Shown here in pieces: positions 1-61,807 of a stretch of 61,807 nt of DNA. Numbering within the stretch: position 1 is the first letter of the stretch; each line of letters opens with the position of its first letter. The stretch comes from a virus: IMG/VR virus record IMGVR_UViG_3300018025_000004, positions 1 through 61,807 of that record. One strand, written 5' to 3'. Both the position numbers and the translations under genes were made by a program. A model generated the notes under the pieces. That model was not told where the DNA came from and searched no databases. It was given only the letters and a program-made list of their open reading frames with translations.

Positions 1-125
1 CGGCTCGTCGTGGTGTGTGTATCCACCACGACAGTTTTTCCAATCACGTATTACGACGCCGGCTGTAAGTGACTTAGCGCGGCTCGTCGTGGTGTGTGTA
101 TCCACCACGACAGTTTTTCCAATTA
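1..125. repeat. Terminal 79-bp direct-repeat unit, 1.6 tandem copies (1-79, 80-125)
   Basis: nt 1-67 are letter-for-letter identical to nt 61741-61807. The unit contains inverted CCACGAC cores (TCGTGGTG..CACCACGA). Confidence 0.9.
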
Positions 126-129
126 CACA

Positions 130-301
130 CCACGACGGTTTTTCTTTGTATCCCTCACGCTAGAGTTTCCAATCACACCCTACGACGTTAATTCTTTGGG
201 CCACCGTGTCCCAAACACACACCACGACGCGCGCGCGTTGGCTTGTGACTACTGTGCCTCAAGCTCCACGATGAGAATTCTTTGGGCCACCGTGTCTCAA
301 A
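130..301. repeat. Iteron-like CCACGAC copies interleaved with two operator-like palindromes
   Basis: CCACGACGGTTTTTCTTTGTATCCC (130-154), CTACGACGTTAATTCTTTG (~180-198) and CCACGATGAGAATTCTTT (266-283) resemble the 25-bp iterons at 61148-61290. The palindromes TTTGGGCCACCGTGTC(C/T)CAAA lie at 195-215 and 281-301. Confidence 0.7.
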
Positions 302-384
302 CCATCACGAGCGTGGGCTGCGTTACGGTTAATGAAATTCGACACGCAAAAGAAAACCCACACTTTCGCGCGGGCTTTCTTTAT

Positions 385-420
385 CTCTTTTGTCACGTTC
401 GCCAAACGCCCAAGGGCGCT
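385..420 (-). promoter_or_regulatory. Diverged copy of the hairpin leader module (core AACGCCCAAGGGCGCT, 405-420)
   Basis: TCTCTTTTGTCACGTTCGCCAAACGCCC.. matches the right-arm modules. It lies 6 nt 3' of the stop of the 206-aa gene, so it may act here as a terminator-like hairpin. Confidence 0.5.
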
Positions 421-425
421 CAGCG

Positions 426-1046
426 TCAGGCGGTCAACGCCTTGGTTCCGGCGATAAAGCCCTCAATGACGTGGCGCGCGTCGAATGTCAAAACCTTGGC
501 GTTTTCGTTTTCAAAGCGTGAGAGCATGGCCGCGAGCTGGCCCATGAACGCGATGACACTGGCATTGTCAGCACATTTCTCAATGCGCACGTTATCAGCG
601 TTGAGCGCGACTTTCGCATCTTTGGTAACCGGCGCGTCAACAGGCGCTTTCACGTGGCGCGCGCCGCCGCGCTTGTCAGGATTGACGATTTCAGCCTGCG
701 AAGCAAGCCTATTCCAATGCTTTTCGGCGGCCCGAACCGTGTCATGTTGTGCTTTCGTGCGATAGCCCGCGACTCCTACTTTCTTGTCAGTGAAGGGCTT
801 GAGGCCAATGATGCTAGCAGCCTCATCCTGCTTAATGCCAGTAGCAGCGCAAAGCCGGCCTTCGACATAAGCGCCACGCGAGTTCGCCCAAACGATAATA
901 TAAGCAGCCTCATCGAGATCGGCAAGCGCATTGGTGATGAGAGCGATGGTAGCAGCACGCGCCACTTCGAAGCGCACGAACGATGCGCCTTCCGTCTTAG
1001 CGGCGGAGAAAACGCGAGCGGCGAGATTGTCAGTGAGAACGGCCAT
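426..1046 (-). CDS. Hypothetical protein, 206 aa; candidate DNA-binding regulator by context only
   Basis: ATG at 1046 is preceded by AGGGG 7 nt upstream. Two identical 29-bp operator-like repeats lie upstream. The gene is divergent from the late operon. No family recognised. Confidence 0.7.
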   Translation of the reverse strand: MAVLTDNLAARVFSAAKTEGASFVRFEVARAATIALITNALADLDEAAYIIVWANSRGAYVEGRLCAATGIKQDEAASIIGLKPFTDKKVGVAGYRTKAQHDTVRAAEKHWNRLASQAEIVNPDKRGGARHVKAPVDAPVTKDAKVALNADNVRIEKCADNASVIAFMGQLAAMLSRFENENAKVLTFDARHVIEGFIAGTKALTA

Positions 1047-1077
1047 GATAAACCCCTGTTAGTTAGGTGACGTTATG

Positions 1078-1098
1078 TTTGGGCCATCATGGCCCAAA
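1078..1098. promoter_or_regulatory. Operator-like perfect palindrome TTTGGGCCATCATGGCCCAAA
   Basis: 21-bp dyad 32 nt upstream of the 206-aa gene start. It is part of the exact 29-bp repeat CGTTATGTTTGGGCCATCATGGCCCAAAG. Confidence 0.7.
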
Positions 1099-1184
1099 GC
1101 CCACTAGGGCAGGTCAGCACCGCGCTAACCCCTCAACTATCCCTATAGTCGCATAGATCGCAGGCAATGTCAACAGTCGTTATG

Positions 1185-1205
1185 TTTGGGCCATCATGGC
1201 CCAAA
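1185..1205. promoter_or_regulatory. Second copy of the palindrome TTTGGGCCATCATGGCCCAAA
   Basis: Identical 29-bp repeat, 107 bp from the first copy. Confidence 0.7.
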
Positions 1206-1228
1206 GGCAATTCAAAGATTGCTTTTTC

Positions 1229-1265
1229 GGGGAGGCAAAGGGGCGGAGGGGGGTTTGGGGAGGGG
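1229..1265 (+). other. G-quadruplex-type G-run cluster
   Basis: Five runs of four or more G (1229-1232, 1240-1243, 1248-1253, 1257-1260, 1262-1265) separated by 1-7 nt, followed by the AT-rich stretch CATATATAAAATACC. Confidence 0.5.
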
Positions 1266-1349
1266 CTAGGCTCGGGCATTGCCCGTCACATATATAAAAT
1301 ACCTACTTTTTTCAAGATACATCGTACACGTTAGTACCCTTCAATTATA

Positions 1350-1470
1350 CCCCATCCTCGTGGCTTGCTCGTGCTCGGCCTCAGCCTCAGGCCTGCGCTC
1401 TTGCGCGCGTCACCGAACATCACCGAGCCATAACGCCCAAGGGCGTTTGGCGAGCGTGACAAAAGAGAAA
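1350..1470 (+). promoter_or_regulatory. 60-bp outer element plus hairpin leader module, rightward-facing copy (core 1432-1447)
   Basis: 1350-1414 is the reverse complement of 59551-59609 and 60679-60738. It is followed by CATCACCGAGCCATAACGCCCAAGGGCGTTTGGCGAGCGTGACAAAAGAGAAAGAG. Confidence 0.7.
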
Positions 1471-1580
1471 GAGAAAAAATTTTGTGTGCAAAATCAACAC
1501 CATATCCACCATCCTAGTGTGGCACATATCTTGCAATCGCGCGTGGGCGCGCAGGCGTATAAAGAAAGACACCCACACCC

Positions 1581-1609
1581 TTGACCTGCACACCCGTGGA
1601 GGTTACCAT
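1581..1609 (+). promoter_or_regulatory. Sigma70-like promoter candidate (TTGACC-17 nt-TACCAT)
   Basis: The -35 TTGACC lies at 1581-1586, the spacer is exactly 17 nt, and the -10 TACCAT lies at 1604-1609. Confidence 0.35.
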
Positions 1610-1615
1610 GCTCGC

Positions 1616-1707
1616 ACAACATTGGGGAATGTTGAGGCTGATCTCTGTGGACATGGGGAGAAAGCAACCAAGGGCGGTCCTGCCATCGGGGCCGCCCTTG
1701 TGTTTTT
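1616..1707 (+). ncRNA. Candidate ~90-nt small RNA or leader
   Basis: The predicted start is followed immediately by the hairpin CAACATT-GGGG-AATGTTG (1617-1634). The transcript would end at an intrinsic terminator. The alternative is a 57-codon ORF (1608..1781) behind GGAGG. Confidence 0.3.
1670..1707 (+). terminator. Intrinsic terminator candidate
   Basis: Stem AAGGGCGG / CCGCCCTT followed by GTGTTTTTG. Confidence 0.5.
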
Positions 1708-1740
1708 GCAGGATCAAAGTTACTGTGGAGGCACCCAAAC

Positions 1741-1790
1741 ATCACCGAGCCACACCGCCCAAGGGCGGTTGGCGAACGTGACCAAAGAGA
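1741..1790 (+). promoter_or_regulatory. Hairpin leader module immediately upstream of terS (core ACCGCCCAAGGGCGGT, 1754-1769)
   Basis: Same module with a compensatory A-T to C-G change in the stem. GTGACCAAAGAGAGCGCTGAGCG then runs directly into the ATG at 1801. Confidence 0.7.
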
Positions 1791-1800
1791 GCGCTGAGCG

Positions 1801-2256
1801 ATGGACACCGACTTCGACCCTGCCGGCCTCGGCTGGCCACCCACACTCCCGCTGGAGATTGCCATGGCTGAGATGCCGGTGCGCGAGATATGCGAGAGCT
1901 ATGGCCTGACCCGTGACGACTGGAAGCGGTTGAAGACCGACGAGAAGTTCATCGCCCAAGTGGAGCGTTACCGCGAAGAGCTTATGAAGGACGGCGTGTC
2001 CTTCCAGATGAAGGCTCGGCTACAGGCTGAGGTGCTCCTCAAAGAAAGCTGGCGCATGATCCACGCAACGGATGCGCAGGTGCCACCGGCGGTCAAGGCC
2101 GACCTCATCAAGAGCACCATGAAGTGGGCGGGTGTGGATCAGAGCGCCAAGGCGGCTGCGATGGTGCAGGCCCCGGCCCTGCTGATTAACATCCAGTTCG
2201 CGGGCAAGCCGCCGAGCTTCGCCCCGACCATTGAGGCCAAGGCCATAGAGGCCTAA
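1801..2256 (+). CDS. Putative terminase small subunit
   Basis: 151 aa, immediately 5' of terL. HTH-like N-terminal segment (REICESYGLTRDDWKRL). The assignment rests on position. Confidence 0.55.
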   Translation: MDTDFDPAGLGWPPTLPLEIAMAEMPVREICESYGLTRDDWKRLKTDEKFIAQVERYREELMKDGVSFQMKARLQAEVLLKESWRMIHATDAQVPPAVKADLIKSTMKWAGVDQSAKAAAMVQAPALLINIQFAGKPPSFAPTIEAKAIEA

Positions 2257-2257
2257 T

Positions 2258-2333
2258 GTCACTCCACCCGCGCGTCACTCCACCCACGCGTCACTCCACC
2301 CGCGCGTCACTCCACCCGCGCGTCACTCCACCC
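2258..2333 (+). repeat. Five direct repeats of GTCACTCCACCC at 16-bp spacing
   Basis: Copies start at 2258, 2274, 2290, 2306 and 2322, with GCGC/ACGC spacers. The array fills the terS-terL intergenic gap. Confidence 0.9.
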
Positions 2334-2343
2334 GCGCGAGACC

Positions 2344-2394
2344 AACGCCTTGAAGGCGTTGTCGAGCAAGGGGAATAAAAGAGAGAGAATAAAA
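2344..2394 (+). promoter_or_regulatory. Diverged hairpin (AACGCC-TTGAA-GGCGTT) plus AAAGAGAGAG leader in front of terL
   Basis: Same architecture as the leader modules: hairpin, ~20 nt, AAAGAGAG, then ATG. Confidence 0.4.
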
Positions 2395-3885
2395 ATGACC
2401 TCAATCATTGACTATAAGCCACCGCCGACGATTGAGCAGTTCATCGTGGATTACACGCCGGGCGCGCTGTTCTACGACTGGGTGGTTGGCCCCGTAGGGT
2501 CCGGCAAGACCACCGGGCTGTTCTTCAAGCTGGTGTATCTAGCCAGTCTCCAGTCACCCTCCCGCGATGGCGTCAGACGCTCACGCGCGGTGATCGTGCG
2601 TAACACCATGCCTCAGCTCAAGGACACCACCATCGTGTCGTGGAGCTACTGGTTCAAGGAGGGCGAGGCTGGTGAGTGGAACTTGACGGATAGGACGTTC
2701 ACGCTCCGGTTCGGCGACGTGGAGTGCGTGGTGCTGTTCCGCCCGCTCGATACGCCGGATGACGTGCAGCGCGTGCTGTCACTGGAGGTGAGCTTCGCCA
2801 TCATCGATGAGTTCGTGCAGATCAGGAAAGAGATTGTCGAAGCGCTGTCGGCGCGTCTCGGTCGTTACAAGCTCCCTGACGGCACCAAGCCCACCATCTG
2901 GGGCATGTGGGGTTCGTCCAACCCCTCGACGGAAGATAACTGGTGGTACGACTACCTGAATGACCCTGACACCTGCGAGACCATCGACCTAACGCGTGAC
3001 GACCCGGATGTCCTGCGGGCTAGGCGTGTCATGTCCGACGATACACGCAACGTGCGCTACTTTATCCAGCCGTCCGGTCAACGCCCGGAGGCTGAGAACC
3101 TTGAGAACCTGCCGGGTGGGCGGGAGTATTATACGAACCAGATGAAGGGCAAGAGCGAGACGTGGATCAAGCAGTTCGTGGACGCTGAGTGGGGTTACAG
3201 CGTCAGTGGCAAGCCGGTGGTCAACACGTTCAAGCCGGAGCTGCATATCGCCAAGAAGCGCCTCGTCTATAATCCCCTGCTCCCGCTGATCGCTGGTGTG
3301 GACCCCGGCCTTGCTGGCTCGGCGTTCATATTTGGGCAGCAGGACTTGCATGGACGGCTCAACGTGCTGGGGGAGTGCGTGCAGTCGGGCTATGGCGCGG
3401 AGCGGCTTGTGGCTGAGGTGCTTAAGCCCTACACGCGGCGGCGGTTCCCGCAGGCCAACCTGATCCTCGCGCCTGATCCGGCGGCGGCGAACCGCTCGCA
3501 GAACGACGAGAAGCAGGTGGTGCAGACACTCAGGAAGCACTACCCGGTGAGCATCGAGAGCAACAACCGCTTGCCGCTGCGCTTGAACGCCATCGAGCAC
3601 TTCACAACGAGGCTGGTGGATAGCGGCGCTGCCTTCCAGATCGACCCGTGGGAGTGCCCCATCACGGTGCGGGCGCTCAAGGGTGGTTGGCGGTGGGAGA
3701 TCAACGAGAAGAAGAGTATGATCTCCGGCGATGCCCCGGAGAAGAACGCCTATAGCCATCCCGGTGATGCCCTTGGCTATCTGTGCCGATACTTCCACAA
3801 GCAGACAGAACGTGAGTTGCGGTATGGTCCGCAGTCGGCTATATTTCGGCCACCGAGCTTCAAAAACCAGTACACATATCGCTGA
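2395..3885 (+). CDS. terL: Terminase large subunit
   Basis: Walker A GPVGSGKTT near the N-terminus, ~496 aa, located upstream of the portal gene. ATG 2395 (AAAGAGAGAG upstream) is preferred over the TTG at 2350 in the ORF track. Confidence 0.85.
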   Translation: MTSIIDYKPPPTIEQFIVDYTPGALFYDWVVGPVGSGKTTGLFFKLVYLASLQSPSRDGVRRSRAVIVRNTMPQLKDTTIVSWSYWFKEGEAGEWNLTDRTFTLRFGDVECVVLFRPLDTPDDVQRVLSLEVSFAIIDEFVQIRKEIVEALSARLGRYKLPDGTKPTIWGMWGSSNPSTEDNWWYDYLNDPDTCETIDLTRDDPDVLRARRVMSDDTRNVRYFIQPSGQRPEAENLENLPGGREYYTNQMKGKSETWIKQFVDAEWGYSVSGKPVVNTFKPELHIAKKRLVYNPLLPLIAGVDPGLAGSAFIFGQQDLHGRLNVLGECVQSGYGAERLVAEVLKPYTRRRFPQANLILAPDPAAANRSQNDEKQVVQTLRKHYPVSIESNNRLPLRLNAIEHFTTRLVDSGAAFQIDPWECPITVRALKGGWRWEINEKKSMISGDAPEKNAYSHPGDALGYLCRYFHKQTERELRYGPQSAIFRPPSFKNQYTYR

Positions 3886-3894
3886 GGAGGCCAC

Positions 3895-4197
3895 ATGGGT
3901 GTGCACGAAGCCTTCCACCGCGGTATCGAGACGTTGCGGAAGGCGGGTATGTTGCCCCCACCGCCACCCAATGCTTATGGGCTGAATGGCGTCAGCACCC
4001 CGATGGACGAGGAGATCACGGTGCGAGCGCTCATGCAGAAGCACCTCGGTATGGTTGAGAAGGGCCGTGGGACTGCTGGTGATGCGCAGGTTGATGCTGG
4101 CACGTTTCGGTTGGCCAACCACACTGACCAGCTTGACGCGCTGGAGGCAGCGGCTGCTAACTATCTCGCGAAACAACGCCCCGGTGGGCCTCGATAA
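3895..4197 (+). CDS. Hypothetical protein, 100 aa
   Basis: Strong SD GAGGAGG 5 nt before the ATG. Sits between terL and portal. Confidence 0.6.
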   Translation: MGVHEAFHRGIETLRKAGMLPPPPPNAYGLNGVSTPMDEEITVRALMQKHLGMVEKGRGTAGDAQVDAGTFRLANHTDQLDALEAAAANYLAKQRPGGPR

Positions 4198-4208
4198 GGA
4201 ACTACAAG

Positions 4209-6416
4209 ATGGTCCGAGCTATTGCCCCGGTGGATATTGCCACTCTGACGCCGCCGAACGTGCCGGTCAAGACACCCAAGGATGCGCCGGTCAAGGTCAT
4301 CCATGGGCGTGACCTCAAGCGTGTCGGTGACAAGTTCAACGACCTGTTCACGCAGTACAAGAGCGACAGGCGTCTCGCGGAGCTACGCTGGCTGCGTAAT
4401 CAGCGGCAGTATCTGGGGCTCTATGACCCGGAGATTGACAAGGAGATGTCGCCCAACCGCTCGCGGGCGTATCCGCGTATCACGCGTGTTAAGTGTATCA
4501 GCGTCCTCTCCCGTCTTATGAACCTCATGTTCCAAGGCACCGAGGAAAACTGGACCATCGCGCCGAGCCCGGTTCCCAACTTCAAGGTTGCCGACGTTGA
4601 GGAAGCTATCACCTCCGCGCAGCAAGAAGATCAGGCCGCAGGGGTTCAGAGCACGCTGAGTATCGAGTATGTCAACACCGCGATGCAGCGGCTCGCGCGC
4701 AAGCGTGCGGATGAGCTTATCGACACGATCAAGGATCAGCTCCAAGAGATTGGCGGCAATCAATCGTCGGATTACGTGGCGCTCAACCGGAAGGCTGTGC
4801 AGTCCGGCATCATCTACGGCGTCGGCGTCCTGCGGGGGCCGTATGCCGTGTCGTTCAAGCAGGTGGACGTGTCTCTGGAGCCCATGACGAATAAGCCGGT
4901 GGTGACCGAGCGCACGCGGTATAAGCCGCTGTTCGAGTTCCTGCCGGTGTGGGACTTCTATCCCGACATGAGCGCCAAGACGCTGGAGGGCATGGACGGC
5001 TACTTCACACGCACCGCTATGTCCAAGGCGCAGGTGCGCGCATTGGCTGATCGTGAGGACTTCTTCGCGGACCAGATCAAGGACTATCTCAGGACGAATA
5101 CGGTGGGCAACTACCGCCCCACAGAGTATGAGACCGAGCTTCGCACCATGGGCGTTCGGACCAACGTCAATGAGATGAAGATCGAGACCATGAAATACGA
5201 GATCGTCACATGGCACGGCATGGTGTCCGGCGACTTCTTGCGCATGTGTGGGGTGGATGTCGATGACGACAAGTTGACCGATGACCTTGAGGCCGAGATT
5301 TGGATGATCGCCGGCAACGTCATCAAGGCCGATCTCAATACGTGGCGCAAGCTCGACATGCAGGTCAAGACGCTCCACACGTTCCTGTTCGATGAGGACG
5401 ATACGTCTCCGCTGGGTCAGGGGCTCCCCAACATTGTGCGCGACAGTCAGATGGCCATCAGCGCGGCGACCCGCATGTTGCTGGACAATGCGTCAGTGAT
5501 CTGCGGGCCGAACCTCGAACTGAACACCGATCTGCTGCGCGGCGATCAGGATTTGGCGTCCACGACCGCATACAAGATGTGGTATCGCGAGGGCACCGGC
5601 CCCGATGCGCAGTTTCCGGCTGTCCGCAACGTCGAGATCAACGGTCATCTGGACGAGCTGCTCAAGGTGATCGAGCTGTTCATGAAATTTGCCGATCAGG
5701 AGACCTTCGTGGGGCCTGCGACCGGCGGCGACATGGCGCAGTCACCCTCCGAACCCATGCGCACGGCGGCTGGAGCCTCCATGCTGCGTGGGGATGCTGC
5801 GCTGCCGTTCAAAGACATTGTGCGGCAGTTCGACCGGCTCACCCAGAGCCTGATCCAGAGCCTTGTGTGCTTCAACCGGGCGTTCAACCCCGACAAGGCC
5901 CACGAGGGTGACTATAATATCATCGCGCGTGGCGCGACTTCGCTCATTGCGAAGGAGGTTCGTGGTATGCAGGTTGACCAGCTTGCGCAGACCCTGACGC
6001 CGGAGGAGAAGGATCACGTCGATATGCGTGCGCTTGTCCGGCAACGGATGTTGACGCGGGACTTGGCCGACCTCTTGTTGCCCGAAGACGAGGTTGCGCG
6101 TAATCAAGCGCAGCGTTCGCAGCAGCAGGACCAGCAGCAGCAGCTCGCAACCGCTGCGCAGCAGGCCCAGACCCGCAAGTTGCTGGCCGATGCGTACAAG
6201 AACATCGCGGCTGGCAACAAGAATAACGTCGCGGCGGACGCTCACCAGATCGAGACCGCGCTTAATTTGATGGTGCAGGGGGTGCAAGGTGGTGGACAAG
6301 CTCAACAAGGAGCAGTTGACGGAGCTGCTGGACCGGATCAGCAACCTCAAGGGGACGCCGGTCCACTCGGACCTGATCCGACTGCTCAATTACCGGCTGG
6401 ACAAGTCCAAGGATGA
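4209..6416 (+). CDS. Portal protein
   Basis: 735 aa, in the position between terL and the scaffold/capsid genes. Q-rich C-terminal region. The last 128 nt overlap the next ORF out of frame. Confidence 0.75.
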   Translation: MVRAIAPVDIATLTPPNVPVKTPKDAPVKVIHGRDLKRVGDKFNDLFTQYKSDRRLAELRWLRNQRQYLGLYDPEIDKEMSPNRSRAYPRITRVKCISVLSRLMNLMFQGTEENWTIAPSPVPNFKVADVEEAITSAQQEDQAAGVQSTLSIEYVNTAMQRLARKRADELIDTIKDQLQEIGGNQSSDYVALNRKAVQSGIIYGVGVLRGPYAVSFKQVDVSLEPMTNKPVVTERTRYKPLFEFLPVWDFYPDMSAKTLEGMDGYFTRTAMSKAQVRALADREDFFADQIKDYLRTNTVGNYRPTEYETELRTMGVRTNVNEMKIETMKYEIVTWHGMVSGDFLRMCGVDVDDDKLTDDLEAEIWMIAGNVIKADLNTWRKLDMQVKTLHTFLFDEDDTSPLGQGLPNIVRDSQMAISAATRMLLDNASVICGPNLELNTDLLRGDQDLASTTAYKMWYREGTGPDAQFPAVRNVEINGHLDELLKVIELFMKFADQETFVGPATGGDMAQSPSEPMRTAAGASMLRGDAALPFKDIVRQFDRLTQSLIQSLVCFNRAFNPDKAHEGDYNIIARGATSLIAKEVRGMQVDQLAQTLTPEEKDHVDMRALVRQRMLTRDLADLLLPEDEVARNQAQRSQQQDQQQQLATAAQQAQTRKLLADAYKNIAAGNKNNVAADAHQIETALNLMVQGVQGGGQAQQGAVDGAAGPDQQPQGDAGPLGPDPTAQLPAGQVQG

Positions 6417-6534
6417 GCTGGTAAATTCAGCCCCGGAAGACTTTCTGGTTCGACAAGGCAAGGCCCGCGCTTATAACGAGATGATTGCGGACCTACAACG
6501 GGTGCCCCTCAAACAAGGTGAGACGAGAAAATGA
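6289..6534 (+). CDS. Hypothetical protein, 81 aa
   Basis: GTG start behind AGGGGG. Third-position GC is near 100% in this frame where it overlaps the portal tail. ATGA overlap with the next gene. Confidence 0.55.
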   Translation: MVDKLNKEQLTELLDRISNLKGTPVHSDLIRLLNYRLDKSKDELVNSAPEDFLVRQGKARAYNEMIADLQRVPLKQGETRK

Positions 6535-7439
6535 CCACACAGGCGCTGGAGACCACTGTGACCAAGGCCGAAGAGCCGGTCGATACGTTCGCGGAAGCGT
6601 TCAAGCTCGCAACGCAGGATGATGCGCCGGACGCCGATAACGTTCAGCTTGAGATCGCAAAGGCGGCGGTCGAGGAGCCCGCGCCGCCCGAGCAAACTAA
6701 CTTTGATCCGGTGATCAAGGAGCCCGTGGTGGCTGTCGAGGAGCCCAAGGCCCCGGCGGTCGAGGAGCCCAAGGCCCCGGTGGTCGAGGAACCCAAGGCC
6801 CCGGCGGTCGATGACGGCTTGATGAACCGCTTTGTCGAGGCGCTGACCCAGAAGGTTGCCGCTCCGGCCCCGCAGCAGACCCAGCAGCAGGCCCCGGCGC
6901 TGTTTACGGACGTGGAAGCCAAGCTGCTGCAAGATTATGAGGCGGATTTTCCCGAAGTCGCGCGTGCTGAGGCCCTGCGGCGGCGTGCGGAGAACCAAGT
7001 GCTCGTGCAGCATATCTTTTCGCAGGTTGCGCAGGCGTTGCGCCCCATTCAGGAGGCGCTCGGCGGTGTTGTCGAGACGACCCACGTCGAAAATCTGCAC
7101 AAGGCGGTGCCGGACTACGACGATGTGCGCGATAAGGTCGTAAATTGGGTCGGAACGCAGCCGGCCTACTTGCGTGCTGCGTATGAGCATGTTATCCAAG
7201 AAGGCACGGTCGATGAGGTCGCTGATCTCATCACCCGCTACCGGACGGCGACAGGCGCGGCACCCGCTGCGGCGGCCCCTGTGGCGGTAATGGCCAAGAA
7301 AGATGTCGAGCTGCCTGACACAGCCAAACGAGCGGCTGCTGCGCTGGCCCCAGTCGCATCAAAACGCACGGCGGTCGTGCGAGGATCGGACCCCACTGAC
7401 TTCGATGGGGCGTTCTCGCAGTTCGCCAAAGAGCTTTGA
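6531..7439 (+). CDS. Putative scaffolding protein
   Basis: 302 aa, acidic and Ala/Pro-rich. Three 24-bp in-frame repeats (VEEPKAPA, 6735-6806). Sits between portal and major capsid. Confidence 0.55.
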   Translation: MTTQALETTVTKAEEPVDTFAEAFKLATQDDAPDADNVQLEIAKAAVEEPAPPEQTNFDPVIKEPVVAVEEPKAPAVEEPKAPVVEEPKAPAVDDGLMNRFVEALTQKVAAPAPQQTQQQAPALFTDVEAKLLQDYEADFPEVARAEALRRRAENQVLVQHIFSQVAQALRPIQEALGGVVETTHVENLHKAVPDYDDVRDKVVNWVGTQPAYLRAAYEHVIQEGTVDEVADLITRYRTATGAAPAAAAPVAVMAKKDVELPDTAKRAAAALAPVASKRTAVVRGSDPTDFDGAFSQFAKEL

Positions 7440-7460
7440 TCCTGATAAGAGGAGCCACGC

Positions 7461-8510
7461 ATGTCTCAGATCACGTCTTATGGTGACATCTCGCCCGCAG
7501 TCGCCGCCTACGCGGTGGTGCGTCTGCTCAAGCGCGCGATGCCCTATCTCCACATTGAGAAGTTCGGCCAGACCTACCCCCTGCCGACCAACTCCACGCA
7601 GACCGCCAAGTTCCGCCGTTACTTCCTGCAAGGCGCGGGTGGTTCGGCTGGTACGAACACCAACGGTTCCGCGTTCTATATCCCGCTGGCCACCACGCCC
7701 CTTATCGAAGGCGTGACGCCCAACGGTTCGACCCTCGCCAATCAGGACTATACGGTGCAGCTCGCGCAGTATGGCGACTTCGTGACCATCACCGACGTGA
7801 TCGAAGACACCCATACCGATCCGATCCTCCAGCAGACGACCGACATTCTCGGCGAGCAGGCGGCGGTCACCGTCGAGACCCTGCGCTTCAACGTCCTCAA
7901 GGCGGGTCTGAACGTCTTCTTGGCCGGCAAGGTGGCTGGGCGTGCCCTCGTCGCCACCGCGATTACCCTCGCTGACCAGCGTGCGGTGACCACGGCTCTG
8001 AACCGTCAGAACGCCAAGAAGATCACGCAGGTTGTCGGCTCCACGGCGGACTTCAATACGAAGTCGGTCGAAGCGTCCTACATGGCCATCGTGCATCCCG
8101 ACGTGGAAACCGATCTCCGCAGCATCGCCGGCTTCAAGGTCGTCGCCGACTACGGCCCGCACACCACGCCGTTCGAGGGCGAGATCGGCTCTCTGGAGCA
8201 GGTCCGCTATCTGACCTCCACCGTGTTTACCCCGTGGGCCGATGCCGGCGCTGCCGTCTCCAGCGCGGCGTTCCGCTCGACCTCCGGCATCAACGCCGAC
8301 GTGTATCCGATCCTCGTCTTCGGTCGCGATGCCTTCGGCATTGTCCCGCTGAAAGGCAAGTCGGCCATGACGCCCATGGTGGTCAACCCGAAGCCCGTCT
8401 CCGGCGATCCGCTGGGCCAGCGTGGAACTGTCGGTTGGAAATTGTGGACCGCGACCGTCATCCTGCAAGACGCGTTCATGGCGCGTCTCGAAGTCGCCGT
8501 TTCGGCCTAA
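7461..8510 (+). CDS. Major capsid protein
   Basis: 349 aa with SD GAGGAG, followed by a terminator hairpin. From memory, the N-terminal signature YGDISP..KFGQ..P.P.N....KFRRY resembles N4-gp56-type HK97-fold capsid proteins. Unverified. Confidence 0.75.
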   Translation: MSQITSYGDISPAVAAYAVVRLLKRAMPYLHIEKFGQTYPLPTNSTQTAKFRRYFLQGAGGSAGTNTNGSAFYIPLATTPLIEGVTPNGSTLANQDYTVQLAQYGDFVTITDVIEDTHTDPILQQTTDILGEQAAVTVETLRFNVLKAGLNVFLAGKVAGRALVATAITLADQRAVTTALNRQNAKKITQVVGSTADFNTKSVEASYMAIVHPDVETDLRSIAGFKVVADYGPHTTPFEGEIGSLEQVRYLTSTVFTPWADAGAAVSSAAFRSTSGINADVYPILVFGRDAFGIVPLKGKSAMTPMVVNPKPVSGDPLGQRGTVGWKLWTATVILQDAFMARLEVAVSA

Positions 8511-8516
8511 TCTGGG

Positions 8517-8540
8517 TGGGGGCTTCAGCCCCCATTTCCA
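8517..8540 (+). terminator. Intrinsic terminator/attenuator after the capsid gene
   Basis: Stem TGGGGGC-TTCA-GCCCCCA followed by TTTCC. Confidence 0.55.
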
Positions 8541-8564
8541 CAGTAACTATTCGGAGACAGCATC

Positions 8565-8954
8565 ATGACCATCGACGTTATCGACGTTGCCCTGCACGCT
8601 CCCGCGTTCCCGGTGACCTATACCGGCCCCGGCACTCTGCTGGGCAACCCCTTCTACAGCACCAACCCCGACCTGCTGACCGGCTACTTCACGTCGGACG
8701 GCAACGTTGTGTCGATCCCGCTCGGCTTTGCGCCGCAGGAGATCGAGATCATCAACGAGACTGATGGCATCGTGTGGCAGTGGAACCGCGGCATGTCGGC
8801 CACCCACACCCTCAAGAGCATCGTGGCCGGCGCTTCGTCCCTCGACGCCACCTCGGCCATCGCGGTCACCACCTTCGACGGTCGTTCCACCGTTACGCTC
8901 TCGGCAGCGCTGGCGGCTTCGGCCAAGAACATCATCTACAAAATTCTCGGCTAA
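8565..8954 (+). CDS. Hypothetical virion protein, 129 aa (possible capsid accessory protein)
   Basis: SD GGAGA. Bracketed by two terminator hairpins together with the capsid gene. Confidence 0.6.
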   Translation: MTIDVIDVALHAPAFPVTYTGPGTLLGNPFYSTNPDLLTGYFTSDGNVVSIPLGFAPQEIEIINETDGIVWQWNRGMSATHTLKSIVAGASSLDATSAIAVTTFDGRSTVTLSAALAASAKNIIYKILG

Positions 8955-8976
8955 CGTCCTCCCAGACGTTTCCACT

Positions 8977-9009
8977 GGGGGAGGGTTAATACCCCTCCCC
9001 CATTTTTGT
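8977..9009 (+). terminator. Strong intrinsic terminator
   Basis: Stem GGGGAGGG-TTAATA-CCCCTCCCC followed by ATTTTTGT. Confidence 0.75.
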
Positions 9010-9040
9010 AGGTGCGTACATGGACTGCGGAGCTAGCATC

Positions 9041-9289
9041 ATGACTGACTGCGCGCGCATTAAGCGCCTCGCCAACGGCTATACCATCTCGGTTGACGAT
9101 CCCAAGATCGAGGCCGCGAACCGCAAGCGGAAAGACAGCGTGCCGTGGGTTGATCCGACCCGCGAGTTCGTGTTCGCCAACGTGGCGGACGTGCTGGAGT
9201 GGTTGGAAAAGAACCTCGATAAGGCCTTGCCGGACGACGATTTCGATAGTAGCTTCACGGCTGCATTACTGGAGGACGATGAAAAATGA
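9041..9289 (+). CDS. Hypothetical protein, 82 aa
   Basis: ATG 9041 behind GGAG is preferred over ATG 9020, which has no SD. Confidence 0.5.
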   Translation: MTDCARIKRLANGYTISVDDPKIEAANRKRKDSVPWVDPTREFVFANVADVLEWLEKNLDKALPDDDFDSSFTAALLEDDEK

Positions 9290-9600
9290 GTGAGCCGATC
9301 AAACCGCAGAAGCCCAACCTCGCCGGGCTCTCCAACACCCCGACCAAGACGGTGCGGATCAACGTCGAAGAAAACGACGCCATTCCGCCGTCTGGACTGT
9401 TCGTGTCCCTCAACGGGCGCGCTTATCTGATCCAGCCGGGCAAAAACGTGGACGTGCCTGTCGGCGTTGTTGAAATCCTCGAAAACGCCATCTATGATGC
9501 GCCGCAGGTGGACCCTTCGACTGGCCGTGTTGTCGGTACGTCTTCGCGGCTTCGCTTCCCCTTCCGTCTGGTGCGCAAGGTGGCAGCCACAGAGGACTGA
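9286..9600 (+). CDS. Hypothetical protein, 104 aa
   Basis: ATGA overlap with the upstream gene. Lies in the head/neck gene block. Confidence 0.55.
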   Translation: MSEPIKPQKPNLAGLSNTPTKTVRINVEENDAIPPSGLFVSLNGRAYLIQPGKNVDVPVGVVEILENAIYDAPQVDPSTGRVVGTSSRLRFPFRLVRKVAATED

Positions 9601-9602
9601 CG

Positions 9603-10373
9603 ATGCAGCTCGGCGATCTCCTTGAGGAACTGAGGGAGAATATCCTTCGCGACCGATCCTCCCAGATCGACGGGCCATCCGATCAGCTTTGGACGGACAG
9701 GACGCTTGTCCGCTACATCAACGAGGCCCACCGGCGCTTTGCGCGGATGAGCCTCACCATCCACGACGGTTCCTCGCGTGAGGCGACGTATCTGACCCTG
9801 TTGGACAGCGTCAACACCTACGCGTTGCACCCCTCGGTGCTGGCGGTCGTCTCGGCCAAGATCACAGGCGACACCGCCGACTTGGCGCGCGCAGGCCATG
9901 CGGCCTTCTCGACGTACAGCAAACCCGACCCCTACTTTTTCGATCCGCAGAACCTCTCGACCATGCCGCCCGGTAAGGTGCTGGCTTACTCGACCGATGA
10001 GCAGCTCTCGGAGACGGACGGCGGGGAACGATCCGTAGTTACTTTGACCACCTTTCCGATCCCGGCGGCTCCGTATCTGGCCCAGCCGGTGCGGCTGCGT
10101 GTGGTGCGGCTGCCGCTGAATGATTTTGTGTTGGCCGATCTCACGGCGACCCCGGAGATACCGGAGATACACCATCTGGAGATGCTGGATTGGGCGGCAT
10201 ACCTTGCGCTGCGCATCGCGGACCACGATGCTGGTAACCCGCAGCGCGCCGCTGAGTTTCGCGCTTCGTTTGAGGCCCACGCGGCGCAGGCGAAGAAGGA
10301 CATGATGCGCAAGCTGTTCGCCCCCGCCCAGTGGGGTTTCGGGCGCAACGGTTTCACTTGGGCGGGGAACTAA
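9603..10373 (+). CDS. Hypothetical structural protein, 256 aa (possible head-tail adaptor)
   Basis: Assignment rests on position after the capsid genes. No motif confirmed. Confidence 0.5.
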   Translation: MQLGDLLEELRENILRDRSSQIDGPSDQLWTDRTLVRYINEAHRRFARMSLTIHDGSSREATYLTLLDSVNTYALHPSVLAVVSAKITGDTADLARAGHAAFSTYSKPDPYFFDPQNLSTMPPGKVLAYSTDEQLSETDGGERSVVTLTTFPIPAAPYLAQPVRLRVVRLPLNDFVLADLTATPEIPEIHHLEMLDWAAYLALRIADHDAGNPQRAAEFRASFEAHAAQAKKDMMRKLFAPAQWGFGRNGFTWAGN

Positions 10374-10376
10374 GTT

Positions 10377-11342
10377 ATGACCTCGAAAGTTATGGATATT
10401 AGCGGCGGTGGGATGCCTCCGGTGACCCCGCTGACCCCGGTCATCACCGACAACACCCAAACCACGCCCCCACCCCCGCTCCCGCCGAGACAGGGGTTGG
10501 ATACCGGCACGATTGGCGGGCTGATCGGCGCTGGAGCGGCTGGCGTTGCGAAGGCTGCGCCGTATGTGCAACCTCTCGCGGCGAGGGCGCTTGTGGGCGC
10601 GGGTGCGCTGGGTCTCCCGACTGCGGGTGTTGGTGCGGCTGCGCTGGGTATCCCGCTTGCGGCGGGCGCCGCTGTACCGGCTGTTGGTGGGGTGGTTGGT
10701 CACACGCTGGCAGGCCCCATCGCTGACATGATTATGCCCCAGTCCCCACTGCGACAGCAGCTCAGCCAAGATGCTTCGGCGATTGGCGACGCGTCTGGTT
10801 TCGGCAAGATACAGGCGGCAGTGGGGTTGTACGATAATGCCCGGCTCAACATGTTGAAGAGTGCGTGGGGTGGCTTCGGTGAGGGCATCCAAGGGTTGCG
10901 TGAGGCCATGGCGCAAAAAGGCGTGGTCGGCGGGATGTTGAGCGGGCAACCGTCCGCGCAGGCAGCCCCGGCGCAGGCAGCTCCGGCGCAGGCAGCTCCG
11001 GCGCAGGCAGCTCCGGGGCAGGCAGCTAAGCAGATTGTTCCGGGTAGCCCCGAGCACGGTCAGGCGGCCTTCGCGATGCAGCCTGACCAGTTCAAGCAGT
11101 CGTTGAAAGGTATGACCAACCACGAGGGTATGCAGCTCTTGCAGGCAATGGCACAAATCCCATCGCATGGCGATCAAGCGCTGGCTGAGGTGCACAACCT
11201 GTATAACAAGCAATACGCGGCTGAGCTGAACGATGCCACGTCGCCGGCTGAGCAGCTAAAGGCGTATCAAAATCACGTTGATCGCTTGCTCACCGTCTCG
11301 GTGCGCGGTATTGGTGCTATGAACCCCGATTTACGCAGATAA
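10377..11342 (+). CDS. Gly/Ala-rich virion protein, 321 aa
   Basis: Pro-rich N-terminus, long G/A hydrophobic stretches and four 15-bp in-frame repeats (AQAAP) near 10960-11020. Confidence 0.55.
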   Translation: MTSKVMDISGGGMPPVTPLTPVITDNTQTTPPPPLPPRQGLDTGTIGGLIGAGAAGVAKAAPYVQPLAARALVGAGALGLPTAGVGAAALGIPLAAGAAVPAVGGVVGHTLAGPIADMIMPQSPLRQQLSQDASAIGDASGFGKIQAAVGLYDNARLNMLKSAWGGFGEGIQGLREAMAQKGVVGGMLSGQPSAQAAPAQAAPAQAAPAQAAPGQAAKQIVPGSPEHGQAAFAMQPDQFKQSLKGMTNHEGMQLLQAMAQIPSHGDQALAEVHNLYNKQYAAELNDATSPAEQLKAYQNHVDRLLTVSVRGIGAMNPDLRR

Positions 11343-11361
11343 GCACAGGATAAGCTGGCAC

Positions 11362-14300
11362 ATGGCACAGATCACCGATGTCCAGCAGCCCGCGTTGCCG
11401 GCTGTTGCCAACCTCCCGTCGTTCGCACCACCTCGGGGGTTTGGGCGGGCGTCGTTGGATCAGCTCAATGGTGGTCAACCATCGTTGATTGGTGGCGCAC
11501 TCTCCGCTGGCACACATGAGCTGGGTAGCCAGTTCGGCGGGTTTGTCAGCGCGCTCGGTACGACGCTGGGCATGAACGGCGTCTCTGACTGGGGTCAGCA
11601 GGTTGCGCAGTCGCAGGCAGCGGCTGCGGCGCAGAATGGCCGACCGGACTTGGATGCTGACCCGTGGTCGCCGTCTGGTATGGCTTACGGGCTGGTTAAG
11701 GGCCTGCCGATGTTGACGGGTGTCGCGCTTGCACATCGTCTCGGTGCGAAGCGGCTGGCTCCTGCTCTCGGTGTGTCTGAGGGCGTCGGTGGCACACTCG
11801 GTGCTGGTGCGGCGTTGTATCCCGGCATGGTCGGCAGCAACGTCGAGACTGCGCGCAAAGCCAACGGAGGGGAGCTGACACCGAACGCTGCGGCTGCCTC
11901 GCTGGCTATGGGTGTCCCGGAGGCGGCGATTGGCTCCATTGTGCCGGGTAATGTCGATAAGATGCTCGCGCGCGGTATGGCCGGCGACTGGCTGTCGCGG
12001 CTCGGGAAGGGTGCCGCGATTAACGCTGGTATGGGTGGTGTGCAGGGCGCTGCCAACACCGTGTTCAACCAGTTCCTTGGTGACCAGAGCCGCCCCATCG
12101 CGGATCGGGCGAATGACGTTGTGCAGTCGGCGCTGCAAGGCGCGTTTCAGGGCGGCGTCATCGGTGGCGTCTTCGGTGTTGTGGGTGGTCGGAAGCGTGT
12201 TGCCCCGACCGCGACGGATGACGCCCTGACGAGCGCTGCGACGGTGCCGGGCGCGACGGATGCCGAGCCCGCGAAGACCACTGTTGGCCCTGCTGACGCG
12301 AGCGGTGCTGCGCAGGTGGGCCTCGACCTCCCCGAGCAGCAGACGCCGCAGATGGCGGATCACCCGCTTGCGCCTGAGATGCAAGGCCCGACGATCCCGC
12401 CCGAGATGGTGAATGGCCGGCAGATGTCGCTGTTCACGCCCGACGAAGAGGGTGCGCGGCAGGCCGACATTTTCAAGATGCGCGGCGTGGTGCGTGATGC
12501 GCTTGGCAAGGCTGAGCTGGACCCCAACACCGATACGTCCTTCGTGGATAATCTGAACGCCACCAACACGCCGGAGCTGATTAAGGCCCTACGCGAGCAG
12601 GTAACGCGCTACGACCGCGACAAAGACGGTGCGATGCCTGCGTGGTTCAAAGAGCTTGCCGCTGCGCATGGCGTTGTGGACGAGACGGGCAAGACGCGTA
12701 ACCTCACCGATGAACATGCTGACCTGCTCACGCAGATCGAGACACAGAAGGGTGCCGGGAACGGTACGTATCAGACACTTTTGGAGCGCGCCGCGCAGCG
12801 TAAGGCGGAAGGCAATGACGCTCGGCAGACCGTCCTATTGGATCAAGCAAATACGATCCGCGCGCGAAACGATGAAAAGGTCGCAGCCCTCCAAAAGCGA
12901 GCCGACGAACTAACGCCGCTCATGGACCAGCACGCGCAGGCTGACGCGCTGCCGGATAAGTTCTCGCCGAAGCAGGTGCCTGACACGCTGAGCGACAAAC
13001 CGAAGGCCGCAGCGCTCTATCAGCAGATGGAGCTTTTGCGCGACCACTCGCCTGATCCCAAGATCGCTGAGCGTGCTGCACGGGCGTCTGATTTGCTGCG
13101 GTCGGGGCGGCAGGACCAGATGCGCCGTGCAGCGCAGATTGCGCAGGACTTCGCTGATCGTGTGGCGCGTGAGTGGGGTTACAGCGACAGGGACAAGCCG
13201 GTCGCTCCTGCCGTGGACGAGGACGCTGCCCGGCGAGCCGCTGACGACACTACCCAGCCGGCTCCGGCCCCTGACACGACCGTGGACGAGGACGCTGCCC
13301 GGCGAGCCGCTGACGACACTACCCAGCCGGCTCCGGCCCCTGACACGACCGTGGACGAGGACGCTGCCCGGCGGGTGGCCGCCGAGGCTCCCGAGACGCC
13401 TGCGGAGCGGGAAGCCGCAGTAACTGCGCCCCCGGCCACCCCGGATGCCCAGCCTGTGGTCGCTGCCCCGGAGGGCATCCCGTTCATGGTCACCAAGGCC
13501 ATGCGTAAAACGCTGCTGGAGCGGGGCTATACGGTTGACGACGTGCGCAACATGACGCCTGCGAAGGCGCGGGAGGCGTTGCAAGCTCCCACGGCTCCCA
13601 CAGCTCCCCCGGTTGTGGATAATCCCACCCCGTCGCCCGAAGCGCAGATGAGGGTTCGGGATGAGATTGCCCCGTCGATGTTGGAGGCTCAGCGTAAGGA
13701 GCTTGAGGATCACGTCGCGCGCACGCAGGCGGATCGTGCCACGCGGTTGCAGGCTGAGAGGCAGGCCGCACTTAGCCAGACCGGGGCGTATCAGCCGCCC
13801 AAGAAGAGCATCTCCCTCGGGGGTATCCAGCGGTCGAAGGACGCACTGGCGACCATGGCTGAGCCGGCGGGTCGGACGCAGGCTGACGTGGATGCCGAGC
13901 ACCTGATCTCCAATGGTGCGACCGGCGCGCAGGTGCTCAAGCATATTGAGGACACCACCACCGATCCGAACTTGCGCCGTCTGGCCAAGAAGATGCGGGA
14001 GAGGGGCCTTGACCCCACAATCTCGTATGGCACGCGGGATGAGATTGAGGCGGATGCGCAGGCGACGCAGGGTAAGACCTTCGACGCCACGAACGCGGAC
14101 GCGGCGTATAACGAGACGACGAACCATGTGTGGCTGGCATCGCGTGAGAACACGCACCAGAATATCATGCACGAGATGATGCACTCCGCGACGTGGAAGG
14201 CGATTGAGGCCGGCGGACCCATCGCGAAGCGTATGAACGACCTGTTTGAGCAGGTTAAGCGGTCGGCAGCAGTGCGTCTGGATAAGGCTGCGGGCAAAGT

Positions 14301-17300
14301 GCCGTATGGTCTGACCAACCTGCACGAGTTTGTTGCTGAGGCGTTCACGAACCCGTGGTTCCGTGACACCCTCTCTAAGGTCACGATGCCCGGTGAGACC
14401 AAGACCCTCTGGGGCAAGTTCAAGGATGCGGTTAAGCGGTTGTTCAACCAGCCAGAGAAGACCCGCACGGCGCTCGATGAAATTATGGACATGGGGCAAG
14501 ACCTCATGGACGAGCACCAGAAGATCGACGTGTCGCCGCAAAGTGAGGCGATCATGGCCAAACGCGTTGCGGATGAGCATGAGAAAGTCAGCATAGTAGG
14601 CGCAGGCATCTTCCATCAAGCGCAGGATAGCCTCAGCAAGCTGGCCAACCTCGTCTCAAATCCGAAAGAGATGGGCACGAAGATCAGTGCGTTCGCTGAC
14701 TACAATATGACCCGCACACAGATGATCCGGCGTCATGCGGCTGAGTTTGCGTCCGGCGCAACGCAGCACATGGAGGATGCGTGGGCAGCGCACACGGCCA
14801 TTGGTCAAGCTGCGGCAACGACCGGCTTGCATGTTAAGGTCGCCATCGACGGGATTAAGGATGTTGCGACGCGTGATGCGGCGCTGCGGGATGCGTTTTG
14901 GTCGAGCCAGATCGGGGCGCACCCGTTCAAGACGTTTGCGGAGCAGCCGAACCTCCACAACCGTAAGGATCGGGCGATCATTCAGCCGGAAATCGACCGC
15001 ATCGCGAAGGCGTTCAACGACGTGTACCGCCAGAAGGGCGCGCGTGACGCGATCACGCAGGCGCACGCGGCTGGTGAGGCGCAGAACGCATCGCAGATGA
15101 TGCTGGGGCTGCACGAGTTTATGCGCCGGGAGAAATTCGGTGACTTGATTACCGATGCGGACGTGCACGACCAGTTCGCGAATAATGCCGATGCGCACAC
15201 CCCGGCGACTGCGGCTACGTTCTATAGGGCTGCGCTGGATAAGCAGGTCGCCAACATCAAGCAGTTTGTGGATGCGCAGGAAGGCTCTGTCGCCCATCTG
15301 CCCCAGAACGATAGTGCGCGGCAGGCTGTGACGGCGCAGCTCAAAGACTTGAAGGGTCAGCTCAACGCAATCAGCAGTAACTTGATCACCCACGAGCACT
15401 CGCCGTATATGCCTTCCGGTCGTGAGGGTGAATACGCGGCGGCGTTCACGTTGAAGCTCGGCGACGATGGGCAAATCCACCCGCAGGCGTTGGCGGCGTT
15501 ACAGGACGGGCTTGCTGCGCGCGGCCTGAATGTCGGCATCAATCAGCATGTGGATAACCCGAGTGTGTTTATTCGGGTGGGTACGCTCGACAAAGCGCAG
15601 CAGATTGCCGATCTCGCGCAGGATTTGGGTAAGCGCGGCTTGCTGGACGAAAAGGGCGATGCTCCACTGGCAAAGCGGTTGGATGACGATGCCATGGCGA
15701 GCCGCACGCGGCCTGCGTGGGTGAAGCAGATGATGGACAGTGTGGCGCAGGATACGCGTATTCCCGAGGAGCAGCGGGCCGCGATCCATGACCAGCTTCG
15801 TCAGACGTGGGCTGACATTTTGCCGTCGCGTGACGTGGTGCAGCTCGCCCGCAAAAACGTCCAAGGCTTCTCCACTGACGTGGCGCGGGCGCTGGATCGT
15901 CGTAACAGTGTGTGGGCGAACGGGCTTGCCAATCTCGTGACGCAAGAGCGCAAGAACGTCGCGTTTGGTGAGATGCGGGATGATATTGGCAATCTTCAAC
16001 GGCAGCCCGATGTATCCAAGACGGTCAGCGCGCAGAACTGTCTCAATGAGCTGGCTACGCGTGAAGTTGGCCGTGACTGGCGTCCGCAAACGACAGGGGG
16101 TGATACCTTCCGCTCCGCGCTCCATGCGTGGCAGCTCGGCGTGTCCCCCGCGTATTTTGTGCTGGAGCTGTCGCAGGCCCCCATGTTCGTGCTTCCGGCT
16201 ATGTCTGCGGAGCGGGGTATTGCGAAATCCACTGCTGCGCTGACCAGCAACCTTGCTATGACGATTAAAGTCATGCGCGCTATTTCGAGTGGTCCGCTGG
16301 GCAAGTACGGCGTGTTCACCGCGCAGGGGTTGAAGGACGCGAATATCCCGCCGGCTATCGCTGAGCATCTCCTCAAGTGCAACAATCGTGGCTGGTTTGA
16401 AAACTCAGCCACGCGTGAGCTTGGGATGTCTGCGGACGGTCGCGCACAAACCACCACCCAGAAGGCAATCCACTGGGCGAACTTGTCCGCGCTCTACACC
16501 GAAGTTGCCATGCACGTAAACACGGCTCTGGCCGTGAAATCGCTGCACGATACCAAGCCATTCGCGGAGGGGCTGGATGCCGCGACTGACCGCATCATGG
16601 AGAAGGGTCACTGGAAGTGGGGCGCAGGAGAGAACGCGCGCTCCATGGGCAAGCAGGGTTTTGCCGGCAAAGCGACGCCCTATCTGACGCAGTTCATGGG
16701 CTGGCAGATGAAGGCTCTTGAGACCTATTACCGCGAGCTGCACACTGTGTTCAGCGGCGATGCCTCGCGTGATGCGCGAATACAGTCCGCTAAGTTTATC
16801 GGCGGTCATATGGCTGCGGTTGTGGCGTTCTCCGGCTTGTCCGGTTTGCCCACGACGCCGCTTATGGGTCTGGCGTCGAAGGTCATGAACACGCTGACCG
16901 GGTCGGATCAATACGATTTCGAGCAGAACTATCGTAGTTATCTTACAAGCATGTTCGGCAAGGAGTTCGGTGACGCCATGGCGCGCGGTCTTCCGCATCT
17001 GGCCGGATTTGACATGAGCGACGTGGGTGATGAGGGCTTGGTCCCCGGCGGTCGGTTCCTCGCAGATCAGCGGAAGTGGCAGGATGCTTCCAAAGACGCC
17101 GCGTGGCGGTCGATGGGTGCGGGTATCGGCTTCGCGAGCAACGCTGTTGGCGCGATGCAGGATTGGTCGATGGGTAACCCCGAAGCAGCTCTCCGCAAGT
17201 TGCTGCCGGCCACGCTGCGTAACCCGTATGAAGCGTACATGATGCACGAGCATGGCTACGTCAACAACTCGGGCGTGAAGGCACCGATCCAGCCGACGAG

Positions 17301-17664
17301 CGCGGATGTGTGGAAGAAAGCTCTGGGCCTTGAGCCCGCGAGCATGAAGCAGAATGAGGACTTACGCGATCAGGCGGAACGCACCGAGACCATGCAGCAC
17401 AACATCTCCGGTGCCATTGAGGCGAATATCAAGCGCGCAATATCGTATGGTGATGGCTCCTCGTTGCAGGATGCGATACAGAAGGCGCAGGCGTTCAATC
17501 AGACCCACCCGAATACCCCTATCGACGTGAACAAGGCGGCGGTGGGTGTCCAGATGGAGAACGCACGCGCGATTGGGCTGGGGCTGCCTGCTGGCACCGG
17601 CAAACCGACAGATGCGCGCTTGCGCACACGCCTCGACCCGTATTATATTCCGGGTAAGTCCTAA
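11362..17664 (+). CDS. Giant virion-associated multidomain protein (2100 aa) with an ArdC/zincin-like HExxH motif
   Basis: Single uninterrupted ORF. Gly-rich N-terminus. A 69-bp repeat is present 2.4 times. The motif NIMHEMMHSATW...LHEFVAEAF lies near residues 938-995. Confidence 0.8.
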   Translation: MAQITDVQQPALPAVANLPSFAPPRGFGRASLDQLNGGQPSLIGGALSAGTHELGSQFGGFVSALGTTLGMNGVSDWGQQVAQSQAAAAAQNGRPDLDADPWSPSGMAYGLVKGLPMLTGVALAHRLGAKRLAPALGVSEGVGGTLGAGAALYPGMVGSNVETARKANGGELTPNAAAASLAMGVPEAAIGSIVPGNVDKMLARGMAGDWLSRLGKGAAINAGMGGVQGAANTVFNQFLGDQSRPIADRANDVVQSALQGAFQGGVIGGVFGVVGGRKRVAPTATDDALTSAATVPGATDAEPAKTTVGPADASGAAQVGLDLPEQQTPQMADHPLAPEMQGPTIPPEMVNGRQMSLFTPDEEGARQADIFKMRGVVRDALGKAELDPNTDTSFVDNLNATNTPELIKALREQVTRYDRDKDGAMPAWFKELAAAHGVVDETGKTRNLTDEHADLLTQIETQKGAGNGTYQTLLERAAQRKAEGNDARQTVLLDQANTIRARNDEKVAALQKRADELTPLMDQHAQADALPDKFSPKQVPDTLSDKPKAAALYQQMELLRDHSPDPKIAERAARASDLLRSGRQDQMRRAAQIAQDFADRVAREWGYSDRDKPVAPAVDEDAARRAADDTTQPAPAPDTTVDEDAARRAADDTTQPAPAPDTTVDEDAARRVAAEAPETPAEREAAVTAPPATPDAQPVVAAPEGIPFMVTKAMRKTLLERGYTVDDVRNMTPAKAREALQAPTAPTAPPVVDNPTPSPEAQMRVRDEIAPSMLEAQRKELEDHVARTQADRATRLQAERQAALSQTGAYQPPKKSISLGGIQRSKDALATMAEPAGRTQADVDAEHLISNGATGAQVLKHIEDTTTDPNLRRLAKKMRERGLDPTISYGTRDEIEADAQATQGKTFDATNADAAYNETTNHVWLASRENTHQNIMHEMMHSATWKAIEAGGPIAKRMNDLFEQVKRSAAVRLDKAAGKVPYGLTNLHEFVAEAFTNPWFRDTLSKVTMPGETKTLWGKFKDAVKRLFNQPEKTRTALDEIMDMGQDLMDEHQKIDVSPQSEAIMAKRVADEHEKVSIVGAGIFHQAQDSLSKLANLVSNPKEMGTKISAFADYNMTRTQMIRRHAAEFASGATQHMEDAWAAHTAIGQAAATTGLHVKVAIDGIKDVATRDAALRDAFWSSQIGAHPFKTFAEQPNLHNRKDRAIIQPEIDRIAKAFNDVYRQKGARDAITQAHAAGEAQNASQMMLGLHEFMRREKFGDLITDADVHDQFANNADAHTPATAATFYRAALDKQVANIKQFVDAQEGSVAHLPQNDSARQAVTAQLKDLKGQLNAISSNLITHEHSPYMPSGREGEYAAAFTLKLGDDGQIHPQALAALQDGLAARGLNVGINQHVDNPSVFIRVGTLDKAQQIADLAQDLGKRGLLDEKGDAPLAKRLDDDAMASRTRPAWVKQMMDSVAQDTRIPEEQRAAIHDQLRQTWADILPSRDVVQLARKNVQGFSTDVARALDRRNSVWANGLANLVTQERKNVAFGEMRDDIGNLQRQPDVSKTVSAQNCLNELATREVGRDWRPQTTGGDTFRSALHAWQLGVSPAYFVLELSQAPMFVLPAMSAERGIAKSTAALTSNLAMTIKVMRAISSGPLGKYGVFTAQGLKDANIPPAIAEHLLKCNNRGWFENSATRELGMSADGRAQTTTQKAIHWANLSALYTEVAMHVNTALAVKSLHDTKPFAEGLDAATDRIMEKGHWKWGAGENARSMGKQGFAGKATPYLTQFMGWQMKALETYYRELHTVFSGDASRDARIQSAKFIGGHMAAVVAFSGLSGLPTTPLMGLASKVMNTLTGSDQYDFEQNYRSYLTSMFGKEFGDAMARGLPHLAGFDMSDVGDEGLVPGGRFLADQRKWQDASKDAAWRSMGAGIGFASNAVGAMQDWSMGNPEAALRKLLPATLRNPYEAYMMHEHGYVNNSGVKAPIQPTSADVWKKALGLEPASMKQNEDLRDQAERTETMQHNISGAIEANIKRAISYGDGSSLQDAIQKAQAFNQTHPNTPIDVNKAAVGVQMENARAIGLGLPAGTGKPTDARLRTRLDPYYIPGKS
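13213..13376 (+). repeat. 69-bp in-frame tandem repeat, 2.4 copies (VDEDAARRAADDTTQPAPAPDTT)
   Basis: 13213-13281 and 13282-13350 are identical; a partial third copy follows. Confidence 0.9.
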
Positions 17665-17691
17665 CCACAGTTACTACGCGGGAGCACACAC

Positions 17692-18117
17692 ATGTCCTCG
17701 GCCTATAATAAGTTCAACGCTTTTGTCGCCGATCTGGCGGATAAGGTTCACAACCTCGGCAGCGACACCTTGAAGGTGTCGCTGACCAACACTGCCCCGG
17801 TCGCCACCAACGCGGTGCTTACGGACATCACCGAGATCGCCGCCGGCAACGGCTACACGGCGGGCGGCAACGCTGCGACGGTGACCAGCGCTGCGCAGAC
17901 GGCTGGCACCTTGAAGCTGCTGCTCCAGAACCCCGCGACGTGGACCGCCTCCGGCGGCACCATCGGGCCGTTCCGCTACGCCGTGATCTACAACAGCACG
18001 GCGTCCGGCAAGAACCTCATCGGCTGGTTCGACTATGGCTCTTCGGTGACCCTCAACGCGGCTGAACAGTTTCAGGTCAGCTTCGACCAGACCAACGGCG
18101 TCTTGACGCTCGCCTAA
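17692..18117 (+). CDS. Hypothetical virion protein, 141 aa
   Basis: SD GGGAG. Possible distant paralogue of the gene at 26294..26836. Confidence 0.6.
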   Translation: MSSAYNKFNAFVADLADKVHNLGSDTLKVSLTNTAPVATNAVLTDITEIAAGNGYTAGGNAATVTSAAQTAGTLKLLLQNPATWTASGGTIGPFRYAVIYNSTASGKNLIGWFDYGSSVTLNAAEQFQVSFDQTNGVLTLA

Positions 18118-18155
18118 GTCAACGCAGCATCACGGCTCAGATGTAAGAGGCAACT

Positions 18156-19853
18156 ATGGCGACGAAGTTTTACGATCTGGTCCGTGTCTATACTGCGACG
18201 ACCGGCACGGGCACCATAACGCTCGGCACTGCGGTGCCGGGCTTTCAAACATTTGCCGCAGTGACCGATGGTGTGACCGTCAGTTACGCGATTGAGGAGG
18301 GAGCCAACCGCGAGGTGGGTCATGGCGTCTATAGCGCCAGCGCCGGTACGTTGACCCGCACCCCGCTGGTCTCGACGGCCGGCGCGAACGGCCCCATCAC
18401 GCTGGCTGGTTCCGCACAGGTGGCGATTACGCTTGCCGCCGAAGACCTCATGCTCGCCAACCTGCTGGACGTTAATGCTTCGGCACCGTCCAATGGTCAG
18501 GTCTTGGCGTGGTCCAACACTGACAGTAAGTGGGAGCCCGCGACTGTATCGGGTGGCGGCAGTGGCTCGACCACGCTGGCTGCGCTGACGGACGTGTCCA
18601 TTGCCTCGCCGACCGATGGCCAGTTGCTGGCGTACAGGACGGCGGACAGTAAGTGGGAGCATAGCGACCTGTATCTCACGGCCAGCGCGACGAAATACAC
18701 GCAGGTGAAGCTCACGCTGAATGGTCCCGGACAGTGGGGCATCTACGCCCTCGCTGCGCTGTCGCTCAGCACGGCTGCCGGTGTCGCGACCCCGTCCGGC
18801 ATTAGCGCCAATTCCGACTACAACGCCCGGAGCGACATTACGTCGCAAGCGGTGAGTATCCTCATTGCGTCGCCGGATACGAGCCATGGCTGGTCTTCCG
18901 CGAACTTGACGGATGTTGAGATCGTGCTGACCTACGCGTCAGCTATCGCGCCGACCAGCGTGAACGTGACGCCGATTGTGAGCACGCACGCGGCTTGCGC
19001 CCCGGCTGGGGCGACGATCTATGGGTCGCTTGACAGCGGCGCAACGTGGGTCGAAATCGGCACCAGCACGTTCACCGGGGAGACCGGCGGTGTGCTCTCG
19101 AATGAGGTCATTGTGCCGGTCTCGACCACGATCAGCATGTCCCGCCCGAACGACGTGGACCACACGGTGTCGCCGGCCACGGGTGACGTGCTGATCTGGA
19201 ACGACAGCACTGGAAAGTGGGTGCCCTCGCCCACCGCGTTTGCGCAGTATGCCACCCTGTGGACGGCTCCCCCTGCGCTGGCCAGCTTCACCACTCTCAA
19301 CTCCGCATCGGCTGTCCAGAACGCTGACAACAGCATCTCGGTGACTGGTGTTCCGACCGGCAACAACGTTCAAGCCTATCAAGGCATCTACAAGGCTGCT
19401 CCCGGAACCCCATACCGTATCCGCGCGCTCATCAAGCCCCAACTGATTTGGGCGGCGAATAACTATTGTTGCGTCGGGATCGGCTTTACGGACGGTACGA
19501 AGTTGCAGGTGGTCTCGTTGGGGACCACCGGTATGGCCCCCAACCTCGGTGTCGCGAACTGGGACAGTGTCACGTCCTTCAACAGTAACGTGGGCACCAA
19601 TGTCCCGATGCCTGTCCCCGACACGCTCTGGCTTGAGATCGCCGACGATGGCACGACGGTCTATTTCCAGTATTCGTATGACGGGTACAACTTCATCCCG
19701 CTTTACAGCGTCGCCAAATCAGCCGGCTTCCTTGGGTCTGGCGGCTACACCAACGTCGGCGTGCTCCTCAACACCTACACAACGTCCGCGTATGACGGCA
19801 TCCCCGTGGGTGGTGTGGTATTGTCGTGGAACCAAGCTCTGATCGCGCCGTAA
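18156..19853 (+). CDS. Tail fibre / receptor-binding protein 1
   Basis: The N-terminal ~105 aa are shared with the next gene. Repeated L.DV...P.dGQ.L.W....KW motif. The C-terminus looks ConA/LamG-like (WLEIADDGTTVYFQYSYDGYNF). Confidence 0.7.
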   Translation: MATKFYDLVRVYTATTGTGTITLGTAVPGFQTFAAVTDGVTVSYAIEEGANREVGHGVYSASAGTLTRTPLVSTAGANGPITLAGSAQVAITLAAEDLMLANLLDVNASAPSNGQVLAWSNTDSKWEPATVSGGGSGSTTLAALTDVSIASPTDGQLLAYRTADSKWEHSDLYLTASATKYTQVKLTLNGPGQWGIYALAALSLSTAAGVATPSGISANSDYNARSDITSQAVSILIASPDTSHGWSSANLTDVEIVLTYASAIAPTSVNVTPIVSTHAACAPAGATIYGSLDSGATWVEIGTSTFTGETGGVLSNEVIVPVSTTISMSRPNDVDHTVSPATGDVLIWNDSTGKWVPSPTAFAQYATLWTAPPALASFTTLNSASAVQNADNSISVTGVPTGNNVQAYQGIYKAAPGTPYRIRALIKPQLIWAANNYCCVGIGFTDGTKLQVVSLGTTGMAPNLGVANWDSVTSFNSNVGTNVPMPVPDTLWLEIADDGTTVYFQYSYDGYNFIPLYSVAKSAGFLGSGGYTNVGVLLNTYTTSAYDGIPVGGVVLSWNQALIAP

Positions 19854-19880
19854 GAAACCCACCCAATTGAGGGCGATCGG

Positions 19881-21011
19881 ATGACGAAGTTCTACGATCT
19901 GGTGCGGATGACCACCAGTACGACCGGCACTGGCACTGTAACGCTCGGCACTGCGGTGCCGGGCTTTCTTGCGTTGGCGACCGCCGGTGCGGCGGATGGG
20001 GATCAGATCACCTACACGCTGCAAGACGGCGTGAGCACGGAGCTGGGGCATGGCACGTATAGCGCGTCCGCAGGCACTCTCACCCGCACCGTGCTCAAAT
20101 CCACGAACGGCAATAATCCGATCAACCTCTCAGGCCTTGCGCAGGTGGTTTGCTCGCTTGCGTCGGAGGACTTGAAACTCGCCAACCTGCTCGACGTGAC
20201 GACCGCCGGAGCGACGGATGGTCAGGCGCTGATCTGGGACGCGGCGTCCGGCAGGTTCACGGTGGCGACTGCCGTAACAACCAGCGCAGCAACCACGCCA
20301 TCGCTTATCCAATACAAGTATTCCACCAGCCAGTCTCTCACGTTCGACACAACGCCGACTATCGGTAACTTGGTGATCCTCCTCACTGATGGGGCGACCT
20401 CAATCAGTGATAGCACCATGACCTACGTGGGGAAGCAGGTCAACGGTGACATGGGGCTCTCGATCTTCATGCGTCGCGTGACGGCTGCCAATCAGACCAC
20501 CACCATCAACGCATCTGGCATAACCCACGTTGTCGGTATTGAGGTCGCGAACGCCGGCAGCATCGAGTTCTCCACTGCCGTGGGCGGGTGGACTTCCGAG
20601 AGTGACGGCACCCACTGGACCGGCAGCATCCCGGCTATCGCCGAGAACGCGCTGCTGATGGTCTTCCTTAACGCGTATCCGAGCGCTGCCACGTATGGCG
20701 CTATGACGACGGGATATGCGCAGCTCTCCTTGTTCGATCAGGCCGGTATCGTGGTCGCAGGCCCGGCAGTCACCCCGCCGGCTACACCGCAGCCGTTCGA
20801 CATTCTCGTTGAAGGGTCTGAGGTCTGGTTCGGGATGATCCCGTTCTACATCGTTGGGGAGCCGCCGCACGCGTCACTTACGCAACTGAACGACGTTGTG
20901 GGTGTACCATCTGACGGTGACGTACTTCTGTACGACGCCACCAAGGGCTCGTGGACGCCGGTAAACCTTCTCACCTATATCAGCAGTGGCGGTACGACCC
21001 GCACGGCATAA
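19881..21011 (+). CDS. Tail fibre / receptor-binding protein 2 (N-terminal paralogue of fibre 1)
   Basis: MTKFYDLVR..TGTGT.TLGTAVPGF..GHG.YSASAGTLTRT.. aligns by eye with fibre 1. The C-terminal domain is different. Confidence 0.7.
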   Translation: MTKFYDLVRMTTSTTGTGTVTLGTAVPGFLALATAGAADGDQITYTLQDGVSTELGHGTYSASAGTLTRTVLKSTNGNNPINLSGLAQVVCSLASEDLKLANLLDVTTAGATDGQALIWDAASGRFTVATAVTTSAATTPSLIQYKYSTSQSLTFDTTPTIGNLVILLTDGATSISDSTMTYVGKQVNGDMGLSIFMRRVTAANQTTTINASGITHVVGIEVANAGSIEFSTAVGGWTSESDGTHWTGSIPAIAENALLMVFLNAYPSAATYGAMTTGYAQLSLFDQAGIVVAGPAVTPPATPQPFDILVEGSEVWFGMIPFYIVGEPPHASLTQLNDVVGVPSDGDVLLYDATKGSWTPVNLLTYISSGGTTRTA

Positions 21012-21025
21012 TCTAAGGGGTTGCT

Positions 21026-22900
21026 GTGCTCGGCTATGACGCCTTCGGCCAACTCGCTATTGGTCAAGCCTATTCGACCACGGTCACCACGAGCGGTGCG
21101 CCGGGTGCGATTGGCCAGTTTGCGTTCGGGCAGCTCACCACGAGCGTGCAGGGCCGCGTGCTTAACGCCTATTTCTTCGATGTCGCGACTGGCGCGTTCG
21201 CAGTAACTGGGGTTGACGCATCGCTGACGCATGGTGTGCCGCTCCGTAGCATGGCGGTGACGCCGGGCACATTCACGCTGGTCGGGGATGCTGCAACCTT
21301 TGAGGACGTGCACACCATTAAGGTGCTTACGACCGCTCCGGGCGCGTTTGTGCTGACCGGGCAGCCGACGACGCTGATCCACACACGCGAGCTGGTGACC
21401 GCGCCTGGGGCGTTCGGGCTGAGCGGTCAACCCACGACGTTCCACCGCAAGTACGCGATCACTGCACAAGCTGGGGCTTTCAGCTTCACAGGGTCTCCCA
21501 CGAACTTCTTGAGGCCGCTACGCAACCTCAAGACCGTGACGGGTGCGTTCACGATCTCTGGGGCGGCATCGTTCACTCTGGTGCGTGAGCTTGCGGTTTC
21601 GACAGGCGCATACTATCTCGCAGGCAATGCGGTTCCGGCGGTCTACCCACCGCTTGTCGCGCGCGGGGGTGCGTTCAGCCTACAATCAAGCCCTGCAACC
21701 ATGACGCGGACGCGTGTGTGGTCGCTTTCGACGGGTGCGTTTGCACTGGCTGGTGCGGCTGCGTTCCTGCTATACCGCCCGTTCAACATCGTGACCGGCA
21801 TGTACGCGTTGACAGGCCAGCCTGCGACCATGACGCGGAAGCGCGTGTTGTCGGCGGTGCCCGGAGCCTTCACATTGGGCGGGGGTGCGGCTGCGTTCGC
21901 GCGCAATCTGGCGGCAGCGCCGGGCGTCTATGTGCTGGGCTCCCAAACTGCCGTGCTGAGCGTGGGCCATGTGCTGACGGCTGCGTCGGGCGCGTTCGCG
22001 CTGGGCTCCCCACTCGCATCCTTGACCCGGACCAAGCTGCCTGCCGTCGATATTTTGGCGGCTGCGTTCGTGCTGACAGGCCAGCCCGCCACGTTCAAGA
22101 GGTCGTATGTGCTGTCGGCCACACCCGGCACGTTCGTGCTGGGCGGCTCTGCGACGCTCCTGCGCCCCCGGACGCTCTCGGCCACACCCGGCACGTTCGT
22201 ACTGGGTGGTCTGGCTGGGCTGCAAGTGACTTATGGCATCATGGACGACCCCACGAGATACGCCCTTGCTGGGCAGCCGGCGGGCCTGCTGGCTGGCCGC
22301 GTGCTGGCTCCGGCCCCGGCCTCGGTCGCACTGGCGGGGCAGCCAGCCTCTCTGGCGGTTCTGCGGACGCTCTACGCCCTACCGGGCGCGTTTGTGCTGA
22401 CCGGGCAGCCGACGTCGAACCAGCGGGCGATCACGCTGCAAACCCTCACCGGGGCGTTCGATCTGCTGGGGCGGCCAGCGTCGCCGGCACGGGCCTACGA
22501 GCTGGACGCGGCAGCAGGGGCGTTCCGTCTCGGTGATTACGCAATCTCCATGAACGTGGCACGCAAATTGCAGGTCGGGGGCGGGGCGTTCGCAGTAACT
22601 GGGGTGGGTGCAGCGTTCTCACGCAAGCGGGTGCTTCTCGCCGGCCCCGGCGTGTTTCATCTCGACGGGGCAAGCCTTGTCGGGTATGGTGCGGTCGGTC
22701 GTGCACAAGCGGACTTCGCGCTGGTGGCTCGCACAGAGGTGACATTCATGGACCCGAAGACCAGCGTCGATCTGGAACCTGTGGCGGACGTGGTGCTCGC
22801 GCTTGCGGTCCCCAGCATGTCTGTGAGCTTCGCGGCACAAGGCAGCACCTTCGTGGAGCTGCACGACGCGGCCCTGACGGTCATGTTTAGCGAGGCATAA
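21026..22900 (+). CDS. Repeat-rich fibre-like protein (about 24 repeats of ~26 aa, G-A-F-x-L-x-G core)
   Basis: GTG start behind AAGGGG. The periodic motif PGAFVLTGQPAT(F/L/M).R runs through the whole protein. Confidence 0.65.
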   Translation: MLGYDAFGQLAIGQAYSTTVTTSGAPGAIGQFAFGQLTTSVQGRVLNAYFFDVATGAFAVTGVDASLTHGVPLRSMAVTPGTFTLVGDAATFEDVHTIKVLTTAPGAFVLTGQPTTLIHTRELVTAPGAFGLSGQPTTFHRKYAITAQAGAFSFTGSPTNFLRPLRNLKTVTGAFTISGAASFTLVRELAVSTGAYYLAGNAVPAVYPPLVARGGAFSLQSSPATMTRTRVWSLSTGAFALAGAAAFLLYRPFNIVTGMYALTGQPATMTRKRVLSAVPGAFTLGGGAAAFARNLAAAPGVYVLGSQTAVLSVGHVLTAASGAFALGSPLASLTRTKLPAVDILAAAFVLTGQPATFKRSYVLSATPGTFVLGGSATLLRPRTLSATPGTFVLGGLAGLQVTYGIMDDPTRYALAGQPAGLLAGRVLAPAPASVALAGQPASLAVLRTLYALPGAFVLTGQPTSNQRAITLQTLTGAFDLLGRPASPARAYELDAAAGAFRLGDYAISMNVARKLQVGGGAFAVTGVGAAFSRKRVLLAGPGVFHLDGASLVGYGAVGRAQADFALVARTEVTFMDPKTSVDLEPVADVVLALAVPSMSVSFAAQGSTFVELHDAALTVMFSEA

Positions 22901-22902
22901 CG

Positions 22903-23196
22903 ATGAGCGTCTTTACGCGCCAGAACCAGTTGACCATCACTGTTCAGTTCGTGGCAGCCGATGGCACCCCGACCCAGCCACAAAACGCGACGCTACGTCT
23001 CGTGTACGTGGGCCTGACCAGTCAGAAGGTGATCGAGGATATAACGCTGTCTTACATGTATGGCGTGTGGTCCGGCGTATGGGATAGCACCCCCTGCAAG
23101 GGCGGGGTGGTTGCGTGGGTGGCACGAGGCTATGGCGGCTATAGTGCCGCGAAGCAAGGGTCGTTTATCATTGATGCGAACGCAGCAAATATGTGA
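22903..23196 (+). CDS. Hypothetical protein, 97 aa
   Basis: SD GAGG. Beta-rich small protein directly downstream of the fibre genes. Confidence 0.55.
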   Translation: MSVFTRQNQLTITVQFVAADGTPTQPQNATLRLVYVGLTSQKVIEDITLSYMYGVWSGVWDSTPCKGGVVAWVARGYGGYSAAKQGSFIIDANAANM

Positions 23197-23204
23197 GGTT
23201 GATT

Positions 23205-23552
23205 ATGAGCACTGAACCGATTACGCCCGTTACGCCCGTCAAACCCGTTGCGCCCGTTGCGCCCGTCAAACCCGGCTGGAGCGTGAGGATCACGCAGCTC
23301 TGGACTGTGGACATGGAGCCGCACATCCTCGGATGGCTCGATGAGCACTGCATCGCTTCGTGGCGCGTGAAGATCACGCAGCTCTGGACGATCCGGGTGG
23401 CTCTCTTCTGGATTATCTTGTCGGCCATCGCGACGATCTGGTCCGCGTTGACCGAGGTCATGCCGTTGTGGGTCTACGCCGTGCTCGGCATCCTTATGAA
23501 TGTGACGCTGGGCATTGCCCGCATCGCCAAGCAGCCGGGAGTGGACGAGTGA
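23205..23552 (+). CDS. Putative holin (pinholin-type partner of a SAR endolysin)
   Basis: Two C-terminal TM helices (IRVALFWIILSAIATIWSAL, LWVYAVLGILMNVTLGIA). Stop overlaps the endolysin start (GTGA). ATG 23205 follows GAGG. Confidence 0.6.
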   Translation: MSTEPITPVTPVKPVAPVAPVKPGWSVRITQLWTVDMEPHILGWLDEHCIASWRVKITQLWTIRVALFWIILSAIATIWSALTEVMPLWVYAVLGILMNVTLGIARIAKQPGVDE

Positions 23553-24052
23553 CCGACGCGCCGAACCCCCAGAGGAAGATCGCTGGACGCCTCAAGACCC
23601 ACGGGTTGTTGGCGGCGCTTGCGGTCACCACTGTCGGCAGCCTTGAGGGGCTGCGACAGACAGCTTATCCCGACCCCGCCACACGGGGCAAGCCGTGGAC
23701 GGACTGTTACGGCCACACCGGCCCGGACGTTCGTCGCGGTGTCCGCGAGAGCCTTGCGCAGTGCAAGGAGCTGTTGCTGGCCGACCTCGCCAAGGCTGGC
23801 GGCGGCATCGACCGCTGCATCACACACCCCACGACCGATGGTCAGGCTGTCGCCTTTCTGTCGCTCGCCTACAACATTGGTGTTGGCGGCTTCTGCCGGT
23901 CCAGCATCGCGCGGGACTTCAACGCGGGGCGCGTCACGCAGGCGTGCAATGACCTCATGAGGTATGACCGCGCTGCTGGGGTCGTGTTCCCCGGTCTGGA
24001 GCGTAGGCGCGCGATTGAGCGCCACCTGTGTCTCGGCCAAACGGAGGAGTGA
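23549..24052 (+). CDS. SAR-type endolysin, GH24 (T4/P21-like lysozyme)
   Basis: E-x8-D..T catalytic pattern (LEGLRQTAYPD...T) and YNIGVGGF. N-terminal Gly/Ala-rich weak TM GLLAALAVTTVG. Confidence 0.8.
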   Translation: MTDAPNPQRKIAGRLKTHGLLAALAVTTVGSLEGLRQTAYPDPATRGKPWTDCYGHTGPDVRRGVRESLAQCKELLLADLAKAGGGIDRCITHPTTDGQAVAFLSLAYNIGVGGFCRSSIARDFNAGRVTQACNDLMRYDRAAGVVFPGLERRRAIERHLCLGQTEE

Positions 24053-24054
24053 CT

Positions 24055-24501
24055 ATGGGTGAGCTATTCAACCTCATCCCGCACGCCGGGGTGATCTTTT
24101 GTGTACTGTGCTCGGTCGCGGCGCTGGCGGCGTTCATCTATATTCCTGACCCGTTCAAACATTACGCGACCGACGCTTTACTGGTGCTCGGGCTCGCGTC
24201 GTTCATTTATGGGGATGGCTACGCGGCTGCGGAGCGCATCTGGAAATCCAAGTTCGACGTGGCCATGGCGGACATCAACGCCGAGAACGAGAAGGCTGTC
24301 GTGGCTGCTGAGGAGCGTGTTCGCGCCACCGACGCAGCCAATGCCACCACCTTGAAGACCCAGCTCGATCTTCTGACTGCGCAGCACGACGCGGATCAGT
24401 TGGCGCTTCAACCCATCCGAAATGAGATCGCAAAGGCCGGCGCGGATGCCGACATGTCCGCTCCGTCGTTAATTCTCGACGCAATCAGGAGCGCGAAATG
24501 A
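24055..24501 (+). CDS. i-spanin (Rz-like)
   Basis: N-terminal TM (VIFCVLCSVAALAAFIYI) followed by a coiled-coil-like domain. SD GGAGGAG. Confidence 0.65.
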   Translation: MGELFNLIPHAGVIFCVLCSVAALAAFIYIPDPFKHYATDALLVLGLASFIYGDGYAAAERIWKSKFDVAMADINAENEKAVVAAEERVRATDAANATTLKTQLDLLTAQHDADQLALQPIRNEIAKAGADADMSAPSLILDAIRSAK

Positions 24502-24767
24502 GGCAACTGTGGGTGCTGGCACTGCTCATGCTGGGGGCATGCGATCCGTCGCAGCCCATCGTCATGACCTCCCCGCCACGGATCGAAAAAACCTTGCTCA
24601 ACAAGATCATCCCGACCGGGGTGCTCTCCTGCCTGCGCGAGCCTGACGGCTCGGCGGTTACGTCAATCCGGCAGTCGGCGACATATGTCATTGACCTGAA
24701 AAAAGCTGGTCGCGACTGTCGCCAAAAGCTCCAGATTGTGCGAAACATAATCCAGAGAGAACAGTAA
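24498..24767 (+). CDS. o-spanin lipoprotein (Rz1-like), encoded separately rather than embedded
   Basis: Lipobox LLMLGA|C. 89 aa. ATGA overlap with the i-spanin gene. Confidence 0.65.
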   Translation: MRQLWVLALLMLGACDPSQPIVMTSPPRIEKTLLNKIIPTGVLSCLREPDGSAVTSIRQSATYVIDLKKAGRDCRQKLQIVRNIIQREQ

Positions 24768-24782
24768 CTATTGGACCGGATC

Positions 24783-25163
24783 ATGGAATTGATGGCGTTC
24801 GCGGGGGCCGTGGCTGCCAGTCACGGCCCCATGATATTGACGATAGGGGCACCATTCATCTCAGCGTACCTCACTTGGGTGATGGCGCACAAAAAGCTCA
24901 AGATGGAGCAGGATGCGCAGACAGCACACCAAGACGAGATGGTGCATGCGGAGACCGCTAACCAGACCGACGCTTGGACGCGCCGGTTCGATGCGTTTAT
25001 TAACGCTGCCGAGGCGCGCAATAAAGACCTCTACACGGAGGTAATGACCTTGCGGCGTGAGGTGGTGCTGCTTCGGAAGGCGCTAGATCGGCGTACTTCT
25101 CTCTGCTCGGGCTGCGACAAGTTGCAGTATGTGGCATCGGAGGCTCCCTATGGCTCAACCTGA
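24783..25163 (+). CDS. Membrane-anchored coiled-coil protein, 126 aa
   Basis: N-terminal hydrophobic helix followed by heptad-like helices. The start is uncertain (TTG 24771 or ATG 24783). Confidence 0.5.
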   Translation: MELMAFAGAVAASHGPMILTIGAPFISAYLTWVMAHKKLKMEQDAQTAHQDEMVHAETANQTDAWTRRFDAFINAAEARNKDLYTEVMTLRREVVLLRKALDRRTSLCSGCDKLQYVASEAPYGST

Positions 25164-26283
25164 TCCGAACGCCCCGCCGGAGACCATAGCCTTTAGTGGC
25201 TTCTCCGGCATGAAGAACACAGTTACTGCGGAGCGCCTGACAGCCGATGAGCTGGTTCGGGCGCTTAACGTGGATATTGACGACAAGGGGCAGTTGCTCC
25301 GGCGGCGGGGCAAGACGCTCGTGGCAGGCGGCGACTTTCACAGTCTGTTCGCCGCCAACGATGGCACCGTATATGGTGTGCGCAACAACAACCTGTGCAT
25401 CATCAACCCGGACTACAGCACGGAAGTGCTCAAGACCGGCCTCAACTCGGACCCGGCCACCGGCCTGAGCCCGTTGTGCTATCTCCAGATCGGCGAAACC
25501 ATCTATTTCTCGTCGTTGCAGGACAGCGGCAAGATCATCGGTGACGTTGTGAAGCCTTGGGGTCAGCAGAATGATGCTGGGTTGTGGCTCTCGCCGGTGA
25601 TCCACCCCACACCCACGCTCGCGGCCATCCGGGGCAAGCTGCTCAAGGCTCCACCCATGGCCACCGCCATGACGTACTGGAATGGGCGCATCTATATGGC
25701 CAACGGTCGGCAGCTATGGGCCACCGAGCTGTATCTGTACGACTACGTGGATGCGACGCGTACATTCTTCACGTTCGAGACCGACATTACGCTGCTCGGC
25801 ACCGTGGGCGACGGCTTCTACGTTGGGGGTCTGGACGGGCTATGGTTCATGTCAGGGCCTCGGCTGGATGGCCTCAAGCGACAGAAGGTCATGGACAGCG
25901 CCGTCATCCCCGGATCGAGTGTGGACGTGCCGGCTGAGCTGGCGAACCCACCCCAGATACCCGCCACCAGCGACACACCGACGCAGGTGTCGATTTGCTT
26001 CTTGACGGAGAACGGCTTCTGTGTTGCGCAGGACAGCGGACAAGCCTACAATCTGACCGAGGCCAAGTTCATTTTCCCCGGCATCCAGCGAGCTGCTGCC
26101 ATGTTCCGTCGTCAGGACGGTGTGAGCCAGTATCTCGCGGTGGGGGACAGTGGGGGAACGCCGACAGCGGCAGCACGCATCGGCGATTTCGCAGATGCAG
26201 AGATCATTCGAGGCGGTGGTCGCTGGAGCCTCGTGGTGGATCAGGTTACATTCGGCGATGCAGTTGACGCGACGGTCATATAA
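25150..26283 (+). CDS. Hypothetical structural protein, 377 aa
   Basis: ATG behind GGAGG. Beta-rich sequence. First gene of the second structural block. Confidence 0.6.
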   Translation: MAQPDPNAPPETIAFSGFSGMKNTVTAERLTADELVRALNVDIDDKGQLLRRRGKTLVAGGDFHSLFAANDGTVYGVRNNNLCIINPDYSTEVLKTGLNSDPATGLSPLCYLQIGETIYFSSLQDSGKIIGDVVKPWGQQNDAGLWLSPVIHPTPTLAAIRGKLLKAPPMATAMTYWNGRIYMANGRQLWATELYLYDYVDATRTFFTFETDITLLGTVGDGFYVGGLDGLWFMSGPRLDGLKRQKVMDSAVIPGSSVDVPAELANPPQIPATSDTPTQVSICFLTENGFCVAQDSGQAYNLTEAKFIFPGIQRAAAMFRRQDGVSQYLAVGDSGGTPTAAARIGDFADAEIIRGGGRWSLVVDQVTFGDAVDATVI

Positions 26284-26293
26284 GGAGCAGGTT

Positions 26294-26836
26294 ATGAACG
26301 AACAGTATGAGCGCCGCGACAGCGGCTTGATGGTCCCCAAGGCGCAGGAGCTGCTCGTGGGCGGCAAGTATACCGGCCAGATCATCCGCAACAGCAAGGT
26401 TGTCGATGAGTTCGAGGACTTCAATCTGGTGACGAACGAGGGCCTGAACAGCCTCCTGAATGTCGGCCTGAACGGTGCGACGCAGCTCACCGCGTGGTAT
26501 CTGGGCCTGTTCCAAGGCAACTACACCCCGGTCTCGACCGACACGGCGGCGGTCATCGCCGGCAACTCGACGGAGAGCAGCTCCTACGCAGGCACCACGC
26601 GTCCGCAGTGGACCCCGGTGGCGGCGTCGGGCCAGTCGATTACCAACTCGGCGGCGCGCGCGTCCTACACCTTCAACGCCTCGGTCACGATCTACGGCGC
26701 GTTCCTCATTTCGAGCGCGGTTATCGGCGGCGCCACCGGCGCGCTGTTGTCGGCGGCGCGCTTCACGACGGCCAAGCCCGTCGTGGCGAACGACCAGCTT
26801 CTGCTGACCTACACCCTGAGTGCGGCGTCGGCCTAA
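26294..26836 (+). CDS. Hypothetical abundant virion protein, 180 aa
   Basis: SD AAGGAG. Followed by an intrinsic terminator. Possible paralogue of the gene at 17692..18117. Confidence 0.6.
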   Translation: MNEQYERRDSGLMVPKAQELLVGGKYTGQIIRNSKVVDEFEDFNLVTNEGLNSLLNVGLNGATQLTAWYLGLFQGNYTPVSTDTAAVIAGNSTESSSYAGTTRPQWTPVAASGQSITNSAARASYTFNASVTIYGAFLISSAVIGGATGALLSAARFTTAKPVVANDQLLLTYTLSAASA

Positions 26837-26878
26837 GTTCGGATGGCGGCGAACGGCACCCTCGCCGCAGTCTGAAAC

Positions 26879-26917
26879 GGCCCGCAGCGTCCTCCAGCGT
26901 TGCGGGCCACCCTTTTG
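26879..26917 (+). terminator. Intrinsic terminator
   Basis: Stem GGCCCGCAGCG / CGTTGCGGGCC followed by ACCCTTTTGTG. Confidence 0.65.
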
Positions 26918-26929
26918 TGAGGTGGGATA

Positions 26930-28336
26930 ATGTCTGACGCTCTCGGCACTGGCGCAATCGCTCAAGACGCAATCGGCCAGACTTCCGAGGCCGTCCCCAC
27001 GATCTACACTCTCAGTGCGGTGACAGGCGCGTTCGCGCTGACCGACACCGGCACGACGGTGCTGGAGCTGCCCACCGGCCTCTACACTCTCAGTGCGGTG
27101 ACAGGCGCGTTCGCGCTGACCGACACCGGCACGACGGTGCTGACGCACCTCGTTGGGGGTAGCGCATCTTACACACTCACTGCGCTGATCGGCTCGTTCG
27201 CGCTGATCGACACCGGCACCACGTCCTTGCATAGCAATACCGGCCTCGTGATGGCGGACAACACCAGTATGCTCGACGGGGCATACCCGTCCATGGCGTA
27301 CACGCTCACGTCGTCCGTAACTGTCGGCGGTGCGGTCGCTTACTCGTTTCAGCCGGTCGCCATCGTGACGGACGGGCTGATCGCAACCGCGAGCCCCACA
27401 GTTAGTGCGATCTACGGACTGACATATCAGGAGCTGTTGACGCTCAACAGCATCATCACCGCCGGTTACCCGGTGTCGGTCTCCAGCGGGTTCACGCTGC
27501 ACGACACACAGACGCCGCTCGTGGCGTATCTCATGCTCGAACGTATGGGGTTCCATGACACGCTGGCTGGGGCTGCGACATACGGTCAGGTGATGCTCGA
27601 CCTCCTCAAGATGGGGGACGGGTTCTACAACTTCTTCGGCGGCACCATCGTTGACACGTTGCGCTTGACGGATGGCATGATGCTGACCTACTATGCCAAC
27701 GCAAGCGCAGAGGACGTGGTGCGGTTGACAGACACGTTCGCCAACACCCTATACGTCTCTGCGCTAGTGCAGGATGGTGTCGAGTTTAACGACACCGAAC
27801 TTCTCATGATGATTTACAGCGGCGACCCGCTGCTCGACCGGATCGAGTTGTTCGCGGGCTATGTCGGTCCCGCCGGTGACTTCACGACGTGGGCGATCAA
27901 CACACGCACCAACGCCGTGTCGGAATACGACAACTGGGACTTCAACAGCTTCGCCAAGATGGGGAACAAGTATCTCGGCGCGTCCGCTGCCGGCTTGTTC
28001 GAGCTGAACGGCAATGACGATGCTGGGGCGAACATCCGCGCGCTGGTCCGGTCAGGCATATTCCAAGTGTCGGGCTCGCACCTCGCCGGGTTCAAGGCTG
28101 CGTATATCGGCGCACGGATCAAGGATGACGCGCCGGATGTTTATCTGCGGCTCATCGCGGACGATAACAAGGTCTACACTTACGCCGTCAAAGTGCGTGA
28201 CATGAAGACCTCGCGCGTCGATTTCGGCAAGGGTCTGCGCCACCGCTATTACGCGTGGGAGCTGGAGATACCCGCCGCCGACTTCGACCTCGACACCATC
28301 GAGTTTCTCCCCCTCGTGATGCAGCGGCGGATATGA
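26930..28336 (+). CDS. Structural protein, 468 aa, with N-terminal TGAFALTD repeats
   Basis: Exact 62-bp duplication (27003-27064 and 27081-27142) plus a diverged third unit. The motif is related to the repeats in the gene at 21026..22900. Confidence 0.6.
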   Translation: MSDALGTGAIAQDAIGQTSEAVPTIYTLSAVTGAFALTDTGTTVLELPTGLYTLSAVTGAFALTDTGTTVLTHLVGGSASYTLTALIGSFALIDTGTTSLHSNTGLVMADNTSMLDGAYPSMAYTLTSSVTVGGAVAYSFQPVAIVTDGLIATASPTVSAIYGLTYQELLTLNSIITAGYPVSVSSGFTLHDTQTPLVAYLMLERMGFHDTLAGAATYGQVMLDLLKMGDGFYNFFGGTIVDTLRLTDGMMLTYYANASAEDVVRLTDTFANTLYVSALVQDGVEFNDTELLMMIYSGDPLLDRIELFAGYVGPAGDFTTWAINTRTNAVSEYDNWDFNSFAKMGNKYLGASAAGLFELNGNDDAGANIRALVRSGIFQVSGSHLAGFKAAYIGARIKDDAPDVYLRLIADDNKVYTYAVKVRDMKTSRVDFGKGLRHRYYAWELEIPAADFDLDTIEFLPLVMQRRI

Positions 28337-30930
28337 TTAACCCCCCCATTATCGCAAATATCGGCGGCGCACCGTGCGCTGTCTCGTATGGGATCGTTCT
28401 GCCGCCCGGTCAGACCTCCCCGTCCTCCACGCAAGTGGGGGATGCCGAGGTGTGGCTGCTGCAATATCAGGCAGAGGTGCTGCATCTTGTCGCTGCCGCC
28501 CGCCAGCAAAACCAGCTCAATGAGCTGGGTCAGCGCAGCGCATATGGTGAGTGGGGGCCGGTCACTGCGCTGTATCAGAGTAACCAAGGTCTGGAGACGC
28601 TGAGGCTTACGGTCGCGGTGGGCGGGCATGCCGAGGCCGGCGGGGTCGAGATCGGCGGCGTGTTCGACATAAAGGTGGCCTTCACGGGCTTTCCGTACCC
28701 CAGCATGGGGGCTTACAACACCGGGTGGGCGGATCATTTCCAGTTCAACGGCCCGGTGTACCAGTGCGACCCGGCGTTCTCGCCGAGTGACCCCGGTCCT
28801 CGGTCGAGGTTCGATACGTCGAACGCGGTGTGGGTGTGTGATGCTCCGGTGAAGGAGCCGGACATGAACGCGACCCTCGCAGGCCCGCCACTGCTGGCCG
28901 AGGGTGTGAGGTCACCGCTGCCCCTATACACCATAGAGACCGGGTCGGGCACCACAGCAGCGGTGACCCTTGGCAACCCGGATACGACTGTCGGGATCAT
29001 GCAGCCTGACTGGTGTGCTGGGGTGGGCGGCTCAGCGATCCTCACCACACCGCTGAGCGGGAAGCAGTATTGGGAAGTCGAGATCGTCACACTGCCGCAC
29101 AAGGTGCCGGCCCCGTACAATACGGACCTGTCGGGCTTCACCGTTACGCACACGATAGACAACGGCACGCCACACCCGACCCATGAGACGGTCGCGTACC
29201 ATATCCCCATCGCCTTTTTGACGGTACTACAGCAGGGGTTAGGCTTTCAGGGTAGCTTCACTACCACATGGCCATCCGGGCTGGACGCTTTCGGGTCGCC
29301 GTGTATCGGCATCGTGCCGGGATATTATCTACCTGCCGATATGCTGCCGGGTATCTCTACCGCACCACCACTGCACTTTCAGGACTACACACGGTCGGTC
29401 GGGCTTGACCCCGTGATTGACCCGAAGGGTGACAAGTCCAAACTCGCGCGCTCGATCTACCTAACCCGCACGTCGGCGATTGCGCAGGCTCAGCTTGTTC
29501 CCTCAAGCAGTACGGCAGCACCATCCACCACCATCAATTATCCGGGTGTGTGGGAAGTTCCGGTCGTCCTTGGCAGCGATCAGATCACACAGGCCGAGGC
29601 GTATTTGCAGGCTCAGGTCGATGGCACCGCAGGGTCGTACCCGGCAGGGTCTGCTAGCGCTGCGCTAACCACACTTGGGGTGAGTGACCTTGCGGCATAC
29701 AAGGCAGCGGTGCTGGCGTATAGTGCTGACCCCACACACGCCCCCGTACCAGTTATGCCTGCTGTAGCGTATATCAAGGCCGACCCCAGCACTGGGGTTT
29801 CGACGGTTGAGGCCGGAGCGATCACAGAGCGTAACGGCTGGAGCTTCTGCTGCGCAGATAACCCTGTTCTCAAGGCCCCTCCCGGCGGGACGCTGACGCC
29901 GGATTACGAGGTCGTATATGGGCAGCATATGTACTTCCCGATGGCAGGGGATCGAGGGATTTACCTAGTTACAGGCCTCGCCCCCAACCTCATATACCCA
30001 ACACCGACCACACTTGCAAACATTACCCCTGTCGATGCTGCGTTCGCTGCTGCGCAGAAAAACGGCTACGTGTTTATGGGTATGGCGTCCGGGCCTGACT
30101 TGACTGGCGCTGTCGTTACATCGTCGAGCGGTTCTGGTGCGACGTATTACGTCAATCAGGCATACCAAGGGTGGAATTACTCCATGTATGTGGCTGCGAG
30201 CTATGTCGGTGGCACGGATGCGGACGGTCGCGCGTACCCACGGTACACGTCCGGCTATACAGCCACGATAGTCAGCCAGCCCAGCCCCGGCAGCGATGCG
30301 TACACGGTGTACTACTTTGCGTCGGACAATTATACCACGACGCTCGCTGCGGTGACGGACGTATCTGCGGTGTGGTCAGCTAGCCCCAAGCCGACGCAGG
30401 GGCTGCATAGTGCCGGCTATCACGCCCCCGTCTATGTGGGGCGTGTGGACAGCGTAGCGGATGACACCAAGATCGGCGACGGCACGACGATACCACTGGA
30501 CGGCTCACTCGCCAACGTCGGTCAGACCATGGGGCTGATCGGGCAATTCACCGGCGTTGACCTCGGCCCGCTGGTCGAGGGCGACGTGGTGATGATGGCG
30601 GCGGACACGGCCAGCGGGAAGGTCTGGTTCGGCAAGAACGGTGACTGGTATGCCCCCGGCAGCCAGTACGTCGCCAGCGCCGTGCTGGACGCAACGTCGG
30701 ACGGCCCCGCGTTCGGGACCAAGTGGGCGGCGATCATGGATGGGGGCAAGAACTCGGCGACCCCAGTAACTGTGGACGCGACCACCCCGACGAAGGATCA
30801 GCCGCCGGAGTATTTCCCGGCGGTGGGCTTCCGTCAGGGGCCACTTGAGGCTAAGATACACTACGGCTCCGGCATGAAATACAAGACGCCGAACGGCTTC
30901 ACGATTTATGGCCTGACGCAGGTCGTGTAA
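28333..30930 (+). CDS. Structural protein, 865 aa, with SPRY/B30.2-like signatures
   Basis: ATGA overlap start. LSGKQYWEVEIV near 29059. C-terminal GDVVMMAADTASGKVWFGKNGDWY...EYFPAVGF...IHYGSG..YKTPNGF (30520-30927). Confidence 0.6.
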   Translation: MINPPIIANIGGAPCAVSYGIVLPPGQTSPSSTQVGDAEVWLLQYQAEVLHLVAAARQQNQLNELGQRSAYGEWGPVTALYQSNQGLETLRLTVAVGGHAEAGGVEIGGVFDIKVAFTGFPYPSMGAYNTGWADHFQFNGPVYQCDPAFSPSDPGPRSRFDTSNAVWVCDAPVKEPDMNATLAGPPLLAEGVRSPLPLYTIETGSGTTAAVTLGNPDTTVGIMQPDWCAGVGGSAILTTPLSGKQYWEVEIVTLPHKVPAPYNTDLSGFTVTHTIDNGTPHPTHETVAYHIPIAFLTVLQQGLGFQGSFTTTWPSGLDAFGSPCIGIVPGYYLPADMLPGISTAPPLHFQDYTRSVGLDPVIDPKGDKSKLARSIYLTRTSAIAQAQLVPSSSTAAPSTTINYPGVWEVPVVLGSDQITQAEAYLQAQVDGTAGSYPAGSASAALTTLGVSDLAAYKAAVLAYSADPTHAPVPVMPAVAYIKADPSTGVSTVEAGAITERNGWSFCCADNPVLKAPPGGTLTPDYEVVYGQHMYFPMAGDRGIYLVTGLAPNLIYPTPTTLANITPVDAAFAAAQKNGYVFMGMASGPDLTGAVVTSSSGSGATYYVNQAYQGWNYSMYVAASYVGGTDADGRAYPRYTSGYTATIVSQPSPGSDAYTVYYFASDNYTTTLAAVTDVSAVWSASPKPTQGLHSAGYHAPVYVGRVDSVADDTKIGDGTTIPLDGSLANVGQTMGLIGQFTGVDLGPLVEGDVVMMAADTASGKVWFGKNGDWYAPGSQYVASAVLDATSDGPAFGTKWAAIMDGGKNSATPVTVDATTPTKDQPPEYFPAVGFRQGPLEAKIHYGSGMKYKTPNGFTIYGLTQVV

Positions 30931-30957
30931 CGGTGTCCACCACGAGGATAGTGTTCT

Positions 30958-32841
30958 ATGTCGATGACCCCCGCGTTCCCCGCCATCCCGGTCCCGCCCG
31001 TTCAGGCAGCACCCGGCACGTTTAGCAGCCCGGACACCGTGATCGCGACCGGCGGCCAGATGGTTGCTCTGGCGCAAGACTTCATGGGCCGCCTTGAGAG
31101 TGCGGCCTATTTCACCGCGCCCACCATCAACACGGACCTCCCCACCATCCCGGCGGCTCCCGCGCCTGTCACCGCGCCGATGCCTACGCTCGCGGACGTT
31201 ACGTGGGTCGTACCGGGCTCGCCTGCTGACCTTTCGGCGGTGGTGCCGGACGTGACCCAGTATCTTCCCGGCCCGTTCTCCGGCACGCTCCCCGGCCTCG
31301 TGTTCGGCACCATGCCCATCGTGGATTATGGCAGCGCCCCGGATCAGCCGGCTATCGACCTGAACTTCACTTATCCGACGCTCAATCTCAATCTGCCTGT
31401 CGCGCCGTCGCTCATGAGCGTGAGCGTTGGCCTGCTGGGCGACGTGGTTCTGCCGACGTGGACCGCAGAGATGCCGATCCTGCTGGCGATGCCTCCGAAT
31501 ATCGTGGGTTATGCTGAGGGGGCGATTTACACCTCGACCCTGCTCTCGTCGCTCTCGAACGACCTGAACCTCGCCATCACCACCGGCCAAGGCCTTGTCG
31601 TCGGCGGCGACATTGAGACCGCCATGTGGGACCGCGCGCGAGAGCGTGAGTACCGCCAGCAGGCCGACGCCCTCGCCGACCTTGAGCGCATGGAGGAGCT
31701 AGGGTACGCCTTCCCGCCGGGCATCTACCTCGACGCTCGGATCAAGGTCCAGACCGAGACGAACAACACCATCGCGGGGCTCAGCCGCGAGATCATGGTC
31801 AAACAGGCTGAGAACCTGCTGGAGAACTTGAAGCAGGCGCGCACCATCGCGACCGAGCTGGAGGGCAAGCAGATCGACTATGCAAACCTGATCGCCCAGC
31901 GTGCGTTCGAGAGCGCCAAGTTTGTCGCCGAGGTCTCTGTCCAGATTTACAACGCCGAGGTCGAGGCCTTCAAGGCGCAGCTCGACGGCTACCGCACGCA
32001 GGCGCAGGTCTTTGAGACCCTGCTGAAAGCCGCCGAGACGCAGGTCGAGATATACAAGGCTGAGGTCGAGGCCGAGAAGTTGAAGGTGGACATGAACACC
32101 TCCATCGTCGCCCAGTACGAGGCTTTGATCCGGGCGCAGAGCCTGTTCGTGGACATTTACAAGGCAGAACTTGGGGCTATCGAGACGCAGGCCAATCTCC
32201 AGAAGATCGTGGTGGAAGCCTACGGTGCGGAAATTCAGGCCTATACCGGCAAGATCGGCGCATATTCCGCCGAGGTGAACGCCTACAAGACGCAGATCGA
32301 CAGTCAGCAGGTTATCGTCAGCGCCTACAAGACGCAGGTGGACGCTTACGCCGCGCAGGTGCAGGCCGGGGCCACCAGCGCCAACGCCGTGATCGAGGGG
32401 TACAAGGCCACAGTTACTGGGTACACCGCCCGACTGGACGCCTACCGCGCGCAGCTCATGAGCATGTCCGAGCAGGCCAAGGCGGCGTCCGAATACAACA
32501 CGGCGACTGCGGATGTATATCGGTCGGAAATGTCCGCGCTGGCGTCGTACAATGAGGTCTTGACAAAGCAGTGGCAGGCCGGCATCGAGATCGCCGAGAA
32601 GCAAGCGGAGGTGGCTGTGCAGGCTGCCAAGGCCAACGGCGATCTGTATTTGCAGGCCAAGACCGTAGCGGTTGAGGCCATCAAGGGTGGGGCACAGGTC
32701 TCGGCGCAGATCGGCGCAGCGGCCCTCAACGCCATCCACTTCTCCACCTCGGCATCGTGGTCCTCGGCCATGTCGCAAAGCTACGCCGGCTCGATTGGGG
32801 CCAGCTTCTCGCAGGTCGAGAGCGAAAGCATCAGCGGATAA
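30958..32841 (+). CDS. Coiled-coil structural/ejection protein, 627 aa
   Basis: Long heptad-like region (AYKTQVDAYAAQVQ..) after a Pro-rich N-terminus. SD GAGGA. Confidence 0.6.
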   Translation: MSMTPAFPAIPVPPVQAAPGTFSSPDTVIATGGQMVALAQDFMGRLESAAYFTAPTINTDLPTIPAAPAPVTAPMPTLADVTWVVPGSPADLSAVVPDVTQYLPGPFSGTLPGLVFGTMPIVDYGSAPDQPAIDLNFTYPTLNLNLPVAPSLMSVSVGLLGDVVLPTWTAEMPILLAMPPNIVGYAEGAIYTSTLLSSLSNDLNLAITTGQGLVVGGDIETAMWDRAREREYRQQADALADLERMEELGYAFPPGIYLDARIKVQTETNNTIAGLSREIMVKQAENLLENLKQARTIATELEGKQIDYANLIAQRAFESAKFVAEVSVQIYNAEVEAFKAQLDGYRTQAQVFETLLKAAETQVEIYKAEVEAEKLKVDMNTSIVAQYEALIRAQSLFVDIYKAELGAIETQANLQKIVVEAYGAEIQAYTGKIGAYSAEVNAYKTQIDSQQVIVSAYKTQVDAYAAQVQAGATSANAVIEGYKATVTGYTARLDAYRAQLMSMSEQAKAASEYNTATADVYRSEMSALASYNEVLTKQWQAGIEIAEKQAEVAVQAAKANGDLYLQAKTVAVEAIKGGAQVSAQIGAAALNAIHFSTSASWSSAMSQSYAGSIGASFSQVESESISG

Positions 32842-32853
32842 AGGATATAACCT

Positions 32854-33627
32854 ATGGACATCGGTTCGCTCGTACAACAGAAATACAACATCGCGCAGCA
32901 GGACGCCAACGCGCGCACCACGCAAGTGCAGTCTCAGGCATCGCTCGACGCGGTGCGTGCAGGCCTCATGCCGCAACAGCTCAACAACGAGGGGCTGTTG
33001 CAACGCGCGCAGGCTGGTCACCTCGACGCCCAGACAGGCATGGTCGCCCCTCTGGGGCAGGCCAGCATCGACGCATCCCGCGCGCAGATCGGAGTGGCTG
33101 GCGCACAGACCGGGCTGCTCGGCGCACAGACCGGGCTGCTCGGCGCACAGACGGCGTCGGCCAAGCTGGACCTCCAGCCCATGAGCCAGCCGATGATTGA
33201 CGCTCTGAGCGCGGCGCACGCCGGGCGCATGGGCACCAACGCGCGCCTCCCCGGCCAGCTCGGGCAGCCGTCCTCGCTCCTCGAAAAAAACCCCGATGGC
33301 ACGCCTAAATACGGTGCGGTGAGGGGTTACGCGTCTGGCACGTCCGACGTCCCCGGCCCCGGCAGCGGCGCGCAGGACAGCGTGCCGGCTGAGCTGGCAC
33401 CGCATGAGGCGGTCCTGAACCAAGGCGCAACGGCGCACCTCGGCCCGCAGCTCATCGACGTGCTGAACGCGCTCGGCGCGCACAAGATGGCCATGGAGGG
33501 CAATGCGCCTCAGACCCCGCCCGGCGGCGCAGCCCCCGACCAGCCCGACGACCAGCCGGCCCCCAAGGCCGAAAAGAAGCCGCCGGGCAAGGGGATGCCG
33601 GCGGCGAAGAAAACAGCCAAGAAATAA
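32854..33627 (+). CDS. Gln/Ala-rich virion protein, 257 aa
   Basis: GAQTGLL repeats. The motif GSGAQDSVPAELAPHEAVLN resembles, from memory, the SD(S/T)IPA.LS.GE.V motif of tape-measure/ejection proteins. Lys-rich tail. Confidence 0.55.
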   Translation: MDIGSLVQQKYNIAQQDANARTTQVQSQASLDAVRAGLMPQQLNNEGLLQRAQAGHLDAQTGMVAPLGQASIDASRAQIGVAGAQTGLLGAQTGLLGAQTASAKLDLQPMSQPMIDALSAAHAGRMGTNARLPGQLGQPSSLLEKNPDGTPKYGAVRGYASGTSDVPGPGSGAQDSVPAELAPHEAVLNQGATAHLGPQLIDVLNALGAHKMAMEGNAPQTPPGGAAPDQPDDQPAPKAEKKPPGKGMPAAKKTAKK

Positions 33628-33645
33628 TTTCCGGCTTTTTCCGGC

Positions 33646-33671
33646 TGACGATCAGTGGAAGCTGATCGTCA
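33646..33671. terminator. Bidirectional hairpin between the convergent arms
   Basis: Perfect 10-bp stem TGACGATCAG-TGGAAG-CTGATCGTCA. It lies where the plus-strand and minus-strand blocks meet. Confidence 0.6.
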
Positions 33672-33768
33672 GGTGGGCGAAGGCCCACGCCACTAGCCAG
33701 CCGCAGCCGCACACGACAGCCAGAAAACCGATCACCGCGAGCGCGATAAGCGGCCTCAGATCGGGCAT
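33652..33768 (-). CDS. Possible 38-aa hydrophobic peptide
   Basis: ATG 11 nt after the primase stop. The sequence PLIALAVIGFLAVVCGCGWLVAWAF is TM-like. No clear SD. Confidence 0.25.
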   Translation of the reverse strand: MPDLRPLIALAVIGFLAVVCGCGWLVAWAFAHLTISFH

Positions 33769-33779
33769 ACCGTAATCGC

Positions 33780-36758
33780 TCATTTGTCTGTCCCTGTTTT
33801 GGTCATGTCCGTGCCACCGATCACCTTGAGGTCGTGAGCCGACAGGCGTGGAGCCGTAGTTCCTGTGGTTGCGTTGGTCACGGCGGTGGTGATCTCCTCC
33901 GACCGCTTTGCAACCGCCTCATGGTCCATGTTGACCACGTAGGTGTTGACGCGACCACCCTCCAGATACGAGCCCTCGGCGAGGCTCTTGCGCGTCATGC
34001 GTAGGATCACCCCCTGCTCGATCAGCGCGTCAACGAAGTCGCGGCGAGGGTATTTGCCCCGTTGACAGAAGCGGTGGAACGCGTCCGTCGCGAGATAGAG
34101 CAGGTTCTTGTGCTTCTCCAGCCGCGCCTTGACACTCTGGTGCGTGGGCAGCTTGAGGTCCACGAGCACGTTCTTACCCGCATCCACCAGCACCGTGCCA
34201 TGAACGACCTCACCAATGCAGTCGTTCAGCGCGGCGGCGGGAGAGATGTACTCCTCAACCAATATCCCGCGCATACGGGGCAGCATGATGTTGAACGCGT
34301 AGTCACGCACGGCGTTGGGCTCGAACGACAGCAGCCCCAGATGCTTGGCGATGCGCAGCCCCAAGACGGTGCAGCACACAGAGATAGTCCAGAAGCGCTC
34401 GCTGACTTTCAGATTATACTTCTTCTCAGCGTTGGCCACGAGCTGCGTGAGGGTCTGCTTCGCCCAATCATACTGCTCCATCGTGTAGATGATGACGGCT
34501 TCGCCGATATGCCCATAGTTCTCGGCCAAGGTTTGCATCATGATCTCGGCCTGCAAACGGTTCGACGTAGCGGGCGGGATATTAAGCTCGATCACACGCA
34601 TGGAGGTGGCATCGCCGACCTGCGAGCCCTCGGCGAGGAGGGCGTGCAGGCTGCCATTGCCAGTCGAGAGGATCAGGTTCGCCTTCGTGTCGTTCGCCTC
34701 ACCGCTGGAGCCAGTCGGTTTGATAAGTGAGCGGTTCGCTTGCAGGCCCAGACGTGCGCGCGGCTGCGACACTTCGTAAGCGAACGACCGCGCTCCCTCA
34801 GGGAGAAGGCCGGACAACTCATCCACACCGAACGGCAGGCTATGTAGGGCGAACATACACTCGGATCGTGCCTTGGGGGTCGCACCCACGTCCTTGGTGG
34901 CGTTGAGATAGTTGGCTCGCGGGTCGCCGAAGAAACCCATCGCAGCCATCAGCATCGCCGACTTGCCGCCGCCGGAAAGGCCGCTGGCGTGGACGATGGC
35001 CCCATGCTGCCCAGTCATGTGCATGAACAGCGAGCCCAGAGCCGCACCAATATAGAACTGCTGGGGTAGGTATTCCGGGCGGTTGTAAAACTCCATCGCC
35101 GAGATTTGTTCTTCGATGGTGCCGGCCTTGCCCAGACGCAAAATCTCAGCAAAACCGGCGGTGTTGCCGCCGTACTGCACCGGGCGCTTGGAGCCGTCGC
35201 GCATGATCTTGGTGTGGCCGAGCGCGAAGGCCTGATAGTTGTCGATCCAGCCCATGTGTGTGTGCTGGGCTTCTGGGGCGGTGTCCCGCTGGAGCTTCCG
35301 AATGTACGCGACCATGAAAGTCTGCACCAGTTTGATGTTTGCGGCGTCGATGTAGATTGAGAGATCGGCGAGTGCCTGTACGAGCTTGTTCAGATCATAG
35401 ATCACACCCGACGCGAACACCACCATTTTTGGTTTTTCGTTCGGAACGTAAGCGCACCATACGTGCTGGTCGTTGCGTCCGTTGCTGTCGGTCTGGCGGG
35501 TCACCGGAAAGAGCTTGTATTGGAGCACGTTCTGCCAGAAGGTTTTCTCGCCCTTCTCCATGCGGATGGCAACACCCTGCTTGGTCCACGCGTAAGCCTC
35601 GGGTAGCTCCGGCGGTTCCACAGTCAGCTCGGCGTCACCACCCATTGAGAGCTGCATCGCCGGTGGCGGCTCGTTGGTGATCTGCGGCACATACGGCGCA
35701 CGCACCGGGCTGGAGCATACACCCCAGAGCGGGCACTTACCGCATATGTCGTTACCCGACTGGTCGTTCAGTACGTTGCATGTGGTCGGGCCAACGTGAT
35801 GTTTGTCCTGATCGGCGAGTTTCTTGTCCACATACGCAGCGTCATACTCAGGATAGTCCTTCGCGGACAGCTCGTGACACTTCTCCACGCCATCGGAGCA
35901 CTTGCGCACGGCGGCTATCAGCTTGTGCCAGTAGGTATATGTGATGCCGCCACCCACCTCGGCGAAGTGACGGAACTGCCCGCACACCTCGGCGACCTGA
36001 TCGAACGACGGGACTTGCCCGCTAAACTCCATGGTAGTGTTGGACCCGAGACCCCCAGTGTCGCCCGCAGTAACTGTGAACGATGCGTCAATGTCGGTCG
36101 AGATGCCGGCTTCCTCGCACGCATCGTAGAGCGCCTGATACAACTCGTCGGGTTCCGTCGCCACGCCGACGTGCTTCACGACAACAGGGCGAGGGGCCGT
36201 CTGCTTGAAGTTCAATGTGTTGGGGATGCGCAGGACCGACGACTGGTCCTTGATCCGCGCGCGGTCGGCCTTGAAGCCGTGGTGAAGTACCAGCCGGTAC
36301 AGCAGTGTGGCCGAGTACAGCCAGCGTTTTGTCGAGATGTCACGCGTGAACGGCCAGTAGACGTGCACGCCCCCACCGGAGCCCACGAGTGTGGGTTCGG
36401 GGAAGCCGATAGTCTTGCAGAACGCTTGAAGCTCGGAGACGGCCTCACCGCGGGATGCGAACTTGTGGCCGCCGGTGCCAACGTCAAGGTCGAGAAACAG
36501 GCAGCGCGCGCGGGCCATGTTGGTCTGCGCGCGCTTGCCCTTCTTCAAGTTCTCCTTGAGCGTATGGATGCAGAAGTACACGTCAACCGTTTTGCGCAGT
36601 AACTTGGCTTGCTGCACGACCTGCTGGATGTCGGTACGAACGTAGTGTCTATAGCCGGAACACTCTTTACCGTTATCGTCGGTCCACTTGACTTGCACGG
36701 CAAGGCAGTAGTTGCCTTCATCCGGCCACACGGATTGCAGAAATTCCAGCATATTCAT
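33780..36758 (-). CDS. Primase-polymerase (AEP) fused to an SF3/D5-type helicase
   Basis: N-terminal FLDLDVG and SGGGVHVYW prim-pol motifs. Walker A GLSGGGKS at about residue 595. 992 aa. Confidence 0.8.
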   Translation of the reverse strand: MNMLEFLQSVWPDEGNYCLAVQVKWTDDNGKECSGYRHYVRTDIQQVVQQAKLLRKTVDVYFCIHTLKENLKKGKRAQTNMARARCLFLDLDVGTGGHKFASRGEAVSELQAFCKTIGFPEPTLVGSGGGVHVYWPFTRDISTKRWLYSATLLYRLVLHHGFKADRARIKDQSSVLRIPNTLNFKQTAPRPVVVKHVGVATEPDELYQALYDACEEAGISTDIDASFTVTAGDTGGLGSNTTMEFSGQVPSFDQVAEVCGQFRHFAEVGGGITYTYWHKLIAAVRKCSDGVEKCHELSAKDYPEYDAAYVDKKLADQDKHHVGPTTCNVLNDQSGNDICGKCPLWGVCSSPVRAPYVPQITNEPPPAMQLSMGGDAELTVEPPELPEAYAWTKQGVAIRMEKGEKTFWQNVLQYKLFPVTRQTDSNGRNDQHVWCAYVPNEKPKMVVFASGVIYDLNKLVQALADLSIYIDAANIKLVQTFMVAYIRKLQRDTAPEAQHTHMGWIDNYQAFALGHTKIMRDGSKRPVQYGGNTAGFAEILRLGKAGTIEEQISAMEFYNRPEYLPQQFYIGAALGSLFMHMTGQHGAIVHASGLSGGGKSAMLMAAMGFFGDPRANYLNATKDVGATPKARSECMFALHSLPFGVDELSGLLPEGARSFAYEVSQPRARLGLQANRSLIKPTGSSGEANDTKANLILSTGNGSLHALLAEGSQVGDATSMRVIELNIPPATSNRLQAEIMMQTLAENYGHIGEAVIIYTMEQYDWAKQTLTQLVANAEKKYNLKVSERFWTISVCCTVLGLRIAKHLGLLSFEPNAVRDYAFNIMLPRMRGILVEEYISPAAALNDCIGEVVHGTVLVDAGKNVLVDLKLPTHQSVKARLEKHKNLLYLATDAFHRFCQRGKYPRRDFVDALIEQGVILRMTRKSLAEGSYLEGGRVNTYVVNMDHEAVAKRSEEITTAVTNATTGTTAPRLSAHDLKVIGGTDMTKTGTDK

Positions 36759-36790
36759 GACGACATCCAGCAGCGGTTATATTGACGTAA

Positions 36791-37429
36791 TTAGAGTTTG
36801 CCGCGCAGGAAGGCCTCCAAACTCGCGTCAAGTTCGGACTGGGTGGTGCTGCGCAGATAGCCGGTGAAGATCGTCGGCCTCGGCACCTCAGCCTCCGGCG
36901 TATGCTTCGCTCCGAAGGTTTTCCCGTCCAGCACCGGCTTCGTTCTGGGCGTAGGCTCCTGCGCGACGGTGTCGCGACGGCCCTCATAGGGGTCACGTTG
37001 GGGGCCGTCGCGCATGTAAGTCGGCTTGGTCTGGGCGTTCGTGGTGGCCGCCTCCCTCATGCACCCGAACTCATCGTAGATCAGGTGCCGCAAGTCGGCG
37101 TCACCGCGCTCGGCGAGGATAGCCTTGAGGAGGATCAGGTAAACGATCATGTCGTCCACGCGGCCAGACAGCGGTTCCGCACGATCACGGACCACACCAT
37201 CCTGAATGTCCTGAACGTACTGCATCACCGCGTCGTGGTGCTTGTTATAGTAGATACTCCAGACGACCTCCATGGGGACGTGCGTCTGTGCCGCATTACG
37301 GCGGAAGTTGGCGAGGCGGTCAGTGTCGCCCGCGTATTCGCCACCCTTCAAGACGCTGAGCTGGTTGATCTTGTCTTGGGTCTGGTCAACAAGCCGGTCC
37401 CATGCCGCGAAGTTAAAAGTCTGCGCCAT
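36791..37429 (-). CDS. DUF1599-like (all-alpha NTP-pyrophosphatase superfamily) protein
   Basis: KGGEYAGDTDRLANFRR...YYNKHHDAV...DDMIVYLILL pattern recalled from DUF1599. SD AAAGGAA. Confidence 0.4.
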   Translation of the reverse strand: MAQTFNFAAWDRLVDQTQDKINQLSVLKGGEYAGDTDRLANFRRNAAQTHVPMEVVWSIYYNKHHDAVMQYVQDIQDGVVRDRAEPLSGRVDDMIVYLILLKAILAERGDADLRHLIYDEFGCMREAATTNAQTKPTYMRDGPQRDPYEGRRDTVAQEPTPRTKPVLDGKTFGAKHTPEAEVPRPTIFTGYLRSTTQSELDASLEAFLRGKL

Positions 37430-37463
37430 CGTAGTTCCTTTAATGTTTTCCGGGGGTTGGGGA

Positions 37464-37489
37464 ACGCCCCACCAAAACTGGCGGGGCGT
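37464..37489 (-). other. GC hairpin ACGCCCC-12 nt-GGGGCGT in an intergenic gap
   Basis: The stem sequence is related to the leader-module hairpin. No U-tract. Confidence 0.35.
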
Positions 37490-37523
37490 CTATTATCTGG
37501 GCTCGATCAGGCTAATGCAAGCC

Positions 37524-38789
37524 TCAATCGTCGTCCCACTCGCCGAGCAGAGCCTCGACATTCTGGGGGGTCGCAACCGGCTTGACGGGCTTGGCCGGCG
37601 CATCCTCATCGTCCTCCACGACGACGGGCTTCTTCTTCTTGACCACGACCGGCGCATCCTCATCGTCCTCCACGACGACGGGCTTCTTCTTCTTGACCAC
37701 GACCGGCGCATCCTCATCGTCCTCCACGACGACGGGCTTCTTCTTCTTGACCACGACCGGCGCGTCTTCGTCATCCTCGACCGGCGCGGGCTTCTTCTTG
37801 GGCGGCAGAACCGGCGCGTCTTCGTCATCCTCGACCGGCGCGGGCTTCTTCTTGGGCGGCAGAACCGGCGCGTCTTCGTCATCCTCGACCGGGGCCTTGG
37901 GCTTCTTCTTGGGCGGCAGAACCGGCGCGTCTTCGTCATCCTCGACCGGGGCCTTGGGCTTCTTCTGCGCCACAACCGGCGCAGCGGCGGGGGCTTCAAG
38001 CACCTTGTGCCCATCCGCGCCTTCCGGCGACCACGTACCGGACAGCAGCTTGAGGACTTCGGGCGACTTCGACAGCTTGGCGACGATGGCGAGATCAGCC
38101 GGCTCCAACCATTTCTCCGGCGAGAAGATGACCTTGGGATAGTCCGTCTTCGGATCGAACTTGAGCTTGGTCACCAGCGCACCAGTGTGCTTGATGCCTT
38201 TGGTGCGCAGGTATTCCGTATAGTTGTCGAACGCGAACCAGCCGGCAGCCTCCAGCTCGGGGGACTGACCATCGTAGATGGACGTGATCGCGAGCTTCAA
38301 GCGCAGCGGCGTGAAGGACAGATCGTTCGACGGGATGACAGCCACCATACGGTGCTGCGAACAGGCCGTAACCGCCTTGTTGTTGTCCGACACCTTGGAG
38401 CCCTTCTGCGACCACGGACAGGTGTCGCACTTCTTCGACGGCGCATCGACCACCGAGGGGTGCGGCGTAATGCCATCGTCCGACCAGCACGCCGGCTTGC
38501 CGGGCTTGTCCGGGTCATACGCACCCTCGTAATAGGCGCGGCCACGACGGGGCGCATAGCCAAGGATGATGGCGCGGAAGATCGCCGCCGGAACCAGATC
38601 GCCGTCAGCGTCGCGCTTCTCCAGAATGGTCTTCTCGCCATTCAGGTTGATCGCCCACTTTTTGCCACCGTAGGTCAGCGACGGTACGGACTGGCGGTCA
38701 GCGATATTGCTGCCCTCGTCCGAGTTGAAGAAGTCCTGAATGTGCGCCGGGAGTGCCGGTGCTTTGAAGATAGCGAGATCATTTGCCAT
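37524..38789 (-). CDS. Putative ssDNA-binding protein with a repeat linker and an acidic tip
   Basis: Cys cluster CWSDDG..CDTCPWSQKGS. Seven charge-alternating repeats of 18-19 aa. The C-terminus ends ..LLGEWDDD. Confidence 0.45.
   Translation of the reverse strand: MANDLAIFKAPALPAHIQDFFNSDEGSNIADRQSVPSLTYGGKKWAINLNGEKTILEKRDADGDLVPAAIFRAIILGYAPRRGRAYYEGAYDPDKPGKPACWSDDGITPHPSVVDAPSKKCDTCPWSQKGSKVSDNNKAVTACSQHRMVAVIPSNDLSFTPLRLKLAITSIYDGQSPELEAAGWFAFDNYTEYLRTKGIKHTGALVTKLKFDPKTDYPKVIFSPEKWLEPADLAIVAKLSKSPEVLKLLSGTWSPEGADGHKVLEAPAAAPVVAQKKPKAPVEDDEDAPVLPPKKKPKAPVEDDEDAPVLPPKKKPAPVEDDEDAPVLPPKKKPAPVEDDEDAPVVVKKKKPVVVEDDEDAPVVVKKKKPVVVEDDEDAPVVVKKKKPVVVEDDEDAPAKPVKPVATPQNVEALLGEWDDD
37597..37980 (-). 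repeat. Seven tandem 54/57-bp in-frame repeats (three subtypes)
   Basis: Unit starts: A x3 at 37597, 37651, 37705; B x2 at 37759, 37813; C x2 at 37867, 37924. Near-exact at nucleotide level. Confidence 0.9.
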
Positions 38790-38810
38790 TGTTATGCTCT
38801 CAGATTGAAG

Positions 38811-39230
38811 TTAGTTGGATGTACGAACGCGGATTTCGCGCTCACGCAATACACTGACGCCCGGCGGCAACTCGCCTTGGTGGGCATCCATGTATTCTTT
38901 GACGAACGTCGTTTTGATCCGACGCTCCAACGCATCAAATGCGCCTTCCTTCGCGACGAACGCATAGAACGCGTTCCAGTCGTCGCCACGAGGGATAACC
39001 TTCTCTTGCCAATAGAACTGGCCAGCCGCAGTGTTGGCCGACTTGGCGCTGTTGGCGTTGAGAAAGTTCAACATAGCCGCTTCAAGCGTCTTCTGCTGTT
39101 CTTTGATCGCGTTATCCGCAGCGTCAAACTCGCGCTTGAGCTGGGCACGCTTGTCTCGCATCTTGTTGTAGATGCGCACGACACGTTCGGTGTCGAGGTG
39201 GACTTGGGCGTTGGCTGCATCTTGGTCCAT
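38811..39230 (-). CDS. Coiled-coil protein, 139 aa (Gam/Gp157-like, guess only)
   Basis: N-terminal coiled coil followed by a globular C-terminus. Located inside the recombination/replication block. Confidence 0.5.
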   Translation of the reverse strand: MDQDAANAQVHLDTERVVRIYNKMRDKRAQLKREFDAADNAIKEQQKTLEAAMLNFLNANSAKSANTAAGQFYWQEKVIPRGDDWNAFYAFVAKEGAFDALERRIKTTFVKEYMDAHQGELPPGVSVLREREIRVRTSN

Positions 39231-39239
39231 GGGGGATAC

Positions 39240-40808
39240 CTACGCTATGTACTTGCGGTACAGTTGGAGCATATCATACTGGTTCTTGGTTGCAACATCC
39301 GTCTTATCGTAATAGTCCCACTCAAGCGGATGCGCGCCAATGCGTACCAGTGTCATATGATTTTTCTGTCCCGCACGGTTGAAACGCTCGATCACCTGTT
39401 GAAACTGGGCATTGGAGAAGATCGGAGCGTAGAAGATGGTGGTGTCAGCCTCAGTCAGATTGAGGCCATGCGACATAACTTTCGGGTGGCACAGTAGGAC
39501 GTGGGGGTCAGCCCCGCTCTTAAAGTCTTGTATGGTCTTGCGGCGCTGTCCGGGCGACACATCGCCGTTCAGAACCCCCACACTGTACTGCTTCGCGATC
39601 TCCTTGGCAAGGCTCTTAATGATGCCTTTGAATGGCACGATCACAATAACCTTCGCGTTGGCCCTCGCAATGCAGTCCATCAATACCTGCACTCGTGGTG
39701 CGTGATCGATGGTCATGTACGTATCACTATCGGGGTCTTTCACGCAGCCGCAGAGAATTTGCCGCAGCTTCGTGATACGGTCGGCAGCGTTGACTGCCGT
39801 AATCATCCCCCCATTGAGTTGGTTCTTCACGTCCTCAAGATACATCTCCTCCTTCATGGTGTCAAACGCCTTGCGCTGCGCGGCGGTGAGTTGCGCTTGA
39901 CGGCGTGTAGTAACTACGGGCGGCAGAGTTATGCAGTCCTGCTTACGGAACCGGATTGCCGGCTGCATAACTTCATAGGCGAGGCTGTTCGCGCCCCTGC
40001 GGGGCACCCACTTGAACGGGGTGATCTGCATCATTGTGTCGCGCTTGAACTGGCCAAAGTATTTCGGCACCCCAGTGGGGTTGACCAGCTTGGCTTGCGC
40101 CCACGCGTCGGTCGGGTCGTTGGGGCACGGCGTACCAGTCTGCCACCACAGGCGCATATCAGGCCGCAGCATAGCCGCAAGTGCCTTGTACTTCTCAGAC
40201 TGGGCGTTGCGAAACTCGTCACCCTCATCGATGATGACGACGGATATGTCCTTGTCGCTACGGATGATCTTATTGATCTCGGCGATCTTCACCCCATCGT
40301 GGTTGAGGATGTAGAAGTCGAAGCTGCCCGACAGTGCCTTCTTGCGCTGGTCACGCGAGCCATGGACGACCACAGCCCGGCGGTGCATCAGCGTGTCGAA
40401 AATGTCTTGGAGCCACACAGTCTCCAGCGTCGAGAGCGGTGCACAGATGAGCACCTTCTTGATCTCGCCGAGCTTCATGAGATAGTCGGCGGCCCAGAGT
40501 GCCGAGTTGGTCTTCATCGTGCCGGGGTCCGACAGGTTGAAGCCGCGCTTGTTCAGCGTCCAGAACTCAGCCATCTCGATCTGGTGCTCATACGGCTGGA
40601 ACCTACCCGGCCACAGATAGCCGCACCGGATGGGGGATGGCACCTCGTAACCGAGGTTACGGAGCACCCTCGTGTTGTGCAGCGTCCACTTCGCGGCGAA
40701 GTTATATTCTGGGTCATGCAGTGTCCTCGACTGCGGGAGCAGCCCGCGTAGGTAGAAGGGGTCTTCAACGTGAAGCGCAATGCTCTGCGTAGCCGAGGAT
40801 ACATACAT
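39240..40808 (-). CDS. SNF2-family helicase
   Basis: Motif I-like DPGTMKT, DExx box VIIDEGDEF and C-terminal helicase motifs (SHGLNLTEADT). Confidence 0.85.
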   Translation of the reverse strand: MYVSSATQSIALHVEDPFYLRGLLPQSRTLHDPEYNFAAKWTLHNTRVLRNLGYEVPSPIRCGYLWPGRFQPYEHQIEMAEFWTLNKRGFNLSDPGTMKTNSALWAADYLMKLGEIKKVLICAPLSTLETVWLQDIFDTLMHRRAVVVHGSRDQRKKALSGSFDFYILNHDGVKIAEINKIIRSDKDISVVIIDEGDEFRNAQSEKYKALAAMLRPDMRLWWQTGTPCPNDPTDAWAQAKLVNPTGVPKYFGQFKRDTMMQITPFKWVPRRGANSLAYEVMQPAIRFRKQDCITLPPVVTTRRQAQLTAAQRKAFDTMKEEMYLEDVKNQLNGGMITAVNAADRITKLRQILCGCVKDPDSDTYMTIDHAPRVQVLMDCIARANAKVIVIVPFKGIIKSLAKEIAKQYSVGVLNGDVSPGQRRKTIQDFKSGADPHVLLCHPKVMSHGLNLTEADTTIFYAPIFSNAQFQQVIERFNRAGQKNHMTLVRIGAHPLEWDYYDKTDVATKNQYDMLQLYRKYIA

Positions 40809-40811
40809 GGC

Positions 40812-41237
40812 TTATTTACCCGTAATCAGCAGTGTCGGTTCGGTGAGGGTGCGAGCAATGTTCAGCAGCTCAGCGCCGACCGCGTCAGGCAACTTCTCGC
40901 CCATGGAGGTGTGCACCGTTGCGGTCTCGAACAGCGCCAGCCATTTGGCGAACAGCCCGATGGTCTTTTCGTCCACCACGAACCCGAAACCATCCTCAGC
41001 GTAAATTGACTGGAGATACTGTTTCTGGTTTATGGTCGGTTTGTTTCCGCCGAACTTGGCTTCGACAGCGATGAAGACGCCACGCTTGAGCGCGTTGATG
41101 TCGGACACACCGACCTTGCCGAAGCCGTTGGCCGGCGGCATCCACCAAAACGCACCCCACGCATCCAGCAGCTTCTTGATGTCGTCCTTGACGTGGCGTT
41201 CAGACCCATAGGTCGTGCGTAGCTTGTATGGTTTCAT
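40812..41237 (-). CDS. VRR-NUC domain nuclease
   Basis: GVSDINAL...FIAVEAKFG (D..ExK of the PD-(D/E)XK fold). The pairing with an SNF2 helicase is typical. Confidence 0.7.
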   Translation of the reverse strand: MKPYKLRTTYGSERHVKDDIKKLLDAWGAFWWMPPANGFGKVGVSDINALKRGVFIAVEAKFGGNKPTINQKQYLQSIYAEDGFGFVVDEKTIGLFAKWLALFETATVHTSMGEKLPDAVGAELLNIARTLTEPTLLITGK

Positions 41238-41569
41238 GCTTGATCCCTCCTAATTAACCCACAACCAATCTCGTTCGAGATTGCATCGACAGCCGCTCTA
41301 TACGCGTCATAGACTGGCTCCATACGTTCGACAAACTTAGGCATGAGTAGGTGCCAGTCGGCCGCGTCGAAGTCATCCTGTTCCGGGGTGAACATCGCCG
41401 GAGGACGTTTCGGTATTGTGTCCCAATAGACGAATGTGAATAATCCCGGCTCGTCACGCGTTGCCTTTCGCACGTAGTGACCAACTTCGTCGCAGTGCGT
41501 TCGCCATGCAATCCGTGTGATATACACACCATTCTTGACGAGACGTTCTAGTGCGTCATCCCATGTCAT
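41234..41569 (-). CDS. DUF2829 / Tad2-like domain protein
   Basis: MTWDDALERLVKNGVYITRIAW ... FTPEQDDFDAADWHLL matches the remembered DUF2829 pattern. It carries a ~35-aa C-terminal extension. Confidence 0.5.
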   Translation of the reverse strand: MTWDDALERLVKNGVYITRIAWRTHCDEVGHYVRKATRDEPGLFTFVYWDTIPKRPPAMFTPEQDDFDAADWHLLMPKFVERMEPVYDAYRAAVDAISNEIGCGLIRRDQA

Positions 41570-41571
41570 GG

Positions 41572-42237
41572 TTACATCCTCGGGGGTTTCCAGTGCTCAC
41601 AGGTCTTGACGGGGCACCAGCCGTTGCAGAGCCCGGAGGGTCGCGCCTGCCATATGTCCGTGCTGTAGGCCTGTTTATACTGGCGTAGGTCAGGGATGAA
41701 CAAGTCCCACATTTCCGGCACCTGCTCGCGGGTGTAGGTCTTCGTCGTCTCCTTGCACGTCTTGGTCCAGTAGAAGGCAGTTTCGATCTGCTCCAGAGCC
41801 GGATACATCGCGAACATGTGGATGGCGAAGAGTGCGAGCTGGTGCGGCTTGGTGTGGGGCTTGCCAGTCTTGTAGTCCACGGCCTTACCATACGGGCCGT
41901 GGACGTTGTGCCAATCGATGATGCCTCGGAAGAACGTGTCCGGGGCGAAGAAGTGGCACGGGTGAAGTTTCTTGTCGAGTGCGATCTTACGCTCCGTAAA
42001 CGAGTGACCGGCCATATTGGACAGCTCCCCCATGTACAGCTCGTGTTCCTTCAACTCATATGGCAGTGGCACACCACTCTCGATACGATCCTCGAAGTGC
42101 TTATGCACGCGCTCACCCCAGACCATCTGGGGTGATTGCTCCTCCTTGACGGTCTTCGACACGTACTTCGCCTCATACTGCCGAGGGCAGTTCTTGAAGG
42201 TGTCGAGCGCACTAAATGACCACGCCTTTGGTTTCAT
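41572..42237 (-). CDS. Cas4/RecB-like PD-(D/E)XK exonuclease
   Basis: GIIDWH..AVDYKTGK core and C-terminal Cys cluster CNGWCPVKTC. ATG 42237 is preferred over the upstream alternative start. Confidence 0.7.
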   Translation of the reverse strand: MKPKAWSFSALDTFKNCPRQYEAKYVSKTVKEEQSPQMVWGERVHKHFEDRIESGVPLPYELKEHELYMGELSNMAGHSFTERKIALDKKLHPCHFFAPDTFFRGIIDWHNVHGPYGKAVDYKTGKPHTKPHQLALFAIHMFAMYPALEQIETAFYWTKTCKETTKTYTREQVPEMWDLFIPDLRQYKQAYSTDIWQARPSGLCNGWCPVKTCEHWKPPRM

Positions 42238-42265
42238 AGTTACTGTTGCTCCTGCGGTTTCTGGT

Positions 42266-43096
42266 TCAGCCGCCCATGGCCTCAACCAGTTTGTCGATGC
42301 GAGCCTGCAACGCCGGCTCCAGATCGTTCTCGTACAGGGCCGTGCTGGCGAGGTTCAGGACGAGCTTCGCTTCATCCCGGCTCCACTTGGCTGCGACCGG
42401 GGCCGGACGGGGCGTAAGGGCCGCCTGACCCTTCGGCTCGTGCAGGATCGAGTGCTTCTTGGTGGCCTTCGTCTTGCCCTCAGCCGCCGCCGTGGCCACC
42501 GCGTCCTTGAGGATCGTCGTGGCTTCCGTGGCGTGCTCGCGGACAGTCTCAGCAGCGAAGGTCGCCGACACACGCCCCTCCCGAACGAGCTGGTGGACCT
42601 CAGCCGGGGCCGACTGGAAGTCGAGGAGCTGCGCCACGCACGACTGGCTCTTGCCGATCCGCCGCGCCACGTCGGTGATGGACAGACCGAAGGTGAGGGC
42701 GCGCTTCACGAGCTGCCCCTCCTCCAGCATGGTGAGGGCCTTGCCAGAGTTGGACGTGCTCTGCCGCAGCAGCCGGTCCACGTCGTTGATGCCGCGTCCC
42801 TCCGGCACGCAGGGGACGGTCGGGATTTCAAAGCCCTCGGCGATCAGCTCCTTGACCGCAGTCAGGCGGCAGTGCCCAGCGCCGACGAAGACCTCGTCAC
42901 CGACCGAGAAAATCTCCAGCGGGTGGGAGGGCAAGAACCCCACCTCGCGGATGGAGGCCTTGAGATAATCAATGTGCACGCGAGTGTCCGGCGAGGTCAG
43001 ATCGCGTGCGTTGAGGCCCGGCTGGATGTCAATTTCCAACGGGTTAAAATTCAGGAGAGCCGAACGGCTCACCGCCATATCTTTTAAGCTGGCCAT
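42266..43096 (-). CDS. ParB-like nuclease-domain / HTH protein
   Basis: ParB N-domain GAGHCRLTA and HTH ITDVARRIGKSQSCVAQL. No parA partner seen. Confidence 0.65.
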   Translation of the reverse strand: MASLKDMAVSRSALLNFNPLEIDIQPGLNARDLTSPDTRVHIDYLKASIREVGFLPSHPLEIFSVGDEVFVGAGHCRLTAVKELIAEGFEIPTVPCVPEGRGINDVDRLLRQSTSNSGKALTMLEEGQLVKRALTFGLSITDVARRIGKSQSCVAQLLDFQSAPAEVHQLVREGRVSATFAAETVREHATEATTILKDAVATAAAEGKTKATKKHSILHEPKGQAALTPRPAPVAAKWSRDEAKLVLNLASTALYENDLEPALQARIDKLVEAMGG

Positions 43097-43119
43097 GGTT
43101 GCACCTTGGGGATTGAGGT

Positions 43120-43665
43120 TTAGTCGAGGGTGATGCTGAGCGCGCACGCCACCTTGTGCAGGTGCAGCGCTTGAGTGATCGCATCGTCCACGGCGTTGTG
43201 GAACACGCCGGAACGCTCCAGTTTGAGGGTGGGGGCGAGGCTCTTGACCGTGCGGTAGCAGCGGTCATGCCAGAACTTCCACGGTGTTTCGAGACCCAGA
43301 CGCTCGTAGGCGCGGCGCAGGATCACGTTGTCGAAGGTCGAGCCGTTGCCCCAGAGGGGCAGGCTCTTGTCGCCGAACCACATGGCGAGACCCTCCAGCG
43401 CCGACACAATGTCAACGCGGTCGGAGCCGAGCAGCGACGTGCGAGCCTCGTTACGCTCGGCGTCCATCCACCAGAGGACAGTGGCGGGGTCCATGACGCC
43501 GCCGAACTTGTGGGCCGACGCCGGGTCGATGGCGACGTAGAACTTGTCGCGGATGGGGTTCTCGTTGGCCGGGGTGTTGGGGTCGAACTTCACCGCTCCA
43601 ATGGAGAGGATCAAGGCGTCGTTGTTGGTGCCGAATGTTTCGATGTCAACCATAACATGGTTCAT
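43120..43665 (-). CDS. DnaQ-like 3'-5' exonuclease
   Basis: ExoI VDIETFG, ExoII GNGSTFDN, ExoIII HNAVDDA. The start at 43665 lies just downstream of an operator palindrome. Confidence 0.8.
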   Translation of the reverse strand: MNHVMVDIETFGTNNDALILSIGAVKFDPNTPANENPIRDKFYVAIDPASAHKFGGVMDPATVLWWMDAERNEARTSLLGSDRVDIVSALEGLAMWFGDKSLPLWGNGSTFDNVILRRAYERLGLETPWKFWHDRCYRTVKSLAPTLKLERSGVFHNAVDDAITQALHLHKVACALSITLD

Positions 43666-43691
43666 TGGGGATACTCGTGTCGGGGGTTGGC

Positions 43692-43713
43692 TTTGGGACA
43701 GGGTTGTCCCAAA
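43692..43713. promoter_or_regulatory. Operator palindrome TTTGGGACAGGGTTGTCCCAAA
   Basis: 22-bp dyad filling the gap between the stop at 43715 and the exonuclease start at 43665. Confidence 0.7.
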
Positions 43714-43714
43714 G

Positions 43715-43969
43715 TTAGTGTTGTTGGGGGCTGGCTGCACCGCAGCGCATGATGCCCATGCTGTCGTGGTCGGTGAATTGCTCCGCCGCGTGCAGAGCCT
43801 CCACGGCGTCTTCCGGGTTGCCATACAGGCCGCCGATCATGACGCCGATAGCAGCAACAACAAGCCACGCCTCGCGCCCCATGCAGAAAATCTCCAGCTC
43901 CGTGGCGAAGTCGGCGATCTGCTGCATCTGCTCTCGTGTGGCAGTCTCTGTGTGGGACTGATCGGTCAT
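43715..43969 (-). CDS. Hypothetical protein, 84 aa
   Basis: 4-nt overlap with the upstream gene. Contains a central hydrophobic helix. Confidence 0.55.
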   Translation of the reverse strand: MTDQSHTETATREQMQQIADFATELEIFCMGREAWLVVAAIGVMIGGLYGNPEDAVEALHAAEQFTDHDSMGIMRCGAASPQQH

Positions 43970-44256
43970 GCCATGCCTGCGCCCTTGGTGCGCTTGTAAC
44001 TGCGGTTTGCGTGCTGGGATACGGCGCGCAGGTTGGCGGTTGCAGTCTCAGAGCCACCCTTGACCAACGGCTTCTTGTGGTCAATGTCCTTCTTGGAGCC
44101 GGGCTTAATCATCCCCAGCTTGATCGCCTTGCGCCGGGCGCGGTGCCGGACAGCACTTCCGCTGTCGTGTCCCGTCGCCACTTCCCCGCGCGCTTTGGCG
44201 GTCTTATACTCCTCGGCGTAATTTCTGTGGTAACCCGCTGAGCTAGGCATCATCAT
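43966..44256 (-). CDS. Small HNH-like protein
   Basis: DIDHKKPLVKGG...NLRAV resembles the HNH core. Start at one of ATGATGATG directly after GAGGAGG. Confidence 0.45.
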   Translation of the reverse strand: MMMPSSAGYHRNYAEEYKTAKARGEVATGHDSGSAVRHRARRKAIKLGMIKPGSKKDIDHKKPLVKGGSETATANLRAVSQHANRSYKRTKGAGMA

Positions 44257-44455
44257 CCTCCTCGACATCGTCGTCGGTTTTCGGGGCCGCAACCTCGACG
44301 GGGCGATACCCCATCTGTTTGAACTGCTCTTTCGAGAAGCGCTCAGTGAAGTCGCCTGCGGGGCCGGTCAGGACCATGTGGCCGCTGTCCTTGTCCCACG
44401 ACTTCACGAGGTACGTCTTGCCGGTGTTCTTGTTCTGAAACGCGATAGCCATCAT
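44243..44455 (-). CDS. Hypothetical protein, 70 aa, with an acidic tail
   Basis: ATGA overlap with the polymerase stop. Confidence 0.55.
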   Translation of the reverse strand: MMAIAFQNKNTGKTYLVKSWDKDSGHMVLTGPAGDFTERFSKEQFKQMGYRPVEVAAPKTDDDVEEDDDA

Positions 44456-46419
44456 TTCGCTCCTTTATCCGGGTGGTAGTCACGCAGCCCACCCCACGAC
44501 GGACCTGTCTTGCAGTCCCATGTGAGGGGTATTGGTGGGCTGAAACCCCATGCTCTCTTGTAGGGTAGATTATCAAGAATGTACTTGATGTCAACCGCCG
44601 CACGCTGAACTTTGTCGTTCGGCACGAACAAATATATGCCGTCGTGCAAATCCCATGCGAAGTACGCACCTATATCACGAAGGTACGGTGCGATGCAGGC
44701 CATGGCCAGATACTTCTGATCCGCGCCTGTCCCCTGAATGGGGTAGTTGATCGACGTACTCTCCATGCTCCACGACAGTGGACCGCCCCAGTCACCCACC
44801 ACCTGCACCCGTCGTCCGCCCAGCGTCTCGACGTAGCCGATTTTGCGGGTTAGCGCGATCTGCGCACGCCAGTATTTGGGGACGCCAGTATAGGTCTTCT
44901 GGTACGTGAAGTGAATGACCTTCGCTTCCCCCTCCGTCATCGGAATATCGTACTGCGAGCGCGCAACGACACGCAGCTTACGCGCGCTGGTTCTATATTG
45001 GAGGGACAAGTTTCCCACCTTGCCACTCTTACGCGCGTTCTTCGCCTCCTTGTCCTCCTCCTTGTTCTCCATGATCCAGTGATAGTCACGCCCAGCAATC
45101 TTTGCACCCATGTAACTGTGGGCGTCTTCGCCGGGCATACAGAGCTGGAGCATCGTCTCGTCTCCGCTCTTGATAGCCATCCAGCGGAACTCCTGCCCCG
45201 CCGCGTCAAACTCCATGACAGTGAAGCCGACCGGAGCGACAACCTGACCACGGAATAACTTGTCGTTCTTCATCTGGTGCAGGGCGAACCCGATGGGCAA
45301 CAGTATGTTCTTGGTGGTGCCGGCACGCACACCGGGACCAGTGCCCTTCTGGCTCGACGCGTAGGTCAGGCGGCCCGAGTAGGTGCCAAAGATAATCGCC
45401 TGCGGGTGCACGCGGAAGTCACCGTTGTATCTGGTGCTCTTGACCATGGCGTCTGCGAACTTCGTCTTGAGGTTCAGCGCCTCACGATAGTTACGCACCC
45501 CCTTGGCGCGCTCGTCCTCCAGCCCCAGCTCGTGCAGCGTCTCCTTGTCGGTGGAGCGCGCGGTTACGCCGGTGATCTTCGATCTGGTCTCCTTGAGGAC
45601 CGGCAGCCCCCACTGGTCGTAGAGCAGCTTAGCCAGTTTGGCCGGCGAGCGGACGATCTCCTCGGTGACGCCGTGGTGCTGGAGGGATTTCAGCTCCCGC
45701 CGTGCGTCCCGAGTTAGTTTATTCGACAGGTCGTGGCTCGACAGCGTGTCCACGATCAGCCCTTGGAAGTTGGCGCGGGCGAACATGGGGATGGTCTTGG
45801 CCTCAGCCAAGGCAGCCCGACGCTGCTGGGGCTCCAGCACGTTCCAGTAATGCCGAGCACCGATGTAGGTGAAGATGTTGTCCTTCTTGTTATACGCGTG
45901 CAGTGCCGCGCGGGCTTCCGGGCTACGGTCGTGGAAGTCAATCTCTGTCTCGTAACCCGCGTGGTGCGGCATGAACTCACGCACGAACTGCTTGAGGCTA
46001 TAAGACTGCCGGTTCTTGGGGTTGGCATCGTACTCCGGCTCGACAAAGTAATGCTTCCACAACAACATACCGTCGAGGTACTTGTTGTCGAACACCAACT
46101 CCTCAAGGTCATAACCGAGGAGCACCTGAATATCGAACTGTACGTTCCAGCCCACGATGGTGAGCTTCTTGTCTCGCGCCATGGTCAGCATCGTCTTTGC
46201 TAACTCGCGTGTGCGCTCATAGTCGTGCGGGTTGTCTTCGTCATCCTGCACGCCACCCCAGAAGCGGTTCTTCTCGCCGTCATGCCGCAGCCATACGAGG
46301 CTGGTTCCCCACGCACGGCCTTGGGGGATGCGCCACGGTTGCAGCGCGTACTCCTTCTTGGTGCCCGACGTTTCCCAGTCGAACGTCAGGTAGTTGTTGT
46401 CGTCGCCCCACTCAGACAT
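44452..46419 (-). CDS. Family-A DNA polymerase with a 3'-5' exonuclease domain
   Basis: ExoI FDWETSG; Pol A motif A FDAAGQEFR, motif B KSGKVGNLSLQY, motif C DLHDGIY. ATG 46419 is preferred (8-nt overlap with the upstream gene). Confidence 0.9.
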   Translation of the reverse strand: MSEWGDDNNYLTFDWETSGTKKEYALQPWRIPQGRAWGTSLVWLRHDGEKNRFWGGVQDDEDNPHDYERTRELAKTMLTMARDKKLTIVGWNVQFDIQVLLGYDLEELVFDNKYLDGMLLWKHYFVEPEYDANPKNRQSYSLKQFVREFMPHHAGYETEIDFHDRSPEARAALHAYNKKDNIFTYIGARHYWNVLEPQQRRAALAEAKTIPMFARANFQGLIVDTLSSHDLSNKLTRDARRELKSLQHHGVTEEIVRSPAKLAKLLYDQWGLPVLKETRSKITGVTARSTDKETLHELGLEDERAKGVRNYREALNLKTKFADAMVKSTRYNGDFRVHPQAIIFGTYSGRLTYASSQKGTGPGVRAGTTKNILLPIGFALHQMKNDKLFRGQVVAPVGFTVMEFDAAGQEFRWMAIKSGDETMLQLCMPGEDAHSYMGAKIAGRDYHWIMENKEEDKEAKNARKSGKVGNLSLQYRTSARKLRVVARSQYDIPMTEGEAKVIHFTYQKTYTGVPKYWRAQIALTRKIGYVETLGGRRVQVVGDWGGPLSWSMESTSINYPIQGTGADQKYLAMACIAPYLRDIGAYFAWDLHDGIYLFVPNDKVQRAAVDIKYILDNLPYKRAWGFSPPIPLTWDCKTGPSWGGLRDYHPDKGAK

Positions 46420-46693
46420 CCCACATCTCCTCCAGATCGGTGCCCCACAGCATCTTGGAGGTGCGGTGCAGTTTGGTGCTATGGCGATGCGTCGCCTCAC
46501 GCTGGAGGCAGCCACACGACCGTGTCGGGTCCGTTGTGCGCATTAAGCCAGCGCGCCCAACAACTTTTTTCGTGCCACACGAGCATGAGCACATGTATCG
46601 TGATCGACCGCGCACACCGTTCGCCGCACGGCTCAAGACCGTGAGACGACCGAACCGTGTGCCTGCCACTAAGTCTGGTACTATAATTGCCAT
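46412..46693 (-). CDS. Cys-rich small protein, 93 aa
   Basis: The pattern FGRLTVL...C.CSCG......SCGC is common in phage DNA-binding or HNH-associated proteins. GGAG lies 6 nt before ATG 46693. Confidence 0.5.
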   Translation of the reverse strand: MAIIVPDLVAGTRFGRLTVLSRAANGVRGRSRYMCSCSCGTKKVVGRAGLMRTTDPTRSCGCLQREATHRHSTKLHRTSKMLWGTDLEEMWDV

Positions 46694-46695
46694 AG

Positions 46696-46908
46696 TCACT
46701 CCATGGGTCTGGGCATATCAGGGTTAGTGTCTTTGCTCGGGGCAATGTCGTCCCAGCAAATGTCGCACAGTAGTGTGTGTCGCGGCTTCTCACACTTTCC
46801 CTCAACGCGCATCGTGACTTGTACGAAGCCGTCCGGGGCATCCACCGCAATATCCGTCTCGTGCGCCTTGCCGCAGCGGTCGCACACCCACACCATTCTC
46901 CGAGCCAT
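46696..46908 (-). CDS. Zinc-ribbon protein, 70 aa
   Basis: Contains CDRCGK ... CDIC. Confidence 0.5.
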   Translation of the reverse strand: MARRMVWVCDRCGKAHETDIAVDAPDGFVQVTMRVEGKCEKPRHTLLCDICWDDIAPSKDTNPDMPRPME

Positions 46909-46917
46909 TCCGGCCTC

Positions 46918-47256
46918 CTATGTGTCAGCACGCACCCAGTGCACAAGGCGTTTGGGCGACCAACGCCAATCATCTTGGGGGATTGAGCGGCCATGGGGCA
47001 AGCAGTTTTTCGCGGCTTTGTGCCACGCAAGGGCTGCTTGTTCGGCGGCCACAGTAACTTTGACAAACGCGCCGGTCGCCAGCACGTCGTCAGGATTGCC
47101 GAGCTGCCACTGGCGGAACTCGTCAAGCAGCTCCCACCGCTTGACGATGCCCTTAGCCAACTTATCGAACTGCGCATCCTCCAAGATGGGGGATGCACGT
47201 CGATAATAGAGATAGCTCGACATGACGTAAATACGAGCGCCGAGGTCGGGTGACAT
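46918..47256 (-). CDS. Hypothetical protein, 112 aa
   Basis: Compact ORF in an operon context. Confidence 0.5.
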   Translation of the reverse strand: MSPDLGARIYVMSSYLYYRRASPILEDAQFDKLAKGIVKRWELLDEFRQWQLGNPDDVLATGAFVKVTVAAEQAALAWHKAAKNCLPHGRSIPQDDWRWSPKRLVHWVRADT

Positions 47257-47259
47257 AGA

Positions 47260-47889
47260 TCAGCCCCCAGCCTTCGGGTGACGCAGGAGGGAGTAGATCA
47301 GCTCTTGCAGCTCTTTGACGCGGTTGGCGTACTTGGCCGTGAGCTTGGTTATCTCCTCCTCGAACTCCATGCGCAGGAACTCAACATCCTCGCGCAACTT
47401 GGTGATGCGGGGGTCTTCGGCCAGCTCGCCGTATGCCGACGTGCGGATGCCGACTACCAGCGGGAGGGCGACAGATAGCTCTTTGGCAACCCGCTCATCA
47501 CTCCAGCCGGCGGCGTAGGTGCGGGTCGTCTCGTTGAAGCGCTCGTCCAGCGCCGCGTAAACCTTGCGGGCGATCTTCGGGTCCGGGGCGGTCTGGAGGG
47601 TGGGGGTGGGGATCGAGAGGGTTTTGGTCATTCGGTTTGCTTTCTGACACTCTGGGCAGATGGGGGGTTGCTTGAAGCCGACGTTCCAGCCGCGCTTGCT
47701 GAAATGGGTGGCGATCAGTTGTGGTGGTGCGTTGTTTGCTGCACCAACAACGCTCTCGGCATTACACACAGAGCAGTTAACATACCACGCTGCGCGGTCG
47801 TTACGTGTGGCGTAGGTAAAGTTGTATTTCGCGGCTTCTAAGTTGAGCCGCTGCTGGACCGACCCGCCATGGCGGGTCTTGAGGCTCAC
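47260..47889 (-). CDS. Zinc-ribbon / coiled-coil protein, 209 aa
   Basis: CSVC...CPEC motif. GTG start with GAGG upstream. Confidence 0.5.
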   Translation of the reverse strand: MSLKTRHGGSVQQRLNLEAAKYNFTYATRNDRAAWYVNCSVCNAESVVGAANNAPPQLIATHFSKRGWNVGFKQPPICPECQKANRMTKTLSIPTPTLQTAPDPKIARKVYAALDERFNETTRTYAAGWSDERVAKELSVALPLVVGIRTSAYGELAEDPRITKLREDVEFLRMEFEEEITKLTAKYANRVKELQELIYSLLRHPKAGG

Positions 47890-47975
47890 GCCGGGCCTCG
47901 TAAGCTAAGGGTGAGTGCGGCGATGGGCAGCGTGAACAACGGCATCTTGGTGGTCTGTTCAGTTTTCTTGGTCAT
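47886..47975 (-). CDS. Possible 29-aa peptide
   Basis: AGGA 8 nt upstream. The stop overlaps the next start (GTGA). Confidence 0.25.
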   Translation of the reverse strand: MTKKTEQTTKMPLFTLPIAALTLSLRGPA

Positions 47976-48080
47976 GGGGAATGTCCTGTCATTAGTGTGG
48001 GTGGGGCCGGCCACCAAGGGTGGTAAAGCCGGCCCCTAGCTGAGGTTACAGTTCAACGACTTGGGTGGTCGTCCTTGGCC

Positions 48081-48401
48081 TCAGCTATCTGTGTATCGGG
48101 CCTCAACGTGCAGATACACCGGCTGGTGGTGAGTGTATTGCAGGCGGCGGCGGATGTCGATAAATGCCGGGTCACGCGGGTCGAGGTCTCCAGCAACCTC
48201 CATGATCCTAAGCACGGCGCGCAGGTCACGGATTTCGCTGACCAACGCCTCACGATTGTTGAGGCCATCGTTGTAACTCATGGCATATCCGTGGCGTATG
48301 ATCTTGCCAACGGCCTGCACAATCTCACCGGCCTCCTCAAACAGCATCGCCAAGCGCTCTGTCTCGGCGGGTGAGAGCTGGTTAAAGTTGTCCTCGCTCA
48401 T
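48081..48401 (-). CDS. MazG-like nucleotide pyrophosphohydrolase
   Basis: LFEEAGEIVQAVGK and EIRDLRAVL helices match the all-alpha NTP-PPase pattern. Confidence 0.55.
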   Translation of the reverse strand: MSEDNFNQLSPAETERLAMLFEEAGEIVQAVGKIIRHGYAMSYNDGLNNREALVSEIRDLRAVLRIMEVAGDLDPRDPAFIDIRRRLQYTHHQPVYLHVEARYTDS

Positions 48402-48970
48402 GTGGGGGTCTCCTCATACCGTGGGCCGTGGGCGGCGCGGGTCTGGTGTTGGTATTTGCCGTCATACGGCCTATCGGTGGGCTTGTCCAGCACCGTGAAG
48501 ATCAACTGAACGATGGGGTCGCCGCGCTTGATGATGATGGGCATCGGCCCATGGTTCACCAGCTCCAGTGTCAGGTTGCCGATGAAGCCGGGGTCGATGA
48601 ACGTATTGAACGCCGAGCAAAACAGACGCGCATACGTGGACTTGTCAGCCACCTGCGCCGTGATGTGGTTCGGGATGCGCAGGTCTTCCATCGTGTACGC
48701 CAGTGCGGCGGGTGGGGGATTATACCGCAGCGCATACCGCAGGTGGACCATGTCGTCATGCTCGAAATCGTACCCGTTCAGGATATGGTCCGAGATGAGC
48801 AGCGCCGGGTTCACACCAAGTATGAGGTCGTGGTCAATGCGCAGGTCATACGATGCGCAGGACAGCCCCGCCGACGTGCCGTTAATCACCAGCTTGTCCG
48901 CACTGTAGGGACGGATCATGTCCCCAAGGTCGCAGAACTGGTGGATGGTCTGTGGTGATAGTTGCGACAT
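48398..48970 (-). CDS. dcd: dCTP deaminase family protein
   Basis: Motifs SYDLRI, DPGFIGNLTLELVN, PIVQLIF. 190 aa. Confidence 0.8.
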   Translation of the reverse strand: MSQLSPQTIHQFCDLGDMIRPYSADKLVINGTSAGLSCASYDLRIDHDLILGVNPALLISDHILNGYDFEHDDMVHLRYALRYNPPPAALAYTMEDLRIPNHITAQVADKSTYARLFCSAFNTFIDPGFIGNLTLELVNHGPMPIIIKRGDPIVQLIFTVLDKPTDRPYDGKYQHQTRAAHGPRYEETPT

Positions 48971-49001
48971 TCAACCCTCCTTCGGGCACAGGCGTTTGGT
49001 T

Positions 49002-49985
49002 TCATGCTCCGTCATCTTCGTCCCCACCGTTTGCGGTTGTGTGGATATGTTGTATCTCGTTCATGATCTGGCGGTACTGCACCCAGCCGGGGCAGAAGTT
49101 GCCGCGCCGATCCTGCCCCACCCAGCCGCGATCAATGCGGTGCACGTCGGCCCTCGCCTGATGCTCGAACGGTGAGGCATGGGTCGGCGTCGCATGGGCC
49201 AGACGGTCGAACAGCGCCGTGGCGCGCTCCATGGTCATGCCGAGGCCTTCGACCGTCCTGTACGAGGTCGAGGCGCAGCAGGCGACCGATAGCCTCAGAG
49301 CCGCCCCCAGCTCGGTGGTCAGCTCGGTGGTGTGCTGAACCCTGACGTCCGCGAACGGCAGGTGCCACTCGTTGGGGCGCAGCCGCTGCACCACAGCCTC
49401 GCCGCGCGCCTTCATGATCGCCTGCGCCAGCAGTTGCATGTGGGGCTCAGCATCGGGATGGTTCCGAAGCTGGATGAAATTGTCCCAGTCCGTCGCCGTC
49501 ACCACGACCGTAATGTGTGTGAAGGGCTCCAGCAGACGGTTCACGAGCTGCTTGTGATAGCCGGCATCGGCGAAGCCACGGGCAGCTTGCACGGCTCGAT
49601 CACGAGCGAAGAGCCAAGCATCTTCACGCGTCGCGTCTTCTCCCACCCCAGCGAAATCGACGCTTTGATCGTAGGGGGAGTTGGCCAAAGCCATTTGCAG
49701 GTCCGTGACTTCCACGGCCGCATCAAGCTCAGCAGCGGCCTGCATCCCCTTCTGGTTCCCACCCCAGTGAAGAGGGACGGCGGGGTCGTCAATGGCCGAC
49801 TGGATCAGCCGCTCGACAGGGATAGCGCGCGAGCTGGAGGCGTTGCGGGAGAAGACGCGATGCGTCATGAACTCGGCATGTATCCAGCGCGGATAGCGCA
49901 AGAGCAGGGTGTCGATGCGGTTGCGCCCAGTCGGGTCGGCAGCGAGCGAGCTGGCAAGCACGCTCTCAGCGGAAATAGTTGTCAT
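49002..49985 (-). CDS. thyX: Flavin-dependent thymidylate synthase (ThyX family)
   Basis: ThyX-type signature HRVFSRNASSSRAIP. 327 aa. Confidence 0.7.
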   Translation of the reverse strand: MTTISAESVLASSLAADPTGRNRIDTLLLRYPRWIHAEFMTHRVFSRNASSSRAIPVERLIQSAIDDPAVPLHWGGNQKGMQAAAELDAAVEVTDLQMALANSPYDQSVDFAGVGEDATREDAWLFARDRAVQAARGFADAGYHKQLVNRLLEPFTHITVVVTATDWDNFIQLRNHPDAEPHMQLLAQAIMKARGEAVVQRLRPNEWHLPFADVRVQHTTELTTELGAALRLSVACCASTSYRTVEGLGMTMERATALFDRLAHATPTHASPFEHQARADVHRIDRGWVGQDRRGNFCPGWVQYRQIMNEIQHIHTTANGGDEDDGA

Positions 49986-50000
49986 GGGGGATGGCTCCAG

Positions 50001-50038
50001 AAAGTGAAACAGGCCCGGAACGAAATGCGCCGGGCCTG
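50001..50038 (-). terminator. Intrinsic terminator (minus strand)
   Basis: Stem CAGGCCCGG / CCGGGCCTG followed on the minus strand by TTTCACTTT. Confidence 0.65.
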
Positions 50039-50062
50039 TAATAGTGCGGTCAGATCAGACGA

Positions 50063-50467
50063 TCACTCGTCGTCTTCGTCACCGGCATCCGCCGTGCCGT
50101 TCTTGGCGGCCAGAGCGGCGCGGCGCTTGGCGGCGGCGATGGCCTTGAAGGCAGCTTCGGCAGGGGTGTCGTCGGCAGCGCGCCAGACGCCGATGCCCTG
50201 CACCGCGTCTTCGGTCTCGGCGGTCACATCGTCCAGCAGCCACGAGCCGTCTTCCAGCTCGACGGCGAAGGTCAGGCGGGTGATGAAATTGCGACCGAGG
50301 GTCTTGCCGGCAGCCGACGCATGGCTCGACAGCGTGTTCTTGTCCTTGTTCGGGACGAAGAAGAAGTCGCTGACGCCCAGATCGACGTAGGGGTATTTGC
50401 GCTGAACGGTGGCGGGGTCGCGGGTGGTGGCCGGGATCGGAACGCCACGCTGGATTTTAAAGGTCAT
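50063..50467 (-). CDS. Hypothetical protein, 134 aa
   Basis: ATG 50467 behind AGGGTG. Acidic C-terminus. Confidence 0.55.
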   Translation of the reverse strand: MTFKIQRGVPIPATTRDPATVQRKYPYVDLGVSDFFFVPNKDKNTLSSHASAAGKTLGRNFITRLTFAVELEDGSWLLDDVTAETEDAVQGIGVWRAADDTPAEAAFKAIAAAKRRAALAAKNGTADAGDEDDE

Positions 50468-50563
50468 CGTATGCACCCTGTAGGGTTGGAGTTAACGCTT
50501 GCACCCTAGCACTACGGCAGAGCGTTGTAAAGCCGGGTAGCGCCCGGAAGTTAGTATGGTTGG

Positions 50564-50782
50564 TTAGGCTTGATGCTGCGCTCGCCGCAGCGTGGGGTGA
50601 GGGCTGGCAGGCTCCACAGGACCAAGGCGGCGTTCGGCTATGGACAGCGCTACACACATGGCTTGCGCATAGCCTGCCGCCCGAGCCTCCTCTTGAAGTT
50701 GTGTCACGACCGTGCAGATAGCTGACGGGTTGTTGCGGGCGCACAGTAGTAAGTCGGCTGCCCAAGACTTCGGTTCACGCAT
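50564..50782 (-). CDS. Hypothetical protein, 72 aa
   Basis: GGAGA ~9 nt upstream. Moderate third-position GC. Confidence 0.4.
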   Translation of the reverse strand: MREPKSWAADLLLCARNNPSAICTVVTQLQEEARAAGYAQAMCVALSIAERRLGPVEPASPHPTLRRAQHQA

Positions 50783-50839
50783 GGGGGTTAGTCTCCAGAC
50801 CCCCAGACCCTACCGCATGTTTTGTGCGCCTGCAACATT

Positions 50840-51154
50840 TCAGGTCTGGGGCTGGATGGAGAGTGTGACGATGTATTTGCCGTCCACGATCAGGTCCACG
50901 TCCCTATCGTCCCAGTCCGGCGGAAGCGTGTTCATGATCTCGCGGAGGGACGCACCGACAGTCGGTACGTCGATGGTGCCGGCATCCCCCACAACCCCGA
51001 GCCAGCGCGAGCGCTGCGTGCCGGTGTCGAAGCCTTGCGCCTCCATGAACTTGGTGAGGCGTGTCTCGATCCGCCGCGCCCGGTCACGGGTCTCGGTAAT
51101 CATGTGCTCCGGGGTGATGTTCTCTTCACGGGGCTTGCGAAAACGGTTGGTCAT
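50840..51154 (-). CDS. Hypothetical protein, 104 aa
   Basis: TAATG overlap with the upstream gene. Confidence 0.55.
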   Translation of the reverse strand: MTNRFRKPREENITPEHMITETRDRARRIETRLTKFMEAQGFDTGTQRSRWLGVVGDAGTIDVPTVGASLREIMNTLPPDWDDRDVDLIVDGKYIVTLSIQPQT

Positions 51155-51525
51155 TACTCTTGTCCTTTGTGTGACGTGTATAGCGCTTCACGGGCATTAC
51201 CGTAAAGCACACGGTCGATTGTGGTTTGGGCGTCCATACGCCCAAGATAGTGCCGTGTCGCGCGTGGGTGCGCTGGTGCCTCGATTGATACAATCTCACC
51301 CACATGCAGCGAGCGCAGGATGTCGTCTTGCCAAGTTGGTGCGTCGCCGAGCGGGGGGAGCACAACCCAGTCACCAAACTTGGGACAGTCATCCTCTGGC
51401 ACCAAGTATGAGACTAGAACGTCGCCGAGCGGTCTGGGTGCTAGGGTACGGAGCGCCCTTGTCTGGGATTTCCTGCGTCCGTCAGGGATACGGACAGCCA
51501 CACTCCTCAGTCCTGCCGGCATCAC
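51154..51525 (-). CDS. Hypothetical protein, 123 aa
   Basis: GTGATG start overlaps the upstream stop. Confidence 0.5.
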   Translation of the reverse strand: MMPAGLRSVAVRIPDGRRKSQTRALRTLAPRPLGDVLVSYLVPEDDCPKFGDWVVLPPLGDAPTWQDDILRSLHVGEIVSIEAPAHPRATRHYLGRMDAQTTIDRVLYGNAREALYTSHKGQE

Positions 51526-52385
51526 ACACCCCCGAACGAACGCATGAAGCCCTTCATGGTCTCCATGATGTCCGCAGCCTCGGCGACCACGCCGTCGCGC
51601 ATATCCTTATCCTTGCGCAGTTCCTTCGGTGTGCAGGAGCTGACCAGCGCGCGCAGTTCCTTGTAGATGCGCGTCATGTTGGTGTCGCCGGTCAGGTTCA
51701 GGCCGGGCAGGATTTCCACCAGCTCCTGCAAGTTGGTGATGGTGGTGTTACGGAACACCGCCGTCTCGTCGCCGAGCTTCGTAACGAAGTGGGTCAAGGT
51801 TTGGGACAGTCTGTCCCAAACGTCCGCCATCGCACGACCGAGACGTGCGTTCATCGCCGCGTCCATCGACGCCTGAATTTCAGCCACGGCGGCGTCGTCC
51901 AGCGTCACGCGGAAGTCGCTGGCCTCCGTCACCGCGTCGATGGACAGGTTGACATAGAACTTGCCGCGCAGCTCCTCCGCGTTGGGATAGTCGTTCTCAT
52001 CGAACAGCGTCCCCATACGGAACTCAGCGCGCGCGCGAGCCTCGGGGTAGGTGCGGGTCAAGAAGACTTCCACCGCGTCGGTGAACTCGCCGACCAGCAC
52101 TTCATGCTGGGTCATGAAGCTGGCGTACATCTTGCGCGTCAGCACGCGGTCGCCGTTGTCCTTCCATGGCAACGTCTTGTTGTAGAGGTGCGCGCGGATC
52201 AGCCCGTAGGTCGTGGTGACAGTCTTCAACGCTTCACGCGGGATGAGGTGCTTGTTGACACGCGCGGCGTCGTCGTTCGCGCCAGCGTTATCGGTGACCT
52301 GCTTGGAGGCCAGCTTGTCGAGGCGATAGCCCTGCCAAGCGCCCATCGAAAGGTTCACAATCATGCAGTTGGTCGAGATAGACAT
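51522..52385 (-). CDS. DUF3150-like protein
   Basis: The N-terminus MSIS.NCMIVNLSMGAWQGYRLDK.. recalls the DUF3150 proteins that accompany CobS/CobT-like pairs on plasmids and ICEs (from memory). Confidence 0.45.
   Translation of the reverse strand: MSISTNCMIVNLSMGAWQGYRLDKLASKQVTDNAGANDDAARVNKHLIPREALKTVTTTYGLIRAHLYNKTLPWKDNGDRVLTRKMYASFMTQHEVLVGEFTDAVEVFLTRTYPEARARAEFRMGTLFDENDYPNAEELRGKFYVNLSIDAVTEASDFRVTLDDAAVAEIQASMDAAMNARLGRAMADVWDRLSQTLTHFVTKLGDETAVFRNTTITNLQELVEILPGLNLTGDTNMTRIYKELRALVSSCTPKELRKDKDMRDGVVAEAADIMETMKGFMRSFGGV
51800..51820. promoter_or_regulatory. Intragenic operator palindrome TTTGGGACAGTCTGTCCCAAA
   Basis: Perfect 21-bp dyad inside the DUF3150-like CDS (codons V-W-D-R-L-S-Q-T). 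Confidence 0.6.
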
Positions 52386-52394
52386 GGTACACTC

Positions 52395-52763
52395 CTACTG
52401 GTTACGTGGTTTGTTGCGGTTCTTGAAGCGACGCATCTTGAGCTTTTGTTCCCACGCGTCACGGTCGTAGATTGTGGATGGTTTGCCATAGAGCATGTCA
52501 AGCGTTTGACGCCTGCTATCTGACATATCAACGCTCAACTTGTCAAGCATGTCCTGCAACGTATTGAACGTCGCCTCAGCCGGAGGTTGGGAACGCCCAA
52601 CCTCAAGCAGCAGCTTCATAAGGGCGCACTCGAACGTCTTAACGCCGAGCAGCATACGCATGAGTGGGTTGATGCGGCGCTTGGCCGCATCCCTCTCCTC
52701 CTCGCTAAGCGTTTGACCTATACATGCTCCTCCGTCTCCTGATCTGTATCCACTGTGTATCAC
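52395..52763 (-). CDS. Hypothetical protein, up to 122 aa
   Basis: The only upstream start is GTG 52763, which gives a 59-nt overlap with the preceding gene. The start is uncertain. Confidence 0.45.
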   Translation of the reverse strand: MIHSGYRSGDGGACIGQTLSEEERDAAKRRINPLMRMLLGVKTFECALMKLLLEVGRSQPPAEATFNTLQDMLDKLSVDMSDSRRQTLDMLYGKPSTIYDRDAWEQKLKMRRFKNRNKPRNQ

Positions 52764-53562
52764 TGTTGATGTACGGAAGCTCCGTCGAAGTAACTACGTT
52801 CTCCAGTGTGTAGATCGCCAGCCGCGCATTGCGGAGCAGCTCGTTCAAGGCCCACTCCTGTTTTGACATGGGTGTGACCTGTACCCACCCGGTCACACCC
52901 ATGGGTAGGAGGTGTCGTAGCTCATACTCAGAGATTGGCGCGTACCACTTTTTGGTCTCATCCTCATCCTCCTCCTCCTGCATCGCGGCCTTAGCGCGGA
53001 TGAAGCTTGCGAACCCGACGTAGTCGTACTTGACCAACGCGACACGAGCCATCGCAGCGTCCACGCGCGGAGAATAGATCGGTGTAGTGTCATTTGGGTC
53101 CACCACCCACACGCCGTCACTCACCATCGTTAGGGTGCATCTGGTCCCGCGCAGCATGTGCCCCTGCATCAGCGTCGGTTCCCACAACCACCCCCCCATG
53201 CCGTAGCCATACTTCTCGGTGCGAGTCCAGACGACGTAGTCGTAGTCTCTGCACGAGAACCTCACACCCGTGGGTGAGAGCTGAGCTTGGAACGACCGGC
53301 TGGAGTTGCTGGGGTACAAGTCCAGTGTGAGCCTGCCGTCTTTATGGTACGTCACCATGTCAGTGCTGTAAAGGCGGTAGATGATCTCACCATCCGCCCC
53401 CTGCCGCACTGACATGTGCTTCTTGCGCCGCCCACTCAGAGACGACGTGAGCGGGCGAAAGCCGTCGTCCCAAGTCTTGAGGACCGGCATAGCGTTGTAG
53501 TGCTCCAACGCGGCACTGTAGTCTTCAACAGACCTACACTCAATCTTGCATCCGAATGACAT
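52705..53562 (-). CDS. Hypothetical protein, 285 aa
   Basis: GGAG 6 nt before the ATG. No family recognised. Confidence 0.6.
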   Translation of the reverse strand: MSFGCKIECRSVEDYSAALEHYNAMPVLKTWDDGFRPLTSSLSGRRKKHMSVRQGADGEIIYRLYSTDMVTYHKDGRLTLDLYPSNSSRSFQAQLSPTGVRFSCRDYDYVVWTRTEKYGYGMGGWLWEPTLMQGHMLRGTRCTLTMVSDGVWVVDPNDTTPIYSPRVDAAMARVALVKYDYVGFASFIRAKAAMQEEEDEDETKKWYAPISEYELRHLLPMGVTGWVQVTPMSKQEWALNELLRNARLAIYTLENVVTSTELPYINSDTQWIQIRRRRSMYRSNA

Positions 53563-53917
53563 GTCTCACTCCTGTTAATGTGCGCAGCTCAAAGCTGCAT
53601 TGCATGATGGTCGCAGCTACGGCAACATCGAAGTCGTCGTAGGTCTTGAGCGTATGTTCGTCCAGTGTCCAGCGTACATGCGGCGGCAGGTGATTTCTGC
53701 TACCGAACTGTAACGTCACTGCACGGTTGAAGTCCACAACATACACCGGGCTGGGGTCTTTCCCCAACCTCACGGGTATGAAGAGGCCGTATCGCCCATC
53801 CGGCGGAACCGTACTCGCCCAGTACGCGAACGTCGAGGAGCTATACGGCTCCACATGAATAAACTCGCCATACACGGTGACGAAGCCAAAGGGCCAGATG
53901 CGATCTGTCTCGTCCAT
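53540..53917 (-). CDS. Hypothetical protein, 125 aa
   Basis: Compact ORF with a 23-nt overlap with the next gene. Confidence 0.55.
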   Translation of the reverse strand: MDETDRIWPFGFVTVYGEFIHVEPYSSSTFAYWASTVPPDGRYGLFIPVRLGKDPSPVYVVDFNRAVTLQFGSRNHLPPHVRWTLDEHTLKTYDDFDVAVAATIMQCSFELRTLTGVRHVIRMQD

Positions 53918-53924
53918 ACCAACC

Positions 53925-55046
53925 TCACACAGTTACATGGATCGTGCGCCCAACGGGTGCCACCACCTCCGTCGTACACAGGACGATGAGGGGGTATGGT
54001 GGCTCCTCCTCCGGCCAAGGCGTATATCCATCGGTGATGAGCACGCACACGATGGGGTTGAACTGCTCAGAGTGCTTGAGCGGCAGGCGCATGTCAGTCC
54101 CGCCCCCGCCCTTGGGGTGCAGCTCCAGATTGTCGCCGGCTTCAAACACCTCCTCCAACGCACACTCCACAGCATCGGCCCAGATGATGCGGATGCGTTC
54201 GGGCTTCAACACGTCGATGATGTAGCCCAGCTCGGCAGCGACACGCGCGAACGTGTCGCCACCAATCGAGCCGGACGTGTCGCCGATCACATGCAGCTCG
54301 CCCATGCACTCACTATGTCGTGAGGGCAGGATGGTCTTGAACCGCCGATTGCGGCGGGACCAGCTTTCGTTGTCCTGCGAAATCTCCAGCATGTATTCCC
54401 GCAGCACCTCCTCCCACGCGATCTGCGGCTGGAGGATGCCGTTGACCATGCGTTCCAGATCGGCAGAGAACTGGCCAGCAAGCCGGGCCTGCGTGGCGGC
54501 CACGGCCACACGGCCATTGATGGTGCGCTCAATTTCAGCCCGCTCAGCGTCCGTCGCAGGCTGGGGAATGAGGTCTCGACCGAGGCCGTCCTCGTTGTTT
54601 TTGTGCTGTCCGGGGTTTTCGGCCTCCTCCTGCCTCAAGATGTCGTAGATGACCTCAGCAGTCATCCCTGCGAAGCGGGGGTCAATGAGGCACCGATCCC
54701 ATAGTTTGATGCCGGCCTTACGGAGCTGCCAGTTGATCGCGTAGTCGCCGGCTTTGTTCCACAGTTCATGGTCTCGCGAGCCCTGCCGCAGGCCGTGCTT
54801 GAGGATGATATGGAACAGCTCATGCAGCAGGACGAAGATCACTACGTCGGTGCTCAGCTCGTTGATGAACTCCGGGTTGATGTATATCTTCTTCATGTCC
54901 GTCGCGGCACGCGGTACAGTCTGCGTCATCTCAAGAGGCGTCGAGAGGATGAGGTTCGCGAAGAACGCATTACGGAATATGATCTTGGATCGTGCGAGCT
55001 GCACCGCTGTCAGTGTGACACGCTCGACTTGCTTGGCAACAGCCAT
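53925..55046 (-). CDS. Zincin (HExxH) plus VWA-domain protein (DUF2201/CobT-like)
   Basis: LLHELFHII metallopeptidase-like motif. MIDAS DxSxS motif in VIGDTSGSIG. SD AGGAG. Confidence 0.7.
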   Translation of the reverse strand: MAVAKQVERVTLTAVQLARSKIIFRNAFFANLILSTPLEMTQTVPRAATDMKKIYINPEFINELSTDVVIFVLLHELFHIILKHGLRQGSRDHELWNKAGDYAINWQLRKAGIKLWDRCLIDPRFAGMTAEVIYDILRQEEAENPGQHKNNEDGLGRDLIPQPATDAERAEIERTINGRVAVAATQARLAGQFSADLERMVNGILQPQIAWEEVLREYMLEISQDNESWSRRNRRFKTILPSRHSECMGELHVIGDTSGSIGGDTFARVAAELGYIIDVLKPERIRIIWADAVECALEEVFEAGDNLELHPKGGGGTDMRLPLKHSEQFNPIVCVLITDGYTPWPEEEPPYPLIVLCTTEVVAPVGRTIHVTV

Positions 55047-55070
55047 GTGGGTTACTCCTGTTGGTTAGTG

Positions 55071-55146
55071 TTTGGGACCACGTATGACCGGCTGCGCCGG
55101 TCATTCTGGTTTGGGACAGTATGTCCCAAACAATCATGTCCCAAAC
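55071..55146. promoter_or_regulatory. 75-bp composite operator element, copy a
   Basis: Order of parts: TTTGGGACC; palindrome ATGACCGGCTGCGCCGGTCAT (55084-55104); TTTGGGACAGTATGTCCCAAA (55110-55130); half-site TGTCCCAAA (55137-55145). Confidence 0.75.
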
Positions 55147-55166
55147 CATTAGTGGTTAGGCGTACA

Positions 55167-55388
55167 TCAAGCCTTGAAGACGCCGTCCCAAGCGAGGGCA
55201 AATGCCCGCGCCTCGAACTCTTGGTCGTGCGGAAACCTGTAGGTGCACCGCATTACACGCACGTCATCCACGGACGTTAGTGGCACCCCATACTTGTCAC
55301 ACCACACAAGAACGTACCATTTCCCGTCGCCCGGACGACGGCGCGAGTTCGGTTTAAGGTATTCAGGCAGACCACGGGGGCTGGGCAT
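55167..55388 (-). CDS. Hypothetical protein, 73 aa
   Basis: Excellent SD AGGAGG 6 nt upstream of ATG 55388. Confidence 0.6.
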   Translation of the reverse strand: MPSPRGLPEYLKPNSRRRPGDGKWYVLVWCDKYGVPLTSVDDVRVMRCTYRFPHDQEFEARAFALAWDGVFKA

Positions 55389-55390
55389 TG

Positions 55391-56434
55391 TTACCTCCTG
55401 AACGTATCCCGGTAGAGCTTGGAGTAATCCATGAACGCCGGGGTGGCGTAGAGGGCCTCGTCTCGCTTGGTGGCGAACTGCCACGCAAGTGCCACGAACT
55501 CCGGGTCCATACGCTTGATATACGTGTGGATGGTCGTAGCGTTGGTCACAGTCATGTCGCCGGCCAGCGCCATGGTGACGGCGTAACGCATCGCCAGCTC
55601 CTCGTCTTTTGGGACCGGCGCAGTAGTCGGGTCTTTCATGATGCGAGGGATATAGTCCTTGAGCGTGGCCCACACATCCGCGAACGCATAGGCTTCGGCA
55701 GCCGGGCCATCGCCGATAGCGCCAGCCATTGCCGCCTGCTTCACCGCATCCGGCGCGTTCGCTTTCCAGAACTTCCACGCTTTCTCAGCGGTGCGCGGCG
55801 TGCTGACTGTCTTGATCGTGGGCTTCGACGGATCGAAGGTGTTCAACAGCTCCTTGCGAAACTGATAGAACGCCAATGCGATGGGCGGCAGCACGCCTTT
55901 CTGCTGCTGATAGTGGCACCAATCATCGACGGATACCACGACCTCGGCATGAACAAAGCGGTTGGCCAGCGGCAGGGGCTGCTTGTTGGTCACGCCCCTG
56001 TCGATCTCGCGGTTACCCGCCGCCACGATGCGCACGTTCTTGCGCAGACGATGCTCGCCAACACGACGGTCGTTCACGAGCTGGTATGCGACCGCAGCCG
56101 TGGCCGCCGACGCCGCGTTAATCTCATCGAGGAATAACCAGATGATCCCCTTATTGGAGAACGCCGGGTTACCGATGAACGGCAGCGTGGCCGGTGCGTA
56201 CCATGTGGTCAGGCTGGTCACTTCGTCCACGCCGGGGAAGCCGCGAAGGTCCACACTGTCGTACTGCGATAGGCGCACGTCAACGAGCACGGTGTCCTCC
56301 GTTTCGTCGGCGAGCTGCGCCATCAGCTCCGACTTGCCGACGCCGAATTGGCCCCAGAGCATGACGGGCTCGTTCTGTTCCAGAGCGACAAAACGAATAA
56401 AGGCTTTGGTTTCGGGGATCGTGAGGCTGTGCAT
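55391..56434 (-). CDS. AAA+ ATPase, MoxR/CobS-like
   Basis: Walker A GQFGVGKS and Walker B WLFLDEIN. SD AGGAG. Confidence 0.8.
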   Translation of the reverse strand: MHSLTIPETKAFIRFVALEQNEPVMLWGQFGVGKSELMAQLADETEDTVLVDVRLSQYDSVDLRGFPGVDEVTSLTTWYAPATLPFIGNPAFSNKGIIWLFLDEINAASAATAAVAYQLVNDRRVGEHRLRKNVRIVAAGNREIDRGVTNKQPLPLANRFVHAEVVVSVDDWCHYQQQKGVLPPIALAFYQFRKELLNTFDPSKPTIKTVSTPRTAEKAWKFWKANAPDAVKQAAMAGAIGDGPAAEAYAFADVWATLKDYIPRIMKDPTTAPVPKDEELAMRYAVTMALAGDMTVTNATTIHTYIKRMDPEFVALAWQFATKRDEALYATPAFMDYSKLYRDTFRR

Positions 56435-56460
56435 AATGTATTACTCCTGTTAAAGTGTGC

Positions 56461-56478
56461 GGCCCACATGTGTGGGCC
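56461..56478. promoter_or_regulatory. Perfect 18-bp palindrome GGCCCACATGTGTGGGCC
   Basis: Lies between the AAA+ gene start and a plus-strand ORF. The half-site TGTGGGCC resembles TTTGGGCC but is in everted orientation. Confidence 0.45.
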
Positions 56479-56497
56479 ATGTGAGAGGATAGTTACT

Positions 56498-56815
56498 ATG
56501 GTTGACGAACCGAATGTCGAAGTCGATGCGGCCGTGATCGAAATTACCATCCGGGTCGCTGGCGTCAATGGGCACCAGCCGCTGACGCCGCAGAACGCCG
56601 CCGCCGTGGGCGTTGACCCTGCGGCGGCTCAGCCGGGCAGCGCCTCGGCCAGCGACCAGACCACGGCCGCCGTGGGCGTTGACCCTGCGGCGGCTCAGCC
56701 GGGCAGCGCCTCGGCCAGCGACCAGACCACGGCCACCACGACCGTCCAGCCCAGCGCCGGCCAGAACGCCGCCCAGAACCCCGCCCAGAACCCCGCCCAG
56801 AACCCGGCGGTGTAG
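56498..56815 (+). CDS. Possible plus-strand repeat protein, 105 aa
   Basis: GAGAGGA 9 nt before the ATG. Two 66-bp repeats and three AQNP repeats. Its 3' 121 nt are antisense to the transposase-like ORF. The two frames share wobble positions, so codon bias cannot decide between them. Confidence 0.35.
   Translation: MVDEPNVEVDAAVIEITIRVAGVNGHQPLTPQNAAAVGVDPAAAQPGSASASDQTTAAVGVDPAAAQPGSASASDQTTATTTVQPSAGQNAAQNPAQNPAQNPAV
56600..56805. repeat. 66-bp tandem repeat x2 (56600-56731) and 12-bp GCCCAGAACCCC x3 (56769-56805)
   Basis: Exact nucleotide repeats. Confidence 0.9.
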
Positions 56816-57636
56816 AGGTGCAAGTCTTGACGGCTGACCTGATGGTGTGCGCCGTCAAGACTGCGCTTGCTATTGCCGAAAAAGCCCTCAACGGTGTTCG
56901 TCGTCACGTTTCGGCCAGAACGATAGTCGTAATAGCCATACTCATCGGCAGAATGGTTCACCGTCGAGTGTGATGCAAAATCCTTGCCCGCCTTGGTGTA
57001 GAGCGGGGACTCGTCGGTATTGAGGTGAGCCTCCTCCGACACATGATGCTTTAAAAGTGTGCTGATGGTTTTCCCGTTGACGCGCTCGGCAACCGTAGAC
57101 CGCACATCACCGCCACGTTGTACCAGAGACACCACAGCAATCTTGTTGCCGGTATAGCCACGCCCCTTACCCTTTGCCTTTCCGCCGATATAGGTTTCGT
57201 CGGCCTCGACCTCACCAGTCAGCAACCCGGCAGGATTCGCATCCTTGAGGGCGAACCGGATGCGGTGACAGAGAAAGAGCGCCGTGCGGTAGGAGCCAAG
57301 CTCAAGCTGGCGCTGCAACTGGAGCGCCGAAACCTGCGTCTTGCTGGCACACATCATATAGAACGCGATCAGCCACTTATTCAGCGGGATTTTCGACGCC
57401 TCCATGACGGTGCCGACGGTTACGGTGAAGGTGTCAGTGCATTCGCCACATTTGTAGAGGCCGGGCCGCGTGCCCGTCTTGGCGTTTGCGGAGCGCGCGT
57501 AAATTTTCTCGCAGCTGCCGCAGTGCGGGCAGACCGGGCCATTCGGCCAGCGCACACGCTCGAAATAGGCGCGCGCGGCCTCCTCGGTGGAGAACCGACG
57601 CATGATTTCCATAAGGGTTAGATCAGGATAGATCAT
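56695..57636 (-). mobile_element. IS1595/ISXO2-family transposase-like gene, C-terminus replaced; no IS ends identified
   Basis: Zn-ribbon CPHCGS..CGEC. DDE contexts EADETYIGG, LNTDES, TNTVEGFF. Family similarity stops after ..DLHLY and continues as GFWAGFWAGFW. Start at ATG 57636, behind AAAGAGAG. Confidence 0.7.
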
Positions 57637-57667
57637 TGTCTTACTCTCTTTAGTTGGGTCATGAATG

Positions 57668-57718
57668 TTTGGGACATTCTGGTTTGGGACACGAAAGTTT
57701 GGGACATGGTGTCCCAAG
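57668..57718. promoter_or_regulatory. Operator array: three direct TTTGGGACA half-sites at 15-bp spacing, the last forming a palindrome
   Basis: Half-sites start at 57668, 57683 and 57698. The dyad TTTGGGACATGGTGTCCCAAG spans 57698-57718, 32-82 nt upstream of the transposase-like start. Confidence 0.7.
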
Positions 57719-57820
57719 GTCTTACGCGGTGGCCGCGCATCGTGTCGAGACCACGTTGCAAGTCATGGAGAAGTCTCTTGAGTATGCTGTACCATACCAC
57801 ACCCTAGGGGTGATGTCAAG

Positions 57821-58132
57821 TCATACCCCCCTCCCACGCTCAGCCATTGCGCGTAATATAGGACCGTCAGGCATAGCGAAGCCCGCACTCGCTAAACAAG
57901 CGAGACACTCATGCAGTGAGGCGTCCCGCATCATCAGCGTAGAGACACCGAGTGTACGTGCTAAATGCCAGTGAGGCGCTTTATAGGCCAGACGCAACAC
58001 AACGATTGCATGTTGTGTCCGATTACCCGCACGCGTTGTCTCGCAACACTCAAATACGGTGATAGCCTCACCGGTGTGCGAACTACCGCACGCCCTCCAA
58101 AACTCTACGGTCTCAAAGACTTCCTTGGCCAT
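57821..58132 (-). CDS. Early hypothetical protein, 103 aa
   Basis: ATG 58132 behind AAAGGAGAAAGCG. The upstream extension in the ORF track is a translation of the leader module. Confidence 0.55.
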   Translation of the reverse strand: MAKEVFETVEFWRACGSSHTGEAITVFECCETTRAGNRTQHAIVVLRLAYKAPHWHLARTLGVSTLMMRDASLHECLACLASAGFAMPDGPILRAMAERGRGV

Positions 58133-58213
58133 CGCTTTCTCCTTTGTCACGTTCTCTTTTGTCACGTTCGCCAAACGCCCTTGGGCGTTATGGCTCGGTG
58201 ATGTTCGGTGATG
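58133..58213 (-). promoter_or_regulatory. Hairpin leader module (core 58174-58189) plus two GGTGATGTT(C) units
   Basis: GTCACGTTC.. x2, then CGCCAAACGCCCTTGGGCGTTATGGCTCGGTGATGTTCGGTGATGTT. Confidence 0.7.
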
Positions 58214-58288
58214 TTTGGGACCACGTATGGCCGGCTGCGTCGGTCATTCTGGTTTGGGACAGCATGTCCCGAACAATCATGTCCCAAA
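58214..58288. promoter_or_regulatory. 75-bp composite operator element, copy b
   Basis: Same order and orientation as copy a. The inner palindrome ATGGCCGGCTGCGTCGGTCAT (58227-58247) carries two G.T positions. The dyad lies at 58253-58273. Confidence 0.75.
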
Positions 58289-58326
58289 GATCGCGGCGTA
58301 GTAGTTACTTTCTATTTCCAGCGCGG

Positions 58327-58515
58327 TCATCGGTTGCGCTCGCGGTCAGCCTCAGACGCAGTGCGCGCACGCCGCACACGTTCCCGCCGTGTCAGTTCGG
58401 GGTGGTTATTGTTCAGGCTTGCGCAGACCGTAGGCGCGGTCAACGCTATCGACATGAGAGAGCGTACATTCGTGAGGGCGCGCAAGTCTCCCAACTCCAG
58501 CATGTAAGTCATCAT
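58327..58515 (-). CDS. Early small basic protein, 62 aa (tentative)
   Basis: ATGATG behind GGGAG. Arg-rich C-terminus. The alternative is a 49-codon ORF (58406..58555) that starts right after AAAGAGAGCG. Confidence 0.35.
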   Translation of the reverse strand: MMTYMLELGDLRALTNVRSLMSIALTAPTVCASLNNNHPELTRRERVRRARTASEADRERNR

Positions 58516-58555
58516 CCAAGCTCCCAATTGCAAGTGCTATCGTCTCAAAGCTCAT

Positions 58556-58675
58556 CGCTCTCTTTGATCACGTTCTCTTTTGTCACGTTCGCCAAACGCC
58601 CTTGGGCGTTATGGCTCGGTGATGTTCGGTGATGTTCGGTGATGTTCGGTGATGTTCGGGACACCATGTCCCAAA
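58556..58675 (-). promoter_or_regulatory. Hairpin leader module (core 58595-58610), four 10-bp GGTGATGTTC units and the operator TTCGGGACACCATGTCCCAAA (58655-58675)
   Basis: Exact repeat family. The operator abuts the stop codon of the 232-aa gene. Confidence 0.7.
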
Positions 58676-58677
58676 GG

Positions 58678-59376
58678 TTAGCCAAACAGCCGCGCGAGGA
58701 TCGAGGCGATGACCCCACGCTTGGGCTGCGCGTGCGCCCCACCCATCTCGCCATAGCCGGCCTTGAAGTTCTTGGCGGGGTGGGCGATGAAGTGATCTTG
58801 GATAGTGGGCGCGCGTGAGGGTGATACACCCTGCGCACCATAGGTGGTGAGGCCAAGCAACGAGGCGTTGGAGGCCTCGTTAAAGAACACGTCGGCCACG
58901 ACAGCCTTCTCTTTTTCATCCACGCCGGGGAAGCCGCACGTGTCATCGAGGGGCTGGTCATGGTTACGGTCATGGTTACGGTCAAGAAACTGAGCGTAGA
59001 TGGCCTTGGAAATCGCCATCATGGCCTGCTCGTGCTCAGCGTAGGCACGCTCGTGCCGCGCCAGCCGGGTCTGGAGGTCAGCCGCCGAGCCGGCAGGTAG
59101 GGAGACCCCATAGGCAGGCAGGGAGGGCTGGAGGGGCTCGCCCTCGTCAAACAGGAGCCAGTCCGCTCCGAGGCTCACGGCCAGCGCGATGCAGGCGTTC
59201 AGGTCGTGCTGGAGTAACTGCGATCCCTCATGGACGACCGCCACCATCCAGCCAGTTTCACCGTGCTGGTAGGTCTGCGGAACCGTCACGTCGTTGCAGT
59301 CCAGCGCCAGTTTGGTGAGCGGGGTCAGGTGGCGAGTGGATAGGGCGAGGATGCTCTCAAGGGGTGCGTTGGTCAT
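58678..59376 (-). CDS. Early protein, 232 aa
   Basis: ATG 59376 behind GTGACAAAAGAGAGAATAAAC. No family confirmed. Confidence 0.6.
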   Translation of the reverse strand: MTNAPLESILALSTRHLTPLTKLALDCNDVTVPQTYQHGETGWMVAVVHEGSQLLQHDLNACIALAVSLGADWLLFDEGEPLQPSLPAYGVSLPAGSAADLQTRLARHERAYAEHEQAMMAISKAIYAQFLDRNHDRNHDQPLDDTCGFPGVDEKEKAVVADVFFNEASNASLLGLTTYGAQGVSPSRAPTIQDHFIAHPAKNFKAGYGEMGGAHAQPKRGVIASILARLFG

Positions 59377-59609
59377 GTTTATTCTCTCTTTTGTCACGTT
59401 CTCTTTTGTCACGTTCTCTTTTGTCACGTTCGCCAAACGCCCTTGGGCGTTATGGCTCGGTGATGTTCGGTGATGTTCGGTGATGTTCGGTGATGTTCGG
59501 TGATGTTCTCTTTTGTCACGTTCGCCAAACGCCCTTGGGCGTTATGGCTCGGTGACGCGCGCAAGAGCGCAGGCCTGAGGCCGAGCACGAGCAAGCCACG
59601 AGGATGGGG
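59377..59609 (-). promoter_or_regulatory. Two tandem leader modules (cores 59436-59451, 59528-59543), GTCACGTTCTCTTTT x3, TGATGTTCGG x5 (59461-59508) and the 60-bp outer element (59551-59609)
   Basis: All are exact or near-exact copies of sequences at 58.1-58.7 kb, 60.4-60.7 kb and 1.35-1.47 kb. Confidence 0.75.
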
Positions 59610-59617
59610 CGCAGTAG

Positions 59618-60382
59618 TTATGGGCAGATTATATCGTCGTCGTCATCGTCAGCGTGGATAACCACACCCGAGAACTTCAAGGCTTTGGTTTGGGACGCCT
59701 TGTCCCAAAGCTCGAAGCGGGTCCAGCCGCCACCAGCCCCAAGGGCGGGCTCATGGCGTGGCCGCCAGAAGGCAGTGCCGAGGCCGTACTCGGTGTCGGT
59801 CTCCAGCAGGCGCAGCACATGGTCCTCGGGCTGCTCACCCATGTCGGCAAGGAAGTCTTTGAACTTGTGCCAACGTGGGTGCAGGTAACGCGGCGGGTTA
59901 AAGCGCCGGCTCTCGTCCGCGCCCATACACCGCATCTTGATGAATGTGTATGTGCGGTAAGTCTTGGTCTGGTTCTCGCCAGCGTGGCCGTGGCTCACGT
60001 TGCCATGCAGTGTCATGTCCATGTCAGCCGGCGTGAGTGCAGGTCGCGCTCTGCTTGCCTCAAGGCGGCGCTGCGCAGCGTGCAACACCGGAGGCTCATG
60101 TGTTACTGGCTCAACCAATGGCTGGAGCTTGCGACCGAAGGACGTGGCGCTATGCTCTTTGATCTGGTCAATCTTCACTCTGGAAGTTTCCAGCGCTGTT
60201 GTCCTTGCTTCACGTATTATGCGTTGGGCAGTTTCGCGCTGCTCTCGCTTTGCCTCATGGCGCGCAGCGATCTTGGCCGCGCCCTCGGGCGTATAGACAC
60301 GCGTCTTGTATGTCTTGCGTTTGGGTGGGTGACGTTTGGCGAACGTCCCGTCAGGCTGCTTGACCCAGATCGTCTCGGACAT
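59618..60382 (-). CDS. First early protein, 254 aa, with an RC-x-n-W..F..F..DMG-type putative DNA-binding domain and a poly-Asp tail
   Basis: KTYRTYTFIKMRCMG....RYLHPRWHKFKDFLADMGEQPEDHVL pattern. ATG 60382 behind GTGACAAGAGAGAGAGAGCG. Confidence 0.6.
   Translation of the reverse strand: MSETIWVKQPDGTFAKRHPPKRKTYKTRVYTPEGAAKIAARHEAKREQRETAQRIIREARTTALETSRVKIDQIKEHSATSFGRKLQPLVEPVTHEPPVLHAAQRRLEASRARPALTPADMDMTLHGNVSHGHAGENQTKTYRTYTFIKMRCMGADESRRFNPPRYLHPRWHKFKDFLADMGEQPEDHVLRLLETDTEYGLGTAFWRPRHEPALGAGGGWTRFELWDKASQTKALKFSGVVIHADDDDDDIICP
59689..59709. promoter_or_regulatory. Intragenic operator palindrome TTTGGGACGCCTTGTCCCAAA
   Basis: Lies inside the 254-aa CDS (codons L-W-D-K-A-S-Q-T). 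Confidence 0.6.
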
Positions 60383-60738
60383 GATGTTCGCTCTCTCTCT
60401 CTTGTCACGTTCGCCAAACGCCCTTGGGCGTTATGGCTCGGTGATGTTCGGGACACCATGTCCCAAAGGTTAGCCGAACGCCCTTGGGCGTTATGGCTCG
60501 GTGATGTTCGGTGATGTTCGCTCTTTTGTCACGTTCGCCAAACGCCCTTGGGCGTTATGGCTCGGTGATGTTCGGGACACGATTGTTCGGGACATGCTGT
60601 CCCAAACCAGAATGGCCGGCAGCGCCGGCCATACGTGGTCCCAAAGGTTAGCCGAACGCCCTTGGGCGTTATGGCTCGGTGATGCGCGCAAGAGCGCAGG
60701 CCTGAGGCCGAGCACGAGCAAGCCACGAGGATGTGGGG
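60383..60738 (-). promoter_or_regulatory. Array of four hairpin cores (60417, 60477, 60541, 60655), operator 60447-60467, inverted composite element c (60571-60645) and outer 60-bp element (60679-60738)
   Basis: Densest repeat cluster in the window. No ORF with a plausible start. Confidence 0.75.
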
Positions 60739-60815
60739 ACAGACCCCGACTTACCTATGTACTATACACCACCCCCAAGGCGTTGTCAAGGGGGTCACCC
60801 TCGTGGCTTGCGCGT

Positions 60816-60869
60816 GTCACTTACAGCCGGCGTCGTGGTGTGTGATTGGAAAAACCGTCGTGGTGTTTG
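60816..60869. repeat. Left arm of a 54-bp inverted repeat
   Basis: 48 of 54 positions match the reverse complement of 61681-61734. Confidence 0.85.
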
Positions 60870-61147
60870 TGTTTTGAAAATGTCCTCGCTACATAAGGAC
60901 TTAGACGTGCTCGTGATGGTTATGGTCGAGTGCTGTTTTATGTAGATGCGCACCCCCAAGTGGTTGCAATCACACACTAATTTTTTTACGAATTTACACT
61001 TGTGGTTACATATGGATTCGCAATGGTCGGGTCGCGGATTTCTGTAAGTGATTGAATTGATTTGGTTTATTCGGTTTATGGCAGAAATGTCCTCACTTTC
61101 AAGTATACACCCCCCTATAGGGCTTTTTTATGCGGGTCACACACACA

Positions 61148-61290
61148 CCACGACGTTAATTCTTTGTATCGTCCACGACGTTAATTCTTTGTATCGTCCA
61201 CGACGTTAATTCTTTGTATCGTCCACGACGTTAATTCTTTGTATCGTCCACGACGTTAATTCTTTGTATCGTCCACGACGTTAATTCTTT
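61148..61290 (+). repeat. 25-bp iteron CCACGACGTTAATTCTTTGTATCGT, 5.7 tandem copies
   Basis: Exact copies start at 61148, 61173, 61198, 61223 and 61248; a partial copy starts at 61273. Confidence 0.95.
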
Positions 61291-61308
61291 GGGACACGGT
61301 GGTCCAAA
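61288..61308. promoter_or_regulatory. Operator-like dyad TTTGGGACACGGTGGTCCAAA fused to the last iteron
   Basis: Matches the reverse complement of the 195-215 site apart from one position. The CGACGTTAATTC flank is in direct orientation at both sites. Confidence 0.6.
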
Positions 61309-61680
61309 CACGTATTACGAGCGTGGTGTGTGTTGATGGTTACGTTACCAGCAGCTTCTCACGTGGAAAAAAAAGCTGAATTACCCGACCAAAAGTGGAT
61401 TTTTTGCCAAAAACGCGTTGCCCCAGGTGGTTAAACAGCACGAACAACAAAATTTTGTATATCTCTCTCTCCCTAAAAGACTGATATATATATATATAAC
61501 AACTAATACGAACAGGATTTTTTGTTTTCCCCCAAAAACACTGGGGAAACCGCCTACATAGATAACCTGAAGTTTTGGTCGTGTTTTGTGTTTTTTATGT
61601 CCTTTTGGGGGGTCAAAAAACACGTTTTGGCGGCGTTACATAGGTAATTAAAATATCGCGCGTCGTGGACGTTGTGAAAT

Positions 61681-61734
61681 CAAACACCACGACAGTTTTT
61701 CCAATCACGTATTACGACGCCGGCTGTAAGTGAC
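61681..61734. repeat. Right arm of the 54-bp inverted repeat
   Basis: See 60816-60869. It overlaps the terminal 79-bp unit family. Confidence 0.85.
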
Positions 61735-61807
61735 TTAGCGCGGCTCGTCGTGGTGTGTGTATCCACCACGACAGTTTTTCCAATCACGTATTACGACGCC
61801 GGCTGTA
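61686..61807. repeat. Terminal 79-bp unit copies (partial 61686-61740, then 61741-61807 = nt 1-67)
   Basis: Exact identity with the left end of the window. Confidence 0.9.

Follow-up and report, generated by a model that had tools for sequence, protein, structure and literature searches.

A repeated hairpin-plus-ribosome-binding-site cassette before the early and packaging genes of a phage, tentatively read as a transcribed leader element

In the early region of phage T7, intercistronic hairpins serve as RNase III processing sites, and conserved processing sites are also present in the early mRNA of SP82 and SPO1. A processing site of the T7 type is a double-stranded (interrupted) RNA of about 20 bp that is cleaved by RNase III. 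The REP/BIME sequences of Enterobacteria and Pseudomonas are imperfect extragenic palindromes of 30-40 nt, which are transcribed, often clustered and recombination-prone, and which stabilise the upstream mRNA. The nut sites of lambda, composed of boxA and boxB, and the put sites of HK022 are hairpin RNA elements shortly downstream of early promoters; put consists of two neighbouring stem-loops that act in cis on the polymerase as the RNA emerges. In T4-type phages, mobile regulatory cassettes called promoter-early stem-loops (PeSLs) have been described (Arbiol et al. 2010, PMC2839356; Comeau et al. 2014, PMC4122927).

The window, namely the whole 61,807-nt stretch of viral DNA analysed here, contains a repeated hairpin module that seems to be much like a PeSL without the promoter. 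Like the PeSLs, it is a short repeated intergenic cassette with a stem-loop, ending in a Shine-Dalgarno sequence and a start codon (PMC2839356, PMC4122927). It is likewise concentrated among small accessory early genes and is subject to indels and replacements between phages more than 95% identical; in close relatives, such differences were found at the block 1350-1470, the copy at 405, the HPb core, an extra ORF and the replacement of HP1 by HP2 cassettes. The PeSLs, however, carry a strong sigma70 early promoter and a terminator stem-loop, whereas neither promoter hexamers nor a terminator tail were found in the cassette. In addition, the copies here are far more uniform and fall into two interchangeable types.

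The cassette variants were used to build a covariance model, which was then run on the whole window. It detected 12 copies (35-52 bits, E <= 3e-8) and no other match above 16 bits, the next-best scoring 15.9 bits. The original prediction of a module in twelve copies, and their positions, were thereby confirmed. The 16-nt hairpin core AACGCCCAAGGGCGTT gave 21 strand-matches at <=3 mismatches versus 0.59 expected, and the 50-nt module gave 7 matches at <=1 mismatch versus 0 expected. This phage was also assembled independently from other samples, with the identical architecture at 100% identity; therefore, this architecture is not an assembly artefact. The "terminal region" beside which the copies had been placed is not a physical end in the data, since contig L032 reads unbroken over the end-start junction of the window.

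The module consists of [GAACATCACC]n, a three-tier hairpin and [GAACGTGACAAAAGA]n. The predicted 10-bp arrays (GGTGATGTTC) in front of the hairpin are real, but they comprise 1-5 copies per module instead of 2-5; the 15-bp tandem arrays comprise 1-3 copies. It should be mentioned that the genome in general is prone to tandem repeats. In the predicted fold, the outer stem (UCAC/GUGA) pairs the last 10-nt unit with the first 15-nt unit, the middle stem is GCCA/UGGC, and the inner stem AACGCC/GGCGUU is closed by a CAAG loop. The predicted helix, ~14 bp over the three tiers, is broken by an internal loop and a bulge, and the module folds with a dG of -19.9 kcal/mol (z = -5). A single-stranded purine tract (AAAGAGAG or AAGGAG) lies 3' of the hairpin. 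The last 15-nt repeat is the ribosome-binding site of five genes, and this unit abuts the ATGs at 60382, 59376, 58555, 58132 and 1801; most other genes have AGGAG or GGAG sites. Four of these starts had already been named in the original prediction, but that at 58555, which belongs to a 49-aa ORF and shares the AGCG-ATG context with the others, had been overlooked. The second cassette type, HP2, has the layout CGCGCGAG-hairpin-GTCGAGCAAGG.

The cassette is placed before the first early genes of the phage and before its packaging genes. In the right arm, all eight copies are on the minus strand. The first hairpin of the early leader is an HPb cassette at 60639..60683 (35.3 bits), in which the core is followed by CGGCTAACC and an operator, without a 15-bp unit. 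Next to it are an HPa cassette at 60525..60569 (51.5 bits), composed of a 10-bp unit, the hairpin and a 15-bp unit, and an HPb cassette at 60461..60505 with two 10-bp units in front; both were located by the covariance model and the element map. The HPa cassette at 60401..60445 serves gene A (ATG 60382), and its 15-bp unit and a GAGAGAGAG tract reach the ATG. Another HPa copy, at 59512..59556, is directly 3' of the second 60-bp element (covariance model and element map). The HPa cassette of gene B (ATG 59376), at 59420..59464, has five 10-bp units before it (59508-59459) and three 15-bp units after it (59431-59387). That of the 49-aa ORF, at 58579..58623, has four 10-bp units (58657-58618) and two 15-bp units (58590-58561), and that of gene D (ATG 58132), at 58158..58202, has two of each, the last being AAGGAG.

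In the left arm, an HPa cassette on the plus strand (1419..1463) is directly 3' of a 60-bp element and has no gene after it. The plus-strand cassette before terS (ATG 1801), at 1741..1785, carries the compensatory stem variant ACCGCCC/GGGCGGT, and the orthologous copies in L036-L043 have other stem variants. The plus-strand copy before terL (ATG 2395), at 2331..2375, was previously regarded as merely diverged; it is an HP2 cassette (CGCGCGAG, hairpin AACGCCTTGAAGGCGTT, GTCGAGCAAGG) with five copies of a 16-nt repeat upstream at 2258-2338. A partial cassette on the minus strand (389..433), with the hairpin AGCGCCC/GGGCGTT and one 15-bp unit, lies in the 3' UTR of the gene 426-1046(-), immediately after its stop codon. 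It has no downstream gene, is followed by a terminator-like hairpin at ~345-385, and is absent from L036 and L038. Furthermore, five of the 12 copies (60639-60683, 60525-60569, 60461-60505, 59512-59556 and 1419-1463) have no adjoining start codon and are followed by a module, an operator or a non-coding stretch. The claim that the module always precedes a gene is true for the family but not for each copy, as that at 405 shows.

The 60-bp element (E60) is present at all three places where it had been reported. Copy 1 (60684..60738, minus strand) begins ~16 nt past the predicted transcript start of the promoter P_E1 and contains the conserved CTCGTGGCTTGC, after which comes an imperfect hairpin with covarying pairs. 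Copy 2 (59557..59609, minus strand) is just past the gene A stop codon, a position that is also occupied in L048. Copy 3 (1350..1414, plus strand) has an internal 7-nt duplication. E60 folds as an imperfect hairpin with two covarying pairs, and a cassette hairpin always comes after it.

Among 12 distinct variants of the cassette, the 7-bp stem is 97.6% paired, and both bases have changed in four of the seven pairs. Covariation scored 0.392, compared with 0.168 in shuffles (reached in 0/500) and <=0.113 in slid controls, although the stem variants come from few lineages and the shuffle statistics thus overstate independence. Pairing was restored by compensation: the ATCGCCC/GGGCGTT stem became ATCGCCC/GGGCGAT, and ACCGCCC/GGGCGGT is a further case. 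In L044, the flanks are the same and the stem is wholly different (ACCGGG-CGAG-CCCGGT). The loops also vary (CAAG, CUUG, UGA and CGAG). Since selection seems to act on the pairing and not on the sequence of stem or loop, the hairpin might be a structure-only RNA element. All 12 copies of the window are on the sense strand of the local transcription unit, and 30 of 30 significant matches in the relatives are gene-sense. The four wobble cells, representing three distinct substitutions, are all G.U in the gene-sense RNA and A.C in the antisense; with three independent substitutions, p is about 0.125. Symmetric changes would be tolerable also in a DNA site resembling a perfect palindrome, which weighs against the RNA reading.

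A near-consensus sigma70 promoter of the early arm, P_E1 (60761..60789, minus strand; TTGACA-17-TATAGT, 11/12), is located ~30 nt upstream of the outermost E60. It is kept in relatives at about 97%, 64% and 58% TerS identity, with the -10 hexamers TATGGT in L048 and L049, TATAGT in L046 and TATACT in L004. The early leader of L004 consists of a promoter, an operator, a Shine-Dalgarno sequence and the gene, and nothing more. P_E2 (57791..57819, minus strand; TTGACA-17-TG-n-TATGGT, 10/12 plus TG) is the sigma70 promoter for gene E (ATG 57636); three operator half-site repeats come after it, with no hairpin cassette. These two are the only strong intergenic sigma70 matches genome-wide, both in the right arm and gene-sense. 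In the left arm, a late control unit (1581..1707, plus strand) joins a sigma70-like promoter (TTGACC-17-TACCAT), by way of a short leader, to a strong intrinsic terminator (14-bp stem 1669-1700 and a T-run), and the terS cassette comes next; the unit is kept in L036-L042, L044, L046 and L047. Promoter scans found no -35/-10 pair with 16-18 bp spacing inside or spanning the module. The sole scan match that overlaps it, GTGACA-16-CATCAT (60408-60381), has a -10 covering the start codon of gene A, and the hexamers beside the 16-nt hairpin (AGCCAT and TGGCGA) are unlike the sigma70 consensus. The original prediction saw no -35/-10 pair, which is true inside the module but not upstream of the outermost 60-bp element. 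It had also named a plain sigma70 promoter inside that element, together with a dispensable hairpin, as evidence against a special role for the hairpin; the promoter part of this nearly applies, as P_E1 lies beside the element and not inside it.

In relatives that are ~97% identical, the genes orthologous to A and B have HP2 cassettes in front of them, where the window has HP1. In the window, eight HP1 cores share one sequence, and the orthologous positions in a relative have the other type; the cassettes thus appear to evolve in concert within a genome. The 97% lineage lacks the block 1350-1470, the 405 copy and the HPb core, which in the window is a clean 26-nt segment after TCACC compared with L048. 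It has an extra 25-aa ORF between terS and terL, flanked by two HP2 copies. The terL copy of L036 is an apparent left-arm/right-arm recombinant with a T.T mismatch. The covariance search found no cassette in relatives at <=65% TerS identity. From these comparisons, the cassettes seem to mark recombination junctions, with insertion, deletion, duplication and type replacement among close relatives. Since close relatives differ at the cassettes, these might double as recombination joints that shuffle accessory early genes.

We tentatively regard the module as a transcribed leader or intercistronic hairpin-plus-RBS cassette in host-promoter operons, acting as a structure-only RNA element and not as a promoter, and rate this slightly short of an even chance. 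The original prediction offered three readings; the RNA processing/stability leader is favoured, the hairpin promoter is unsupported and nut/put-like antitermination is weakened. The leader is favoured because of the near-universal gene-sense orientation, the supply of ribosome-binding sites, the covarying stem and the G.U pairs found only in the sense RNA, and because the hairpin-AUG distance varies (20-55 nt) and the stems and loops are free to change. Host RNA polymerase would start at P_E1 (60789-60761) and P_E2 (57819-57791) in the early arm, and the transcripts would cross the cassettes. In the late arm, transcription would come from the promoter-terminator unit 1581-1707 and go on through the cassettes. 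The cassette RNA would fold to the three-tier hairpin, and the purine tract after it would be the ribosome-binding site of the next gene. The hairpin might be a barrier or processing boundary that shields the downstream cistron at its 5' end, the upstream cistron at its 3' end, or both. The cassette would give the small early genes, terS and terL a uniform, insulated translation start. The cassette, which is lineage-specific, probably acts as RNA, and its role is probably in mRNA stability or processing. The T7 early region is similar in that gene-sense hairpins lie between successive early genes under strong host-type promoters at the genome end, and there they act on RNA. The hairpin here, however, is predicted from sequence, is shorter (~14 bp in three tiers, where those of T7 have about 20 bp or more), and occurs in several copies in series without genes between. 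A classical RNase III site would be longer, which weighs against the leader reading, and no RNase E-type AU-rich site is evident. Furthermore, five copies off start codons, and four in series in one leader, exceed the needs of a stabiliser with one hairpin per cistron. An RNA role of the tandem 10-bp arrays (up to five copies) is not obvious, which also weighs against this reading.

The crowding of many identical copies in the early control region, among obvious operator palindromes, would also suit a site for a phage regulator: an RNA hairpin for an N-like antiterminator or for a translational repressor shutting off the cassette genes together, or a DNA palindrome for a dimeric repressor. We consider this rather unlikely. 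E60 and the hairpin are always an adjacent pair of stem-loops just past a promoter, as in a put/nut layout, and in the window the hairpin has a boxA-like CGCTCTT 18 nt upstream of it; the N-terminus of the first early protein is rich in Arg/Lys, and the strong terminator in the late leader makes antitermination of some kind plausible in this phage. However, there are 12 copies versus two, the loops differ and the stems are replaceable, and CGCTCTT, which occurs only in E60, is replaced by CCGGGCTGG in the 97% relative L048. The lambda-type nut arrangement, in which a conserved CGCUCUUUA-like boxA stands a few nt before a boxB hairpin with a conserved loop, was not found. E60 plus hairpin gave no sequence or Rfam similarity. 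The hairpin-AUG spacing is poor for a steric translational operator, and the C-terminal domain of gene A also occurs in L046, a genome without the cassette. No N protein tied to the element was identified by homology, a weak test for a divergent N, and the terminator scan gave no terminator-like sites downstream of the early-arm cassettes. Another reading is a transcriptional attenuator, in which the modules would be weak intrinsic terminators or pause sites, or the C-rich, G-poor 10-nt arrays would be Rho loading sites, giving a stepwise fall along the early operon. UUUGG follows the GC-rich stem, the array (C 40%, G 10%, YC every 10 nt) reads as rut-like, and PeSL stem-loops that lack classical tails proved to be efficient terminators in a reporter (PMC2839356). 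This seems very improbable indeed, however, as there are only three U residues, which the predicted fold places within the middle stem, a U-run is wholly missing from HP2 cassettes, and the modules were not flagged although the terminator at 1669-1700 and other genuine ones in the same genome were detected. HP1 hairpins are followed by UUUGGCGAAC and HP2 hairpins by GUCGAGC, not by the U-rich tract of an intrinsic terminator, and membership of that class was rejected.

A repeated, oriented element directly upstream of several genes is also the classic signature of a phage-specific promoter. An unrecognised type might be used by host RNA polymerase with a candidate phage factor, or by a novel phage polymerase dependent on an extruded DNA hairpin, as in N4; the 2100-aa virion protein, for example, might carry one. 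The 2100-aa ORF and many early ORFs have no detectable homologues, which leaves room for such an enzyme. As had been stated for the polymerase, the screening of ~40 proteins with Pfam, PHROG, NCBIfam and PDB revealed no family of phage RNA polymerase, sigma factor, Q or N. The 2100-aa ORF matched no RNA polymerase family in these homology searches, which are blind to wholly novel enzymes; its HExxH motif and its hydrophobic segments near the C-terminus are features typical for ejection proteins, and it showed no recognisable polymerase motif. In addition, HP1 and HP2 at the same positions share only CGAG, a hairpin and CGAR-C, one copy is in a 3' UTR, the terS-terL cassette is dispensable in relatives, and the conserved sigma70 promoters already explain both arms. 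Because close relatives have a different cassette or none before the same genes, an essential promoter is hard to sustain, and we hold any promoter of this kind to be very unlikely. The hairpin-dependent or otherwise unusual promoter is unsupported on these grounds together with the lack of hexamers and the presence of P_E1 upstream. The N4 type, which calls for a virion-packaged or early single-subunit RNA polymerase and for specific stem and loop bases at a constant distance from the start site, is unsupported in view of the lack of a polymerase by homology and the variation of stem and loop at orthologous positions. An unlikely reading, too, is a selfish or neutral palindromic repeat (REP/MITE-like), spreading by insertion or gene conversion beside ...CACC and tolerated in untranslated spacers, with a usable ribosome-binding site as its only use. 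The family is lineage-specific with near-identical copies within a genome prone to tandem repeats, HPb is a clean extra segment, two further copies are missing in the 97% relatives, and the L036 terL copy looks recombinant. REP/BIME elements are likewise imperfect, extragenic, transcribed palindromes, often clustered and recombination-prone. They are, however, chromosomal, found in both orientations and RAYT-mobilised, whereas the cassette is phage-borne, single-orientation and RBS-linked. No Y1/RAYT-type transposase was found, the sole transposase-like gene being of the IS1595 DDE type, and the copies show neither terminal inverted repeats nor target duplications. Since the exact core occurs in none of 185,579 reference genomes, the cassette is not a host REP, and REP/BIME membership was rejected. 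The strict gene-sense orientation and the compensatory restoration of pairing point to selection on the transcript.

The transcribed leader cassette might be extended to a natural "UTR insulator", which we consider decidedly unlikely. This would be a portable hairpin-plus-RBS unit, cut or end-protected by a putative dedicated phage or host ribonuclease, and its ~26-nt core, which always sits 3' of ...CACC, would propagate within phage genomes as a small mobile palindrome. The standardising effect proposed here is that of engineered Csy4 or RiboJ insulators. If this were true, each small early gene of the phage would be expressed from a standardised processed mRNA.

The repeated module of about 50 nt described in the original prediction is real. 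Its 16-nt hairpin core gave 21 strand-matches in the window, with 0.59 expected, and the 50-nt module occurred seven times at one mismatch or fewer. A covariance model built from all variants of the cassette (the hairpin together with its ribosome-binding-site unit) detected 12 copies in the window and no more, each scoring 35-52 bits against 15.9 bits for the next best match; the early region (33-57 kb) and the late region had none. Tandem Repeats Finder supported the tandem 10-bp units that had also been described (arrays of 2.1-5.2 copies), and gave 15-bp arrays of 2.1-3.1 copies and a 16-nt x5 array preceding the terL cassette. Exact or degenerate searches with the module core gave no match in IMG/VR, JGI metagenome contigs, or 185,579 reference genomes, and the right arm had no megablast match among 50,697 phage records. 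Scans of IMG/VR with the flank patterns of the two cassette types gave only chance matches: two within coding region for HP1, and single ones for HP2, the pattern of which was too loose. Rfam gave zero matches at the gathering thresholds and only chance sub-threshold ones in both arms. The cassette is a real repeat family, previously undescribed and restricted to one sub-lineage, and is represented neither in Rfam nor in the public collections that were searched.

As a complete phage genome, the 61.8-kb window is organised into two divergent arms; among isolates, Pseudomonas phage Rollin is the closest to it (syntenic, with 42% TerL identity). The structural genes run on the plus strand from 1801 (terS), 2395 (terL), and 4209 (portal) to ~33.6 kb, and the early and replication genes on the minus strand from 60382 down to 33780. 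The latter encode a DUF927 primase-helicase, a family-A DNA polymerase, an SNF2 helicase, and a ThyX-like protein, as well as dCTP deaminase-like, AAA ATPase, ParB/KorB-like, and IS1595-like proteins. Between the arms lies ~1.9 kb of repeat-rich non-coding DNA (60740-61807 plus 1-425), a candidate replication origin or packaging region, which holds a 25-bp repeat (x5.8) at 61148-61291, 79-bp direct repeats, an (AT)7 tract, and numerous copies of the motif CCACGACG. The end-start junction of the window is spanned by contig L032, which comes from another sample, is 100% identical, and has only ~2 copies of the 25-bp repeat; the end repeat of the window is internal in other assemblies. The "terminal region" of the original prediction is therefore an assembly permutation.

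Across the genome, tandem repeats are unusually abundant. A 2100-aa ORF in the structural arm (11362-17664, plus strand), conserved in Rollin (2184 aa), has an HExxH motif, hydrophobic C-terminal segments, and an in-frame 69-nt repeat (x2.4) at 13211-13373. It had no match in Pfam, PHROG, or PDB, and its product is probably an ejection or internal virion protein. A 421-aa early gene contains long in-frame 54/108-nt tandem repeats (37595-37982, minus strand). The gene for an IS1595/ISXO2-like DDE transposase-domain protein (56695-57636, minus strand; PHROG 25593) has its own sigma70 promoter and operators, and its 3' part contains tandem repeats of 66 nt (x2) and 12 nt (x4) at 56600-56805; it appears to be a resident phage gene.

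In gene sense, the cassette consists of one to five copies of GAACATCACC, the hairpin GAGCCAT-AACGCCC-AA-GGGCGTT-TGGC, and one to three copies of GAACGTGACAAAAGA. The final 15-nt unit, with AAAGAGAG or AAGGAG at its end, directly adjoins the ATGs at 60382 (early gene A), 59376 (B), 58555, 58132 (D), and 1801; AGGAG/GGAG is used by most other genes. As RNA, a single unit is predicted to form a three-tier hairpin (dG -19.9 kcal/mol, z = -5), in which the outer tier UCAC/GUGA pairs the 10-nt unit with the 15-nt unit, the middle tier is GCCA/UGGC with a bulged U, and the inner tier is AACGCC/GGCGUU with a CAAG loop. The fold of the whole leader was uninformative, because the near-palindromic copies pair with one another. 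The hairpin-to-AUG distance varies between 20 and 55 nt. Cassettes are placed in leaders, between cistrons, and in one 3' UTR. The module had been described as always co-oriented with a gene downstream; the copy at 405 (389-433, minus strand) is an exception, lying right after the stop codon of gene 426-1046 (minus strand) and before a terminator-like hairpin, with no gene beyond. In two HPb copies (60639-60683 and 60461-60505), there is no 15-nt unit and an operator palindrome follows. The 60-bp element, present three times (60684-60738 and 59557-59609 on the minus strand, 1350-1414 on the plus strand), is in every case directly 5' of a hairpin.

It should be mentioned that the 10-nt arrays at 59459-59508 and 58618-58657 (minus strand) contain 40% C and 10% G, with YC dinucleotides every 10 nt. 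By composition, they resemble an idealised Rho loading (rut) site within an untranslated spacer. A TTG in the 3' flank of the hairpin (59436-59377 and 58174-58133, minus strand) opens an ORF, MANVTKENVTKE..., through the 15-nt (5-codon) arrays. These TTG-initiated MANVTKE ORFs are in frame with genes B and D, and gene B is extended upstream of the ATG used here in public gene calls (249 aa vs 232 aa). The ORFs were rejected and the extension is probably spurious, the frame being shared in two of five cases, which is the chance level.

The inner 7-bp stem was 97.6% paired among 12 distinct variants, and both sides changed in four of its seven pairs, namely pair 2 (A-U/C-G/U-A), pair 7 (C-G/U-A), and pairs 5 and 6 (C-G/G-C). 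The covariation score was 0.392, compared with 0.168 ± 0.037 in shuffles (none of 500 reached 0.392) and at most 0.113 in slid-register controls. The alignment was redone with N in the loop, as the first MAFFT alignment of the variants had misaligned 2-nt and 3-nt loops. By eye, the middle stem also varies in step (GCCA/UGGC, GAC/GUC, GCA/UGC). Furthermore, the wobble intermediates from three independent substitutions are all G·U in the gene-sense RNA; the antisense strand would give A·C. This suggests that structure, not sequence, is conserved in the stem, the covariation statistics being only suggestive because the lineages are few. The 60-bp element has an imperfect hairpin fold with two covarying pairs between two lineages, and its boxA-like CGCTCTT is not conserved.

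In a genome-wide scan, just two intergenic sites matched a sigma70 promoter strongly, and both lie in gene sense within the right arm: P_E1 (60789-60761, TTGACA-17-TATAGT, 11/12) and P_E2 (57819-57791, TTGACA-17-TATGGT with TG). The outermost 60-bp element is ~30 nt downstream of P_E1, which makes the four-hairpin stretch before gene A a ~370-nt leader of a host-type promoter. P_E1 is kept in relatives, with TATGGT in L048 and L049, TATAGT in L046, and TATACT in L004. The L004 leader has only the promoter, an operator palindrome, an SD, and the first gene, so both the hairpin cassette and the 60-bp element were added in the sub-lineage of the window. Just upstream of the P_E1 -35, the start of the 60-bp element is partly repeated in inverted orientation (CCCTCGTGGCTTGCGCGTG; 60796-60816, plus strand), so that P_E1 is bracketed by 21-nt inverted repeats; this copy is not conserved in L048.

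A late control unit precedes terS at 1581-1707 (plus strand), with a promoter (1581-1609) and a strong terminator (1669-1700), after which comes the terS cassette. It is conserved in the family (L044 370-500, L046 4250-4375, L047 738-855), with sigma70 promoter forms TTGACC/TTGCAC-17-TACCAT/TATAGT/TATGGT, a leader of ~75-90 nt, and a strong intrinsic terminator with GCCATCGGG kept in the loop; terS lies 30-100 nt beyond. The layout resembles lambda PR'-tR' (Q-type antitermination), with no Q-like protein identified to match it; alternatively, it could be a small RNA gene. A small ORF at 1608-1781 was rejected, as L044 conserves neither its ATG nor its SD and has a -10 TATAGT at those positions.

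Relatives were recovered at ~97% structural-gene identity (L003, L036-L042, with L048 and L049 as right arm), 93% (L043), 84% (L044), 64-65% (L045-L047), and 58-70% (L004 and others). The covariance-model search proposed earlier for related phages found cassettes that were all gene-sense and were limited to the clade with at least 84% TerS identity; Rollin, L004-L031, and L045-L047 had none. Throughout this clade, the terS cassette is orthologous but its stem varies: ACCGCCC/GGGCGGT in the window, and AATGCCC/GGGCGTT and ACTGCCC/GGGCGTT elsewhere. In L043 its loop is CGAG, and in L044 the flanks are unchanged around an unrelated stem, ACCGGG-CGAG-CCCGGT. Neither the 405 copy nor any of the block of 60-bp element plus module at 1350-1470 is present in the 97% lineage, which has an additional 25-aa ORF between terS and terL with a cassette on either side. 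Before its orthologues of genes A and B, a second cassette type, CGCGCGAG-N3-hairpin-GTCGAGCAAGGAAACATAAG, occupies the exact sites of the 10-nt/hairpin/15-nt modules of the window, with the promoter, 60-bp elements, and genes unmoved. In the window, this type occurs once, before terL. Paralogous cassettes within one genome are identical and orthologous positions differ between genomes; judged from these sequences, this is concerted evolution or cassette replacement.

An operator-like palindrome of 19-21 bp, TTTGGGAC-N5-GTCCCAAA, occurs ~14 times in the early arm and non-coding region (196, 282, 1079, 1186, 43692, 51801, 55111, 57699, 58254, 58656, 59690, 60448, 60587, and 61289). Its design is the same in every relative with a different fifth base (TTTGCGAC, TTTGTGAC, TTTGAGAC, or, in L046, AAGTGAGAC), and the left-arm sites already differ between the 97% relatives and the window (TTGAGAC vs TTGGGCC). 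This looks like fast-switching, possibly immunity-like, regulator-operator specificity. A 293-aa protein with ParB-HTH/KorB-like domains (42266-43147, minus strand) is a candidate binder, given that KorB acts at multiple sites of plasmid RK2 as a global repressor. In Rollin, TTTAGCGG... repeats in the non-coding DNA look similar to the KorB operator. A 79-nt composite element with arms 90% complementary, found in both orientations (58214-58292 and ~55070-55150, plus strand; 60567-60645, minus strand), combines a GC-rich 9-bp hairpin, ATGGCCGGC..GCCGGCCAT, with three operator half-sites. Read in gene sense, its copy at 60632-60612 resembles a terminator; the 97% relative does not have it.

The unusual promoter considered in the original prediction fails on four counts: the anatomy of the module; the negative result for an RNA polymerase, sigma factor, or Q/N family member among ~40 proteins; the conserved sigma70 promoters that are present; and the cassette itself, which is dispensable and interchangeable. 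By eye, no sigma54, ECF-sigma, or class II activator geometry fits the module or the 60-bp element, in which GG-N9-GC is one base off the sigma54 spacing. The terminator reading also fails, as there is no U-tract. A sequence-specific protein site on RNA or DNA is less likely, being hard to square with stems and loops that change freely and with the variable distance to the AUG. What remains is a gene-sense hairpin, coupled to a ribosome-binding tract, that would act as a structure-only RNA element. The cassette is taken to be an mRNA end-protecting or processing-boundary element joined with a standard translation start.

A selfish-repeat component in the cassette family is in play alongside this reading, in view of a clean 26-nt HPb insertion after ...TCACC and one recombinant-looking variant. 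A MITE mobilised by the IS1595-like gene was rejected, as terminal inverted repeats and target duplications are missing. The 405 copy was also rejected as an antisense partner of the terS leader, both being sense copies on their own transcripts.

As an end-protecting or processing element, the cassette would function much as the early intercistronic hairpins of T7 or REP elements do. Its evolutionary behaviour resembles that of the PeSL cassettes of T4-type phages, which end in an SD and start codon and mark indel or replacement junctions between phages >95% identical; PeSL cassettes contain a sigma70 promoter, whereas the present cassette does not (PMC2839356, PMC4122927). It is best filed among the known repeated phage regulatory or leader cassettes, not as a new promoter type. 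For annotation, an oriented repeated motif upstream of phage genes need not be a promoter.

The two cassette types before the orthologues of genes A and B in ~97% identical genomes offer a clean natural test of structure-only 5'-UTR hairpin function. In addition, the near-consensus promoter, covarying hairpin, and purine ribosome-binding site could serve again as expression modules. A Tad2-like (Thoeris anti-defence) domain protein is encoded at 41234-41569 (minus strand), and gene B (58678-59376, minus strand) encodes a DUF5983 protein. These domain assignments suggest that the cassette-flanked early genes may be host-takeover or anti-defence accessories. If the proposed reading holds, early operons in this phage lineage are built and reshuffled in a compact way: behind a single host promoter would lie a series of interchangeable hairpin-plus-RBS cassettes, which would set expression and at the same time act as recombination joints for accessory genes, probably of host takeover or anti-defence.

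Follow-up and report, generated by a model that had tools for sequence, protein, structure and literature searches.

The locus considered here raises the question of what a long, AT-rich and repeat-bearing island does in a phage genome that is otherwise about 60% GC. The genome, that of an uncultivated phage, is complete at 61.8 kb, and the stretch of DNA analysed (61,807 nucleotides, hereafter the window) holds the island at positions 60816-61734. The first-pass annotation had suggested that a replication origin, a packaging or end-forming site and transcription control might all be superimposed at this place. Among these, the origin is the best available explanation: the island is predicted to be an iteron-type origin with an AT-rich core, served by the phage's own PrimPol-helicase, a reading that we hold tentatively, at somewhat below an even chance. 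Support for it is circumstantial and comes from the least stable DNA of the genome, the island boxes, the PrimPol-helicase and the architecture found in relatives. If the island is an origin, it is most likely one of an ordinary, known type.

The genome is divided into two arms. The late arm lies on the plus strand, extends to 33.8 kb and comprises the genes for the small terminase TerS (1801-2256) and the large terminase TerL (from about 2350), a portal candidate assigned by position without a family match (4209-6416) and a capsid gene. The early or replication arm, on the minus strand, begins at 60.4 kb and descends to 33.8 kb. Its products include a family A DNA polymerase (PolA), an SNF2 helicase, a ParB-HTH protein, ThyX and nucleases, and the gene of a 992-aa DUF927 protein forms its far end. 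The gene content looks virulent, because no integrase, ParA or repressor was detected among the proteins scanned. The nearest isolate, Pseudomonas phage Rollin, is distant (identity of 42% for TerL, 44% for the capsid protein and 24% for the helicase), and 12 other contigs were recognised by exact-protein look-up as the same phage. Other regulatory repeats are dense in the genome, namely palindromes (a separate 21-bp family with 14 sites), 10-bp tandem repeats and hairpin modules.

The island belongs to a non-coding stretch of about 1.3 kb, which begins at the early promoter (60789), passes over the window ends and stops at a terminator at about 345. The promoter is sigma-70-like and directed along the minus strand (60761-60789, TTGACA-17-TATAGT, 11/12 matches); it serves the early arm, whose first gene encodes 254 aa (59618-60382, minus). 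The right-hand boundary is the intrinsic terminator (345-378, minus) of an orphan 206-aa gene (426-1046, minus), and the stem of this terminator shows compensatory changes in relatives. Scans for ORFs, tRNAs and Rfam RNAs gave no credible ORF, no tRNA and no Rfam RNA in the island. It had been stated that the island sits exactly where the early and late arms diverge, which does not hold: only the early promoter abuts it, and on the side of the late arm there follow further boxes, the terminator and the reversed 206-aa gene before the late arm starts at about 1.3-1.6 kb.

The inverted repeat, the 25-bp array, the AT tract and the AT-richness described in the first-pass annotation were all confirmed at the coordinates it gave. 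The left arm of the 54-nt inverted repeat (60816-60869) begins 27 bp from the -35 side of the early promoter and carries two minus-strand boxes (60832-60838 and 60857-60863) spaced 25 bp apart, and the right arm (61681-61734) is placed inside the first 79-bp unit. Of the 54 positions, 49 match (91% complementarity), and 811 nt separate the arms; by a binomial estimate, the chance expectation of such a repeat is about 1e-18 to 2e-18 in the region and 3e-15 genome-wide. The five mismatches are grouped in one box, which reads CCACGAC in one arm and TTACGAC in the other. Between the left arm and the tandem array there are about 280 bp of 40-43% GC. The array itself (61148-61291, plus) consists of 5.8 copies of a 25-bp repeat, 100% identical, with six plus-strand boxes. 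It is followed on the plus strand at 61288-61320 by a degenerate operator-type palindrome, TTTGGGACACGGTGGTCCAAA, and then by the motif CACGTATTACGA, which is island-specific and present on both sides of the AT-rich core.

This core (61330-61660), the proposed unwinding element, contains an (AT)7.5 tract at 61484-61498. GC content is 0.30-0.46 between about 60850 and 61650, compared with about 0.60 for the genome. Nearest-neighbour stability places the least stable window of the entire genome in the island at each of the sizes computed (60, 100, 200, 400 and 800 bp). The 800-bp minimum (60857-61656) has -1.322 kcal/mol per bp against a genome mean of -1.544 (sd 0.039), a deviation of 5.7 sd, and the 60-bp minimum (61449-61508, GC 0.22) spans the (AT)7.5 tract. 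No comparable AT-rich, repeat-bearing site was found beside the helicase gene or elsewhere in the genome.

To the right of the core lie tandem 79-bp units, all on the plus strand. The first (61661-61739) is degenerate, with a minus box at 61662, a plus box at 61687 and CACGTATTACGA. The second (61740-61807) is cut by the window end and has a box-dyad hairpin at 61747-61772 followed by AGTTTTT; the unit at 1-79 is its continuation and a partial unit follows at 80-125, with hairpins at 7-32 and 86-111. In each unit, a dyad of a minus and a plus box gives a hairpin with a T-run (z = -3.6), after which come a plus box and CACGTATTACGA; in the first unit, the further plus box is the plus arm of the dyad itself. 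Further boxes are found in region 126-301 (plus), at 130, 180 (one mismatch), 222 and 266 (one mismatch), and two boxes of this region are fused to operator-type palindromes at 195-215 and 281-301. Region 126-301 is kept in relatives whose 206-aa protein is 87-90% identical.

The elements described above are held together by one box. The earlier claim that CCACGAC recurs in the inverted-repeat arms, in the 79-bp units and in copies at 130-283 is correct. The 7-mer occurs 49 times in the genome against 15.5 +/- 4 expected, and 22 of the 49 fall in 60832-61807 plus 1-228; all eight copies of the extended 12-mer CACACCACGACG are within the island region. In its form (CACA)CCACGAC(G), the box is present in about 18 copies on both flanks of the AT core, mostly in a 25-bp register. 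It is asymmetric. Left of the core the boxes at 61148-61279 point along the plus strand, and to the right stand the minus box at 61662 and the dyads; the outer pair of two-box modules constitutes the 54-nt inverted repeat. Three boxes are fused to operator-type palindromes. Unlike the palindromes and the hairpin modules, the boxes are absent from the other promoters and intergenic modules of the phage. A blastn comparison of the island with phages and plasmids returned nothing, and an exact 19-mer scan of viral and metagenome contigs returned only one unrelated coding sequence, three times. Repeated boxes on either side of a bendable, AT-rich core would equally suit a packaging-recognition site or a large regulatory nucleoprotein complex.

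As in iteron origins, a repeated and regularly spaced box adjoins an AT-rich, easily unwound segment. The SaPI origins offer the closest description, and in this genome only the island fits it. In these origins, 6-12 short iterons surround a central AT-rich region, with at least two iterons on each side in opposite directions; they are located immediately downstream of rep, and Rep binds and melts the origin without a loader (PMC9371898). The island boxes likewise flank an AT-rich centre in opposite orientation. The SaPI initiator is a helicase fused to or paired with a primase, and the best matches of the predicted structure of the 992-aa protein are Cch and Rep. There are also differences. 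The core of the island box has 7 nt (12 nt when extended) instead of 5-6 nt, and about 18 boxes are spread over 1.3 kb, whereas SaPI origins have 6-12 over a much shorter span. The island boxes are organised as a 25-bp array, 79-bp units and a 54-nt inverted repeat. Instead of directly following the helicase gene, the island is removed from it by 24 kb; the genome is that of a 62-kb virulent-looking phage rather than a satellite island, and binding of the boxes is in this case predicted.

The gene of the proposed initiator, the 992-aa PrimPol-helicase, occupies 33780-36758 on the minus strand. The protein comprises an N-terminal primase-polymerase, a helicase resembling SCCmec Cch and SaPI Rep, and a C-terminal helix-helix-beta-hairpin module. 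Its model was built with 28 homologues (pLDDT 79.7). The best PDB match of the model is the SCCmec Cch helicase 5dgk (E = 1e-18, target TM-score 0.64), followed by the SaPIbov1 Rep initiator-helicase 8tch (E = 6.5e-18), and its N-terminus matches AEP primase-polymerases. The sequence agrees with the structure, giving a weak match to 5dgk, and is assigned to DUF927 in Pfam. In the model, the module at residues 840-945 could correspond to the winged helix with which SaPI Reps recognise iterons. One viral collection contains at least 585 relatives of the protein. The island does not lie in or next to the proposed initiator gene, as would be expected of such an origin; the two are about 24 kb apart, and downstream of the helicase gene there is no intergenic space. 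Many distant PrimPol-helicase loci have a low-GC spot about 1.5 kb upstream of the gene; these spots carry no repeats and thus provide no evidence for a gene-adjacent origin.

The C-terminal domain of the PrimPol-helicase is the most likely candidate for binding the boxes. Three other candidates are the 206-aa orphan beside the island, the first early protein and TerS. The 206-aa protein has no Pfam, PHROG or PDB match, either singly or as a family profile, and its AlphaFold2 model is poor (pLDDT 54), below usefulness for a structure search. The 254-aa first early protein has one domain in common with the first early protein of the related contig L043, presumably one resembling the AP2/HNH-associated DNA-binding domain. 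A viral-contig search for relatives of these two flanking proteins found none. The ParB-like protein, put forward earlier as a possible iteron binder, is unlikely in this role, the 21-bp palindrome family being the more natural target of a ParB/KorB-type protein.

Replication from the island would begin with the binding of a phage-encoded, sequence-specific protein to the boxes. After assembling on both flanks of the AT core, the PrimPol-helicase would open this (AT)n-containing DNA and load onto it unaided as the helicase; its PrimPol domain would supply the primers, and PolA would extend them. Two boxes precede the early transcription start by 81 and 106 bp, and through them the occupancy of the initiator may be coupled to early transcription. 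If the island is an origin of this kind, the uncultivated phages of about 60 kb that encode such a PrimPol-helicase, a very large family, have in it a concrete and testable cis site, and the self-loading-helicase model would be extended from staphylococcal satellites and SCC elements to virulent-looking phages.

Other well-known origins share parts of this design. P4 alpha is a primase, helicase and initiator in one; the short iterons of P4 form two clusters, ori and crr, 4.5 kb apart, and one of the clusters consists of long direct repeats bearing inverted iterons. A single multifunctional initiator acting on short iterons is what is proposed for the island too, but alpha is of a different primase/helicase lineage, and the island clusters adjoin one AT-rich core. 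The lambda ori is contained within the initiator gene O and has four iterons on one side, with host DnaB delivered by P. It has in common with the island an iteron period of about 20-25 bp, an adjoining AT-rich unwinding region and a strong early promoter nearby, whereas the island is intergenic and two-sided and the phage possesses its own helicase-primase. The O-iteron complexes of lambda have been reviewed (PMC7466680). The island also resembles the origins of iteron plasmids (P1 oriR, F, R6K, pPS10, RK2), in which one box occurs as direct repeats and inverted dyads with an AT-rich neighbour; it differs in that no Rep-family initiator of the winged-helix RepA type was found among the proteins scanned, and no adjacent rep gene with an operator dyad was identified at the island. 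Plasmid-like dependence on host DnaA is not indicated either: with up to one mismatch to TTATCCACA, there are 16 DnaA boxes in the genome and none in the island. The GC-skew calculation recommended in the first-pass annotation turned out to be uninformative, giving a small upward drift and no turning point at the island. The flat skew and the missing DnaA boxes count against the origin reading, as do the distance to the helicase gene and the variable, recent-looking copies of the array.

Relatives were recovered by TerL-based searches (56-69% identity). In L003, L009, L011/L018, L043 and L046, homologues of the 206-aa gene adjoin the island, and in several relatives the gene is likewise reversed. 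Just downstream of it, L003, L009, L011 and L018 have the least stable DNA of the locus, and at the equivalent site in L043 and L046 there is an 800-880-nt gap without a called gene, bearing lineage repeats. L008 is an exception, having the homologue but with its least stable DNA on the other side of the gene. In L003, a syntenic TTGACA..TATACT promoter is located beside the contig's own island, and the placement of the island between early promoter and the terminator of the reversed gene is seen directly.

A syntenic AT-rich island is thus present in L003/L043 and L011/L018/L046, and one is present in Rollin too, but the repeats differ among lineages. In L003 and L043, CATGATCTGATGC and GATCGGGTGCTGAA boxes point both ways; there is also a tandemly duplicated 44-bp stretch, with palindromes 820 bp apart on the flanks. 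L011, L018 and L046 have CTAGTC-type boxes in nested inverted repeats with one common centre, and Rollin, which also encodes a PrimPol-helicase homologue, has nested inverted repeats centred near position 480 with its own box families. The window, L003, L011 and Rollin all have island-specific 8-mers in both orientations. When the islands were compared by short-word blastn, no common primary sequence emerged, which is the pattern expected of an origin co-evolving with its initiator. The architecture persists among the relatives while each lineage has boxes of its own, as is characteristic of a cis site evolving together with its dedicated binding protein. The differing boxes of the window, L003/L043, L011/L046 and Rollin constitute a natural specificity-swap series that could be used for finding the protein domain that reads the box.

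Two rival explanations deserve to be weighed at length, although both are held to be unlikely. According to one of them, the island is a packaging-recognition site or marks the physical ends, its boxes binding TerS or flanking a concatemer junction or terminal repeat. Clusters of short boxes are known from the pac sites of P1 and SPP1 and from the short-repeat arrays beside the terminal repeat of T7, and like these the island has short boxes on both sides of a central region, an arrangement typical of pac sites too. The island is positioned between two convergently organised arms, where several terminal-repeat podophages have their ends, and the records of the window and of Rollin both begin inside their islands. 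TerL is distantly related to that of Mx8, which we take to be a headful packager, so that some pac site must exist somewhere. However, a pac or cos site usually lies within terS or just ahead of it, and the sites of P1, SPP1 and T7 are in or next to the gene for the terminase small subunit or at mapped ends, which is true of the island in neither respect. TerS is encoded about 2.2 kb from the island (more than 2 kb from its core), with boxes, the terminator and an opposite-strand gene in between, and the contigs of relatives run beyond their islands before ending.

The ends of the window give the packaging explanation no help. The terminal redundancy claimed in the first-pass annotation rests on the identity of the first 67 nt of unit 61740-61807 with window positions 1-67, and the 79-bp tandem units account for this overlap. 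The apparent terminal repeat is thus an assembly artefact inside a tandem repeat and no genuine one, and the end annotation of the genome is corrected accordingly. Six independent assemblies (L025-L030) run through the window ends without a break, and every spanning contig is collinear there. The region is internal to the NCBI contig L025, whose own ends map near 37.8 kb, to a tandem repeat, while repeated modules of the early arm hold the ends of the ENA contigs L026 (58.3 kb) and L027 (59.6 kb). Because the contig ends fall at different repeats while all contigs are collinear across the window ends, the genome assembles as a circle that breaks at whichever repeat defeats the assembler. Nothing ties the island to a physical end or to packaging, and the packaging part of the earlier proposal is left without support.

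The assemblies differ in the number of repeats. In five other assemblies, the array has 1.8 copies (two boxes versus six) and there is one 79-bp unit fewer; in L028, the 79-bp units agree with the window. The differences in box and unit number may be genuine length variants, or perfect repeats may have been collapsed during assembly; the same assemblies do distinguish four from five copies of another array. Since the copies are 100% identical and vary from two to six between assemblies, most of the 'iterons' in the array would be recent and dispensable. The 5.8-copy array is probably a recent expansion of a two-box state by slippage, and not a fixed requirement.

The other explanation, about as doubtful as packaging, regards the island as a transcription-control field without a role in replication. 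A phage regulator on the boxes would silence or activate the early promoter and insulate the divergent units, the AT-rich DNA serving as a bendable, upstream-element-like or H-NS-like target. The proximity of the left arm to a near-consensus promoter speaks for this, as do the box that abuts the -35 element in L003, the abundance of other regulatory repeats in the genome, the boxes fused to operator-type palindromes and the similarity of the box dyads with their T-run to plus-strand terminators. Against it, 18 sites over 1.3 kb, most of them distant from any promoter, are more than promoter control needs, the boxes are missing from every other promoter and intergenic module of the phage, and the genome-extreme minimum of stability is left unexplained.

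There is only a very slim chance that the island is a non-autonomous, MITE-like mobile element or an invertible segment bounded by the 54-nt repeats. The long and near-perfect inverted repeats around an 811-bp non-coding segment speak for it, as does an IS1595-family transposase gene (56695-57717) 3 kb away. Yet no terminal inverted repeats were found around that gene, and none found there resembles the island arms. The island lacks a clean target-site duplication (the flanks are TTGCGCGT and TTAGCGCG), its right arm is part of a tandem 79-bp unit, and no second copy was found in the genome or in phage, plasmid, viral-contig or metagenome collections, while an equivalent island stands at the same place in relatives. 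The segment is present in a single orientation in all five spanning assemblies and inverted in none, and neither a serine nor a tyrosine recombinase was found among the proteins scanned. A partition site, centromere-like and bound by the ParB-like protein of a phage with a plasmid-prophage life style, is just as improbable: the phage does encode a ParB/KorB-HTH protein and some plasmid centromeres are tandem iteron arrays, but ParB-type proteins bind palindromes, the boxes are asymmetric, the 21-bp palindromes offer a better target, and ParA, integrase and repressor are all missing among the proteins scanned.

Under the preferred origin reading, the several functions first proposed for the locus could still be combined to some extent. 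One box-binding protein may turn the 1.3 kb into a control centre, firing the origin, shutting the early promoter and setting a concatemer-processing site at the 79-bp dyad units, with slippage in the number of boxes (2 vs 6) and units (2 vs 3) tuning the timing of replication at the level of the population; we regard this extension as quite improbable. A coding tandem repeat (37616-37757) some 0.85 kb upstream of the helicase gene contains six copies of CCACGAC, and a second, P4-crr-like cis site at these copies is a further, similarly improbable idea.

Genes of the promoter-proximal early arm (57660-60700) are preceded by a composite module consisting of several short elements. One of these is the palindrome TTYGGGACAnnnTGTCCCRAA, found at 14 sites against 0.2 expected. 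It is accompanied by ACATCACCGA in one to five tandem copies, by the hairpin AACGCCCAAGGGCGTT (10 sites, with 0.03 expected) and by AAGAGAACGTGACAA, of which one to three copies lie immediately 5' of the start codon. Positions related to the palindrome or the module also occur outside this region, at 195, 281, 1078, 1185, 51800 and 55110. In the related phages L003 and L043, the palindrome is altered to TTTGAGACnnCGTCTCAAA. The ParB/KorB-like protein, whose gene lies at 42266-43147, could plausibly use this palindrome as an operator.

A leader sequence roughly 90 nt long (CATCCTCGTGGCTTGCTCGTGCTCGGCCTCAGGCCTGCGCTCTTGCGCGC ... GCCATAACGCCCAAGGGCGTT) is also conserved across both arms, in three copies at 60650-60735 (minus strand), 59520-59605 (minus strand) and 1345-1450 (plus strand), all of which point in the direction of transcription. 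The two early-arm copies are located 25-29 nt downstream of the -10-like hexamers TATAGT and TATAAT; immediately upstream of the late-arm copy there is only a weak TTATAC. This leader may function as a regulatory RNA within the transcript, for instance in antitermination or processing. Further into the late arm, a promoter-like site, TTGACC-17-TACCAT (1581-1609), is found just upstream of the small terminase gene (TerS). No more than about 60 nt downstream of it stands a strong intrinsic terminator on the plus strand, in which a 14-bp stem (1669-1700) precedes TGTTTTTGC, the whole arrangement occupying 1581-1710. This layout is similar to that of lambda PR'/tR' and suggests that the late arm is under antitermination control.

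A tandem array of 5.1 copies of a 16-bp unit (GTCACTCCACCCGCGC, 2258-2338) occupies the whole space from the end of TerS at 2256 to the large terminase gene (TerL), which likely starts with the ATG near 2396. Other assemblies of the same phage contain four or five copies. The array is missing in L002, a related phage with a 98% identical TerL, and in distant relatives. Either a cis site connected with the terminase or mere slippage could account for it. Another tandem repeat, with a 54/108-bp period (37595-37982), is located within the minus-strand gene 37524-38789, and L025, an independent NCBI assembly of this phage, breaks at it. Within this repeat CCACGAC occurs six times, spaced 27 bp apart (37616-37757), and the PrimPol-helicase gene lies about 0.85 kb downstream of these copies. 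The chance of coincidence is roughly estimated at about 5%, and this stretch could represent a second cis site.

Quasi-palindromes of about 370 bp were observed in the islands of two related phages, L011 (6291-6666) and L046 (1686-2053). Their outer ends are kept (TACTTGCTAGTC). The sequences of the inner arms differ between the two phages while complementarity is retained in each, which points to concerted evolution or to selection for symmetry itself.

The early arm of this phage, whose gene content looks virulent, includes an IS1595-family DDE transposase gene (56695-57717, minus strand) with an ISXO2-like domain (E = 2e-26) and a zinc ribbon. It is also present in the other assemblies; its surroundings showed no terminal inverted repeats. 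Minus-strand genes lying next to each other at 53925-56434 encode a DUF2201 metallopeptidase/VWA-like protein and, by a weak match (E = 2e-5), a MoxR-like AAA_5 ATPase, a pair unusual for a phage early region. A protein with a Tad2-like (Thoeris anti-defence) domain at 41234-41569 is likewise weakly matched (E = 8e-5, under the Pfam cut-off). In the late arm, the 2100-aa protein encoded at 11362-17664 (plus strand) had no match in Pfam or PHROG. Distant matches of the capsid protein include N4-like phages of Pectobacterium, Vibrio and Acinetobacter; the 2100-aa product could therefore conceivably be a giant protein of the virion, and perhaps an enzyme that is ejected from it.
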